A stretch of DNA of 64,000 nucleotides from Eledone cirrhosa (Eukaryota), in contig OZ024743.1 in the NCBI GenBank assembly GCA_964016885.1, forward strand, positions 302,622,001 to 302,686,000, in the 5' to 3' direction. The notes below the pieces were generated by a model. That model was not told where the DNA came from and searched no databases. It saw nothing but the letters and a program-made list of their open reading frames with translations. Below, piece after piece: positions 1 to 64,000 of this stretch. Made by a program: the position numbers and the translations under genes. How positions within the stretch are numbered: the stretch's first letter is position 1; every line of letters begins with the position of its first letter.

Positions 1-2132
1 GTTCAGAAAAGAACTCACAGCCTTCTTTAAAGGCTTCAAGCTCTCTTTACATGTTGAGGCCAATATCTCGGTCGTTAATTACCTCGACGTTACCCTCAAT
101 TTAAAGAATGGGTTGTATTACCCGTATAGAAAGCCGAATGATACGCTTAATTACACAAGTAAGCATTCCAACCATCCTGCCAGCATAACCAAGAACCTGG
201 TAAGAAACGTTTCGTTGAGGCTTTCTCGTCTATCTACTAACGAGCATATTTTCAACGACCATTCCACTTTTTACAATGAAGTTCTTGCTCGGAGTGGATT
301 TGTCAATAAGGTAGCATATACAGAGTACGAAAATAGACATAGAAGAAATAGATCCCGTCGCATTTGTTGGTATAATCCACCATATAATATGGAGGTGGAC
401 ACACCATAAGATAAGATCTTTCTTTCCCTTATTACGAAGCATTTTCCCCCCTACACATAAATATAGGAACATTTTTAATAGAAATACTATTAAAATGTCT
501 TACTCTACGACTCCTAACCTTGCACATAACATCACAGCTTCAAATTTAACTAAACTACCCAGCCGTAGGAACACGTGCAACCCTGTAGTTAGTACTAACT
601 GTAATTGTAGGAATCGGGTTGATTGCCCCCTATCCGGGAAATGCCTCTCTAGTAACATTGTCTACAAATGAAAGGTTGTAACACCCACGTCCCGTAGGGC
701 CTACATAGGGTTAACCGCCAATAGATTCAAGCAGCGTCTTTACAAGCATACCCATTCTTTTCGTTACCCTCTAAGAAGGAATATGACGTCACTTTCAGCT
801 TATATCTGGAGTCTAAAAGACAACCACACCCAATATAAGTTACACTGGGAGATCCTAGCTAGGGCTAGATCGTATAACGGAAATAAAAGACCATGTGACC
901 TCTGCGCCGCTGAGGCCCTGGAAATACTCTACGCCACAGACCACATCCTAAACAAAAAAATCTAAGGCAATTTCGGCTTGTAAACATAAATTGCACAAAA
1001 CTTTCTTGTATTACAGCCCCACGTTATACCCTAACGGATAGTACGATCTATACGTGGATATTTACGTCTCGATGTGGTAGCTAAGTTTATGTTTTGTTTA
1101 TACCATTACTTATTTGCATAGGTAAGTATATATTACCTGTATGTTTTGTGAAGGTACGTATACTTTCTCGTACGTATATTTGATTGTATATGTTATGGCG
1201 TATATATTTTTTTAAATATATTCTGGTACATATGGTTTGGTGTTGTGTATACGGGAGTTTTGCGTCTGTGTGAGTATGCAGGTTCGTACGTATGTTGGGT
1301 GTGTGTATATGTGTACTTCATGTTTTGGTTGACTTACGTCTGCGAACATCTGTGTATTTACATGTAGGTATGTGTGTGCGCTTCTTATATACGTATTTAT
1401 TTATTTATATACGTTTATTTAATTAATTATTTATTTGTATACACGCACACACACACACATATTTATATGTGCGTTGTTTTGTATACCTATGGCAAGGGTT
1501 TTCGCGTATGTTTGTGTATGTAGGTATTTGCATGCGTGTATGTATTTATTTAATTTCTTTACCTCTGTATTGTATTATATTTACTTTATTCTTAACTCTG
1601 AAGCGGAGATTCATTCGGTTTCCTAGTTAGAATTTTAGACTATTACTTCAGCTATACCATTTACCTGGTTTTGTCTTTGCGTGCAATTGTACTCCACGGT
1701 CCACGTACGACGTATTATCTTCGTTTTTTCCGTTCATTGCCAGAGAATGTCTCTATGAACCACCTAAGAGAAGATTAGTCTACGACTTCTTTTATACCAT
1801 ACACGTGGTTCTGTCTTTGGGGGTAAATGTTTTTCACCGCTCCTATTAATGACGTATTATATTCGTTTTTTCCCGTTCTTTGCCAGGGAACGCTTCCACG
1901 AACCAAGGGTATCGTCTTCCTGTCTTCCTCCGGTTGCAACGTTTTTTGAAATATCCACTTCCGCGTTTACAGATTGAGTTTGTTAGTTTCAGAAGATCCC
2001 GTTAAGGGTGAAAGCAGCTTAAACTTTAATCTGTTATTTTAATAAATATTTGCTCTACGGTTCTTATATATTTTACATATATTTATCCTTATAGGGCCCT
2101 CTTTGGATTTTAGTCTTCAAATTTATTATTAT

Positions 2133-2136
<4 letters not shown>
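1..2136 (+). mobile_element. Penelope-like element, 3' part (RT C-terminus, GIY-YIG endonuclease, 3' UTR with hammerhead); degenerate and cut by the window edge
   Basis: ORF 113-409 has YYPYRKPN...SNHP and WYNPPY PLE motifs. 600-1000 encodes CNC..CPLSGKC, YIG and CDLC GIY-YIG motifs with stops. Long UTR ends at (TA)n. Confidence 0.9.
1970..2033 (+). ncRNA. Type I hammerhead ribozyme, U4A core variant (family A)
   Basis: CAGATTGA-bulge-AGTTT CAGAAGA TCCC-GTTAA-GGGT GAAA GCAGC TT AAACT TTAATCTG. Stem Ia AGTTT/AAACT, stem Ib CAGATTGA/TTAATCTG. Confidence 0.7.
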
Positions 2137-2191
<55 letters not shown>

Positions 2192-2979
2192 TGCGTGAGT
2201 GTGAGTGTACGTATAATTTATTTTAGTTGTATACCAATGGGTAAAACAAGCAGTTCGGGTTGTTAAAGGATGATACAACCCATCAAGTAAAGCAGTCAAC
2301 GATATACAAATCATTCATCATATATGTGGTGTCTGTGTTCATTAAAACAATAAGAGTAGACCGGAATATTGCTTTAGTATTTTCAGTCAACGAAAGTGCA
2401 ATATATACTTCAATGACACAGCTCTAACATCCGATTATGATGCAATACTCAGTAATTTCATCAGGGGCTCTTTGCAGAATTTTACGTCGAACCCAAACAT
2501 AGAATAGAAGATAGGATATAGGGAAACAAAAAGAAGATATAAATTAGAAAATTCGATTCGTTGACAGCCTGCTAATTTGGAGATGTATTGTTATTAGCAG
2601 GCTGTCCCCGAATCAAATCGCTCCACGCTTTTCTTTTTTCTATATTCCAATATGTTTATATCTCTTGCTAAATATATGTCTATACTTGTGTTTGCAGAAT
2701 CTACTTACCATTGTCCACATCTACTTGCCATTGTCCACATTACGCCTCCACTCGGTAGGGTGCAACTCAAGTGATAATTCTCCAATTCGAAATGATCACT
2801 AGTAACGGATAACTGAATTGAAACCTTTCTTGTTTGATAATGTTCCCTGACGATTTGTGATCTTCAGAGCAAAATAAGCTGATGTTGCTTAATGGGACTG
2901 CCGTACGGACGTTCGACGGAAATACCTAAATATTTATTCATCTTATTAGAGTTTCTCAAGTAAAATATCCTATGGATAA

Positions 2980-4710
2980 ACTTGCATTAGATTATCTAAT
3001 TAATTTACAACGCTTTCTATTATTACAGCAACATATTCCAGCATTCATTCCTCTCTGTGCTGTTTTCCTCAAAATCATTAAACAATAGGAATAGCATATG
3101 TCCTCTCAATATAGGACATATTCAAATCCAAAATGTAGATGTAGATTAATGTGTCAATGAACTTCAAATATAGGAAGAATTATCAAAAATAATTTTGATA
3201 GAATTATCCCTGATATCACACAAAAAACTGCAATTAACTTACGGTGTAATACTAATGAACTTATTAGTGTATTGGTAATTTGGACAATATGAATAAGAGG
3301 AACATTTTACAGTTTGATATTGACAATAATACATTAAAATCATTGTTGTATCAATAGAAGATTTAGAAATCGCAGATTATCTTAGACATCTTGCCTACAA
3401 CATTACTCTTTGAATTTTTATTTCTCCAGAATTATTTTTATCGATTGTAAACATTGTGAACTTTTAGTTCTTTCTACCATAAAATGTGAAAATGTTTAAT
3501 AATTTGTCTATTTACACTTTGTAAAGGTGTACTTCTTTACAAAACAATTATAGATTTCTAGTATATATGTTTTTTATATTTATCAACTTCGCTCAAATCT
3601 ACTTTAAAAAACAGTTAGAGATTCGCTCAAACTGGCATAGCTTAATAGACATTGCTCAACATGCACATAATTTTAACTACGGTCAAAACAACATCACTCA
3701 ACTTGACTTCGCTGAAACCACTACTCACGAATAGGACGATTGAAAATAATACTAAGGTTGTTAATTTCTTAGCTTTTACTCTTGAATTAATTACTGAACA
3801 TTTTAGAGACTAAACTAAACCAGATAATTATATTATGTTCCTAAATATTAATATCAGCCAAAATATATTATTAAATTCATGATTAATACTGTAGCATGTA
3901 CACTTTCTAGATTTTCGGCCAGAATTCTATGTATTATAATAAAGCTCTTACAAAATCAGAGTGTAGAGATGAAATAACATTCAAATCTAGTAAGTAATAC
4001 AAAGAAAAAGTAGAAGGGATAAATATGTATGTTTAATCCATTAAATATTGTTCAATATGCCAGGAATATGTTTTAGCATTTTAGAAGAACATTTTCTCCA
4101 GGACCAAAATTACTATAGCATAATAAATGAAAATAGAGTTAAGTTATCTGTCTCTACGATACCTAATTTAGCAGAGTATTTGGCTTCGAATAATAATAGA
4201 AAATTATATAAAATTATATAACCTAAAACAAAAAACTCCAATACAGTACCATCCCGTAATTATTGATAATGTGTATAATAATAACAGAAATAATATACTA
4301 GACAATTATGAACAGAGAAATGAAGTCAATAATTTGTCTAAGCCATTAAATCCTAGTAACTATTTATTGTACCCAGTAATATATCAGGTCAACATCTTAA
4401 TACTAATAATCTGATAACTAATTGCAAATAAAGAGTCCACGGCTCTTACCCTTTAAGAATAGATTGTCTTACACATAAGGTATTGTATAACTGTAATGAG
4501 TTAACTCTTAATAAATCATTTAATTACATAGGGGCAACTGCTAATACACCTATAATAACTCATTTAATTACATAAGGAGAACTGCTAATAAACTAGGTTT
4601 GAGTGCATCAACATGCTACTTTATTAAGGGTGAAACATTAAAGAATTCAACTTCTTAAGCTAAATATATTTGTCTCTTACACATGATTAAGAGATGGAAT
4701 ATTATTAATT
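2980..4710 (+). mobile_element. Highly degenerate Penelope-like element relic
   Basis: Interrupted remnants of NPKCRL, ILDRIIP, LQFDID and YIGATA motifs, in the same order as the neighbouring PLE. Confidence 0.65.
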
Positions 4711-4862
4711 CAGGAAAGCCGTAGGGAAGCGGTAGAGATAGATAGATAGATAAGTGCATATACGTGTGTATCTACTTAAATTTAATTAAGAATGTTTAAA
4801 CGTATGTATATGTATATATATATATATGTAGGAGGTGAGCTTTATTGTAGTACAATAAAGCA

Positions 4863-5783
4863 ATGCAGATATCGGATAAGAAGCACTCTACAGTTTGTAG
4901 GACTGGAGTATATATAATATATAAGATCAAAATGTCAAACCTAAATTCCTCAAAAAATGTTTTAGTCCACTCTGACAAAACCAATAATTTATATGGTATT
5001 TCCAAGGATAACTATAACAACCTTATCCTAAAGGAACTTAGGAAAACATATCGTAAAACCAACCATGATAATTTAGAATCCATAAACTTTGAAGCCTCTG
5101 AGATTATGTCAAAACTTGGCATCGAAAAAAAGACCGAACCATTCCTCCCAAGAACTCCGATGATAAATCTCAAGGATCACAAAAACAATTTTCGTACTGA
5201 ACTACCTGTTAGATTAATCGACCCCTCTAAATCAGATCTGGGGGTTGTTAGTAAAGCCATCTTGGATAGAATTATCCCACATATTCGTTCTAATTGTTCT
5301 TCTTTGAACTTAAACTTATGGTTTGGTACTTCTGAAGTAATTGGCTGGTTCAACAAATTGAATAATAAAAACAAACTAAAATTTGTTCAACTTGATATTG
5401 CCAGCTACTATTCTTCTATTTCGCCTTCACTTCTCAACAATGCTCTATCTTTCGCATTTAAATATTCTGACATCACCACAGATGAACTTCACATCATTCT
5501 CACCGCACGCAAAACCATCCTAGAACTCAACAATGAATATTGGACCAGAGCTGATACATCTAACAACTTCGACATCACAATGGGAGCATCCGATTCATCC
5601 CAATTGACAGATTTATTTGGTATCTTTATTTTGAACTCTTTGAGTCGGAAAATTCCTCAACTTCGCGGTGGAATTTATCGTTACGATGGACTCTTTACTA
5701 TCTTAAATGGCAACATAGTTAACCTTAATATTATTAAGAACAATATACGTAATCTCTTTAACCAACATAACTTAAAAATTTAA
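4863..5783 (+). pseudogene. PLE reverse transcriptase (catalytic YRDD mutated to YRYD; premature stop)
   Basis: DKTNNLY, LKDHK..F...PVRLIDPSKSDLG, FVQLDIASYYSSI, FDITMG..DS, GGIYRYDG. Confidence 0.9.
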
Positions 5784-5813
5784 TTTGATAAGAGCATCAA
5801 ACTAGCTAATTTC

Positions 5814-6995
5814 TTGGATGTATCTCTTAATCTTGACACTGGCCTATATTACCCTTACGATAAAAACAATGAGAACCTAAATTATGTTAATTTTAGATCT
5901 AACCACCCCACTAATATTAAGAATGCTATAGTTAGTAATATTGGAAAAAGAATATCTAACCTATCTTCTAATAAAAATATTTTTGATGCTAACGCCAATT
6001 ACTATAATAACGCGCTTTCTAAAGCCGGCTATCCTGATAAAATCAAATATAGTAAAGAAACAAATTCTAGAAGATCTAACAGTAGATTAATTGATCATGA
6101 TCATTCCAATAACTTTAATAAAAGACCTAGATACAAAAACATAATCTGGTATAATGCTCCTTTCTCCATCTCTATTAATAATAATATTCCTAAATTATTC
6201 TATAGTGCCTTAAATAAATGCTTCCTTCCCTCACATATCTATAGTAAAATATTTAACAAACACACTATAACATTTTCCTATTCGACATCCTCCAACATTT
6301 CCAACATTATCTCTAAACACAACAATAAAATACTAAATACTAAATCTCTTCCTTCCAACACTGAATATCATAATAATAGTAATAGTACTCCCGAAGTCAT
6401 TGTAAACTCTAGGCTAATTTCTGCAAACCCTAATACAACGTCAAACACAACTTCGCTAAATATTCTTAATCCCATTCTAAATCAAGAAACTATTATTCCT
6501 ATTGCAAATAACTTCTCCAATCCAATTCCTTCTATAGATTACACTAGGTCACTCGTTAATAATCTCTCTAATCGCAATTGCAATTGCCCTGTTAAAAATA
6601 AATGTCCTCTCAACAACCATTGGCTTGATAAAAAACCTAATCTACGAACGTAAAGTTATAACTGACACCAATTCCTTCACTTATTTTTGGCTCCACTTCC
6701 ACCTTCTTTAAAGCTCGTCTTTATAATCATCATTCGTCTTTTAAATACCCACTTAAAAGAACTAACACAGCTCTCTCAGAACTCATATGGTCCTTGAAAG
6801 ACAAAAATATTAAATATAACATATCTTGGAAAAAGGTTTCTTCTATCCAAGTTCTCTATCCAAGACATGCAATCTCTATCTAAAGGAAAAATTTACCTTT
6901 ATATCTAATTTAGATTCTATAATAGATAGACGCACTGACTTGTTTTCTCTCTGCTTGCATAAATTCCACAGAACATTCCATAAAGTATACAGCTA
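5814..6995 (+). pseudogene. PLE RT thumb/linker and frameshifted GIY-YIG endonuclease
   Basis: FLDVSLNL..GLYYPY, SNHP, IIWYNAPFS, CNCPVKNKCPLNN; then GSTS.FFKARLYNH in another frame. Confidence 0.85.
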
Positions 6996-7988
6996 ATATC
7001 ATAAACTTTATCAATTTAGAATCCTTTTCTCAAAGGCACATATATATATATACTTCTTTTTTTTTAAATATACCCGTCTTTCTACCTTATTTCAAAGTTA
7101 TTTATTATACATTATATAATAATTGTTACTCATTCTATATCACTCCTATTTATCACTTCCCTTTCTCCTTTTCCTTTTCTTTTCTTTTTCTTTTAATTTC
7201 TAACCCCTAATCTGTACCTTTTCTCACTGTGCCTCACATAGAAACAATTATTACACAATACAATATATTCTTACCTTATATCACCTTGAAAAAATCCTTC
7301 GTAAACATAAACACATTTTTTGGACGTTAGATTATTCATCCTCAATTCATTATTTTTTTCTCCCTTTCATCTAACTTATTCATGCTCATCTCACAATATA
7401 TTCATGCTCATCTCACATTACTTTTGTTTTTTTAATAATACATATCAACATTTTCTTTACATCGCACATATTATTAAACCCTTAAATATTATTCTTAATA
7501 CATATTAACATTTTCTTTCCATCGCACATATTATTAAACCCTTAAATATTATGCTTAATATATATTAACATTTTCTTTTCATCGCACATATTATTAAACC
7601 CATCAATATACAAACCTTAACTTTACATTATTTTTCTCTTCGTTAATTTTCAAATTCTTTTAATTTATACATTATCTTCCAATGGTTTTTCAACCTCTCT
7701 ATGTAAAACAATATATTTTTCTCAGTTATAAAAGCTATCTCTTTCTCTATCACCCATCTCTCCCCCCATCTCATCCTTCCTCATTATACTCCTCCCCCTC
7801 CACTTTTTTACTCTCATCTCCTCCTCTTTTTCTTCCTTTACAACCTCCCCCCCACAAACATTTTTTTTTCCCAATATCACACATCAATCTAAAAGTACTT
7901 TTCATATGTTGATTTAAAACTGCACTATTCGCAAGTGTTTTTAACCTTCATATCATGTCTTCCTATTTTATGTGATGAAAACACAAAT

Positions 7989-8032
7989 ATTATTGCATGA
8001 TGATATTTGTTTTTGAAATGCGCATAATAAAA
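7989..8032 (+). ncRNA. Possible degenerate minimal hammerhead at PLE 3' end
   Basis: TTATTGC ATGATGA TATTTGTTTTT GAAA TGCGCA TA ATAA. Stem III is palindromic (ATGCGCAT) but the core and stem II are imperfect. Confidence 0.35.
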
Positions 8033-8072
8033 TACATGGAACTCTTTTAACCATCTTTTGATCTTTTGATCT

Positions 8073-8120
<48 letters not shown>

Positions 8121-8354
8121 GAATAATCGAGAATCGGAATATCGGCCTACGAAATCACGATAAACAATATCCGACATGTGTGACAGAGGGCTCAATAATT
8201 TGGATAAATCAGAGCTATAACCATCGTTAAATTACCAACACATTGAGATCATGCCTAAAATCACCCGTGCAGGCGAAAAGAACGACCAGGAAGATTCGGG
8301 TCACTCAAATAAAATATCGATAAATTAATAAATTAAATGAATGTAAAAAACTCA

Positions 8355-8491
8355 CCCGGACCCGCTAGAAGGGTGTTAAATCTAGCTTCTTGGGTTTCTG
8401 CATTTCCTTAATCCAATCACTATCAGCCCACATAAAAAAATATATAAGACTTCTAGAGAAGGGGTGGACGCGGAACAGCTTTCTCAACGGG
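8355..8491 (-). ncRNA. Type I hammerhead, U3-A8 core, expanded stems II and III (copy 1)
   Basis: Minus strand: CCCG TTGAGAA [AGCTGTTCC...GGAAATGCA] GAAA CCC..CTAGA..TCTAG.GGG TC CGGG. Confidence 0.7.
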
Positions 8492-8982
8492 ATTTCGTCC
8501 GACAATAAAGAGGGGTGCTATAGCCAAGAACGCACATGGTACTCAGCAAGGGAGATAACCTCTATATTAGCGAAAGAATTCGGTGATGTGCAAATTATGT
8601 AAGAATACAAAATATCACATATCGAATCAGAGTGCTCAACAGACGTGTTAAAATAAACAGGAGCTATTCATCAGTCAATAAGCTCGACAAAAAAATAATC
8701 AATAAAATTAACTGGTCAATAGCTAAGGTCTAGAGCTAAATATAGTAGAATAATCGAGAATCGGAATATCGGCCCACGAAATCACGATAAACAATATCCG
8801 ACATGTGTGGCAGAGGGCTCAATAATTTGGATAAATCAGAGCTAAAACCATCGTTAAATTACCAACACATAGAGATCATGCCTAAAATCACCCGTGCAGC
8901 CGAAAAAGAACGACCAGGAAGATTCGGGTCACTCAAATAAAATATCGATAAATTAATAAATTAAATGAATGTAAAAAACTCA

Positions 8983-9119
8983 CCCGGACCCGCTAGAAGG
9001 GTGTTAAATCTAGCTTCTTGGGTTTCTGCATGTCCTTAATCCGATCACTATCAGCCCACATAAAAAAATATATAAGACTTCTAGAGAAGGGGTGGACGCG
9101 GAACAGCTTTCTCAACGGG
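8983..9119 (-). ncRNA. Type I hammerhead, U3-A8 core (copy 2)
   Basis: Same motif 628 bp downstream. Stem II base GC-TGTTC/GGACA-T-GC. Confidence 0.7.
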
Positions 9120-9844
9120 ATTCCGTCCGACAATAAAGAGAGGACCTATAGCCAAGAACGCACATGGTACTCAGCAAGGGAGATAACCTTTATATTAGCG
9201 AAAGAATTCGGTGATGTGCAAATTATGTAAGAATACAAAATATCACACATCGAATCAGAGTGCTCAACATACGTGTTAAAATAAACAGGAGCTATTCATC
9301 AGTCAATAAGATCGACAAAAAAATAATCAATAAAATTAACTGGTCAATAGCTAAGGTCTAGAGCTAAATATAGTAGAATAATCGAGAATCGGAATATCGT
9401 CCCACGAAATCACGATAAACAATATCCGACATGTGTGGCAGAGGGCTCAATAATTTGGATAAATATATATATATATAAATATCAAATAATTAAATTAAAT
9501 ATGTAAAATTTGGCTTTGTTTATTATAAATTATAGATATACAACTATATATATTTCGGTGACAGCCATCATTGTCTGTGATCTCTTCAGGCAGTCAGAAT
9601 TGGTGTGGAAAAGACAGGTGCACATGTTGTTGAAGTGTGTTTTACTCCGTCAATACATCGTTATGTCCAGCTCCTGGTTGTGTTGTTATTTCTATGAGGA
9701 ACTGGAATCATATAAGTTAGAACAAACGATTTTCGGCGTCATAGGACACGCTCGCATCCCATTGGTCTATTGTGAGAACATTCATCAGTCAAATATATAT
9801 ATATATATATATATATACAGAGAGAGAGAGAGAGAAGAGAAGAC

Positions 9845-10120
9845 ACCTTCGGTCACGAATGGCCATGGAATTTGCACCTAGAAAGTTTCCCTCTGAGACA
9901 CAAGTCTAGAAGTTCAGCAGTCGCCGGTGCATACCAGCGTCCCCTCACCGCGCCACCGAGGATTTCCAAGGCACCATTTACGCCACAAATTATTTCTACT
10001 GCTAAACAAACTGGAGCAACGTGAAATAAAGTATCTTGCACAAGGACACAACGCATCTCCTCTGCCTAGAATCAAACTCACAACTTTGGTAGCCTGATTA
10101 TGTAACCACTAAGCGATGCA
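9845..10120 (-). mobile_element. tRNA-derived SINE
   Basis: Minus strand has a B-box-like GAGTTTGATTCT followed by the SINE core-like GTTGTGTCCTTGTGCAAGATACTTTA. Flanked by microsatellites. Confidence 0.6.
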
Positions 10121-10134
10121 CACACACTCACGCC

Positions 10135-10217
<83 letters not shown>

Positions 10218-10482
10218 TCATTACTTGTAAGACAATCTATTCTTCGAGGGCAAGAGCCAGAGACTCTTTAATTGCAATTATATATATATGAGGGGGATGA
10301 ATACTGATAAAAGTATACATGTGTTCAAATTACAAATGACCAAGTTAGCTAGGTTGAAAAACATACTGCCTCGATTTAAAGTAATAAATCAATAAAAATA
10401 ACAAACCTAATATATTACACGGCTCGGAAATATCCCTGTCTTTGAGCTATTTAACTCTAAAAGACTATTTCGAGTTTTTAAT

Positions 10483-10578
<96 letters not shown>

Positions 10579-10613
10579 TTATAAGAATCAAAGAACTGTT
10601 CAAAACATTTTTA

Positions 10614-10661
10614 TGCTTACAACTGTTTCTTCCAAACCGAGGTTTGGTTTCTTCGGACCAA
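10614..10661 (-). ncRNA. Hammerhead, U4C core (family B), PLE 3' end
   Basis: TGGT CCGAAGA AACCAAACC-TC-GGTTTGGAA GAAA CAGTTG TA AGCA. Confidence 0.65.
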
Positions 10662-12053
10662 TTTATTAATGAATGAACATTTGTATGACCTCTTTTTCAA
10701 CCGAAGAGACATACAGATACATATGCAAATATTGTTGCTTGGTGGTTCAACATCCATTACACCATTTAGTGTGGCAGTACACATTTAGAGATTACATTCA
10801 TATTAAAAGATAAAATTAAAAATACAGGTTAAAATACAACATGACAATTAATGCGATAGGATAGTCATAAGCGGTTACTGAGTACAATAGTTACACGTGT
10901 GCCAAGCCCGTGCGTTTTGTTTATATAATGCTATAGTGTGGCAGAGTGTTACATGTAATGGAAGCACTTAAACAGGTGATCAAGAGTGTTAAGAGGGTTG
11001 AACTGGTAATGAATTATTTATATGATTGTTATAGCCTGTGCGTGGAGAAATAATATAAGCATTAAAAATATTGGAAATGCGTACCAAAGCGATGATATGG
11101 ATTTCATGCACAACAACATTTTCACAGTCCGGGGAGCGTATTTTTCAGATTATATGCCCCTCACATAATCCACAACGATTCGATATTGGGCGTTTGACGA
11201 TCCTGTTAGCGAATCGTAGTCTGTTGGTCTTTAGCTCAATACAGCAGGTTGTTACGTTACGAGAATCGACATCGAAATATTTTCCGGAAGTGTGTGTGTG
11301 ACTAAGGGGAGTTAATGGATGAGGGGAGGCAACTCAGTGGTTTCTATTACTAACTATTAAATTGTGTCTCAAAATAGTCCCTAACTTCTATGGTTATACA
11401 CAGTTTCTAAAAATTTAAAGTGTCTCTACTATAGTGTAGTCTATTAAGCAGTACTGAAGGTGTTCATATTATGGTGATGATCCTCCATTATAGAGTGCCG
11501 CAATTGAATATTTTACAAGATGAGCGAGATTTCTAAATCAATGATCATTGTGATTGTAGTCTACTCATAGAACCTGGCAGGGTGATTATAGAATCACTTC
11601 AATATATAATAATCCCTGGTAAGCTCTGTGTCAGTGCATGTTATATTGGATGTCGAAAGATAACTATCACTAGGGTAGACCAGAGGTCAATCTGCACTCC
11701 TCATGTCACTAATCTGACCATCAATTCATACATATATATACAGCTCATCAACGTTACTAGATTAATTAGTCTTCCATTTATCCAGCGATGGCACTTCACC
11801 CGCATAGCACCAACAATACAATCAATTCGATGCTTACATTTTATATTTATTATAAAGTGGTGTATTGCAGTTCAAGCAACTGGATGCAGTCACACCTAAA
11901 TTAGAAGTACAAAGGGGTATTCCTACTGTGAAGGGTTCTAGAGGGTTGTCCCGATTAGTGTTATATTGGATCAATGAGTGTGGGGATGTGGTATAAGTTG
12001 TGCCCTTGGTGTTGTTCATGCTAGAGGTGGTGTCTGGTTCAAGTCCGACATTG

Positions 12054-12600
12054 CTATATATTGGGCTTAAAGTTTTGGAAGGAATGTCTGAAGCGGTGCT
12101 GGCAAGTTGCGAACTCTTCAGATTTTTTGTTAAGTAGGTTATGGTTAGAGAAGATAATAGTGTGGGTCTCTAGTATACAGAGGTTACAACATTTATTAGG
12201 TGGTTTGTACGAAGTCGCGCTACCTATCACTTCCCATTTGAGTGTGTAAGGTTTATTTTTAGTTTTTAGATAGTGTATGTAGCAAGATAGTGAGGTGGAG
12301 CTGGCTAGACTGTGCTTTTTGAACGAATGGATGTGCGAATCATACCTGGTTTTGAAGTAGTTAGAAGTGGAGCCTACATAGGTTTCTGAAGAGTTGCTGG
12401 TTGTGACGGTGCATGAGTATATGATATCTTTGATTAGGCATGTTTTATCTAAAGGGCAGGTTCTATTTGCTGTACAGTTACAATTATTCTGGGTGTTAGT
12501 CTGCTGGTTATAATGGTGTGCACAAGTCTGGGTGGTAGCTATAGGATTTTGGATATGTGGGTTGTCGTCCCCGGTGTTATTGCTTATACTAGTGCTATTA
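12054..12600 (-). CDS. PLE GIY-YIG endonuclease domain (5'-truncated; the N-terminus of ORF 12054-12662 comes from the inverted pLTR)
   Basis: CNC...TCPLDKTCL, IIYSC, TYVGSTS..FKTRY..H, CNLCILE, LLNKKSE, CQHR. Confidence 0.88.
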
Positions 12601-12674
12601 CAATATTTGCATATGTATCTGTATGTCTCTTGGGTTGAAAAGGAGGTCATACAAGTGTTCATTCATTAATAAAT

Positions 12675-12721
12675 TGCTCCGAAGAACCCAAACCTCGCTT
12701 TGGAGGAAACAGTTGTAAGCA
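12675..12721 (+). ncRNA. Hammerhead, U4C core (family B), inverted pLTR copy
   Basis: TGCT CCGAAGA ACCCAAACCTCGCTTTGGAG GAAA CAGTTG TA AGCA. Confidence 0.7.
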
Positions 12722-12923
12722 TAAAAATGTTTTGAACATTTCTCTGATTCTTATAACTTATATATAACTGCCGTGTAAATCATCTGATGTTATTACATTG
12801 AGCTATTTAACTTACTGGTAATGAGGTAGTAATATATTACTGCCTACCACTATTTAGGGTTTGTAAAAATATATATAACTACAAAAGGTTTTTGTATTTG
12901 CATAACCAAAATAGTATCCTTAA

Positions 12924-12976
<53 letters not shown>

Positions 12977-13173
12977 ATAACGAGGAATCAGTAATCAAAA
13001 GACAATTTTGCATTCATACGTTCCTCGGATATGCTTTGCGTTTTCAAAGCATTGATGCATTACTGATTTCTCGTAATCTATCATAATGTACTCTGCTCTG
13101 CGCGATCATAGACTGCTCAAACGGCATACAGCCTACGGACGCATTTAATTGCAATCATACAACTATATATACA

Positions 13174-13219
<46 letters not shown>

Positions 13220-13253
13220 GTATATATATATATATAATGTAACATTGCTGTTC

Positions 13254-13327
<74 letters not shown>

Positions 13328-13329
<2 letters not shown>

Positions 13330-14096
13330 GAACAGCAATGTTACATGGCAGTGAGACTTGGTCATTGTGTGCAGAGGATCTACGCAGACTGGAGAGGAAC
13401 GAAGCTTGCATGCTCAGTTGGATGTGTAATAGTAATATACGTGAACGGCAAAGCATAAATGAACTAAGTGAGAAATTAGGAATAAGAGGGATCAGATGCT
13501 GTTTACTCGAGAGAAGACTACGTTGGTATGGTCATGTGATGCGCAGGAAAGACGACATATATATGAAAAAGTGCAGGGCGATCAAAATAGACCGTAGCCA
13601 CGGTGTACGCAGACCCGGAAAAACCTGGGACGACTTGATAAATTCCGACCTCACACACTTACACCTCTCCAAGTCAATGTCACTGGACCGAGATCTTTGG
13701 CGCTTCGCAGTAATACAGAAGACCCGCCGTGCCTAAGTGCAACGAGAAACCTACAGTCAGTAGGCACCTCTTACCAAAATACACCTCCGTCCAACTACCC
13801 CACCCCATCCACACCACCTCCTTTCTCTGTAAATTTATGTTGGTGCCACAACATCCAGTCCTAAATAAATGAGGTCGTGTAGGTGTCACGACAAAAAAAA
13901 CACACATGTAATGTGGCCGTGTAGGTAACACGGTAAAAACCTTGCAGTCCACATTGTAAAAGCCGTTGGTGTTAGGAAGGGCATCCAGCCGTAGAAAACC
14001 CGCCAGAAAGTCCTATACAAGCAAGACAACCAATCTTGCCTCAAGTGAGAAAATTCCCGTCCAAACCCATGCTAGCGTGGAAGATGGACGTTAAAC

Positions 14097-14132
<36 letters not shown>
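13328..14132 (+). mobile_element. RTE-type LINE 3' fragment with 3' UTR and (GAT)n tail
   Basis: MLHGSETW...[11 protein letters not shown]...RPGKTW. 3' tail GTTGGTGTTAGGAAGGGCATCCAGCCGTAG...GTTAAACGATGATGAT. Confidence 0.85.
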
Positions 14133-14153
14133 ATGTAATATCAGGAGGGCTTG

Positions 14154-14339
14154 TTAAGCCATCATTACGTCTATTGATTGGTGATGCGCGTTTCTCTATT
14201 GATCAGCTGCAGTAGTTACTACAGTAGAGGTGCGACGAGCTATTTATTCCATAGTCCGGCCAGATCGATGGATCACGGACCATGAGCTGATCAATAGCGA
14301 AACGCGCGTCACCAATGAATAAACGTAATGAAGGCTTAA
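14154..14339. repeat. Small fold-back element (about 60 bp inverted arms) containing a hammerhead
   Basis: TTAAGCCATCATTACGT...TTGATCAGCT at 14154-14208 is the reverse complement of about 14285-14339. Confidence 0.8.
14229..14313 (+). ncRNA. Hammerhead with long stem II and mutated core (GCGACGA)
   Basis: GGT GCGACGA GCTATT...AATAGC GAAA CGCGCG TC ACC; palindromic stem III. Confidence 0.65.
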
Positions 14340-14516
14340 AAAATCGTTCTAGTATTATTATATGATTATATTACACCCTGTCGAGCTCTACACTTCGCTA
14401 CTGACTTGAAACTAAATTTCGAGTGCTCCTTGGATATATATATATATGGTGCAAATTTATACGGGAACAAAACAGAGGCAGACAAATAAAGGTTGATTAG
14501 GTTCCCGCTTTTGAGA

Positions 14517-14572
<56 letters not shown>

Positions 14573-14576
14573 AGAG

Positions 14577-14608
<32 letters not shown>

Positions 14609-15214
14609 GGGGGGGGATATGTAATTATTTATATGTGTGTACATAGTCATATATATTTGTATGTAGTTGAACGCATTTAATTCATTGCTCATTAATTATT
14701 CTTATCCTAATAATTATTTCACCTCTGTTAATACAGTTTGTTTAGGCTATTAATTTATTAATAATTAGTAATTCTCCTAGTGATTGAAACTTTACTCCTG
14801 AATTAAGCTTCGATATTTTTTTTCTTAATGTACTCTATTAATATTATGCTTGAAGTTTTTATTACTTCAATTAGTAATTATAATTAAAAGCTCTGATTGT
14901 GATCCTATAGTGTTATTGTAGTGTCTAACAAACGTGAATTAGATTTGGTTAGGCAAATAAATACTGATTAGTTCTGACACCTCAAAATTTATTGCGATAA
15001 CATTTTAATTTGTACGTTTATTCTTCCATAAAAATTTAACGCATAACCAACTGTAATTTAAACTTGTTTACATTTTCGTATTGAAGATGTATGATATCGA
15101 AAGAAAATATGTTATATATATTGTTTAATGGATTTATATTGTTTAACAAATCAATACAGAGGAGAATGATGGAATATCTCTATGTATTGATAGAAACGTT
15201 CGTTAATCAATTAA

Positions 15215-15390
15215 TTAATTGTTTATACTTATGGCACAAGGCCAGCAATTACCAGTGCATTACTGGTACTTTATTTCATCGACTCCGTAAGGATGAAAGG
15301 AGAAATTGACCTCCTCGGGATTTGAACTCAATCCGTAATGGGACGTAACTGTGCTGCAAAGCATGGCGTCCGACCCTCTACCGATACAAT
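15215..15390 (-). mobile_element. tRNA-derived SINE (octopus-type)
   Basis: Minus strand GAGTTCAAATCCCGAGGAGGTCAA...TTTCATCCTTACGGAGTCGATGAAATAAAGTACCAGT; same family at 17410 and 49855. Confidence 0.8.
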
Positions 15391-15635
15391 TAATATAATG
15401 TAATTTCATCCTGGTTATTTTGTTCTTTTATAGATGTTCTGCGATTTTTCAATAGTACTGTGATTGGAAATTAACTGATTGGATTAAACTATGATCTGTC
15501 TTTTACCTGTCTTGCTGAGGACTATAAAATCACACTTGAGCTTTCAATTACAAGTTGTCATGTATGGTTGTTATGACAAGTTGTCAAAACTACTATATAT
15601 ATATATAAACTATATATAAACTATATATATATATA

Positions 15636-15850
15636 GTAATAATAATAAATTTGAAGACTAAAATCCAAAGAGGGCTCGATAAGGATAAATATACATCAAA
15701 TATATAAGAACCGTAGAGCAAATAGATCGTATTCCGTCTTCATTCGGTTGCGACATATTTTGAAATATTTACTTTTGCGTTCACAGTTTCAGAAGGACCC
15801 GTTAAGGGTGAAAGGAGCGATTATTTGCTTAAACTTTAATATGTTATTTA
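15636..15850. mobile_element. Rearranged 3'-end fragment of family-A PLE, with hammerhead at 15785-15835 (+)
   Basis: 15636-15722 is the reverse complement of about 2050-2136. 15785-15835 reads AGTTT CAGAAGG ACCC-GTTAA-GGGT GAAA...GCTT AAACT. Confidence 0.75.
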
Positions 15851-15962
15851 AAAGACATATATATATATATAAATATATATATAATACAGATGAGATTCTA
15901 CAGGAGTAGAACTGTTTCATTCTTTGCAAATTATCAGGAATCTTTTGTAAAAAAATCCTCAC

Positions 15963-16030
<68 letters not shown>

Positions 16031-16039
16031 ATGTAGCTG

Positions 16040-16685
<646 letters not shown>

Positions 16686-16821
16686 TTATTAGAAAGTGAG
16701 GTTTTTTTACAACATGAATAATAGCCGGTGTGATACACGAGTGAAATTATAAAGAAAAAAAATAAAATCGAAAATGCAACTAGAGTCTTTTTTAAAATAA
16801 ATATATATATATCTATTTGGT

Positions 16822-16860
16822 TCCTTTACCGGTTTCGCAGTCTTCTGGTTTTCAAAAGTA
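16822..16860 (-). ncRNA. Minimal hammerhead, U3-A8 core (family D)
   Basis: TACTT TTGAAAA CCAG-AAGA-CTGC GAAA CCGG TA AAGG; palindromic stem III ACCGGT. Confidence 0.7.
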
Positions 16861-17294
16861 GAGTTTTTTCTTACATCTGGTTGGTCTTTGAATGTTACTT
16901 CTGTTTGATATGTAAAAAAGTGACTCGAAATGCCAGGTTTTTAGAAAAGTAATTTAATTGGGTGGAGAATAAGTATAATAAATTTCGCACCCGTTCCCGT
17001 TACAAAGCTCTTCAAACAAAGGGGGGGGGGGGGGGCTCAGATTGTTTTTTCATATATGAGTGAAGTTTGGTTGGTTGATGCAGTCACGTGAATTAGCACA
17101 TCAGCTTTCGCACCAGTTTGTGTTTGAATTTCTTTTTACTTAAAAAAAAGTGGCTCACGAAGGCTTTTTTATATTTTGTAATTTGGTTGGATTTAAATGA
17201 AATTATGACTGGCACGTGAACAAGTACATTAAATTTCGCGCCCCTATTTTGGAATTTTTTTATACCCATTTACAGAATTTTGTGCCAAACAAAA

Positions 17295-17572
17295 GGTAAT
17301 TGTTTCTACTTTTGGCACAAGGCCAGCAAATACCCAGCACATTAGTGGTACTTTATTTTATCGAGCCCGTATGCGTGAAAGGCAAAGTTAACCTCGGTGG
17401 GTGACTAATAATTGTCTCTACTTTTGGCACAAGGCCAGCAATTATACAGTGTATTACTGGTACTTTATTTTATCGACCCCGTAAGGATGAAAGGCAAAGA
17501 TAAGCTCGGTGGGATTTGAACTCAGATCATAAAGAGCCGTAAATCTTTGCTACAAAGCATGGCGTCCGATCC
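17295..17572 (-). mobile_element. Two tandem copies (one partial) of the tRNA-derived SINE
   Basis: CTACTTTTGGCACAAGGCCAGC...TTTATCGA.CCCGTA repeated at about 17306 and 17417; B-box in the second copy. Confidence 0.8.
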
Positions 17573-18941
17573 TAATGGTCAAGAAAAAGAGATGGAGAGA
17601 GTTGTTCTGAGTATAACTGACGATCTGTAATTTGATTGGTTATAAATGAAATTATGACTGTCAGGTGGACAAGTTAATTAAATTTCGCGCCCGTACTTTT
17701 TGAATTTATTTTGTAGTGTTTTCGAGAATTTTGTGCCAAACAAAAGATAATGGTCAAGAGAAATGGGATGGGGAGAATTGTTCGGTTCAGTGAGTATGGC
17801 TGGTGGGCTGGGTTGTCAGAATTCAGACTTTCTATTGAAATAAAGAAAGTAGAGATATCTATGTTTATTTGTGTGCCTGTGTGTGTGTGTGTGTCTGTGT
17901 GTGTGTGTGTGTGTAGGAAGATGATTATATTAGTAGAATTTGGGGAGGGAGTTGTGTGTGTGTGTTTATGGGTGTTATGTGTGTGTGTATGTGTGTATGG
18001 GACTATGGTTAGCATGTTAAGATGGAGAGAATATATATATATTTTTTTGGTGTGTGTGAAAGAAAATGATTCTATTAGTAGAAATGGGGGAGGGAGTTGT
18101 GTGTGTATGGGTGGTATGTATGTGTGTATGGGTATTATGTGTGTGTGTGTGTAAGTGTGTGTGGGAGTATGGTTAGCATGTTAAGATGAGAGATTATATA
18201 TATTTTTTCTGTGTGTGTGTGTGTTTAGGAAAATGATTCCGTTAGTAGAAATGAGGGAGGGAGATATGTGCGTCTGGCGGGTGTGGTTAGCATGTTAATG
18301 TGTTAGAGTATTAACGTATGTTATGTTTTTTTTGGTTCTGGTTTTTATTTTCTAAAATAGAAGGTTTTATGTGTGTGTGTATGTGTCTGTTTGGATGGTT
18401 AGCATGTTATGTTGTTGACATAATGTATATTAAACTATATTTAATGCTGGTCTATATTTTTGAATAAACATATTTTCCTTATTTATTCGTATTTGTATTG
18501 TTGTATTGTCAGCGCAAAGATAAAATCGGAAGGCTTGGAATTTGGGTGTCTTATTACTTGAGCATATGTCAAGATGTCACCTAGTGGTATTTGTTTCGTG
18601 GTTGGATCTCGTAATTGTTGGCGATGAACTGTTATTCTGTTTCTGAGCGTGAGTTTAGTTGGTCCTATATAATCTTCATTGCATCCTTTTCATTTAATGG
18701 CATAAAGTAGATTTTTTGATGAGCAAGTGAAGTGATTTTTTACAGCAACATTCTGTCATGATTTAAATTTATACGTGTTGCCTTCAATGATGTGAGTGCA
18801 GGTTCCACAATTAGAGCGACCACATGTTTTGACTGTTGGTTGTAGGTTTGTGGTAGGTAATTTGGCATTGGTGAGTAATGTTTTTAGTCATTTCGGTTGT
18901 CTTTTGCGTTTGATTATTTTGTGTGTTTCAAGGGATTTTTT

Positions 18942-18992
<51 letters not shown>

Positions 18993-19849
18993 TGAATAAA
19001 CATTAAGACATATATTATGTCTCTTTAGTCACATCAATGTACAGTTTTTAGGCACTCATTACACCAGCAACTGGACCTGCTGTGGCTCCTGTAGTGATAA
19101 CACAACGTTGTAAATTTGGGGTCAGTTGATATGCCACATGTAAAGGCTACAATGATTGTGTAAGCTCGATGAACTTTCGACTTGCTAAATAATTTTCCTC
19201 CTTTATATTTCGTGTGTTAGCGGTATCTATTTGCGAATTTGTGGATTCTATAAATTATAGGAGGTCTTAAATTGATTCAAGTATTGATATCTAACAGTAT
19301 AATCTTTATGTGTTGTCAAGTTCCCAGCTATAAATCAACCATCCTTTTTCTTTTCCAACATAGGCTTTCCCCCCTAAGATCGAGCATATTTCTTTGTGGG
19401 ATTACTGTCCGTTTCCATTAAACATTCACTGTTTTAATGTTACCCTTCATATGGTTAATTGGAACTGTTGTCACTTTATTATCATGAAAACACAGACAGC
19501 AGCAACAATGCATCCACTTTCACCAGCATCAACTAAGCCAGAACAAGGAGAACAACGATAATAATTATAACACTAAAATAATAATAATAGCTATAATGAT
19601 AAATGGTGTGATTTTGATGAGTTATTTTCAACCACAAAATGTTTACATTAAGATAAACATTAACGGCGCCACAGAACTAACGATTGAATGCGTGGGTCTG
19701 TCGGAGCATGGGTTCTGTGTGTATAATAATAATAAAGGGGCTAGAAATAAAATGTTAGCAATAGTATTTCTCAATAGGGAGGAGAGTTCCTGTAAAACGC
19801 CATGAAACCCAGATTACTATGACTTGTTCAGCTTCGATTTTTAGGTTAC

Positions 19850-21345
19850 AGGTGCCTGCTCGGGAAATGCACGTCCATTTGGAACATGCTTGCGACTCTC
19901 ATCCAACGTTCAATATAATGGCTCGAAGGCAATACTTCCCTTCCCACAATGGTTTCCCGTTTCAAACTCGAAGATGTTGAAGAGAGATTCCCTAAAGTGA
20001 ACGGTATTTATATTCATCCCCATCAATTGCGTCCACCATTAAACCGATTTCGCCATGGCAGTGAAACATATAAAATTCACCTGTCTGTAAAGGGTAAATG
20101 AAGGCCGATGGGAAAATTTTATAGCGAATCCAGTCGATAGCCGGATCCGTTATATAGGTGACATCATATTTTCCAACTACCTATAGTTCAGCAACGCTAA
20201 TGCAATGAACAAATGCGTTTAGGACGATTTCATCGGCCACCGTACATCTTGGACATGCTCAAAGGTAGCACTTCCATTATTCTATTGCTTATCTGGACCT
20301 CTTGATAGTACGGGTAAGCAAGAGATTTCTGGCGGTTATCTATCGGACTTGACCCGAAAGATGTGACGAACGGAAGAAACACGTGTCTGACATAGCCGAC
20401 CACACCACTTCATCGTCAGTGAAACACTAGGAATGTAATCTCAATGCATATTAGCAAATCAGCAGCCACGTACTGCCCAGTGAACGCCGCGGATGATTTT
20501 GACAGGAGGTTGGTCATCTAACCATTGGAACATGGCCTTCCTAGAAAATCCGAAAGTTTAGGTACTCTGGTGCAATCAGTTGTGAACCGGATAAAGCCAT
20601 TCCGGCCAGGCGGTAGTAGATGACAGACGAGATGTAGGCGTTCAGGATCTCTGTCCGACCTTTCAGGGACCGTTTCCTTTTGGCCATTTTCTGAGTGAGA
20701 GCGTCCATCCTGTTTGTTACCTCGTCCCAGCTTTTCTACATTTGGAAACCTAGATCAATCCAGACCCCGATTAATTTAACCAATCCGTCTGACCTTCCCT
20801 CTACGTCACAGTTAGTGGTCATGTACTTGCCTTTCCGGTGCCGAGCTACACACACGCTGTTATTTCCTGTTTAATGTTGTTCCTGTTAATATTTTGAATT
20901 CCCTCAGAGCAGTGCCGATCATCATGATAGAATTGGGTCACGAAACCAACTCGGTGACTTCGTATATTTATCTTCCGCATATCAAGTTTGCTCAGGATGT
21001 ATCTCAGCGTTCCAAGTTTGTGCAGTTGTGGCACGGGATTCATTATGTCCAATATGGATGAAAAGATGCAAAGTTGACGCAGAGACCATGATATTGAATG
21101 GTTCCGAGAAGGGACAGTTCACGCTCCTCACTCGAGAGATGAGGCTCAGCAATGCAGAAATCCATACCGTGTAAACAGTCGGAAGCCTGCTACTCAGAAG
21201 GAACTGCCACGTACCGATTTTCCACCTCATCGAAAGCTTCCGAATGTTCAAAGTTAATGAAGGGACCACTTGTTCCAGGCTTCATAGTCATTCTCTCTAT
21301 GGTGGATCACATAAGATGAAGGTTGTCGTGGATGGAATATTTAGG
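19850..21345 (-). mobile_element. Degenerate L1/Tx1-like LINE ORF2 3' fragment
   Basis: GC-richer block. Minus-strand remnants (AKSV.WWTQLMG, LIGVWI) parallel 46100-47900 (AK.IVWWTRLKG, LLGVWF). Confidence 0.55.
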
Positions 21346-22659
21346 AGAGATATATATGAACTTCAAAGCAGTAATACTATTTAATTCTTACGTTATATAT
21401 CACTCCTAATTATTTATACAAGAAATAGATCATTCCTTTTTGTATTATTCACAAGAGTAATTAATTCTGCAATTATTGAAACAATATGATTGAAATAGTA
21501 AACACACTGTGTGTATATATGTGTCTGTTTTTGTAAATGTGCGATACAAATGTTAAATATTTCAATACAGATATATGTATGAATATACAAACAGATCTCT
21601 AGTATTGTTAAACATTATGCCATTGTTTTCTAATTGTTTGAAATGTTCACATGATAATATGATTTCAAACTAAGATTTAATATATATATCACTTGATTGT
21701 GTTAAATTATTCCGTAAAAGATTTGAAACATTTTCCTTCGTATTTCACTATTCCTTTTACAGAATCTGTTTTGAAAGTGCGTGTTAGATGGTTTCTTCAT
21801 TTACCTAAAAACACCTGCATCATTCAGATTAATACTTCACAGTTTACAAAATTTTTTATGGTTACTAAACTAAATTGATTATCTGGATGTTTACAGAAGT
21901 TGTAGTTGTCCATGCATCTCTTCACAAATAATCTCTCATGCGTTTCTCACCCTCTCTCTTTCTGTCTCACTTTTCCCTATCTATCTATTTCTATACACCT
22001 GTATCCCGCACTCATTTTGAGCGATATGTCCTGTCTCCTGCGCAGCTAGCCAATGAATTTCGGTTATATTTCCGAAATAAATGTATCATTCTTGCCTATC
22101 TATGCAAAGCACTAAAGAGAATATTATCAAAAGTTTATTTTAGCATGTCTCGGAACAATATGTTCTACAGACATATGTCATAAACGGTAGGGCCTATCAC
22201 ATTTTCAGTACTCCGGAATGTAGTGATATATGACTCCAAGAAAGAATATGTACCTTGTTAACATGGACATAACACTCGAGAATACTCTATATAAACTTTT
22301 CTCCATCACATATTTGAATTAGCTTTCCAATGGTGGGTGGGATCACAAAGTATAACTTTACAATTGACTGTGTTTTGGTGAATATAGGGTTTCTTCCTCA
22401 CATTTGAATACTTTCCCCATGGATGGTTTATGCTGTTCTGTTTAGCAGATGCTAACTGTTGCGTATTACTCTACTCGAAACCTATTTTCCGCTTGTTAAT
22501 CTGGGATAGAGTGTATCGATATCATTATAGCTGTGAGATACTCTATTTTAGGTAAACATTTTAATTATCTTCAATTTGTCTGACCGAACGTAAGCTTTAG
22601 AACAGTAAGATATTCTAAAATGTTTCTATCAACATGCGTACTGCATATTCCTTGTGAAC

Positions 22660-22725
22660 GACGAGGTTTGGCTTGAAGGTTCATAGGCTGAATAGAAAGG
22701 ATTGATGCTATTGCTGTGAAATCGT
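22660..22725 (+). repeat. Probable Tc1/mariner-like terminal fragment
   Basis: ACGAGG...GTTCATAGGCTG...TGCTA..GCTGTGAAAT, shared with 51881-51945. Confidence 0.35.
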
Positions 22726-25700
22726 ACATGCGTTAATGTCAACTCTTCATTTTAATAACTGCATTGTGTCTTTCCAGGGAATATGTTGAAATATAAAACT
22801 CAATCCATGAGAGTATAGCATTTTGGTGAGCCTAAGATAATTTAAGCCTATTAACCATTTGGCCGACTCTCGCAATACCTTGCGAAAATATTAATTCTTT
22901 CTTAAATATTCCCTGTGAACATCAACATTGTATAATACATATTAAATCCACAATTAATAATAATATCGTTTGGGCAATAGGTTTCACGGGTTCTACGGTC
23001 AATTGAAAAAGAAGACTTTCAATGAAACATATTCACTCATGTATTTTGTGAATATTAATAAGCGCAGACATTTCGAGTAATTATAAATAGTGTATTGTAG
23101 ATTTCATACTTATTCTTGTTGATTATAGTCAGCAAGGAAATGATGATGTTCAATGGCGTGTGCTGTTATTATAGACCTTATTATGTAAACATTACATTTT
23201 TGAAATTTACACGAAAATTGATTTTCTGCAAACAGAAACAGAATCATAATGTCTAATCTAAATGTTCATTTAAAAATAATTGTAATGTTAAATAACATCA
23301 AGTTTGGGAACATTCACCAGTCAACTATACATCTTTCAACTGTAGCACCTCTTGCAATAGAAGTGTTTTCCGATTGCTGTCGTTTCAAGAACCAAGCTTC
23401 TTTATATCAAGCTATATTGTCATAGGTTTTAAGCGTATAAGCATTACCTATCTCTAATTACCTATGTATTACCTATCTCTAATTTTAACACATAATTATG
23501 TCAAATACATTGCAATAATCAGCTTGCATAAAGAAATGTACACAATATTCAAATGAAAAAATAAAAACACATTTATTTGTGTCAATTGAGCCTTATTATC
23601 ATAAACGTGCTATAAGGTGATCATTTGTGTTTTAATTGCCCATTCTTAACTCCTTATACCAATATTCAAATATATATCTTTTTTCCACAACATTTAGGAG
23701 ACCATCGGAAATGATAATATGCTTTACTTCTAACGGTTATCCAGTATGATTTCCTGTTATATTCACTTAATGCATTATGTTATAAATATTTCCTCTAAGT
23801 AAAAAAAAAAAAAAAAAAGGGAAATGATTTACGATCTATGTGCGGAAGTCATTCTTTTTATGCAATATCAGGATGAGAATCAATTATTGATAGAGTGGTG
23901 GTTCACGTAAAACATCTATTTAGATACGGAGTTTCATACAGAACATCTTGAGTTCAAGTGTTAAAACGTTAATTTACACTTGATAAATTCGTGTGTAGGG
24001 TTTGGGTTAATTTTCGAGTGTTCTTTACTAAGAAATACGTGGTTATTGACATTATTCCCCCATGAAAACATCTAAATCCTACACACTAATTTTGAAAACA
24101 TCTAAATATCCACCTCTGCAGCTTACGATGTTGATACTTTTTACTATTCTTTTTTTCCGCTTAAATCAACTACGTGTTCAGGAAATATCTTCTTGACCTT
24201 TCTCTGTGTGAATCTTGAATGAAGTTCATCGGAAGTAATTGTTGTTTCCTTCTACTCTCGTAAAAAAAAAATCGTTAAAAAATATATATATTCTTATAAA
24301 CTGCATTCATAATTTATTCAATGCTCTACATATATAACACGCCCGTCTGTTAAATTGGGAATTAGACAGAATTATATGTGTATTGTATGGTGATGGTCGT
24401 AGTAACAATACAAATCTCACCACACTTTAAGGTAAAAACTATACACATATTTCTACTTGGTTTTATAATTGTGTTGATGACGATGATGATCATGATGGTG
24501 ATGAGGATGATAGTGAATATGGGGTCGAAGATGGCGCTATTTCGAAGATAAGTGTTGGTTAGTTCCATATACTTAACTACATACTCGTTAACAATAATAA
24601 CATGCAATTGGTTAACAGATTCAATCACATTCGATCTTATATTGTAGTTTTTAGCCATGCATTTGTTTTTGATTGACTGATCTATGTATTCCAGCTAGCA
24701 TTTATATTTTCCCGCTTTTTATTCTTTCTAAACGTATTTTTATCTATTCATAATATTTTACTATCAAGGCTTTTTATACCTTTTGCTTATATGCCTTCTT
24801 ATTTCTTTGATATAGATCGTTCCTTCTGCGTACAATTAAAAACGTGGTGCTAGATAAATTAGTAAGACGATGCATGTTTTCAATGCACTTTGTAATTACC
24901 GGTTATATATTTTTTCAGAAAATCACATCCATTTCTTCGTATTTCGTAATACCTGGCCTGCTATGTTTATTAAATTTGGAGAGATTATTCAGCTTGAGCA
25001 ATTCTCACAAGTGCTGATCCAACAAATATCACTTTCCCAATCCATCCCCACAACCCTCTATTGCTTTCAATCTTATATTTACATCAGTTCTAAGTAAGAT
25101 GTTTTGTTTGTTTTAATTTAAAGGTTAACATTGTACATTAGTTTCAGATTTTCTTTCTTTTACATGAATACATACCCGCTTTCTATTTAGCGGAGACATC
25201 TTGCCTTCGGCACTCTTTTCGGGTATTTCTTTAATCATTTCTTTTTTGTATTTGCTGCTATTATTTTCTTCTTCATTAATGCTCTATTTTCATTATTTTC
25301 AGAGGTCATGCGCATGCTTCTAAATACGAATGATTAACATTTAGAATATAACATGACCGAAGGGAACAGATAGTAGTCATCCTGTACCAAATTATAAAAT
25401 GACTTTCGTATCGCATAGGGAGAAAATAATTCTGAAAGTGTTATGGTAATATTTTTCCTTTAGCAAAGTGTAGTAGTCATCCCCTAAAAAAGTATGCAAT
25501 GACATTCCCTGACAAAATTGGACATAAACAATAAGTATTGTGTTTAAGATTCAAGGTTATAGAACAGTTCGTAGTGAGAAGATGCATCTGAATAATCAGA
25601 CAATAACATGCAAAAATAATGATTGTTTTTCACGAAGTGTCTATCCTGAGCACATAGTTCTCTACTATCTACGTAATACAGACATATTTGAAATGTATGG

Positions 25701-26039
25701 TGAGGTATTATAATGATTTCTCAATTTCTTCTCTTTTTGTGGGGTTGGAGAATAGCTTCGTCGGTTGCATGTTTCTAACATGTCGATCACTGGATTACTG
25801 AATTTCCCAGTACAAAAGTAAAAAGGCATTGTCTGTAACTACTGTAGAACAGTAAAAATATGCCATCGTACTATTTACGAGTAGTACTATTTATTCTCAA
25901 TACTTGTATACGCATTACCGATATATATGTATGAAATATATGTATGCGTGTGTATATATACATACATATTGACGCGTTCCACTCCCGAACGGAAGTCGAG
26001 TGATTTGTGTGACGCACAAATCTAGAGGCACCTTTTCAT

Positions 26040-27515
26040 CACGTTCATAGACGCCTGCCGTAAAGCTGTAAATCGCTTCGACCTCCGCCACCATTCCAAA
26101 CGGCATAACATCACACGGGGAGAACACCTCGCTCTCCGCTCCCTCCGTAGCCGACATGACATCGTCATCAAACCGGCGGGCAAGGGAGCCGCCGTGGTGG
26201 TGTGGCGCGCTGACCTCTACACGGCCGAAGCATTCAGGAGGCTCCGTAACCCCCTCTTCTACGCGCCCTCTACCATCAGACCCCACACCCCTCTACCAAC
26301 AACAAGTTTCCTCCACAATCCAACACCTTGTCTCCTCATCCCTCCTCCCTCACATCGCTTCCCACCTCATCGTCTCCGACACCAATCACACCCTTCGCCT
26401 GATCGACTCCCTCTCTTTCCCACCCAGCCCACAGCCCCTCCTCTTCACCCTAGATATCAAGTCCCTCTATAAGCCTACGTGCGCTCCGGCACTACCTCGA
26501 CCTTCGCCACCATCCTTCGACTTGCCGAGCTGGTCCTCACCCTCAACTGCTTCTCCTTCTCAGGTGAGTTTTACCAACAGGTCACGGGGGTAGCCATGGG
26601 CACAAGAATGTGCCCAAACTATGCCAAACTTTTCATTGGACATGTTGAGGCCCAAATATTTGCCCAGTACACCGGCCCACGCCAAAACTGTACGGTCGTT
26701 ACATCGACGACTGAATCAGAGCCACGACCCTCACCCAAGAACAGCTCGACTCCTTTCTCTCCTGCTTCTGCTCCTTCCACCCCTCCTTCCCTTTCACCAC
26801 CTCTATCTCCACCACCCACGTCCACTTCTTAGGCATCTCCGTCGCCATCGACCCCTCACACCACTCCCTCGTCACTCCGCCTTCTTCAAACCCACCGACG
26901 CCCACTCCTACCTCACTACACACACAAAACACTCTATTCCATACTCCCAACACCTCCGGATCCGCCACCTCTGCAACCGAGATGCTGACTTTGAGTCCCA
27001 GGCCCTTTCCCTAGTCAGACATTTCATCCGGAGAGGTTACCCCCTCCCTCGTCCACACCGCCTTCACTCGCGCCCGTGCTGTCAACCGCACTACCGCCCA
27101 CACCCCCACGCCACCACACACAAACACACGGTCGCCCCTTCCGCATCACCTACCGCCCATCCACCCTACCCCTCCACCGTACCAACCTCCGCCTCTTCCT
27201 ACGCCTCCAGTCCGGCCCCTCCACCTCCCACATCTTCCCATCCCCAGACGCACCCTCAAACTCGAACGCAATAACCGCACCCTCCTCGTCCGCAGTTCCC
27301 TATCCCCCAACCCACGCTCCTCCCCCCCGGTTCCCTTCCCTGCTCCAAGCCTCGTTTCCACACCTGCCCCCACATCACCAACACCACCACCTTCCAGGGT
27401 CCCAACGGCCACTCTCTCTCTGTCCGACACGCCTTCAGCTGACCTCCTCCAACCTAATCTATGGAATTCCCTGCACGGAGGGCAGCGCAACCTCCGTCGG
27501 ACAGACTGGCAGTCG

Positions 27516-27517
<2 letters not shown>
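26040..27517 (+). mobile_element. GC-rich Penelope (Poseidon-like) element, internally deleted and frameshifted
   Basis: IVIKPA..G.AVVVW, LFTLDIKSLY, LNCFSF.GEFYQQVTGVAMGT, GRYIDD, FKPTD.HSYL, SIPYSQ.LR, TCPHI, NLIYGI.C...VGQTG.RL. Confidence 0.9.
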
Positions 27518-27594
<77 letters not shown>

Positions 27595-27685
27595 ACTAAC
27601 AAGCTAGCAGCTCCCACAAGCACTGATGGTGATTATCGCTAAATATTGATGTTGATTTGGTTATCAATATTAATATTATTGGGCA

Positions 27686-27808
27686 CTCACTGAATAATTA
27701 TAAGAGTCCACTTGAATAAGTATCTGTTGATCTTATACAAGCTTCAACATAACTTGGTATAATTTCACCCAACTTGTGGAAATCTTACAATGAAACGAGT
27801 CGTCTGGG
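27686..27808 (+). ncRNA. Type I hammerhead with about 95-nt stem II (copy 1; G8U substitution)
   Basis: CTCA CTGAATA ATTATAAGA...TCTTACAAT GAAA CGAGTCG TC TGGG. Confidence 0.7.
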
Positions 27809-28383
27809 AAGTGATATATTTGATATATCTCATATGAAATGATACAGCCAATTTTCCACACAATACAATTAGTTAGCACTCCGAACGTTTATTGAGGAAT
27901 ATACTCAGCTATTGCCTAATGTTTCTTGAGTGATTTGGAATTTGGCCGGAGTATCGCTATTAGCTTTCTCCGATTATGTATTTATATATTTACTCTTGGA
28001 GCAACAGATATGAACTTTCCCGATATAAGTTATGACTCTCTTTGTTTATATTTTTTAATATGAATATTGATTGTTTGTTCTTGTATCTCATTCTGTTATT
28101 TTGCCCGAGAAAATATCTATATGTGTCATTAAGCGATGCGCACATATGGTTATTTTTTTCATATCCAATCGAGTTCTAAGCACATGACTTGAATTCTTTT
28201 CCGAGTTCAACTATCTGCGCATGTGTTAGTTTGGCGGTAGTCTCCTTCCTCCTATTTTCGAGACAGTGTGAGATTTTCTTTCGAACTGCTGGAAAAACAA
28301 CCTAGCAGCTCCCTCAAGCAATGATGGTGATTATCGCTAAATATTGATGTTGATTTCGTTATCAATATTAATATTATTGGGCA

Positions 28384-28505
28384 CCCACTGAAGAATTATT
28401 AGAGCCCACTTGAATAAGTATTTGTTGATCTTATACAAGCTTATACATAACTTGGTATAATTTCACCTAACTTGTAGAAATCTTATAATGAAACGATCGT
28501 CTGGG
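28384..28505 (+). ncRNA. Type I hammerhead, canonical core, about 95-nt stem II (copy 2)
   Basis: CCCA CTGAAGA ATTATTAGA...TCTTATAAT GAAA CGATCG TC TGGG; palindromic stem III ACGATCGT. Confidence 0.85.
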
Positions 28506-28833
28506 AAGTGATATAGTTGATATATCTCATATGAATTGATACAGCCAATTTTCCACACAATATAATTAATTAGCAGCCTGAACGTTTAATTAGGAATATA
28601 CTCAGCTATGTCCTAATGTTTGTTGAGTGAGTTGGAATTTGGCCGGAGTATCGCTAGTAGGTTTCACCGATTATGTATTTATATATAAATATATATATAC
28701 ATATATATAGGAAAATGTGTATGTGTGGGTGAATGTGTGTATACGTGTGTGTGTGTGTGTCCCACTCTCAAGACTGTGATATTAATAAACTTTTATTTGT
28801 ACTGCCTCCCTGTTTTCGTTCCCGTTCCAGTTT

Positions 28834-28874
<41 letters not shown>

Positions 28875-29062
28875 GAAAGGTATAGAAAATATTGTAGCAA
28901 AAAGCCAACAGTATTCCATAATATATAAGTGACTATAGCGTCACAATGGGAAAATAGTTAACGTAAGATGTGGGAAAAATAATTCAAAACTCAACTCAAA
29001 AAGAATTAGGATATGGATTCATCCAACAGAATTTAGTGAAATCCTGGGGAAAATCAATAGAG

Positions 29063-29137
<75 letters not shown>

Positions 29138-29138
<1 letters not shown>

Positions 29139-29790
29139 TCTTTTACCTGTTTCAGCCATCCGGCTGAGGCCATGCTGGTACACATTTTATCTCCAGCCTG
29201 TATAGGTTGGCCACTAGTGTAAGAGGGAGTTTGTTGCTGCTGCCCTTAGGTTTCCCTCGTGTCTTGCTGTGGGCTCATCCAGGATCCTGGATAGCAACGT
29301 GTCGAGATGTTTCTTGAAGACATCCAGCTCCACGTCATGCGAATATCTCAGATCCCTCGGCAGCTTGTTGAAGATTTGACGGCCCTTGAATACCAGGCTA
29401 CTGCAATACCTGCTCCTTATTCTAGATGTGGAAGACGGGAACTTTGGCACCACACAGTGACGTCCTGTTCGACGGTTGGTCCAGCTGCCAATGCCAAAGT
29501 TTGGTGCTAGTCTCTCCAGGATTTTCCACATGTAAATCACTGCGTATCTCTCCCGTCTTCGTTCCAAGGAGTTCCTTTAGCCTCTCCTTGTAGCTTGTCT
29601 CCTTCATCGTGGCAATCTTCTTGGTGTAGCTTCGCTGGATTGCCTCAATCTCCGTGGTTAGTTTGAAACTATGGGGTGACCACAACTGGGAGCAGTAGTC
29701 CAGGCGGCTTAGGACAAATGTCCTCCATATTGTCAACATGGTGTCTCGGTCTCTTGTCCGGAAAGTCCTCAAGATCCAGCCGGGGATATC
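29138..29790 (-). mobile_element. CR1/L2-group LINE 3' fragment
   Basis: [15 protein letters not shown]...[11 protein letters not shown]...SYKERLKEL; [16 protein letters not shown]; tail GCTGAAACAGGTAAAAGAG. Confidence 0.85.
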
Positions 29791-29813
29791 GGTCCCTCCT
29801 GGTCCCGTGTAGT

Positions 29814-30309
<496 letters not shown>

Positions 30310-30734
30310 CAATATTGGCAACACGAACAAAACTCTGTAGACAATATCAACTTTGAGCATAACCTCTGGTTTATTTTTGTGGCAGATATTCCAATATCTC
30401 TCTTGATGTATGCGGTTCACCACCGTCGTTAAACGTATGAATATGAATCACTTGTTATACTAATTTGATATTTCTGCTCTGTGTTAAAATTGTTCAATTT
30501 ATTCTACCCGTTAAAGGTATATTTCTATCCGTGTAAACACATGTAGCTTAAAAGCTTAGATCTTATCAATCGCTACAGTCTGTTGATATCAACACCAAAT
30601 GTCCAAGCCTAAGTTTATATATGAATTTGATGCATCTTCTTGAAGGTGTATTACCAATATATATATATATATAATGGCGATGAATTAGTTTTGCGAGGTT
30701 TTTGATATGAAATCGTGTGTCGAAACAAATATTG

Positions 30735-31337
<603 letters not shown>

Positions 31338-31395
31338 TATTACCCACTCTACTACCCTAAGTATTGAGTACTGGTTCCTTACCACATTTCCTTCG

Positions 31396-31467
<72 letters not shown>

Positions 31468-31519
31468 TTCTATATAATACTTAATAAAAACAATCAAACA
31501 TTTTAACACTAAGATTTAC

Positions 31520-33420
31520 CTTTGGTTCATGTTGGTTGGTTTTCGCTTCTGTATCCTTTATATCGTTTAATTTAATGTATTCAGTCCTCAATGTTACCAT
31601 TGACTGAACAACGGTCAAAAATACAGATACAATATATACACAAACACATATATATATTCTAACAAAGTGCTTTTGTTGCACATCTGCAACATCGTCAGTG
31701 GTGCTATTATGTTTCCTCCCGTTGTATTGTATGTCTACGCCATCTTTATTTAGTCTTTTTATTTATTTATTTATTTGTTTATTTTTTGTCTTCTCTGCGC
31801 ATGCGTTTGCGTGGGTGTAAGGTGTTTCATTTAATGTGTGTTCGTGTTTGGGTGACTGTGTATTGGTTATTTTATTCTATCTTAGTTTACTAGTGTGTGT
31901 TTATATGTGTTTGTTGTTATTGTGCTTGTGTATGTATTTATTTATTGATTTATGTATACTTCTCTTAGGTCAGTGCTTTTTGTTTGGGTCTTGTTGTTAT
32001 TCTATTGTTTCTGTTTAACCTTGGCCTTCTAAGTTCTATTTTACTGGCTTCTCTGATTTGCCTATCTGCTGGGTCATTTCTATGTTTAGATATTATTCTA
32101 ATTTCTATGTTGTCTATGGTAACGTCGTGTTGTTGTCTGACATGTTCGTATAGTACTGAACCGTTTTTCCGTCCTTTTAGTTCCCCCCCAGTGTTGGTCT
32201 ATCCTTTCACATATGCTACGAGCTGTCTCGCCTATGTATGTTGTTGTCATGTTTCTGCAAGTACCATATGTACATCTTTTGCTATATACTATGTTTCTAG
32301 ATTTACAGTTTATCCGAGGCTTTACTTTACATATGATACATTTCCTATTAGTATAGTGGGTTTTCTTAAAAGGGTAGGTTTTGCTGATCAGGGATTTTAT
32401 GGTGGTTCTTGGCTTTTCTACCACCTCAATCTTTAAGTGGGTCTTTCTCATCGCCTTTCTACACGGGTTAGCTAATTTCCCCATCCAGGGGTAGCGTCCA
32501 CAAACATGATACTCTGGTATCTTGGGTTGTCGTAACATGAGGTGGCTTTCCCTATCTTATGTCTAGTCCTATCTAAGCTATTCCATGATTTGCTCCCGTA
32601 TAATGGTCAAATTCCTTTCATGTCCAGTTCTATGAGGAGCTTATACTTCTCCGTGGCTCCTTCGTATACTCTGATTCGGTCTCTTTGGATGTAGCCAGAG
32701 AACTGCATGCGGTTCTTGAAGTGTTGGATGTGTCTTTCCATTTCTGTTTGGTCGCACATGCGGGACACGTTTTTCATCACTCGTACCATGTCTGCGACCA
32801 GAATATTAAATTTAGCACTACTGGACAATGTTGAGTTTTTGAGTATCAGGTATTTGGAGGCCATGGGTTTAGCCTAGTGTGAGTGGAGAATTTGGGCTCT
32901 CTCGTCTATAATGTTAATCCAGAGTTCCGTGTCTAATACAGGTATTCTATTGTTAGGGTGTTTGGAAGGGTAGTCGATAGTTACAGTTATACTCTTGTGT
33001 ATGGAATTATATATCTGCTGGATGCTTTCCATTGTGCTACGTTCTAAATCAAACTTGTTAGTGCTCTCTTGTGGGGATGTCCTTATTACTATATTTATGT
33101 CGTCTATGTAACGAGAGTACATGATGAGGTTATGGAGCTCTCATCATGGAGATCTTTGAGTCTCTTTTCCGACCATAGCATAAAAAGGCTGGCAACGTCT
33201 CCAGCTATGCTGACGCCGATGGCTGCTCCCTCATTTTGGGTGTAGATCTTCTCGTTGAACTTGAATGTGTGGCCCTTTAAGGTAGTTTTGATACTAGCTG
33301 CTATTGCATGTGCGACCATTGTTTTTGGGGCTCCGTATAGATTTGGTCCACCCAAACCACCTTCCCAGGGGAGTCTTTTTTGTAATTGAGGTTATAGTGC
33401 TGTCTACCTCTTATGGGTCT
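31520..33420 (-). mobile_element. Neptune-like PLE (family C), left arm: RT fragment, GIY-YIG, 3' UTR
   Basis: FKFNEKIYTQNEGAAIGVSIAG, YSRYIDD, IPVLDTEL, MQFSGY, YIGETARS. Degenerate HHR at 31655-31707. Confidence 0.9.
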
Positions 33421-33496
33421 ACTGGGGCAGAAACCTCTAAGGTCATGGCTGTCTAGGTAGTCTGTGTCGTAGGTAAGTCTAAGTAGACGGCCTCAG

Positions 33497-34855
33497 CAAT
33501 GTCCAGCAGGGCTAAGTTTAATATTCTGATCGCAGACCTGGTCCGAGTGATGAATAATGTGTCCCGTATGTGCGACCCAAAAGAAAAAGAAAGACACATC
33601 CAACACTTCATCAACCGTATGCAGTTCTCTGGCTACAACCAAAAAGATAGAATCAGAGTATACATAGGAACCACAGAGAAGTATAAGACCCTCATAGAAC
33701 TGGACATGAAAGAATTTGACCATTATACAGGAGCAAATCATGGAATAGCTTAGATAGGGCTAGACATAAGATAGGGAAGGCCACCTCATGGTACGACAAC
33801 CAGAGATACCAGAGTGTCATGTTTGTGGACGCTACCCCTCGAGGGAAATTAGCTAACCAGTGTAAAAAGGCCCTGAGAAAGACCCACTTAAAGATAAAGG
33901 TGGTAGAAAAGCCCTGAACCACCATAAAATCCTTGATCAGCAAAACCTACCCTTTTAAGAAAACCCACTGTACTAACAGGAAATGCATCATATGTAAAGT
34001 AAACCCCCGGTACACTGTAAAACTAGAAACGTAGTCTATAGCATAAGATGCACAGAGGGTACTTGCAGAAACATGACAACAACATACATAGGCGAGACAG
34101 CTCGTAGCATAGGTGAAATGATAGACCAACGCATTTGGTGAACTAAAAGGACGAAAAAAACGGTTCAGTACTATACGAACATGCCAGACAAGACCACGGT
34201 AACATAGACAACGTAGAAATTAGAATAATATCCAAACATAGAAATGTCCCAGCAGATAGGCAAATCAGATAGGCCAGCGAATTAGAACTTAGAAGGCCAA
34301 GGCTAAACAGGAAAAATGAATGGAATATCAACAACACCCAAACAAACAACACTGTCCTAAGAGAAGTATAAATAAATAAATATATAAATACATACACAAG
34401 CACAATAACAACAAACACATATAAACACACACTAGTACACTAAGATAGAATACAATAACCAATACACAGTCACCCAAATATGAACACACATCAAACAAAA
34501 CACTATACACACACGCAAACGCATGCGCGGAGAAAACAAACAAGTAAACAAATAAATAAATAAATAAATAAATAAACAGACTAAATAAAGATGGCGTATG
34601 AATACAATGCAACGGGAGGAAATATAATAGCACCACTGACGATGTTGCAGATGGGCAACGAAAGCACTTTGTTTGACTATATAAATGTGTTTGTGTCTAT
34701 ATTGTAGCTGTATTTCTGACCGTTGTTCAGTCAATGGTAACATTGTGGACCGAATAGATTAAATTAACCGATATAAAGGACACAGAAGCGAACACCAACC
34801 AAACAGTGAGTGTGTTCTGTTATTAATTCTGGCAAATATGAACCTCCCCAAGTAT

Positions 34856-34860
<5 letters not shown>
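33497..34860 (+). mobile_element. Neptune-like PLE (family C), right inverted arm: C-terminal part, GIY-YIG, 3' UTR
   Basis: Reverse-complement homolog of about 31520-32850 (MSSRAKFNILIADLVRVM..MQFSGY; YIGETARS). Confidence 0.9.
34627..34680 (+). ncRNA. Minimal hammerhead, canonical core (family C)
   Basis: ATAG-CAC-CA CTGACGA T GTTGC-AGATGG-GCAAC GAAA GCAC TT TG-TTTGA-CTAT. Confidence 0.75.
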
Positions 34861-34939
<79 letters not shown>

Positions 34940-34942
<3 letters not shown>

Positions 34943-37900
34943 TTATGTCCTGGATATGACATTAAACTACATCCAGTGGCAAGGCTCCAGTTCGGGAGTT
35001 CAGGAGTTGTGGGGAATGTGGTGTTACCCCTTAGTTGTCATGACTCCCAGGTCGGCCCTGGCCCGGGGTAGTAGTACATGTTAGGGCTCCATTTATTGGC
35101 TAAATAACTACCTTATTCGAGTGGCGCCTGTAAGTATTGTCAGCCATTGAAAAGAAATATGGAGAGTCGATCTAACAGCACTAGGGTTAGAGCCCCTAAT
35201 TACACTGACAAGGAGCAGCCTGGTCGTTATGACTCTGCTGGCTTAGAGCCACAGAGAGGGCCAGTGAATGATGGATCAGCTGTCTCTGAAACAAATATAA
35301 AGAATGCAGTTTTGTTCTGCAGAAGAGCCATGAAAATAGGCACTTTGAATGTGAGGACTATTCGGACGCTGGAGAAAAGAGAGGAGTTGGGACATCTGTT
35401 CGAGGAGAGTGGTATACAGATACTTGCGATCCAAGAACACAGGATCCTACACGATGAGCCCGTGAGCAGTGTGACGATCGGGAAGAGGAGCCAGCTCATC
35501 ACTACATCGGCAGTGAAGAACAAAACAAATGCTGTAGTAGGAGGAGTGGGTTTTGTGTTCAGTGCAAAAACCAATCTTTTGGTGAGGGAAATAAATGCCT
35601 GTCTCCCCGCGAGTGTTGAGTGTGACCTTCAATGGCAACCCAAGATTGACAGTCATCTCAGCCTATAGTCCAACCGAGAGGGACAGTGATGTGAGTGCGG
35701 AAGAGTTCCATGAGGAGATGTGTAGAGCTGCCAACACCACTCAGGCACACAATATCCTGCTTGTTTTGGGGGACTTCAATGCACATCTGAGTAAGGAGGG
35801 CAGTGAAATCCTTGCTGGTACTTCCATAACAACACCAAACGAAATGGAAGACTACTGAGAGACACCCTGCTGGAGGCGAACTTGATAGCGACCAACCTAG
35901 GGTTTAGGAAGAATCTGGGGAAGATGAGGACCTACATCTCAGATATGCACCTATCCAAGTCCCAGATTGATTTCACTCTGGTGAGGAAAAAGTGGCGGAA
36001 TAGTGTTCTGAACACTGAACCATACAACTATTTCAGTACACTGGGTAGTGAGCACCGGCTTGTTATGAGTGAGGTCCGGGTGAGCTTAAGAAAGAGCAAG
36101 GCTCGGCCTCGGAGAGCAATCTATGACTGGGGAGCTTTCAAGGAAGATGATAAGCTACAGGAGAGGTTCACAGTGGAAGTGAGAAACAGGCTTAGTGCTC
36201 TGTGTAGAGAGTCAGAGGAGAGAGAGATTGGATGGACTGAGTAGAGTGTGACGAGAAGGTACGGGCACTTCACCAATGCTGGTGGCGGAAGGAAGTGAAA
36301 CCCTGGTGCCGAATAAAAAGAACAAAATGAAGCACGTCAGCTTTGCAAACCCAAAAGTGTGTGCAGCCCGAGAACACCTGAAAGCTGCCAAGGACCAAAT
36401 CTATGCTGATCCTACGGAGGAGAGGATGGAGACTATGGAGCTGATGAGGGAAGAACTCTGTATTGCTTACACTGAGGTCAGAGAGGAGGCACTGATAGAG
36501 AAGTTCAGAAGTGTGGAGAGAGCGGTTGACAGATCTGGATGTAAGGAGAGCTGGATGATCATCAACGAGATCACAGGGAGGAAGAGAAGGTGTTCGTGTC
36601 AGATCCAGGGAACGGGGCCCGAGGATAGGAAGAGGAAATGGCTAGACCATTTTAGGACCATATTAGGAGAGCCACCCTCCACAGCCCAGAGCAGTGGGGA
36701 GATCAGGCGGCTGTTTGAGTAACTGGATGTTGAGATAGAGTCCTTCACCAGAGAGGAGCTTCAGAGAGCCAAGAAGAGGATCAAGGAGGGTATGGCTCAT
36801 GGGGAAGATGGAGTGGCATCAGAGGTGATGAAGAAGTGTGATTTTGATGATATCTTCCTGGGGTTCTGTAACCGGGCACTGGAGAAAGGAGTTGCCCCTA
36901 ATCAGTGGAGGATCAGTAACATCGTCCCAGTGCCAACGAGGGAGATCTCTCTAACACCAACAACTACAGGGGAATCTCACTGACGTCACTTGTGGCAAAG
37001 ACCCTCAACATGATGAGTCTTAATAGGATCTAGCCTGAGATGGAGAAGAAGTTCGGGGACAACCAGAACGGCTTCAGAGAGGGAAGATCAACCACCAGTC
37101 ACATCCTGATGCTGAGGAGGATATTAGAGGGAGCTAGAGCAAAGTGCCTTCCTGCGGACATGGTTTTCATTGACTTTAGGAAGGCCTTTGATTATCTGGA
37201 GCGTTGCTGCCTGATGACTATCTTAGAGGCTTATAGAATCCCCAAGAAGATAGTGGACCTGATATCACTGCTCTACACCAACACCAAAGCCCAAGTAATT
37301 ACACCTGATGGGATGACAGAGTTCTTTGAGATACTGGCTGGAGTGCTCCAGGGAGATACATTGGCTCCCTACCTTTTTATCATCGTAGTGGACTATTGTA
37401 TGCGCCTTGCACTGGAGAAACACCATGACTCTGGCTTTACTGTAGCACCGGCTCAGAGCAGGAGAGTTCGGGCGAAAAAGGTATCGGATGCTGAGTTTGC
37501 CGACGACATAGTTTTGGTGACAAATACAGTGAAGGAGGCAAAGGATTTGATGCGGGAGGTTGAGACTGTGTCGATGAGTGTGGGGCTGAGAATGAATGAG
37601 ACTAAAACAAAATATCTGGTAGAGAATGTTGAGAAGCCAGAGGAGATCACTAATGTAGGCGGGAAGCCGCTAGAATTGGTTGACGGCTTCCTGTATTTGG
37701 GAGCAAAGATTGGGAATACGGAAGATGATGTGTTTGAGAGGAAGAGCAAAGGCTGGGCGGCGTGCCACAGCTTGAGATCGGTGTGGAAGTCGGAACTTCG
37801 TAAAGACCTGAAAATCCGCCTCTTCATTGCTGTGTTGGAGTCTGTGCTGCTGTATGGGTCTGAAACTTGGACACTGACCAAGAAACTCACTCAAATGGTG

Positions 37901-38256
37901 ACTGGGTGCTACACGAGAATGCTGAGGATACCTCTGAACATTAATCAGTATACACTGAGGATGAAAAACTCAGAGCTGTATGGGAGCATCCCAAAAGTCA
38001 GCTCAAAAGTGACACAGAGGAGACTGAGGTTAGCTGGACATGCTCACCGACATCCAGGTTTAACATTGCACTCAGTGCTCCTTTGGGAGCCCCTACATGG
38101 ACACACTAGAAGTGGAAGACCAAGGTTAACGTATGTTGATGCCCTAAGGACAGACACTGGTCTGTTGGAGACGCAGGACATGGCAGCGATGATGAGAGAC
38201 AGATACCACTGGAGAGAACTCGTCCATGGATCTCGGGAATTTTACCCGCCTTAGAT
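34940..38256 (+). mobile_element. Near full-length RTE-group LINE (APE endonuclease + RT) with frameshifts and stops
   Basis: MKIGTLNVRT, ILAIQEHR, AYSPT, LGDFNAH, QIDF; QNGFREGRST, FIDFRKAFD, GVLQGDTLAPYLF, FADDI, FLYLGA, LLYGSETW, RRLRLAGH. Confidence 0.93.
37040..38254 (+). CDS. RTE LINE reverse transcriptase domain (open segment of a disrupted ORF)
   Basis: 404-aa ORF with non-LTR RT motifs as listed for the element. Confidence 0.9.
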   Translation: MEKKFGDNQNGFREGRSTTSHILMLRRILEGARAKCLPADMVFIDFRKAFDYLERCCLMTILEAYRIPKKIVDLISLLYTNTKAQVITPDGMTEFFEILAGVLQGDTLAPYLFIIVVDYCMRLALEKHHDSGFTVAPAQSRRVRAKKVSDAEFADDIVLVTNTVKEAKDLMREVETVSMSVGLRMNETKTKYLVENVEKPEEITNVGGKPLELVDGFLYLGAKIGNTEDDVFERKSKGWAACHSLRSVWKSELRKDLKIRLFIAVLESVLLYGSETWTLTKKLTQMVTGCYTRMLRIPLNINQYTLRMKNSELYGSIPKVSSKVTQRRLRLAGHAHRHPGLTLHSVLLWEPLHGHTRSGRPRLTYVDALRTDTGLLETQDMAAMMRDRYHWRELVHGSREFYPP

Positions 38257-38289
38257 ATAAATATTTACATATACATAAAGTCACAGATA

Positions 38290-39282
38290 TATATGTGGCA
38301 ACCGTTCACGATGTGGCTCGTTGAAGAATTAATAAATTAAATAATCAGAGCAATATATTATAAATTATGTCCTTAGGCACATTAGATAAAATATATATAG
38401 TATTTCCTCTCCCAATTAGCATAATTAAACATGTAAAAAAATCAATTAGACCAGGCTATAATAATAAAGGCTCCTATGAAGAAACATTTCATAAATAACC
38501 GAAAGCAGCCTCTTCGCGGTTGACCACAATAAAGTACTTACCCAACATTTCAACAGCATGTAGACACTGACCAAATATACCGTCAATTATACACAATTAG
38601 GAATAAATTTATAGTTAGAAGAAATGCGTACATACCGAAAATATATCCCTACCATGGTTTCGTTCGTATTTTGCGATATCCTATTAAGGATAAATCTCGA
38701 GTATCGAACTCATCAGGAGACAAACTCAATACGACAGTTAATTCTCCAAAGCGATCCCGCCAGAAATAGATTCAAAAATTGGCTAAGAATAGTGACGTGG
38801 CAGTGGTTAAGTTAGAAATAATGTGATTAGATACTTACGGCGTGTAGACTGGTTAATTATGCTAATTGGGTGAGGAAATAGTATATATATATTATCTAAT
38901 GATTCTAAGGACATGATATATTATATATATATATATATATACATTTTTTCTTCTTCTAACTTTGATTGTGTACCTAATTATGTATGGTTAACTATATGTC
39001 TAGTCAATTTCTAGAGGCTTTCAGAAATACTGGGTACATTTCCTGTAGCTCTGAATCGCGGATAAACAGCTATATAATGTATCTATTGTTTCTTCATTAG
39101 AATATTTTAAACTTATAGCCTCGTTTAAATAATTTTTGTGTGGTTGATTTATGGTGATTGGGGGAATAAATAGTGTATATATTTGATCTAATGATTCTAT
39201 GGACTTACTTTTTATATATTGCTTTGATTATTATGTATTTACTTAATTCGTCTTTGAACCACACCGTGAATGGTTGCCAAAA
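38290..39282. repeat. Diverged, nested inverted-repeat element
   Basis: GGCAACCGTTCACG..TGTGG (38297) vs CCACACCGTGAATGGTTGCC (about 39260-39279). 38365-38430 is also inverted at 38855-38915. Confidence 0.6.
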
Positions 39283-39346
39283 ACATATATATATATATAT
39301 ATATGTATATGGCTTTGACTAGTTTAAATGTATATACCCTTTAAAT

Positions 39347-39428
<82 letters not shown>

Positions 39429-39741
39429 TGTATCGAATATATATGTTTCTATATATAGACAGGTACACGAGATATCGTTTTCGGTTCCCTCGTACACCGT
39501 TAGAAAAGCCTTTAACGAGAAGTGTTTCAACATACATTATTGGTTGTCTCAACAAGAGGTTTACTTTTCTCTAGGTCCACCGTATTGTTGGCCTTTGATA
39601 GGTCCGATATCAATAATCCTTGGAATAGTTAGAAATGGTAAAGAGAGGATTCACAAAGATAAGCAGTACAGTATGTAAATGCTAGAAATAAACCCTAATA
39701 TAGCATGAATCTGTGGTAATCCTCTTTTTTTATCTTTTGTT

Positions 39742-39786
<45 letters not shown>

Positions 39787-39795
39787 ATATATAGC

Positions 39796-39890
39796 CCGGA
39801 CGGCAGAGCTCAATCCCTTTCGACGGCTATTCCTTGACTATTTCAGTCCTGAAATAGCCGTCGTAACGGCTTGAGCTCTGCCGTCAGGTA
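39796..39890. repeat. About 95-nt near-perfect hairpin between TA tracts
   Basis: GACGGCAGAGCTCAA / TTGAGCTCTGCCGTC outer arms; GACGGCTATT / AATAGCCGTC inner arms. Confidence 0.8.
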
Positions 39891-39934
39891 CTCTGGTGCG
39901 TTATGGTCCATCTGTTTCTTACCACACCTCCCTC

Positions 39935-40008
<74 letters not shown>

Positions 40009-40017
40009 TATATATAT

Positions 40018-40730
40018 ATTGTTATACTTTGGGAGGGTCATGTTGCCAATAAGAAACACACGCACCAGTTGCTATCACTTCTATTTATTATAATAAAGTT
40101 ATAAATTTAGGAATTTATAAATTTCTGGTTGGTTGGTTCCACAATCAGATAGTAGTTTATATATATTGTCAAAGTTCTTTCGTCACACATTATGTGACCC
40201 CTTCAGTGACTGGGGATTTTTTTCTTTGTTTTTGTGCCTCTCCTTTGTTCTGTCCTACGCTATTTTGTTTCTGTGTGTGTGTTGTGTGCTCAGTCTGCGC
40301 ATGCGCCACATCCATGTGTCTGTGTGTGTTTATATTTGTCTATTTATTTGTTTATTTACATGTTACCGGTTGGTTGTTTGTTCTATGTGTGTGTGTGTTT
40401 TCATTTTGTCCTTAATTGTAAGTTGTGATGTTACTGTTTCACTTATATTTTCTATTTAATTTTGGTTGTAGTTCTTTTATGTTTATTGCCTCTGTGATTT
40501 GTCTAAACATTGCGTCTTTTCTGTTTGTAGATTCTATATGAGAGGTCACAGAATGTGTGACGAAAGAACTTTGACAATATATATAAACAACTATCTGGTT
40601 GTGGAACCAACCAACCAACCAGAAATTTATAAATTCCTAAATTTATAAATTTATTATAATAAATTGAAGTGAAACAACTGGTGCGTGTGTTTCTTATTGG
40701 CAACATGACCCTCCCGAAGTATAGCAATAT
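40018..40730. mobile_element. Fold-back of a family-C-related PLE 3' UTR, with hammerhead at 40168-40210 (-) and a partial copy at 40541-40575 (+)
   Basis: 40018-40198 is inverted to 40545-40730. GTCA CTGAAGG G GTCACA-TAATG-TGTGAC GAAA GAAC TT TGAC; the other arm has ..AGAG GTCAC. Confidence 0.8.
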
Positions 40731-42734
40731 CGGTTTCAACACACGATTTCAGATAAATAATCTTGCTAAACAAATTCAGAAACGAAATATATATATATAT
40801 ATTTGTATATGTATATTATATCTGTGTGTGTGTCTGTGTCTGTGTCAGTCTGTGATGTGTGTTGTGTGTATACAGATACCTATGTGTTTGTATGTATTTG
40901 AAACAACGTTAGAGTTTCTTATTACTTGTGTTATGTATATACAGGAATATATACTCTACTGTTTCTGTATCTTAATTTTCTTCATGTATTTATGGTAGAA
41001 ACTGTTTTGTTAGATTGAACATGTAACCACTTTATCAAGAATGCAACTCTGTAGCCGTGGATAGAAGCTGTGGCCTAGTGACTACTCTGGCATTGTTGAT
41101 TTATCCTTGTAATAATAGTGACAATATTGGTTTCCTATATGTTAATGTTCTAACTCTCATGGCAATCATTTCTGGGGATTTCAATATTTTCACTATTTCC
41201 ATCTTTAGATAATTAGTATATTGAATATTCCCAACATTACGTATTTCTACCCTTAGATCTTTTTATATTCAATTCTGTTCATATGTTCGATGTTATCGTT
41301 TGATTCAATGATGATTTTATATATATATATTCTTTGTTCTCTTTTCGCTAGGAATCTATTTTCATGATTTCTGTTTTCAATATTTGCACGTTGAATGCTT
41401 TTATTTTTATAGTGGAAAATTTAATTTTTTTGTGTGTATTTTCTTTATCGCATTTTTTCTTCTATTTCTTTGATTCCACGTTTGATATCTTCGGTTAACA
41501 TATCAATGGCTTTAAATTAGCTACGCTTTTGGTTATTTCTCCAGATATGTTATGTGCATGTCGTAGTAAGAGCGCCTCTTTCATTTTGTTTAGGTTGTTG
41601 AGAAAATACAGCTGCAAATTATGCATATAGTGTGGAAATGTATTTACGTCGAAATCAACACGAATACTTCATCAAAATGCAGGCACTTATGTATTTTTAG
41701 GTTTATATTTTAGAATCATTCAATTGAAGACCGGTGCTCTATTTAGTTCCGCTATATTTGTGATTAGTGTCAGAATAATTTTCATGATTATTCAAGTATA
41801 GCGTAAATACCTACAATGAGTAAGTTTTGAAAGTATGATAATTATTCAGTGAACTACCTTGCAGATGTCTATTATTTGATGAAAAGATATATTGATACGC
41901 AAAACTTATACGCTGATATATCCACTAGTGAAGGGGAGGGGCCTTAAAAAAATTACAATTCATTATGAAAGTTTATCCTGTCCCCATCTTATAATCATTT
42001 GTAATCGTATTTTCTGATAATCACTACTTTAAAAAGGTGAATTCTAAATTATATAATATCATTTTGAAAGAAGTGTGTAATATTAGTTAGTACTCTTTAT
42101 CATGTGAATCTGTGTCTTCTTTACAAATAATGGACAGATTGCAATTAGTCTCAACATCATTAATACACAAAACAGCTAGAAGAGATGTTAATGTATTTCT
42201 TACACTGGCATCTGATACAATTTTTTACAGTTTACATCATTATTATTCCATTGGAGTAAACGGATAGTTTGTGAATGTTGAAGTAGTGATGGTTAATTTT
42301 CGGTAATGAAGCTAGATATATTATTATTATTATCGGATTGTTCGGACGCTTTTTGCTCGCTTCCAGTAAGTCGCTTTAGTTGCCTGTTAAAATTATTTTT
42401 CGTTAAATATTTCTTGATGTGTAAGGGTTATAAGCCGATAGACTTTGCCCTGTAAAGGGGAAAGTATAATATTTGTGCCTTTTGGCCCAAATATTTGAAC
42501 ATTTTACTTTTAAAAATTATTTGAAAAAAAGAAACATGGCTGGTCCACTCACCCCAGCAATACATCCGCTGTTGTGTGACAACGGCGTAAAAGTTGAGAG
42601 GAGGGTTAGTGAAATTCATACAACCACCACAAACAGCGTGAATAAAGACAACAGGGAGAACACTGATTTTGAAAAAATTACCACACCAACTACAACAATA
42701 ACAGCGTCAACCAAAATACAGACAACAGGAAAAC

Positions 42735-43652
42735 ATGACAACAAATGCAACAACGATATTAACTCCACAAACCAATAAAATAAACAACGACAACACCAAC
42801 AGCAACAATACAAATTGCACCGAAAACAACAACAACGGTGGCACCAAAAATACATCCAACTACATCAGTGAAAACAACAACAACACCAACAACACCGTTT
42901 GCAGCAGTAGCAACAGCAACAGCACCAACAACAAGACCCGTAGCGGCAGCAATAATGGTGCCGCTGAAAAAGGGGCCACTTCTTTCGCATGTGTGACCCG
43001 AAATATAGAGACAGTGCTAGTCACGGAGGAGGAGATGGCAGTCGCAAGAGCCATGGTGTCGAGAAACGACAATAGAGTTTCCCTGAAACCTCCACCCGAT
43101 TTATTCAAAGACCAGCAGCTGCGCACAGTGACTTACCGCACCGTCAGCAAAATGTCACATCGGGTGGAAATAGCCACGGTGGCTCAAATCCAAAAGGCCT
43201 TGGGGTGCGTCTGGTCGCACAAAATCCAAATCACCCGAGGCAAAAAGTACGCCACAGTAGACGTAATTTTCGCCATCCCCCAAGAGGCGAAATCTCACAC
43301 TTTGGAAACCCTAAAGAGTGAGGAGATAGTATTGGTGCCCTCCTACTACGGGCAGAATATTGTGAGGGTCAAAATGACCCAGGTCCCGCCCGACGTGCCC
43401 ATACCTTGGCTGATCACGTCTTTACTGGCTGGAATGGAGGAGAAGACCACCATACTACAAATACAGAGAATGGGAAGAGAGAACTGGTCAGGAATAGGCA
43501 TGCAGATGCTAATACAGACTGACCAGGAGTGCATCGCAGCTATCCAAGACATTATAGACCTCGAAGAAGGGCTCCATATACCTTTGAGCGTGGAAGGAAG
43601 GCGCCCAAAGTGCTATCTCTGTGGGCAGAAGTGTCACCTCAGGGCATTCTGA
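42735..43652 (+). CDS. LINE ORF1-like nucleic-acid-binding protein (truncated at the CCHC knuckle)
   Basis: 305-aa ORF, N-rich start, ends in CYLCGQKCHLRAF followed by a stop; lies upstream of the APE domain. Confidence 0.7.
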   Translation: MTTNATTILTPQTNKINNDNTNSNNTNCTENNNNGGTKNTSNYISENNNNTNNTVCSSSNSNSTNNKTRSGSNNGAAEKGATSFACVTRNIETVLVTEEEMAVARAMVSRNDNRVSLKPPPDLFKDQQLRTVTYRTVSKMSHRVEIATVAQIQKALGCVWSHKIQITRGKKYATVDVIFAIPQEAKSHTLETLKSEEIVLVPSYYGQNIVRVKMTQVPPDVPIPWLITSLLAGMEEKTTILQIQRMGRENWSGIGMQMLIQTDQECIAAIQDIIDLEEGLHIPLSVEGRRPKCYLCGQKCHLRAF

Positions 43653-44543
43653 CCACAGAATACAGCCATGAATTGGTCACCCCTCCTCCTCACGCCTGAT
43701 CCACTACTACCAAGAGCAGGGCAGGAAACAGAGACAGAAGACCCTTCCATGTTGAGTGGGAGGGCAACGTCATTGGCACCCATAATAAGGCCACGGACAA
43801 CTAAAGCAGCGGCAGCAGCGGTGGCAACACCAACAGTCACAGTAGCCACACCGGCGGCAAAATTGCCGTAGCGGGCTCCACTACCACCACCAACAGCTGT
43901 GGAGCTCATACCCTTCCCAGACGCAACGGAATCTGATATAGAGTATGAGGCGGGAGGGAAGTGACAAACAGTCTGACACAAAATACAAAAGAGGAAAAAC
44001 CCTAAGATTCACCCTCCAAAAGTGAAGGAAGAAAAAGACGTGTAAAGGCTGCAGGGAGACTTGCAGCAACACCACCAGCATCGCCATCACCACCACAAGC
44101 ATCACCACCAACAACAACCACACCTCTACCAGCATCACCAAAATCGCCAGCATCGCAAACACAACAAAACACGCAAACCCAACAGCAACAAAATCACCCC
44201 TCCCCCCAAAAAGTAAACAGCCATAAACATGGAAAATAAAGAACTCATACAACATATAAAGCAGCACACAAACATCACAGACATAAATCTACTCCAGCCC
44301 GCCAACCCCATGAACTCTCCCGACAAACATAAGCATCATTGAAATGAAAATAGAACAGTACAGACTTTTAAAACAAAAACTACCCAACGCAGTTGGAGAA
44401 TTGAGCGGGTCGGTTACCAAGAGAATATACACCGACATCTTCTTGCAAACACCCATGACCAGCCAAAGGGACGGTTCTACTATCCCTTCACCACACGATC
44501 AGGGTAAGTGATCCTTTCTCACTTGCCATGTTTCTTACCCAAC

Positions 44544-47500
44544 ATGGCCGTACTTAGAATAAGCAGTATAAATGTACGTGGCCTGGGGTCATTATGGAAG
44601 CGGGGTCACCTGCTCAACGACCTCAGGTCACTAAACATAGATCTGGTGGCCATCAGCGAGACCAGAACCTCCGAAGCATGTGCCTTCGGACCGTTCTTCG
44701 GTGACTACGATGTATACACATCTCCCAGCCGTCCAAGATCGGGGAGTGGGGTTGCCGTGCTTTAACGGAGGGGGCTTTGATCTCGCCATACGGGCCATCT
44801 TCCTGGACCCATAAGGTAAATCAGTGCTGCTGGACGTGACCGGCAGCGAAAGCAATGCTTTCAGGCTAGTATCCGTCTAGCCCCAACAGGGCAAGGACGG
44901 CCAGATATCTTCAGATGTCTAGAGAACTTTATTGGAACGTCCCGCTCTTTAGTGTTAGTGGGCGACTGGAACGGTATCTTCGATTCACGCTGGGATTATA
45001 TGGAGCTAGTAGACAGCACAGGCGGGTGTGAAAGCCTCAACAACCTGCTCAGACGTTTTCAACTGTCTGACAGATATAAACTGGATTATCGGAATGTGCC
45101 CATGTGGACATGTGCAAACCGCATCGGGTGAACCAGATGGTATTTAGATAGGGGATTTGTAGGGAAACAGATAAGGCTAGTGTAGGTTGTCCACAATTTA
45201 AAGTATTCGACTACACAGACCACACATTTGTGATCTGTGAAGTTGACTTAGATAGACTCCATTAGCAAGGGCCCGACTACTGGAAGCTGAAGGCGTCATT
45301 CTCGGCGCGCAAAGCTTACAGAGACCGGATTAGCCAATTGGTTAAGCGTGCGTTGACGGGTGCGATCGTCAACAGCAGTTGGTGGTTTACCCGGAAAAGG
45401 GCTATTAGAGTAGAATCGATAAGGTTTAGCAAAGGAATAGTGATAGAGGAAATTAGAGTAGAGGGAAAGTTAGTTAGAAATCTAGAAGAGGCGTTTAGGA
45501 CAGGCGTCCTTGCAGAGAGATTGGCACTTAACAAATTCTCCAACGCAAATCATGAAGGCTGCGTTGCCAGAGCTAGAGCGCGTGCTCTAAGACACGAGGG
45601 GACGAAAGCCATTCAATGGGCCTGGGTGGTGGAGGCCCGACGTAGAAACAATTCCACAATTCGGTTTTTTCTGATCAACACGGGTGTATGTGTCTCGAAC
45701 CCGAGCAGATGTGTGCGGCTTTTCAATAGCAATTTGCTCAATTGTTCGGGAGCGGTGGCGGACCAGGCCCAGTATGGAATTTGGTGCATACCTCGACGGC
45801 CTGCTCCTGCTCTCGACGACCGCTGCGCAGTGCTGCGAAAAGCCGATAGCAGCATGTGAAATACGGGAAGCGATGTCTGACTGCACGTGGAGTAAATCTC
45901 AAGGTTTGTATGGTCTTCCCTACGAGCTTTTTGCGTATATGCCAGACTTGTTCGGCAACCTCTTGGCAGATGTCTACTGCAGCTGGCAGCAGAACGGGAG
46001 CATTCCTCGTTTTGTGACCCGAGGAGCGGTGGCGCTGCTGAGAAAAGGGGGACGTTATAGACAACTTCAGGCCCATAACTCTGCTAAACGCAGAGTTTAA
46101 GATTTTGGTCAAGGTGTTAGCAAAGAGATTGGCGCTTCTCGTCGGTGATCTGGTGGAAGAGGTCCAGACATGCGCCATTCCGCACAGATCCTTACATGAC
46201 AGACAACCTAGATCTCATAAAATACATCATCGAGAGCGTGTTTAAGGAACATGTCACGGGTGGTGCTCTGATAAACTTCGATCAATCTAACGCATTTGAT
46301 AGGGTCGACCAACGGTACCTGGCTGCGTTCCTCGAAGCGGCCGGCTTCGAGCCCGTCTTTAGGAGCTGGTTCGCTGCGATGCACAGTTACATCTGCTCGA
46401 TTGTGAGCGCGAATGGTCACCTGTCGCAGCCATTCGGTATCATGTGCTCGGCCCTCCAGAGTTGCCCCCTTTCATCCCTCTTCTACATACTAGGTCTAGA
46501 GCCGTTACTACACAAATTGGATTCGATGAGGGGGGTCCCACGCGACCTGGGATGCGGGCGAACCTTGTCAGCTTTCGCCGACGACGTCACCGTGGTGGTG
46601 TCGAGCACCAAACACTTCCAGATGCTCGGCACGGCTCTCAAGGAATACAAAGCGGTGACAGGAGCAAAGATAAACCAGGAAAAGTCGGTGAGCCTGCAAC
46701 TTGGCACCTGCAGAGGCAAATCCATGCCGTCCGATAGCGTCGTGTGGCGCTGGACGGAAGGACAAGTTTAAATTGCTCGGGGTCTGGTTCGGTCTGGACC
46801 TCCAGATGGAGAAATACTGGAGCGAGGAGAGTAGTAAATTGGCCACTCTCACCTTGAAATGGGCCGAGAGGGGGCTGAGGTGGCGAATGCCTGCATAGCG
46901 TCCGTCATCTGTTACTGCCTGGCCGTCGTACCTTGCCCGACCAACTCTGACCAAAATGGAGCGCATTCTCTTCCACTTTTTTGTGGAAGGGACGTGCTCC
47001 CATGGTCAGACGAGCCATGCTGTCAACACCCGGTGCCTGGAGGACTAGGCATGCAGTGGCTGATTATGCGCAAACATGCGCTGAGGCTGAGACATATTTG
47101 GGGCTTCCTTGGCGGTGAACAGGTGTGGTCGCCGTTTGCCAGACGCGCTTTTCCCTTGCTCGTCTCCTTGATGTAACTGCAGTCCTGGATCAGGATAAGA
47201 CTGAGAGATAACGCTTGGAAGCTGGAATATCTCCAAGCGCTCACCACCTTCTACCAGCTGGGCACTAGTATCGGTGGAACATCCACCTCGGCGTTATATA
47301 GAAGGCTAGTGGAGGGAAAGTGCGATGACGTTCTCGGGGAGACACTGGGCGTCGAAGACGATCAGCTGTTCGATCTCTTCAAGAGAACTTTTAGACCGGG
47401 ACCCATCTACAACTTCCAGGTATCCCTGGCCTGGAAGTGCTACCGGGGAGCGTTGCCGATTCGGGATAAGCTCTACAGGCACGGAGATACTGTTAGCCGA

Positions 47501-47923
47501 GCCTGTCCGAGACGTGCGCAAAGCGACGAAACCGTCCTGCTCGCACTCGATCAGTGACCGAGGATTGCCGACTTGTGGAGCTATGTCGAACAGCTTCTGT
47601 CGCGTGTAGGACGGATCAGGTTATCGACTGAATCCATTGTGCAGATGGTCCCGCCATCCTCCTTTAAAGGAGAGGAAGAGCACGCAGTTTTCACCTTCCT
47701 GGTGGCCATGGCGAAATAGATTGTGTGGTGGACAAGGTTGAAAGGGTTGAAGAAGGAAACTTTCCTCTTCGGTCAATCCCTGATTAACCTTTACAACTTT
47801 CACTTGAAGAGGAAAATCAGGGTGGAGAGGCAAGTGATGTCTACTAGTAAGTCTGTTGATAGGTGGGTGAAAGTGACGAGTCTGGTCCGAGTGAACGTGC
47901 CCACTCTGAGTATGCGCCTGTAG
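44544..47923 (+). pseudogene. L1/Tx1-type ORF2 (APE + RT + C-terminal Zn finger), multiply disrupted
   Basis: Motifs spread across ORFs 44508, 45684, 46145, 46701, 47309 and 47723. Confidence 0.88.
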
Positions 47924-48319
47924 ACTGAGGAGTGGGAACACTTAGAGAGGGTGCTTGCCTTAGTGGTCAGGGTGGCCGTGGTCTTTTGTGCGGTTTTCGC
48001 CACGAGTGACCCTCGGAAGTTTCCCCCCTATTGGCGAATTTTTTTTTGTTTGAACTTTTTTGATATTTCTATCTTGTTATAAACATTTTACACGGCCAAA
48101 ACCCACTTTGTATCGTCCTGTACCATTTTTGCCGTCTGTAATATTTTTCTTCATGTTAGGCCTTGTGGCCAATAAAGAAACCATTATTGTTATCATCATT
48201 GTTATTATTACTATTCTTATTGCTATTATTATTATTATTATTATTATTGGCTGTTAATTTGTGAGGACCTGCCATTCTGAGATGCTGCCCTCGATTATAT
48301 AATTCAAAACTCTGTTGAT

Positions 48320-49772
48320 TCCAACACCAGTCCAGGGACATATAACCACACTGATAACAACGTCAGCACCACCAGCAGCAACAGTAGAAGCAACAACACT
48401 AGCAGCAACAGCTAAATCACCGCCACCAACAACTAGACTTAATCAACAGAAGGTGAAAATGATGAAAGCTCTTCCACTAACTCTCTCCCTCCCCAAACAA
48501 ATAGACACATACCAAACGGACAAAAACAAACGCATTAGCAGCCGAAACTGACACAACGAACATGTCATATCCTGGCGAATACGAGGGACATACACAAAGC
48601 GGAAAACAAGAAAAACGGAAATAGGAAAAATTCCCCTAAAATCAAACACTACACACACATTACAGAAATCACAGGCGCCTAAAACACAAAAAACACACAC
48701 ATCTACAACCGCACCGACACCACTACCACTACCACCAGCAGCATAACTCCCCAAACGAAAACTCGCATAACTATAACTAATTATACAGACATCAAATTTT
48801 TGCTAATAAGAAAGAACGACCAAGAACCGATTTTCTTCATAGAAGACGTGGATAAATGGAAAGAGAGGTGGGTATATTTGTTCACATTGATACTGGCGCA
48901 AAAAGCCCCGGGAACATACAAACACATTAGAGAAAGCTTCCCGAAAGTCCTGCGCACTCCAAATCTATAAGCGTCAAGCAGCTCTTAAAGGGGTTCCCAA
49001 AAGAACAACCGCCTGGCGTATGCATCAAACCACCCGATCTCCAACAGAAACTTGAGTGTAGTTAGACACCTAACCTTCTTTTTTTCTTTTGATGAACCGG
49101 CCAACATGGCGATTATAAGAGTAAGTTGTCTAAAGGTCCATAGCCTGCGGTCATCTAGGAAGTAGTGTGCGCATGCTGAACTACCTGATGTCAGTAGTTA
49201 TGGATGTGACAGCCGTTAGCGATACCAGGATTTTCGACTCACGCGCAACAGTACCGAATTTCTGTATCTCTTATTCGGCCGGGAATGGGAAGTGGGACGA
49301 CAGTGCTCTTTAGGAAAGGACTGGATCTCAAATTAAGGACTATCTTCATGGACGTGCGTAATAGAGAACGTGGAACCTTTAATATAGTGGCCGTCATCGC
49401 CCCGAACGGTGGCGGACAGCCAGATTACACCCTGTAAGCCTTTCTCGGAAATCCTTGTCTTTAAATGTTATTATGTAGGTGTCCCAGATAGGAGCGGAGG
49501 AAGTGAAAAAGGCGCAAGTACCTGAACAGACAATTTCAACTGTTTGAGAGGTACTGAGTAGATTTGGCAAATGTTCCTTTGTTGTCCAAAACAAACCGAT
49601 TAGGTTAGTCCAGATCATACATAGATAGGTTTTTCGTTATGTCAGCAGGGTATACTTTTCTGAAAAGTAGCCTTTCACGAATTTGTGAAGTGGATGGTCG
49701 GCCTTGATAAGATATGTAGGTTACCACATGGTACTGGAAACTCAACACGTCATTCCCGGCGCGTTGAGCATT
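48320..49772 (+). mobile_element. Second, older and deleted relative of the L1/Tx1 element (ORF1 remnants + APE)
   Basis: 49105 CATGGCGATTATAAGAGTAAG matches 44542. 49733 TACTGGAAACTCAACACGTCATTCCCGGCGCG matches 45279. Confidence 0.7.
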
Positions 49773-49854
49773 GATGCAACTATATATCCATAAAAACTAT
49801 CACCTGGGACAACAGCACCTTCAGTACCATCATTATCAACAGAAAGTACGGGGG

Positions 49855-50025
49855 ATTGGCAGTATCGGTAGAGGGTCGGACGCCATGCTTTCCAGCATAG
49901 TTACGTCCCTTTACGATCTGAGTTCAAATCCCGCCGAGGTTGACGTTGTCTTTCATCCTTACGGGGTCGATAAAATAAAGTACCAGTAATGCACTGGATA
50001 ATTTGCTGGCCTTGTGCCTAAAGTA
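49855..50025 (+). mobile_element. tRNA-derived SINE (octopus-type)
   Basis: A-box-like TGGCAGTATCGG; B-box GAGTTCAAATCC; TTTCATCCTTACGGGGTCGATAAAATAAAGTACCAGT. Confidence 0.85.
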
Positions 50026-50654
50026 CAAACAAATATCAACAGAAATGATGGAAACGTAAATCCGCAAATCCACGCAATTGGTCTCTGAAACAAGATATCC
50101 CTCAATCCCCCTTGGGAACTCACTCACACACACAGTCATCCACTCACCCTCACTCAAACCCCTTTACACATACACACTAGAAAACCTATATACGTCAAAT
50201 GATTCAGAAACGGAAACCTCCATTTCTCACAGCAATGAAGTGGGTGGAACCTCCAAATTCCAAAAAGCTGAAACGTAATTTAAATTAGTCATGTATGTAT
50301 CCTGCAATATTGCAAACACACACACCAAAACAAACACTAGATAAACAACAGAACACACCCACAGCCAAATACAGATTTGCTGTAGTGCGTAAAGGCCTAA
50401 CCTGAATAATGTCATGTACTCAGAGTGCTCCACTAATCGGGTAAATTGGCCAATGGAAACTATACTCGAGAGTTCTATAGAAGAAAAGTGGAGGACAATT
50501 ACAATAATCTTTCGAAGAGACTGTAGTTTTTGACGACAATGAAATAGCCTGTCTGTTCCGGTGACGTTTCGGTCCCGACACTTTAGACAATCATGATGTT
50601 GGTGTTGTTGCTGGTGGTGGTGGTAATACAAACAGCAGGGTTCGTGGTGGTTTT

Positions 50655-50745
50655 AGCAGTAGTAGCAGCAGCAGCAGCAGCAGCAGCAGAAGAAGAAGAA
50701 GAAGAAGAAGAAGAAGAAGAAGAAGAAGAAGAAGAAGAAGAAGAA
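50655..50745 (+). repeat. (GCA)n(GAA)n compound microsatellite
   Basis: Directly visible. Confidence 0.95.
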
Positions 50746-51880
50746 ACTAAGATAAGAACATTTTCTTGTCCAAATCTACTATCTTCAATCTACAAGTCGT
50801 ATGAAATATATTGAATCTCACATCGCGAGAAAGTTGTGAACATTCACAGTCACAGCTTTACCTTGGCTTCTAACAAAGGGAACCAAAGATAGATTCCTAA
50901 AAGTTTTAGTGCAAATTGAATGAACAGTGACGTGACTCATTGAAAATCAATGTTGCTATCAGTTCCTGATTCTGTTCTAAATCAAAACCCCAGTCATCCT
51001 TTGATTTATTATCGTACTGAATGCAGTTTAGAACAGTATTTAAATTAAGTTGGTGTTTGTATAGCGAAATAAAGAGTGATTCATCCATCTATAATTCGCT
51101 AAACGCTAACATAATGCAACAGCTCGTAGCTGTAATTAGAAGTATGTGGAAGGCGTTGGTCGGCTTAAATAGTATGTGACATCGACGTCAGCGCTAAGGT
51201 TAACAGTTGTATAAGATTAGCTGAATTTTATTCGCTTGTGCTCTTTGTTTTATATATATTTTTCTTCTTCACGTAATATTTCTATCCGCGGTTTCACACC
51301 TAATTGGAAGCTTGTTTCCTAATTTCAATTATAAATTTACATAACAGTATCAGATAAAACACAACAGGAAAAATATAAAACGAATATTGGTGCGGCACTG
51401 TATTTGATAAATAAAGATCCTGCTGTACTTATATATTATTGAATGTTGATGATGAAATCAAACCATCTCAAGTAAGAGTTACTTTCAACGTATATATAGC
51501 GACTTAGGAGATATTTGTTCTGTGCTGAGTCTTTTAGTTACGGTAATCATGAACTGTTGTCGATGCAGCAACATCTTTTATTCCAGGTGTTTCTTTCTCA
51601 GTTCCAATCACGCCTTGTTCTTCAATTCTTTCGTCAGCGTTAACTAATCTAAACATTCCAGGACAGTATGGCCCTCTCTCCATCCTGCCAAACTCTGTGG
51701 ATGGTCAATTAGAAAAAATGGGTATAAGTTCAATAGATATATCTCATCTTGTAACTGGATGAACACTTAAAACGATTTTCGATAGCGTGATGCACACCAC
51801 AAAAAGAAAAAAATAATACGCGATAGAGATTGGCAGTCGTAATGTATTATTTTATTTTTGTTCTCATACATGGAATGTAG

Positions 51881-52030
51881 TACGAGGGTAGGCTCAAACG
51901 TTGATAGGCTTATTATGAAGGTGCCATGCTAGAGATGTGAAATTAATTACTGCACCGTTTCGTTCCTGGTAAACTGACGTCTGACGGTTCAAAGACGACT
52001 TCAAAAGTAACTAGTAGCGACTTCGTATGT
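51881..52030 (+). repeat. Probable Tc1/mariner-like terminal fragment
   Basis: Starts TACGAGGG; related to 22660-22725. Confidence 0.35.
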
Positions 52031-53689
52031 TGAAAGTTTCGATCAATTTAGATTATACAAGTTATTATATTAACAGAGACACAAAATCGCCCTATTTATG
52101 GAAATTAAATACTTACACATATTCAATGTGTTTTCGTATTGCAGTATGTGTGTATACCCGTAAGTAAACATAATTGCCATGTTAAAGGATTTCAAAACCA
52201 CCACTGTACAATAATTCTTAGTTATAGCCGTGTCTTAAACTAAGTTAACTTATTTTAATTCGTTCCATCATAATCGTATCAACATCATACCTAGAACATC
52301 CTTGTACCAAACGTGGATTTGGTACAAGAATGTTCTACATCAGTTTCGCCGATGTTGTGTCCTCAACAATAATGGCTGGCAGCGTGTATTTCTATTTGTG
52401 ATTGAATCATATACGTGTGATTAACTTATTATTGTCAATGAACAATTTTCATCAAAGTCAAAAGAAAAGAGTAGATTTCGGAATTATTTCTCAAAGTCCA
52501 CGAGTCAAACTATAATTATCTACTTTAAAAAATATATATATTTCGCGATAAATTGGATTATAAATATATACATACATACGAAGCGGTTAAATATGTGCAA
52601 GTGCACACACCCACTCGCAGGCATACAAACGCAGTAATGCATCTGTATAATTTGCTTTTTCAGGGAAATTACTATCAATATATTACATACGTCATAACAA
52701 ACGCAAATGTACTTATGGTGTTATGTAATTTTGCTTTTTAGACATTACATCCTATAGAGTACATTCGCAAAACAAAATAAATGTGAATTTAATTAGTTAT
52801 GTATAATTGCATTATGGCCTAATTTTGGCCGTAAAAGGTTTCTTGCCAAGATACTTTCCATAAAATATGGCTAGATTCAACTCATTTCTTATTCGGTTTA
52901 CAATAGGTTATTTTACTCTAGGTATTTTCCTGTTTCTAACAACAAAGCTATTGCTACGTATAGTATCGCTTATGGAAAATACATTAAGCTATTGTATTGA
53001 AAAAGTTGCCTGACAGTATACATCATCACTCACTCGTGCATTCACCAAATCTGTGAAGACGAACCTGAATATTTCCCTTCGAATAATTAAAATGAATCCT
53101 ATTATCTCTGCATTTTTACAGTTAATAACATTTTATTTTTCTTTATGTATACACATTACAATGTCGCTGTTGTACAACTCCAAATTTAATATTGTAATAA
53201 TTGATGTGATAAGTGAACATTTGAAGATTAGAATACTTAGCACAATATTATATAGAATTATAAGATATGTATGGAAAGGATATCTATCGTAATATTTTTA
53301 TCTTTTGCATCTTTTAGGATGGATGGAATTTCTCGAAATTTGCTCACGAGTATGATCTCAAGAACTAGATACTCAGTGAATATCAGTTTCTATAAAATAA
53401 GTTTGCGTAAATACATATATCTGAATATAGCCAATGCAATTGTAGTTCTTATGTGTGCAACGTTTAAACCTGTGTATTATCGAACGTCTTTACGGGTAGT
53501 TTGACTTGTTCTTTTTTATGTATATGGCTTAAACAAATGCGAAGAGGGATTTCAAATATGAAACTTAATTAAAATATGGAATATTTATCAAAATATATTT
53601 CACACATACACATGCATATATTCGCACGTGCAAGAACACACACATACACACACACACTCACACCCATACATAGTTCGACTGCGGTGTCC

Positions 53690-54430
53690 TTAATTCAAGC
53701 GCACTATTCCTCCGCTGCAAGTTCAAGTTTTGCTTCCCCTAACCCCATCACTGCGCATTACTCATCTCCAGGATGAGCAAACATTTCCAAAATGTATGCA
53801 GGTCAAGATCCATTGGCTGCTCCTCCTTGGTGTAGACGTTTTTAAACGAAGATGATGTCGTATTTGTCTTCTTGAACCAGTGACTAGTACCTCACGTAGA
53901 GGAGGTTTTGGATCCTGCCATCCTGCATTCGATATACGTCACTTACCCAGTACAAACGACATGGTTGGAACTGGGTGAATAAGCTGCGTATATTGATGGG
54001 GATTTCTGACACACTGTGCCAACACGTTGGTATTCTTCACATTAATTATGAGGCTGAATTCCTGGAAGGCCCTTGTGACTTTATCCATGAGTTGATGCAT
54101 TTTCTCTTAAATGTGAGCTGTCCATACGGCGTCTTCCGTGAAAAAACATTTATTTGCGGAATTCTGAATGTTGCTTTTAGCATTGAGAGAAAAAGAGCTT
54201 CCCTTTTGAACTGGTGTGGCGGTAAATAAAATCAATCTACGTTTAAAATGTATTTCATGGCAACGAAGGAGATGCCAAACATTCCAGAGGAAAGCACGTA
54301 GCATCTGTTTACATAGATGCAGATGTTAGGAGTTCAGTGAACGTGATGAAGATGGGGTGCCTTTGGTCTAGGCATTTTTCTTATAGTCGTTCAATGGGGA
54401 ATATTATGTCGAAGATGGAGTGATCTGATG
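53690..54430 (-). mobile_element. Degenerate RTE-like RT C-terminal fragment
   Basis: Minus-strand remnants YLGSD, KARAFQEF-like and HLRCLRAFL..W. Confidence 0.5.
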
Positions 54431-54701
54431 CCTGAAAAGATTTATATATATATATATATATTTATTAATATATATGATGGGAAGCCGCTCATTAAATGGT
54501 ATGGCTTGCACGATATAACATTATTAGTAATAATTCATTAATGCTATCGTTCAGTGCGTGAAGATTTTTTTAAAAGTGTTGAAATACTGTGCACTGAGCC
54601 AATGCCACTCTCTGAGCAACAGTAGCTATAATACGAAAAAAATAAAAGATCAACGTAATCGGTAAATTCTGAGCCGCAGGTTTTATGTCGGAGTTATAGC
54701 A

Positions 54702-54783
<82 letters not shown>

Positions 54784-54795
54784 TTATATATATAC

Positions 54796-54829
<34 letters not shown>

Positions 54830-54875
54830 GGAGAAGAAGTTTATGAAACGGAAATGCGGGTATAAAGAATTTATT

Positions 54876-54992
54876 AGGTAACAATTGTTTCTTTTGCGTA
54901 TGGGTTACCTATACCTCGCTATTTGAATAATATAAAAATATTATCATAAACCGAAGGTACACTGCAAGCAAACACACCATGTCGTCAGACAT
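54876..54992 (-). ncRNA. Hammerhead with about 90-nt stem II at PLE 3' end (family E)
   Basis: ATGT CTGACGA CATGGTGTG...CATACGCAAAA GAAA CAATTG TT ACCT. Confidence 0.6.
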
Positions 54993-55329
54993 TTGTATTG
55001 GAATGATATGAAAATATTTTATACACTAGATAAAAGAGAAAGAAGGAGGTAGGAAGAGAAAGGGAAGAGGGAAGTGAGTAAGGGGAAGGAGTCCTAGGAT
55101 TTAAGACTGTCAGACTCATAGAGATTGTAAGGAGAGAATGTTTTGGCAGCAGTTAGCTTAATGGGGCGTGTTAGGGTTGGCGGGGGAAGTAAATTCTTCT
55201 AGTGTTGTTGTTTGGACAAAATTTAGTTAAAGGGGTCAAAGTGGTACAGAGTTACAGACAAGTTATTGGGGCTATTATAGTAGCAGGTTATTTCTAAAGG
55301 CGTCCAGAAAACAGTGTTTAGTACTATTA

Positions 55330-56232
55330 TTATAGAAAGCCATATCTTGTGTATAAACATATAAAACAGAAATTTGCAAACGGTGGTGTAAAAAGGTAAC
55401 ATTGTATGCATTTAAAAAAAGAAAAAGTCGTTTTCAAACGATGGTTACAGTATAGTGAACGTTCAAGTTTGCTGTTCAAAAGTTTGTTTACCGACATTAA
55501 AATGCAGTATATCTCCAAATTGCATAATTTACAGAATAGATTATTTTCCTTATATGCAGGCGCAGCGTCAATACTTTGCCAATCAAGGGAGAATGCTTGA
55601 TTGTTCCTCCGGAGCTGCCAGGCTTTATCGGCGAGGGTTGTTACGGAGCGCATTTTCTCGTGCCTGATCGAAGATCGATGTTGGTAAAGGCGAGCTTTGA
55701 AAGATGTTGCGGTACATCCGACGTAATACCATTTGTTGGTTCCGGAATGTATTGTACATCGGTAGACAATATTGCGTGCTAGGTACTGGTTATTCAGTGG
55801 GCTCGTACCTGGTTTGGTGCAGTTACAATAATTTTTATGTTTTGCAGTAGTATCCTGGATAGTTTGGTGGGGTTGTAGTTGCGTGTTAGTGCGTTGTATG
55901 TTGCTATGCTGGTGCGTTGAGTCGTTAGGGATGTACTTATTTAGTATTGCTGAGTTGAGTTTTTTAATTAGTTGTTCTATGTTAGGTGAAGTGGAGTATG
56001 AGAGTCTAATGGTGCGCGAGTTAAAGATGTTATAGTATTTATGTGAAGTTGTAAAGTGTTTATTGATTAGTGTATAGAATTGTGAGATAATCTTAGTCCT
56101 AATAGAAATATTGTACACGGGGTTATACCATATGTACTCTCTACGTCTGACTCTATTTGCTGGTTTGCACCTATTAGTATGCCTATTGATGTGTGGTGCA
56201 ATACTAGTTCGACTTAGATGTGTTTTATTCAT
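55330..56232 (-). CDS. PLE linker + GIY-YIG endonuclease
   Basis: IWYNPVY, CNC, IVYRC, YYVGCTATSFKARLYQH, CKLCNLE, LLNSKLE, CNHR. Confidence 0.9.
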   Translation of the reverse strand: MNKTHLSRTSIAPHINRHTNRCKPANRVRRREYIWYNPVYNISIRTKIISQFYTLINKHFTTSHKYYNIFNSRTIRLSYSTSPNIEQLIKKLNSAILNKYIPNDSTHQHSNIQRTNTQLQPHQTIQDTTAKHKNYCNCTKPGTSPLNNQYLARNIVYRCTIHSGTNKWYYVGCTATSFKARLYQHRSSIRHEKMRSVTTLADKAWQLRRNNQAFSLDWQSIDAAPAYKENNLFCKLCNLEIYCILMSVNKLLNSKLERSLYCNHRLKTTFSFFKCIQCYLFTPPFANFCFICLYTRYGFL

Positions 56233-56316
56233 AGTACTTATGTGGTTATCGTCTAGATATTCTATTTTTTCGCAGTAACCAGCTTTACTAAGTGCATCAT
56301 TATAATATTCAGAATG

Positions 56317-57221
56317 CTAGTTGAAGGTCTGCAAATTAGACGACAGTCGGGAGATCCTTATGGATATATTTTTAGGGATAGATTTAATAATGGAATGGGG
56401 ATGGTTCGATTTTACATTAACGTACTTGAGATTTTCATTAAGTTTGTTAAATGGCTCTATATTACCGTTATTAAGGTTGAAGGTGACATCCAAGAAGTTG
56501 ACCACCTTAAGATTGTGTTCGAAGGTAATATTAAGCCCAAGTTCTAAGAAAAGCTTCCTAATATTTTTACGTCGCCTTTCTAGGTTTAGTTTGTCCATAT
56601 TCTTGACTAATAGAAGTGTGTCGTCGCGGTATATTCCGCCGTGGAGGTCCGTAAATTCGCTCTGGAGTCTGTGGGCTAAATAGATCCCAACCAGATCCGT
56701 GATCTCCGCCGAATCATTAGAACCCATCGTAATGTCGAATTCCGAGGGTCTATCTCTGCGGACCCAATAACTATTTTCAAAATGCACTACTGTGCGTCTA
56801 GCTTCAAGAATAATATTAATTTCCTCGTTTGTGAGGTCCGAGTTAGTCTTAGCGAATGAGAGGGCCTTATGCAGGGTTTCGGGTGAAATAGAGGAATAGT
56901 ATTCATCTATATCGAATTGAATAAAAGAAGATTTGTTTTTGTCCCTAATGTTATTGAACCAGCTTATTGCCTGTTGAGTATTACCCCATAATTTAATATC
57001 TACCTTAGCCTTAACTTGGGGGATAATACGATCTAATATGTACTTATTGATTCTACCTATATCGGATTTTGAAGGACATATTAATCTAATTTTAGGGTTA
57101 GTATCGAAGTTATCCTTATGGTCCTTCAGATTAAAAGTCGGTGTAGCTGGAGATAGGGGTACCGTTCTGTCGTCAATTTTCAGTTTCTTAACAATATCAC
57201 ATGCTGCGTTATTAATGTTGG
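56317..57221 (-). CDS. PLE reverse transcriptase (5'-truncated, YRDD intact)
   Basis: LKDHKDNF..NPKIRLICPSKSDIG, FIQFDIDEYYSSI, FDITMGSNDSAE, GGIYRDD, NFLDVTFNL, SNHP. Confidence 0.92.
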
Positions 57222-57235
57222 TCATTCCAATACAA

Positions 57236-57352
57236 AGGTCTGACGACATGGTGTGTTTGCTTTCAGTGTACCTTCGGTTTATGATAATAATTTTATATTA
57301 TTCAAATAGCGAGGTATAGGTAACCCATACACTATAGAAACAATTGTTAACT
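57236..57352 (+). ncRNA. Hammerhead with about 90-nt stem II, inverted pLTR copy (family E)
   Basis: AGGT CTGACGA C ATGGTGTG...TGTACCTT...GAGGTATA...TACACTAT A GAAA CAATTG TT AACT. Consensus stem I AGGT/ACCT from the two copies. Confidence 0.7.
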
Positions 57353-57506
57353 AATAAATTCTTTATACCCGCATTTCCGTTTCATAAACTTCTTCTCTAT
57401 ATTTTCTCCGGATTTTAAAACACACTTTATTATACGTTGAGCAATCTCCGACGTCGGTTGACTCCATCTTATGCAACTACTTAGTAACATTGGAATACAA
57501 ATTTAC

Positions 57507-57583
<77 letters not shown>

Positions 57584-57639
57584 GGAAAAATTGAAACGAA
57601 ATTTCATTTTCCACTCTTAGTACGGCTGTTACTTATATA

Positions 57640-58124
57640 TAATATGTACACGTACATACATATATGTATACAGACGCACAGTAGTATGTATATATATATA
57701 CATACATGCACGCATATATATATATGTACGTATGGATTCACCGAACATTTATTATAATGCTCGGTGTGTTTGTAAACAAACATCCCGTATTAAGCGGTAG
57801 TGTCTAGCAACCATCGTTGCTTGTTTGTTCAACACTGACAAAGGAACGCTGTACTAGTTTCAAGCTTATTAGCTATCATCAGCAACGTATACCTTCCTGC
57901 CAGATTATTGAACGTGTATACTTACCTTATGCATAATAACGGCTGAGTAGCCCAATTTGCATATCGAGTGGGTTAATCGGCCGGGTGCATATTGTTTACA
58001 AACACACCGAGCATTATAATAAATGTTCGGTGAATCCATACGTACATATATATGTGTGCATGTATGTATATATGTATACATACTACTGTACGTCTGTATA
58101 CATATATGTATGTACGTGTACATA

Positions 58125-58130
<6 letters not shown>
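57640..58130. repeat. Fold-back element (about 140-bp arms) with a canonical hammerhead in the spacer
   Basis: 57640-57780 is inverted to about 57992-58130. Confidence 0.8.
57847..57887 (-). ncRNA. Canonical minimal type I hammerhead (family F)
   Basis: CGTTG CTGATGA T AGCT-AATA-AGCT T GAAA CTAG TA CAGCG; palindromic stem III ACTAGT; extension GGAA/TTCC across a bulge. Confidence 0.88.
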
Positions 58131-58199
<69 letters not shown>

Positions 58200-58264
58200 A
58201 AGAGAGAAGAAACATTTAGATATAATTAGTAATAAAATGTATCATACCTAAACTGCTCCTAGAT

Positions 58265-58354
58265 TCCTCGACTACGTAGTTTCGTGGCATAAACAAAAAC
58301 AATACATAATAAAGATATAGAGTCCTTGCGAGGTCTGCCGACTTATCAAGAGGA
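58265..58354 (-). ncRNA. Hammerhead, U3-A8 core, long stem II (family G, left arm)
   Basis: TCCTC TTGATAA GTCGGCA...TGCCAC GAAA CTACGTAG TC GAGGA. Confidence 0.85.
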
Positions 58355-58789
58355 TACCTCATTTTACTAGCTTCAAGAACGCGTCTACTCGACGTGAGAA
58401 AGAATCCCAAAAGGCGGAGGGGGAGCTAGTCACGCGATATAACGGTCGAGAAACAGAGCTAAGCCTCTTATAACCCCGAAGAAAATACCACGGAGGCGGA
58501 GGGGGTATTTATATCGAAGCCGTAGAAGAGGTGGTGAAGGAGGGGAGAAGTATGAGTAATGGCAGCTTTCCAGCAGTCACCACACTTCAAAGATTACTCG
58601 ACCAGAGGGAGTTATTAACAATATATTTAGAAACACACAGATACATGCGGACACACACATATACATGAATGCATCCACACCCAACCGTGAGTTAATAGTG
58701 CCAACCTCACCGATGTTGCTCAATGAATGACTGGGACAGACCAATCCGTTTGAATTAGACTGAACCAGTATCAGAGTTAAAATGTGGTA

Positions 58790-58879
58790 TCCTCTTGATA
58801 AGTCGGCAGACCTCGCAAGGAATCAATATCTTTATGATGTATTGTTTTTGTTTATGCCACGAAACTACGTAGTCGAGGA
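58790..58879 (+). ncRNA. Hammerhead, U3-A8 core, long stem II (family G, right arm)
   Basis: TCCTC TTGATAA GTCGGCA...TGCCAC GAAA CTACGTAG TC GAGGA; palindromic stem III ACTACGTAGT. Confidence 0.85.
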
Positions 58880-58953
58880 ATCTAGGAGCAGTTTAGGTAT
58901 GATACATTTTATTACTAATTATATCTAAATGTTTCTTCTCTCTTCATAATGTA

Positions 58954-58984
<31 letters not shown>

Positions 58985-59120
58985 AATAGAAAGTGAGGGT
59001 TTTTTTACAAAATGAAAAATAACTGAGGTGTCCAACACTATTGAAAGTATAAAGAAAAAAAGATGTAATCGAAAATGCAACTGAGAAGTGAGAAAAACTA
59101 TATACCCTCCATCTCAACTC

Positions 59121-59160
59121 TACTTTTGAAAAGCAGAAGAACTGCGAAAGAGGTAAAGTA
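59121..59160 (+). ncRNA. Minimal hammerhead, U3-A8 core (family D), in a small fold-back PLE 3'-end fragment (58987-59225)
   Basis: TACTT TTGAAAA GCAG-AAGAA-CTGC GAAA GAGG TA AAGTA; homologous to 16822-16860. Confidence 0.7.
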
Positions 59161-59230
59161 ACCAAATAATATATATATTTTTTTAAAAATAATATACCAG
59201 TTGCATTTTCGATTTCATCTTTCTCTCTCA

Positions 59231-59297
<67 letters not shown>

Positions 59298-59655
59298 CAG
59301 AGGCATGTACTGAATTTGCGAGACACGCTATGTTCTGGCAACATGTCCGTTATATATTCGCACAATATCCAGGTTTTTAATATACTTAGAAGTGACCAGG
59401 GTACTAATAATTCTTCACCAGCTGACGAGCTAGATTTTGGAATTAAAATTTTGGAATCAAAACTGTCCGGGTGATTAGTAGCTTCCACGATTCTTGTTTG
59501 TATTAACTCTTCTTGATTTATTCTTAAATTAAGTCTGGCGAACCTTATTGTCTGTAGTTGGTATTCTTTTCACCTTAGCGAATCTGGTCCCTTACGATTT
59601 GAACACATATATGTATATGTATGTGTTCGTGCTTCTTTTTTCTTTTTTTGTTCAG

Positions 59656-59737
<82 letters not shown>

Positions 59738-59739
59738 TT

Positions 59740-60900
59740 ACAGTAATCAAAGTTCAGTTTAAGTCATTTATTTGCTTACAATTGTTTCCTCCAAACCGAG
59801 GTTTGGATTCTTCGGAGCAACTATTTATAACATACTTGACCTCCTTTTCAACCCAAGAGACACATAAAACATATGCGCATATTGATCAACAGTGGGGTGA
59901 CATTCATCAAATGAAACAGCATGGCAATTTACATATAAAGTGTTACATGATAAAAATAAAAATAAAATAAAATAAAAGCAAGAGTGAAAATAAAGATAAA
60001 CATGAAGCGTTGGCAGTCTATGAAGATAAAGCAAGAGGAAAGCTTAGAGTAGTCAGTGCATGAAGCAATCTCCCGTGTGGCATGCACGCTTGTCTTATTT
60101 ATACATGATTAGAGTGCGTCAGAATGATATTTGCAGGGTCAGGCAGTTGAAGCAGGCAATCGATCTTATAATATATGCTGAATTATTAAGTCATTAATTC
60201 TCATACATCTGTATGATATACAGTCTCGGATGCGGGGAAACACCAAAATATCAAAAACCTTCAACATACTATAAACCTTATTGTATCGTAGGCAAGGTCG
60301 TACCACTGTCCTTGCTCACACCACCACTCACATAATCCATGAGACGCAATATATACATAGAGAACACGCGTCTATCGTATAATTCGCAGTGGTTCAGCCT
60401 ATAGTCAAGCTATAAACGGTATCCAGTCGGTTCTTAATTAATATATCATGCTGTCCAAATTCCGGAAGTGCCTGAATGATTAAGGGGAATTAATGCGTAA
60501 GGGGAGGTAACTAGCTAGTTATTTTAGTTACATTACTATGCTAAACTACATTAATGGTGAATCAAATACGTGCCTATCATGTGAAGTTATAACTAATATC
60601 TAGAGTATGGTACCCATTTATAAGTTAGAGAGTTGTTCATTAAGAGGTACAAGGGTGTATATACTAGGATGATTGCCAACCAATAATTAAGGGGTGTCAT
60701 ATCTGAACGTTCTATAAGAGGAGTCGGACTCTCAAGTCACTGCTCCATGCAAATGTAATACAACAGTAGGACCTGGTATGGTCCCACTATTATATATGCC
60801 ACCCGGTAGGCTCCGGGTCATTGCTTGCCTGCATCTCCAGTAAATCTTCGGTATGGTCCGGAGATCCGATCTCTCATATAAACGCACTAGTCTGGCCAAT
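59740..60900 (-). mobile_element. 3' UTR-only copy of a family-B-related PLE
   Basis: Shares the HHR end and an internal block (TTCCGGAAGTG...TAAGGGG..TTAATG...AGGGGAGG.AACT) with 10576-11800. Confidence 0.75.
59772..59820 (-). ncRNA. Hammerhead, U4C core (family B), best-paired copy
   Basis: TTGCT CCGAAGA A TCCAAACC-TC-GGTTTGGA G GAAA CAATTG TA AGCAA. Confidence 0.8.
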
Positions 60901-61299
60901 ATATATATGTATATGCATGCATTTATGGGCAGGCATTGATGTTATTGTATGTGTGGATGTAGATGTTTATATCTGTGCATATGCATGTGCATATACTTTG
61001 TATCTGTACATGTTTATGTGCAGTTATTAGATGAATAATTTCTTGAATGCTATGCGTATATTTACTTTACCATTAATGGATTGTACTTATTATTCTCAAA
61101 CCAGTCGTGTTCTTTTTGTTTCTGATCTTATTCGTTTAATCGGATGTAATATTCCTTGGTTACACATTCCGTATTACAGATACCATTATATATTATGTTC
61201 TCATCTGTCTCCATGTATCTGTAGCAGTCCTCATCAGATTTCGGTGAAACAGTTAGGCTATCGATGACAACGTTGCTAGATTGGGTTGTAGTTCATCCC

Positions 61300-61600
61300 C
61301 GCTTTACATTCATATATGGACATTTATCTTAGCCCAACTCCATTCCTGTATCCTTTGAGAATGTTGTAACAAGGCCCAGATTTTTCATCATCCCATCTAT
61401 GTTCTTGGCATAGAGTTTCAGTTCATCGACGAAGAAATAATGGGTGAGGTTCGTATTTCTGTCCTCCTGTGAACCAATGATGTACCCTTCAAATTTCTTG
61501 AGAAGAAAGTACAAGGGGTTTAATGACCGGATAAGTATTATCACAGAGAGAATGTAGTCTTGAAATATACCATTGTGATATTCTATTATATCAATGAAAA
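61300..61600 (-). mobile_element. R4/Dong-like non-LTR RT fragment
   Basis: LNPL..LL...GY, LTHYFFVDELKLYAK...FSKDTGMELG resembles the F.DDLKLY...FS.DIGM.FG signature. Confidence 0.65.
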
Positions 61601-61642
61601 TATAGTCTTCCTTCTCTATTTTTAACTTTAGGATAGTAGGTA

Positions 61643-61673
<31 letters not shown>

Positions 61674-61688
61674 TGTATGTATGTATGT

Positions 61689-62257
61689 ATGTATGTATGT
61701 ATGTATGTCTGTCTCATGGCGACTAAACTGGCAACCCCATCAAGGTTTCTTGGTGAGGAGGGTGACTTTGGACATCCTGCAGGACTAAAAACAAAACCTG
61801 TAAAAGGTCAAAGGAGCTCTTAAGTGTCAATGGCCATCCAAAATCACCGGGAGAGATGACCCCTTAGCCTTTGTCAAGGAAGAATTCTAGGAGAAGGAAA
61901 ACTCAGATATAACACCTGCAACCCTGATGGTTTCCAATGATGTTGACTTGTTCTTCTTTTTGGTAAATATCATCTTGGTTAAGAGAGTGGGACTGGCTTT
62001 GTGCAGTGCCTTTGCTCACTATAAAAGCTTCACGGCACAGGCATTGCTTTATATTTGGAGATCTCTGCACTTGTCATCACATGGTACCATGGGCCCAGCA
62101 CTATGTGTCAATAATTGTCACAAGTGTATTGTTTGTACCAGAGTTTTCAAGTCGCTGGCTGGACTAAAAAGTTACACTCGTTCAGCGCATCGGTAGAGGT
62201 TATCCTACATGGATATAAAGTAGTGGCCGTACTCGAAAACGAGTTGGCAGCCACCAT
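61689..62257 (+). mobile_element. Short non-autonomous RTE derivative (5' UTR fused to C-terminal Zn-finger/3' end) inside (ATGT)n
   Basis: CTAGGAGAAGGAAAACTC RTE-5'UTR-like motif; HKCIVCTRVFKSLAGLKSYTR; (ATGT)n on both sides. Confidence 0.6.
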
Positions 62258-62514
62258 GTATGTATGTATGCATGTATGTATGTATGTATGTATGTATGTA
62301 TGTATGTATGTATGTATGTATGTACGTATGTATGTGTGTATGCATGTATCTATGTATGTATGCATGCATGTATCTACGTATGCGTGTGTGGATGTGTGTG
62401 TGAAGTATAAGCCAGTAGAGAAGAGGAGGGTGTCCTCAATGCGTATTATTAACAATTGTAGATCAATAAATATATCTATTACACAATTTGTTCCTGTATC
62501 TTCTAACAATATTT

Positions 62515-62617
<103 letters not shown>

Positions 62618-62939
62618 TTATTTATATATTTATTTATTTATATATTGCTCTTTTTCGCTGTTATTTTACTGTTTTCTCTTTTCTTCCCTTTTGCTTTCCC
62701 TACCTCCCTCCTCCGTTTTCCCAATAACATATCCAGTTATTGACGCCCTGGCGCGAGATATATTGTGTTTCAAGCGTAGAAATATCCGTGACCCCCAGTA
62801 GACAACTGATGAGGAACACACCCCAACCTCCCCGTTCTTGCTTTCTTCGTATTCCCACTGCATTTTAAGTTACCTTAAATAGCAACTATAAACCATTACT
62901 ATTCTCTCTCTCTCTCTATATATATTTATATCACTCTCG

Positions 62940-62971
<32 letters not shown>

Positions 62972-63142
62972 TTATATATATATATATATATTTCATACTC
63001 TATATATATGTCAGTGTATATGTGTATATTTATGTGTGTATGTATGTACGTATTTGGACGAGTGGCCGTACGTATGTATGCGTATGTTCGTGTGTACGTG
63101 CGTTTACATGTATATTCTTATGTGTGTATGTGTGCGTATATT

Positions 63143-63226
<84 letters not shown>

Positions 63227-63286
63227 CATGTGTGTATGTATATGTATGTGTATGTATATATGTATATATGTATATATCTGTATATA

Positions 63287-63790
63287 TAAGGCTATCTTTG
63301 ACAGGGCGGCACCCTACTATAACACGGCGTTCGCTTACAGCGGCTTCTCACAACCTATCACCTACTCTCCCACTAGCAACAACACCATACAAAAAGTAAG
63401 CGCATCAATAGACAAACTATCTGGTTCTCTCCTCCCTTCTCACTCAACGTTAAATCTAAAGTAGGAACATTTCTCGACCTCTTAGATAGACACTTCCCCA
63501 TAGGTCATACATACCGCTCTATCTTTAACCGACACAAAGTTAAACTAGGATACTCCTGCACAAAGAACATGAAGGCCCACATCACCAGCAGCCCTAGGAG
63601 CAACACCCCACCAGGGTGCTCTTGCCGTAAGCCTGAAGCTTGCCCCACTTCAACCACAATGCAACACACCAGCTGTAATCTATGAAGCTGTCGTCATTTC
63701 CAACCGAGCAAACAAACCGCAGGAGGTCAAATTCTATGTGGGCATGGTGGAGGGCCGATTCAAGGAGCGTTTCCTGAACCACCAGTCCTT
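63287..63790 (+). mobile_element. Penelope-like fragment (linker + start of GIY-YIG)
   Basis: AAPYYNTAFAYSGF, LDRHFP..H.YRSIFNRHKVKLGYSC, KFYVGMVEGRFKERFLNH. Confidence 0.85.
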
Positions 63791-64000
63791 TGGTTCGCTA
63801 AGGCTAACTCCGACATTACGGATGATGAAATTAGTATTATTATGGAAAAATATTGTTAAATTTGATGATAGCTACTGGCTTCGCAAATATAGACTTTCTG
63901 ATTTTTATATAACTATGGGTTCCAATGATTCGGCGGAGGTAACTAATCATGTGGGAATTTATATCACCCACAGACTACAAGGAAAATTCAAAGATCTCGA
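63791..64000 (+). mobile_element. PLE RT fragment related to 56317-57221 (runs off the window)
   Basis: AKANSDITDDEISII...DFYITMGSNDSAEVT. Confidence 0.8.

What the first reader, a model, noticed from the sequence alone, without database searches (positions are those of the whole stretch)
8114..9463. 628-bp ORF-less tandem element with a U3-A8 hammerhead in each unit: candidate large animal retrozyme / circular RNA
Seen: about 2.15 head-to-tail near-identical units inserted in (TA)n. Each full unit has, on the minus strand, CCCG-TTGAGAA-[about 80-nt structured stem II]-GAAA-CCC[stem-loop]GGG-TC-CGGG, with predicted GUC cuts at 8987/8986 and 8359/8358. Established: C3-G8 is a Watson-Crick pair in the active hammerhead core and U3-A8 can replace it. 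Non-LTR retrozymes are non-coding HHR tandem repeats that yield circRNAs, and those I know in animals are mostly shorter (a few hundred nt). Inference: double cleavage frees a 628-nt monomer, and the non-integer copy number fits rolling reverse transcription of a circle, plausibly by a PLE RT. Standard CUGANGA/short-stem searches would miss this motif.
Basis: partly seen in the sequence, partly recalled or inferred. Interest (0 to 1): 0.9.

Follow-up and report, generated by a model that had tools for sequence, protein, structure and literature searches.

The report
Self-cutting repeat spread by Penelope elements
This is one copy of an abundant 628-base non-coding jumping repeat of a known kind (a retrozyme); each unit carries a conserved, predicted self-cutting RNA, and the ends of its genomic copies pile up just short of the predicted cut, which likely records cutting in the living cell, although neither cutting nor RNA circles have been shown.

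Summary
In detail: 627+628+96 bp head-to-tail units (97% alike) in (TA)n, no real ORF, and the hammerhead motif at the stated cuts. It belongs to a genome-wide superfamily of 600-630 bp units (5,198 exact motif hits; 52-98% identity). Across 25 representative copies the core reads U3-UGA-N7-(A/G)8-A9, stem I changes only C to U, and stem II covaries, so the fold is under selection. Corrections: copies are not permuted (all start at one internal site beside (TA)n, a Penelope-like-element hallmark), stem II opens with an A·A mismatch, U3-A8 is in print, and 628 bp lies within the published retrozyme range (51-972 bp). New here: in two families the variable ends pile up within about 30 nt before the predicted cut (rate ratio 4-6, p<1e-6), while about half of the copies run through it. 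Best reading: a non-autonomous retrozyme copied by a Penelope-like RT from both cut linear RNA and uncut templates (circles likely, multimers not excluded). No donor element and no RNA data were found. The scan noted similar U3-A8 retrozymes before, including a 591-bp unit in this genome.

The parts
8073..8117 (.). (TA)n target run at the fixed end of the element
   Evidence: same flank in nearly all copies; 343 exact TA-flanked starts
8114..8125 (-). Fixed 3' end of the insertion (RNA ...UUCUACUAUA), the inferred internal reverse-transcription start site; its last bases match the (TA)n target
   Evidence: internal fixed initiation shown for a PLE RT in PMC11167929
8114..8740 (-). Unit 1, 627 bp, non-coding
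8741..9368 (-). Unit 2, 628 bp
9369..9464 (-). Partial unit 3 (96 bp), the 5'-truncated end, joined to TA by microhomology
8355..8491 (-). Type I hammerhead, copy 1: stem I CCCG/CGGG, core U3-A8, A·A mismatch then G-C in stem II, long stem III; predicted cut 8359/8358
   Evidence: it is the minimum-energy fold of the 151-nt fragment
8983..9119 (-). Type I hammerhead, copy 2; predicted cut 8987/8986; one private change in stem II puts the hammerhead fold 2.6 kcal/mol above the minimum
8359..8986 (-). Predicted 628-nt cut-to-cut monomer (candidate circular RNA)
   Evidence: folding z = -4.9 linear; as a circle z = -3.2 on the minus strand against -0.8 on the plus strand; existence not shown
8925..8928 (-). 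Conserved CCCG 57 nt after the cut (copy 1 at 8297-8300); can pair with the CGGG of stem I and is a candidate off-switch
   Evidence: present in 20 of 22 representatives; paired with probability 0.5-0.85 in 5 of 7 predicted circles, 0.05 in the window's own
9464..9478 (.). Short (TA)n at the variable end

Best explanation
This is a dispersed copy of a non-coding tandem repeat family with a conserved hammerhead fold in each unit, most likely a non-autonomous retrozyme that a Penelope-like element (PLE) reverse transcriptase copies into (TA)n. Proposed cycle. (1) A locus with two hammerheads, such as this one or a long array, is transcribed on the minus strand (inferred; promoter unknown). (2) The hammerhead cuts after GUC, probably slowly or with protein help (predicted; supported by the end pile-up). 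(3) Part of the monomer is likely ligated into a circle by a host ligase (inferred from other retrozymes). (4) A PLE protein likely nicks (TA)n and starts reverse transcription at one internal site, 246 nt downstream of the cut (the fixed start is shown; the enzyme is inferred). (5) On cut RNA the RT runs off the 5' end and gives 213-246-bp copies (length class shown). On uncut RNA it passes the site and gives 1.x- to 3.x-unit copies such as this one (shown). Only copies with two hammerheads, about 6%, could seed the next round (inferred).
For: Dispersed, young, multi-chromosome family: 505 exact hits of the 22-mer start, 92-97% identity among full-length top hits. Superfamily of 52-98% identity keeps the fold. 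Named-structure count on 25 representatives: 92.7% of cells paired, 5 of 8 stem II pairs change on both sides, 30 such cells against 9.8 in shuffles (0 of 500), stem I 99 of 100 cells paired with C-to-U changes only, slid controls 22-60% paired. Position 7 is free (G66 A41 U19 C8); position 9 is A in 130 of 134. Fixed start beside (TA)n. Inverted or jumped 5' pieces as in PLE insertions (L111/L129, L012, L093). Family A: 27 of 84 length-unbiased insertions end at unit positions 213-246; AT-matched rate ratio 4-6, Poisson p 8e-13 and 2e-8, regression p 1e-6; this is the best window in the unit. Family B, an independent sample: 18 of 48 at risk end in the 20 nt before the cut and 1 of 30 in the next 20. 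The cut junction is intact in nearly all copies that cross it. Repeats within one insertion share rare variants (22 sites), and only 6 unit-specific differences recur, each in 2 loci. The genome is PLE-rich (10,597 GIY-YIG candidates). A PLE with a 938-aa RT+GIY-YIG frame carries U3-A8 hammerheads in both terminal repeats and ends in (TA)n (L161).
Against: No cleavage assay and no RNA evidence. No donor PLE: blastn and an nhmmer profile of the superfamily found nothing in 46 PLE loci; the only links are a 12-nt end match and one direct junction. The core departs from the canon at two places: position 3-8 is U-A 93, U·G 36, C·A 3, U·C 2 of 134 (array units inflate counts), and 10.1-11.1 is a mismatch. 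The published active mismatch is U·U, not A·A. RNAalifold does not recover stem II. With 45 nt of upstream sequence stem I is predicted at P<=0.05 in 18 of 22 representatives. The isolated hammerhead is not more stable than shuffles (z -1.1). Stem III begins at the cut, so an RT pause would leave a similar pile-up. Arrays of 17 and of at least 50 units exist, so uncut multimers can also give multi-unit copies. In the one PLE studied in vitro, cleavage was not needed and no reads ended at the cut. Three of the 13 measures aside, the two pair-type counts were not above shuffles (83 and 145 of 500).
Confidence: 0.8

Rival explanations
1. Same PLE-mobilised hammerhead element, but without a circle. 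Templates are linear read-through transcripts of arrays or dimers that are only partly cut; the RT starts at the fixed site of any unit and stops at the first upstream cut or earlier.
For: A 17-unit family-A array and a 608-bp array of at least 50 units exist. The end pile-up repeats in the second unit (5 of 13 at risk), which a sealed circle does not predict. Stem I is weak in context. A PLE RT used unprocessed RNA in vitro.
Against: The one family-A-type array seen is only 91% like the window unit, and the other internal junctions are scattered one to three per locus, so most subfamilies have no visible array to feed them. Repeats within an insertion share rare variants and show no inherited unit-specific differences. 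Only 5 of 84 copies hold two hammerheads, so multi-unit copies must be regenerated. Circles are shown for coral, mussel and axolotl retrozymes.
Confidence: 0.35
2. The hammerhead-like fold is a conserved structural or protein-binding element that does not cut. The end pile-up comes from RT pausing at stem III or from a transcription start at that place, and the element is a PLE-dependent SINE-like repeat.
For: Atypical core (U·G at 3-8 in 36 of 134, a C·A subfamily L198/L239, A·A at the base of stem II). 51 of 84 copies cross the site. Eight of nine Xenopus retrozyme dimers did not cut in vitro.
Against: The conserved and free positions follow the catalytic core (UGA, A9 and GAAA fixed, N7 free). 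Ends reach -2 to -4 of the cut and then drop sharply in family B. Other hairpins in the unit give no such pile-up (0 ends at 180-212).
Confidence: 0.13
3. The unit is the terminal repeat (pLTR) of an autonomous PLE not yet found, and these are its truncated copies.
For: Same layout as the L161 pLTR: hammerhead, AT-rich stretch, then the fixed end 150-250 nt later. 24 of 57 Xenopus retrozyme families match known repeats, nearly all PLE ends.
Against: Copies longer than one unit run back into the same unit and never into an ORF. No homology to the PLE loci tested. Origin from a pLTR remains likely, but the present unit moves on its own.
Confidence: 0.05
4. A local tandem duplication or satellite with a chance hammerhead-like motif.
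For: Some relatives form satellite-like arrays.
Against: Hundreds of dispersed insertions with one fixed end, covariation and strand-specific folding.
Confidence: 0.01

Closest known systems
Metazoan non-LTR retrozymes (Cervera and de la Pena 2020, PMC7229834, parts 2-4 of 6 read; Li, Clavereau and Pollet 2026, bioRxiv 10.64898/2026.07.22.740005, parts 1-3 of 5 read, supplements closed)
   Same: Non-coding tandem units, one type I hammerhead per unit, GC under 50%, no LTR, monomers to long arrays, PLEs in the same genome, unit length within 51-972 bp.
   Different: Longer than the invertebrate circles shown so far (about 170-400 nt). U3-A8/U3·G8 core with an A·A mismatch, an 80-nt stem II and a long stable stem III that needs no dimer. 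A fixed start site and 5' ends at the cut are not described in the parts I read. RNA and circle not shown here.
Hammerheads of Penelope-like elements (Cervera and de la Pena 2014, PMC4209133, parts 1-2 of 4 read)
   Same: Type I topology, short stem I (4-5 bp), extra nucleotide after A9, G-C at the base of stem II, and the U3-A8 variant (about 1,300 hits in Schistosoma).
   Different: Those are minimal motifs with almost no stem III, thought to work as dimers, and lie in pLTRs beside an ORF. Here stem III is long, there is a further A before G12, and there is no ORF.
PLE target-primed reverse transcription with internal initiation (Frangieh et al. 2024, PMC11167929, parts 1-2 of 4 read); microsatellite bias of PLEs (Craig et al. 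2021, PMC8557442, passages)
   Same: RT starts at a fixed internal RNA site; AT-rich or (TA)n targets; partial tandems and inverted 5' pieces.
   Different: The anole element starts at a site not homologous to the target and did not need cleavage. Here the start site resembles the (TA)n target and many copies end at the predicted cut. The mobilising PLE is not identified.
Natural hammerhead core variants (Perreault et al. 2011, PMC3088659, section 8 and passages)
   Same: Natural U3-A8 covariation and a mismatch at 10.1-11.1 are described.
   Different: The mismatch there is U·U. I saw no A·A mismatch and no U3·G8 family in the passages read (searches found nothing on U3-G8); supplements not read.

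Membership tests
Non-LTR retrozyme | Head-to-tail non-coding units, no LTR, no ORF | tested here: met
Non-LTR retrozyme | One type I hammerhead per unit, at least two consecutive units complete | tested here: met
   two complete motifs in the window (variant core)
Non-LTR retrozyme | Multi-copy, dispersed plus arrays | tested here: met
Non-LTR retrozyme | Self-cleavage of the transcript | not testable with these tools
   indirect only: end pile-up at the predicted cut
Non-LTR retrozyme | Expressed as linear and circular monomer RNA | not testable with these tools
   no RNA holder listed; contigs cannot show it
Non-LTR retrozyme | PLEs present in the same genome | tested here: met
Type I hammerhead ribozyme | Core Y3-U4-G5-A6-N7-R8-A9, G12-A13-A14, A15.1-U16.1, H17, with a 3-8 pair | tested here: met
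   U3-A8 in both window copies; 3-8 can pair in 129 of 134 copies (93 U-A, 36 U·G); UGA was required by the census pattern
Type I hammerhead ribozyme | Three helices with covariation | tested here: met
   outer stem III and the 3' strand of stem I were fixed by the search pattern for copies
Type I hammerhead ribozyme | Watson-Crick pair at 10.1-11.1 next to the core | tested here: not met
   A·A (or C·A) mismatch, then G-C; a U·U mismatch there is known in active ribozymes
Type I hammerhead ribozyme | Loop I-loop II tertiary contact of canonical animal hammerheads | not tested
   stem II is about 80 nt and poorly alignable
PLE-mobilised non-autonomous element | Fixed internal 3' start, 5' truncation, partial tandems, inverted 5' pieces, microsatellite target | tested here: met
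PLE-mobilised non-autonomous element | Sequence shared with the terminal repeat of an autonomous PLE | tested here: inconclusive
   none in 46 GIY-YIG loci of 10,597 candidates; only a 12-nt end match
Autonomous PLE | RT plus GIY-YIG open reading frame | tested here: not met

The most novel reading that the evidence does not exclude
The lengths of these insertions record the RNA life cycle of an animal retrozyme. A PLE RT primes at one internal site on both the self-cut linear monomer, giving dead 213-246-bp copies, and the ligated 628-nt circle, giving multi-unit copies. The ribozyme tolerates U3-A8/U3·G8 exchange with an A·A mismatch and is switched off in the circle by a conserved downstream CCCG. 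This would be direct genomic evidence for the so far hypothetical circle-templated, PLE-driven spread of retrozymes.
Probability: 0.4. Interest if true: 0.7.

Novelty: new variant of a known kind. Interest (0 to 1): 0.47.

Why it matters
How retrozymes get back into DNA is a hypothesis in the papers read (PLE RT on a circle), and the role of PLE hammerheads is open. This superfamily offers thousands of insertions with one start site and a sharp drop at the predicted cut, so the proposed cycle can be tested on a natural substrate with a PLE protein from the same genome. It also widens the natural hammerhead core (U3·G8, A·A at the base of stem II, long stems), which Rfam misses. The class itself, the U3-A8 pair and the size are known.

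Tried and rejected
Rfam at gathering and E-value thresholds: no hammerhead match. Sequencing runs: no RNA holder listed; three runs of unknown kind, laid as contigs, cover the element and its repetitive flanks and tell nothing on expression. Donor PLE: blastn of the unit against L131-L176, an nhmmer profile and local alignment of the 3' 120 nt gave no significant match; only 46 loci were examined. Permuted starts: rejected. The CUGAUAG inside stem II and the CUGAUGA elsewhere in the unit as a second hammerhead: rejected; neither came up in the descriptor scan and neither is kept across families. Template switch between subfamilies to explain unit 1 versus unit 2: unit 2's four family-type variants occur together in no other haplotype. 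A simple on/off folding switch: not shown, since stem I is also weak in nascent-length fragments; the L231 row there was mis-anchored. RNAalifold consensus recovers stems I and III but not II. Look-up of earlier findings by sequence: nothing. Literature searches found no description of this family or of 5' ends at the cut; 'octopus' and 'cephalopod' were a guess from recall and the taxon was not determined. Closed or unread supplements (2026 preprint, Repbase-type libraries) may already list it. Rows left out: family A count, L039 (array) and L111 (rearranged); family B count, 4 duplicate loci. Three B 'ends' at position 308 are insertions of another repeat, about ten B loci lack their first unit in the stretch fetched, and a few are mis-chained; these lie outside the pile-up. 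Family A lengths were read by hand.

Full report
Observation. The element is as described. Units of 627, 628 and 96 bp lie head to tail at 8114-9464, 97.5% alike, between TA runs. The longest ATG ORF is 66 aa. The minus strand carries CCCG-UUGAGAA-[82 nt]-GAAA-CCC..GGG-UC-CGGG twice, with H17 at 8987 and 8359. Rfam has no match at either threshold.

It is a mobile family. The unit has 3,079 candidate places in this 3.0-Gb genome; among the 40 scored, full-length matches are 91-100% identical. The first 22 bases occur exactly 505 times, control 0: 343 directly after (TA)n and 96 as internal junctions. Nearly all copies begin at the same unit position beside (TA)n, and the other end varies. Starts are therefore fixed, not permuted. 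A sister family B (606-bp unit, about 69% alike) has the same layout. The 3' half of the motif has 5,198 exact hits. These belong to homologous 600-630-bp units of 52-98% identity, including arrays of 17 and at least 50 units.

The hammerhead is under selection. The 5' core box was not part of the search pattern, yet it lies about 80 nt upstream in 134 of 155 distinct copies held; most misses are truncated or interrupted. Position 3 is U in 131, position 7 is free, position 8 is A in 96 and G in 36, position 9 is A in 130 (UGA was required by the pattern and array units are not independent). On 25 representatives the named structure is paired in 92.7% of cells. Stem I changes only C to U against G. 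Five of 8 stem II pairs change on both sides, with 30 such cells against 9.8 in shuffles (0 of 500), and slid partners pair in 22-60%. The two pair-type counts there were not above shuffles, and relatedness can inflate the others. The cut-to-cut monomer folds better than shuffles on the minus strand only (z -3.2 against -0.8; -4.9). Against: a C3·A8 subfamily exists (L198, L239), RNAalifold misses stem II, the isolated motif has z -1.1, and stem I is predicted weak once flanks are added. Activity may be low or protein-assisted, as for the anole PLE hammerhead.

A footprint of the cut. I took the first 100 hits of the start 22-mer, a sample blind to length, and counted 84 insertions (one array and one rearranged copy left out). 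Twenty-seven end at unit positions 213-246, just short of the cut at 246: 1.0 ends per 100 nt at risk against 0.15 elsewhere. Against equally AT-rich positions the rate ratio is 4-6 (p 8e-13 and 2e-8); a regression with AT content and TA microhomology gives 5.6 (p 1e-6). A perfect TATATA stretch elsewhere has only 4 ends. In family B, 66 loci sampled the same way, 18 of 48 at risk end in the 20 nt before the cut (-22 to -2 overall) and 1 of 30 in the next 20. The simplest reading is that many templates had their 5' end at the cut. An RT pause at stem III or a transcription start there would look similar and is not excluded. At the same time 51 of 84 A copies and 28 of 66 B copies cross the site with an intact junction, 25 of 84 exceed one unit, and only 5 of 84 hold two complete hammerheads, as this copy does.

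Circle or multimer. Repeats within one insertion share rare variants (22 sites in 7,554 compared positions; 3 in this copy, 6 in L119, 5 in L127), and unit-specific differences recur no more than I would expect by chance (6 of 120, each in two loci). This fits one monomer read more than once. But arrays exist, the pile-up repeats in the second unit (5 of 13), and a PLE RT used uncut RNA in vitro. I put the circle at about 55%.

The mobiliser. A fixed internal start, (TA)n targets, partial tandems and inverted 5' pieces are PLE traits (L111/L129, L012, L093). The genome has 10,597 GIY-YIG candidates. One PLE with a 938-aa RT+GIY-YIG frame has U3-A8 hammerheads in both terminal repeats and ends in (TA)n (L161; the RVT_1 score is just under its cut-off). 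Other PLE hammerheads here have a U·U mismatch at the base of stem II. No sequence homology to the unit was found in 46 PLE loci. The only links are a 12-nt end match between L161 and the 615-bp family and one direct junction in L124; both are weak. The donor is not identified.

Comparison with what is known. It works like, and by every testable feature belongs to, the animal non-LTR retrozymes (PMC7229834, parts 2-4 read; bioRxiv 10.64898/2026.07.22.740005, parts 1-3 read), whose units span 51-972 bp. U3-A8 is in print for PLE hammerheads (PMC4209133, parts 1-2) and for others (PMC3088659, section 8 and passages). Cleavage and circles could not be tested. I found no description of this family, of U3·G8 families or of 5' ends at the cut in searches; supplements were not read. 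Earlier notes of this scan report similar U3-A8 retrozymes, one of 591 bp in this genome; I did not test whether it is related.

Verdict. A real element and a new variant of a known kind. Confidence is about 0.8 for a PLE-mobilised retrozyme with a working or recently working hammerhead. The fixed start and the drop at the cut make the open life-cycle model testable, so I score interest 0.47.

Noticed in passing
window 58195-58960: A second, unrelated (TA)n-inserted element with a U3-A8 type I hammerhead (UUGAUAA, 58-nt stem II, palindromic stem III) in an inverted pair at 58349-58270 (-) and 58795-58874 (+); the same element is in L156.
   Followed up: partly
window 4851-8075: A broken PLE-like RT/GIY-YIG element on the plus strand; a decayed hammerhead (GTGATGA...GAAATGCGCATA, about 7965-8035) lies just before the TA run into which the retrozyme inserted. 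Intact copies of that hammerhead are in L166 and L173. Family assignment is by recalled motifs; Pfam gave no hit.
   Followed up: partly
window 54830-57510: A young PLE-like element (RT and C-terminal GIY-YIG, one stop between the two frames, inverted terminal piece) between TA runs; a 94%-identical copy is in L233. A possible long-stem hammerhead lies at its 3' end.
   Followed up: partly
L277, L279, L236, L299: A SINE-like repeat is inserted at one site in the stem II loop of family B copies, with different 5' truncations and a target duplication in L277, which suggests a site-specific parasite of the retrozyme. A similar repeat lies at window 17297-17513.
   Followed up: partly
L124 (also L051): The 5' end of a 2.4-unit copy, at the cut region, is joined without a TA spacer to the 3' end of an L161-type PLE repeat: insertion into that element's tail or a template switch.
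   Followed up: partly
L317-L318; L320, L122, L123, L321; L200-L215: Long arrays of related units (17 x 627 bp; at least 50 x 608 bp; several of 615 bp). The 17-unit array starts at the same fixed site in (TA)n; its units differ by 0-13 bases in a block pattern that suggests local amplification.
   Followed up: partly
window about 8530-8540 and 9158-9168: A CAYGTG box about 50 nt upstream of the hammerhead is kept across all families compared; possible promoter or structural element.
   Followed up: no
window 35108-38254 and 42702-46771: Broken LINE-like frames (endonuclease and RT pieces) of two different kinds; also GIY-YIG pieces at 12054-12662 and 32098-32556 (named from recalled motifs).
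   Followed up: no

Follow-up and report, generated by a model that had tools for sequence, protein, structure and literature searches.

Which kind of mobile element leaves two direct repeats of about 400 bp, each with a hammerhead ribozyme motif, on either side of a stretch of non-coding DNA? The question is raised by a locus of Eledone cirrhosa within a stretch of 64,000 nucleotides of contig OZ024743.1, which was analysed as a whole and is called the window here. A first-pass annotation, made from the letters of the window alone, read the locus as an LTR-like retrozyme similar to those of plants, with a spacer between its repeats. The evidence points to another answer. We consider the locus to be a decayed 1.57-unit insertion of a non-coding family, that is, a non-autonomous Penelope-like element (PLE) of the type known as animal non-LTR retrozymes, copied by a borrowed PLE enzyme, and give this reading a probability of about 0.8.

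Layout of the locus

The locus consists of 1.57 head-to-tail copies of a 697-bp unit inside (TA)n. Its features, in window coordinates, are as follows.

26000..27515, + strand: neighbour outside the element, a decayed Penelope-like RT/GIY-YIG remnant (motifs by eye) that ends at the TA run
27517..27591, no strand: (TA)n run at the 5' junction, the insertion target; of 84 sampled copies whose 3' end is intact, 52 have a TA run before them
27592..27989, + strand: upstream unit copy, 5'-truncated, comprising the last 398 nt of the unit (the pseudo-LTR); its 5' start is variable at other loci
27686..27808, + strand: upstream hammerhead, core inactivated by G8U, predicted cut after 27804
27805..28501, + strand: predicted cut-to-cut monomer RNA, 697 nt, 34% GC
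27990..28686, + strand: full 697-bp unit, its register set by the fixed 3' end
27990..28289, + strand: the 'spacer', which is the 5' part of the unit and recurs in the upstream copy of longer insertions (L004, L007, L015, L246)
28384..28505, + strand: type I hammerhead with a 4-bp stem I, an intact core, a 95-nt stem II region and stem III, predicted cut after 28501
28502..28686, + strand: predicted cut to fixed 3' end, 185 nt; about a quarter of genomic copies are little beyond this segment
28676..28709, + strand: fixed TA-like 3' end grading into a TA-rich flank, the putative start of reverse transcription

Both direct repeats exist, although they start about 6 nt earlier than had been noted, at 27592 and 28290. 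The two copies (27592-27989 and 28290-28686) are 91.7% identical and differ by one 1-nt indel. The second copy carries CCCA at 28384-28387, CTGAAGA at 28388-28394, GAAA at 28490 and TGGG at 28502-28505, so that the core and the stem II of about 95 nt described in the first-pass annotation are located at 28384-28505. Its further claims of a G8U change in the first copy (which reads CTGAATA), of a 697-nt cut-to-cut RNA at 27805-28501 and of the absence of an ORF were also borne out, the longest ATG-started frame at the locus being 51 aa.

The window copy is decayed. Besides G8U in the upstream hammerhead, one stem II pair is broken in the downstream one, which also has a 1-nt deletion in loop III. 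Because the upstream core is broken, this copy is probably dead as a source; cleavage of its upstream site by the downstream core would be conceivable in a dimer fold. Two sequencing runs of unrecorded kind matched to the locus reflect the repeat family only and have no bearing on expression.

Two hammerhead-like motifs, at 28388 (+) and at 38716 (-), came out of a strict scan that covered both strands of the window. The latter is likewise of type I but separate from the element; its stem II region measures 48 nt, and it lies within an inverted-repeat structure at 38268-39311. The window also holds a 628-bp unit (8110-9464) in 2.2 copies that are 97.5% identical, again in (TA)n. It has no blastn similarity to the 697-bp family, in line with the independence proposed earlier, or to the second non-coding family described below (family B). 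Two further PLE-like elements, with inverted end copies, occupy 31397-34928 and 54826-57402. The first belongs to a family that is very abundant, with 29,883 first-look candidates, and whose open frames exceed 1150 codons; it was also seen at L230, and a motif scan of it found no hammerhead.

A dispersed family of partial tandems

Two subfamilies of the unit are marked by 26-mers that have 245 and 326 exact matches in the 3.0-Gb genome, while the reversed controls have none. DNA searches of the genome returned 3747, 1696 and 2315 first-look candidates, of which 40 were scored each time. Insertions are dispersed across many contigs. Together with the lack of an ORF, this upholds the earlier claim of a non-autonomous, non-coding, hammerhead-bearing mobile family. 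Divergence from the column majority is 1.3-5.6% among thirty copies, of which the window copy, at 5.3%, is one of the most decayed. Copies with both hammerheads intact, which the first-pass annotation proposed to look for, exist: at least two complete hammerhead units occur at L002 and at L246.

Architecture was examined in 92 insertions obtained from the first 100 of 245 matches listed, against a reference copy of 693 nt. A common 3' end at unit position 690-693 is present in 84 of the 92, and a TA run lies 3' of 78 of these 84. By contrast with this fixed end, 5' ends are spread all along the unit, and length ranges from 0.2 to 2.44 units between loci. Beyond unit position 1, copies continue either into the 3' end of another unit or into a TA run. 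L246 is the longest insertion seen (2.44 units), and no longer array was found among the loci examined. The 3' tail typical of PLEs is absent from the sampled copies, 5' inversions are rare, and the TA flanks would mask any target-site duplication.

These observations decide what the repeats are. Since their length and their 5' ends vary and the spacer recurs in longer copies, they are pseudo-LTRs of a partial tandem and not LTRs, an arrangement described for PLEs (PMC8557442). The supposed spacer is the first 300 nt of the unit, counted from its 5' end, and not a domain enclosed by LTRs. Any resemblance to plant LTR retrozymes, which are mobilised by Ty3/gypsy elements, is confined to the window locus, where repeats of 300-400 bp and about 700 nt from cut to cut agree in size and layout with those elements (PMC4918200). 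A repeat length between 0.2 and 2.44 units with variable 5' ends refutes a plant-type origin. The hammerhead is of type I, with stem I open, rather than type III, the ends grade into TA runs, and neither a TG..CA pair, a tRNA-Met primer site nor a purine tract was found. We regard a plant-type element as having next to no chance of being the right explanation.

The repeats could also have been produced by tandem duplication or satellite turnover at the DNA level. The two full units of L246 are 99.4% identical, and local amplification of retrozyme arrays is discussed in a preprint (10.64898/2026.07.22.740005). This explanation is nevertheless highly improbable, as insertions on many contigs have one common 3' end and junction, and their 5' ends track a feature of the RNA.

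Predicted structure of the hammerhead

The stem II closing consensus inferred from the window, ATTATAAGA/TCTTATAAT, proved to be that of stem II in the family. The predicted fold of less decayed copies has a 9-bp helix that then branches into two hairpins. Relative to the minimum-energy structure, this hammerhead fold costs 1.5 kcal/mol in four of five less decayed copies, 4.5 in the fifth and 2.9 in the window copy, whose 171-nt hammerhead region folds no better than shuffles (z 0.42).

Covariation was absent within one subfamily (29 sequences). Across the two subfamilies, which are about 84% alike, there are three two-sided pair changes. Stem II has A-U/G-C and the second hairpin has U-A/C-G; the change in the first hairpin, A-U/U-G, is weaker, with 6 cells unpaired. 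The cells with two-sided changes beat 500 of 500 shuffles, whereas the count of changed pairs is matched or exceeded in 356 of 500. Covariation here amounts to three events, scored on a structure that was itself obtained from these sequences, and it supports the prediction that the hammerhead folds with a 9-bp, branching stem II.

A fully canonical hammerhead is found in 64 of 92 distinct contexts, a proportion that favours intact copies because the search pattern needs intact stem II flanks. Stem III takes the form ACGA-G-TCGT-C in 28 contexts and a longer form with a GACGTC loop in 34. The perfect palindrome CGATCG, which the first-pass annotation had linked to cleavage as a dimer, results from a 1-nt deletion private to the window copy (1 of 92); what holds at family level is a near-palindrome that would still be prone to dimerise. 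Hammerheads of Hydra-clade PLEs mostly have a stem III of 4 bp and a 1-nt loop, and loops 2 of only 3-10 nt (PMC8557442 supplement). Because the short form of stem III matches these 4 bp and 1-nt loop, cutting as a dimer is plausible.

Folded as a circle, the monomer is strongly structured relative to 25 dinucleotide shuffles (z -5.8 for the window, -7.5 for L246); as only the circular fold was computed, these scores speak for structure and not for circularity. An intron within stem II (GT..AG) was considered and rejected, the sole genome match to a shortened stem II being an internal deletion elsewhere than at those sites. At L018, at L030 and in a long-loop variant, small deletions and a 4-nt length variant adjoin the predicted cut, as imprecise joining might leave.

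The search for a coding parent and a probable donor of the enzyme

No coding parent was found: the unit has no DNA or protein similarity to the PLEs tested. Likewise, no sequence is common to the unit and either the family of the window's 1153-aa PLE or two coding families with a long stem II. The first-pass annotation had asked whether an autonomous PLE shares the repeats, and in the few families compared the resemblance is limited to geometry and a short TA-like end. A search for a parent by means of the same stem I led to another non-coding family, family B.

Family B has a 507-bp unit (L299:1446-1952; loci L171-L190 and L261-L345), with the stem I of the 697-bp family and a shorter stem II. 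Its 3' end lies about 185 nt after the cut, with an optional 86-nt tail, and 5' inversions are frequent; a 29-mer from it has 669 exact matches. Many other type I hammerhead families occur in the flanking DNA of the loci examined, and the genome is unusually rich in them.

Coding PLEs with similar hammerheads do exist in this genome. One young family (L346, L350-L379), whose copies are 98-100% identical, carries the endonuclease motifs CxCX5C, CxxC and CxH together with a hammerhead whose stem II is 92 nt; its 3' ends lie 55 or about 160 nt after the cut and are TA-like. The motifs stand upstream on the same strand at 12 of the 23 loci listed for the 92-nt-stem-II hammerhead. They are those of the (TA)n-targeting Hydra clade (PMC8557442, section 11). 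Near 7667 (+) of L347, a hammerhead with an 82-nt stem II follows a GIY-YIG endonuclease remnant, and another at L115 (-) has a 78-nt stem II region. Pfam gave no match for six PLE-like ORF pieces, nor for the window remnant, and the assignment of the pieces to PLEs consequently follows from their motifs.

These elements bear on the idea that the 697-bp copies are truncated 3' ends of a coding PLE (3' UTR plus pseudo-LTR). The hammerhead-near-end geometry of the coding PLEs is alike, and a PLE remnant lies directly upstream of the window copy. A probe for that remnant (26000-27515), however, matches only the window locus and one unrelated place among the family loci, so it is not common to the family. 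None of the PLE pieces near other family loci is joined in register to the unit, PLE protein probes miss it, and copies that run past unit position 1 continue into the unit itself or a TA run. Truncation of a coding PLE is therefore very unlikely and largely refuted in the sampled loci, and the position taken in the first-pass annotation, that the unit is not a 3' UTR, holds for the loci tested, where nothing coding precedes the unit in register.

As for the copying enzyme itself, it is somewhat more likely than not that a Hydra-clade PLE is the donor of the reverse transcriptase. This is what we infer rather than observe, because the long-stem-II PLEs share geometry and not sequence with the unit and Pfam is blank for the ORF pieces.

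Rfam returned nothing at gathering score in the 64-kb window, and no hammerhead model at E values up to 10 in 27500-28800. Given that it misses the 95-nt stem II, and that hammerheads with 82-92-nt stems II stand behind coding PLEs, long-stem-II motifs may be undercounted and may even be common while escaping both Rfam and the usual descriptors.

5' ends at the predicted cut

Counts are given as 5' ends among the copies at risk. Sample 1 comprises 85 insertions with an intact 3' end, and 23 of 82 5' ends fall in the 20 nt after the predicted cut, where 3.5 are expected from the background rate, compared with 2 of 59 in the 20 nt before it. Among copies on their second pass through the unit, 5 of 15 stop in the same 20 nt after the cut. 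Sample 2 is disjoint and was drawn from the second subfamily: the first 72 of 326 matches listed gave 69 insertions, 66 of them with an intact 3' end, after one locus obtained earlier was left out and pairs were merged. It repeats the pattern, with 15 of 64 after and 0 of 49 before the cut (20 nt each), and 2 of 8 on the second pass. Pooled, the counts are 38 of 146 after versus 2 of 108 before (p = 1.6e-8), and 74% of copies read through.

Some ends are closer still. Within 1 nt of the predicted cut there are three first-pass ends (0.27 expected) and one second-pass end in sample 1, and two (0.23 expected) in sample 2. An exact start at the cut with foreign DNA before it was found twice among the first 100 of 320 matches listed, using a pattern that omitted one of the four letters at the first position.

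Most ends in the peak, however, lie on an ATATAT run 9-14 nt past the predicted cut (unit 516-527), and alignment ends are blurred by the TA flanks. TA microhomology thus contributes to the peak. Whether it could account for all of it was judged from seven other TA-like 20-nt windows, picked by hand, which hold 19 of 231 ends versus 28 of 97 at the predicted cut (p = 4e-6); microhomology alone is therefore insufficient. Stalling at the strong stem II was rejected as a source of the peak, since few ends lie there.

Family B, which has no TA run at this position, gives weak support at best for a footprint of the cut. In a 20-nt window chosen around the cut it has 9 of 76 ends, four of them 4-5 nt upstream, and in the next 20-nt window in the 3' direction 6 of 83 (96 insertions, many with inversions). 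Ends 4-5 nt upstream of the predicted cut were seen at L125, L140, L386 and L404 and, in family B, at L276, L310, L320 and L339. They might reflect a stall just past a cut that had been joined, or additional cleavage at the first of two GUC triplets.

The main competitor is a hammerhead that is idle in copying: uncut tandem transcripts would be the template, and annealing of ATATAT to the TA target would make the peak. The position of most peak ends on TA-like sequence and the small peak of family B accord with this. An anole PLE takes uncut RNA as its main template in vitro, with no reads ending at the cut (PMC11167929), and eight of nine Xenopus dimers remained uncleaved in vitro (preprint 10.64898/2026.07.22.740005). 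Yet 5-14% of copies end in other TA-like windows, one of which covers the longer TATATAT where units join, as opposed to 28-33% at the cut. The six ends within 1 nt of the cut have at most 1 nt of microhomology, and the boundary is sharp, with only the 2 of 108 ends just upstream. Moreover, insertions made from uncut tandems could lose length but never gain it; the loci examined nevertheless include a 5'-truncated 2.44-mer and no array longer than that. An idle hammerhead is thus unlikely, though far from negligible, and the 5'-end pattern likely records self-cutting in the animal, followed by copying by a borrowed Penelope-type enzyme.

A proposed route of copying

Several components of this route are seen directly: a dispersed family without an ORF, partial tandems, and a TA-like 3' end 185 nt past the predicted cut. 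Tandem transcripts would be cut at GUC in vivo, as the 5' ends suggest, and the near-palindromic stem III would permit cutting as a dimer. A PLE RT-endonuclease, most likely of the Hydra clade, would nick (TA)n and start copying at the fixed internal TA-like site. An internal start 3' of the hammerhead has been observed in vitro for the anole PLE (PMC11167929). About a quarter of the cDNAs would then end within 20 nt of the cut end, be trimmed to the nearest TA match, and be joined via TA microhomology.

The remaining three quarters or so would cross the cut, either because the 697-nt RNA is circular or because the enzyme jumps from the 5' to the 3' end, and this is the step of which we are least sure. 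Crossing would yield copies longer than one unit and regenerate the tandem for the next round. Either a circle or a jump of the enzyme would explain insertions that exceed their likely sources in length. Long precursors that are only partly cut would do the same, but the loci examined include no array above 2.44 units; uncut tandem transcripts would produce read-through as well. Divergence within loci, compared with that between loci, does not separate a circle from a tandem precursor. A circular-template route for PLEs was proposed in 2014, at that time without in vivo evidence (PMC4209133). We put forward only tentatively, and with some doubt, that the insertions record both cutting in the animal by a branched-stem-II hammerhead and an enzyme rounding the rejoined 697-nt circle more than twice from one internal start.

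The class of element is already known; the novelty lies in the branching of stem II and in the putative trace that cleavage has left in the genome. Word searches of openly accessible literature returned no branched stem II of this size and no 5'-end peak at a PLE hammerhead cut, although supplements may hold such motifs. A small non-coding family with ends at the cut as well as read-through copies provides a countable genomic readout, and its unit of about 700 nt offers a substrate for a direct test.

Comparison with known systems

Plant LTR retrozymes (Cervera et al. 2016, PMC4918200) resemble the family in size at the window locus only. They have type III hammerheads, fixed LTRs, a primer site and a purine tract, none of which was found in the 697-bp family, and 4-bp target duplications, which the TA flanks of the family would hide.

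The Poseidon PLE of Anolis (Frangieh et al. 2024, PMC11167929) is alike in its fixed internal start of reverse transcription 3' of the cut, its AT-rich targets and its pseudo-LTR tandems. In Poseidon, however, reverse transcription can begin at two sites, which produces a tail, and in vitro it proceeds mainly on uncut RNA, whereas the 697-bp family has one dominant end and 5' ends at the predicted cut.

Hydra-clade PLEs (Craig et al. 2021, PMC8557442) share (TA)n targets and the placement of a hammerhead about 100-200 nt from the 3' end. The Neptune and Naiad clades also target (TA)n. Unlike Hydra-clade PLEs, the 697-bp family has no ORF and a longer loop 2, and it lacks sequence similarity to the Hydra-type families examined.

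Animal non-LTR retrozymes, for which a PLE origin has been suggested (Cervera and de la Pena 2020, PMC7229834; Li et al. 2026 preprint), are the class to which the family probably belongs. Both have a non-coding unit, one type I hammerhead, low GC, full or partial tandems and a strongly folding monomer (PMC7229834), and 697 bp falls inside the 51-972 bp range of animal retrozymes (preprint 10.64898/2026.07.22.740005). The present family is known from DNA sequence, and its unit is bigger than the 220-390 nt animal retrozyme units that have been tested. It mostly has fewer than two units per locus, as opposed to long arrays, and its 95-nt branched stem II sets it apart. No parent PLE was matched to the family by sequence. 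The family has those features of animal non-LTR retrozymes that can be tested in sequence, and it appears to function as one of them.
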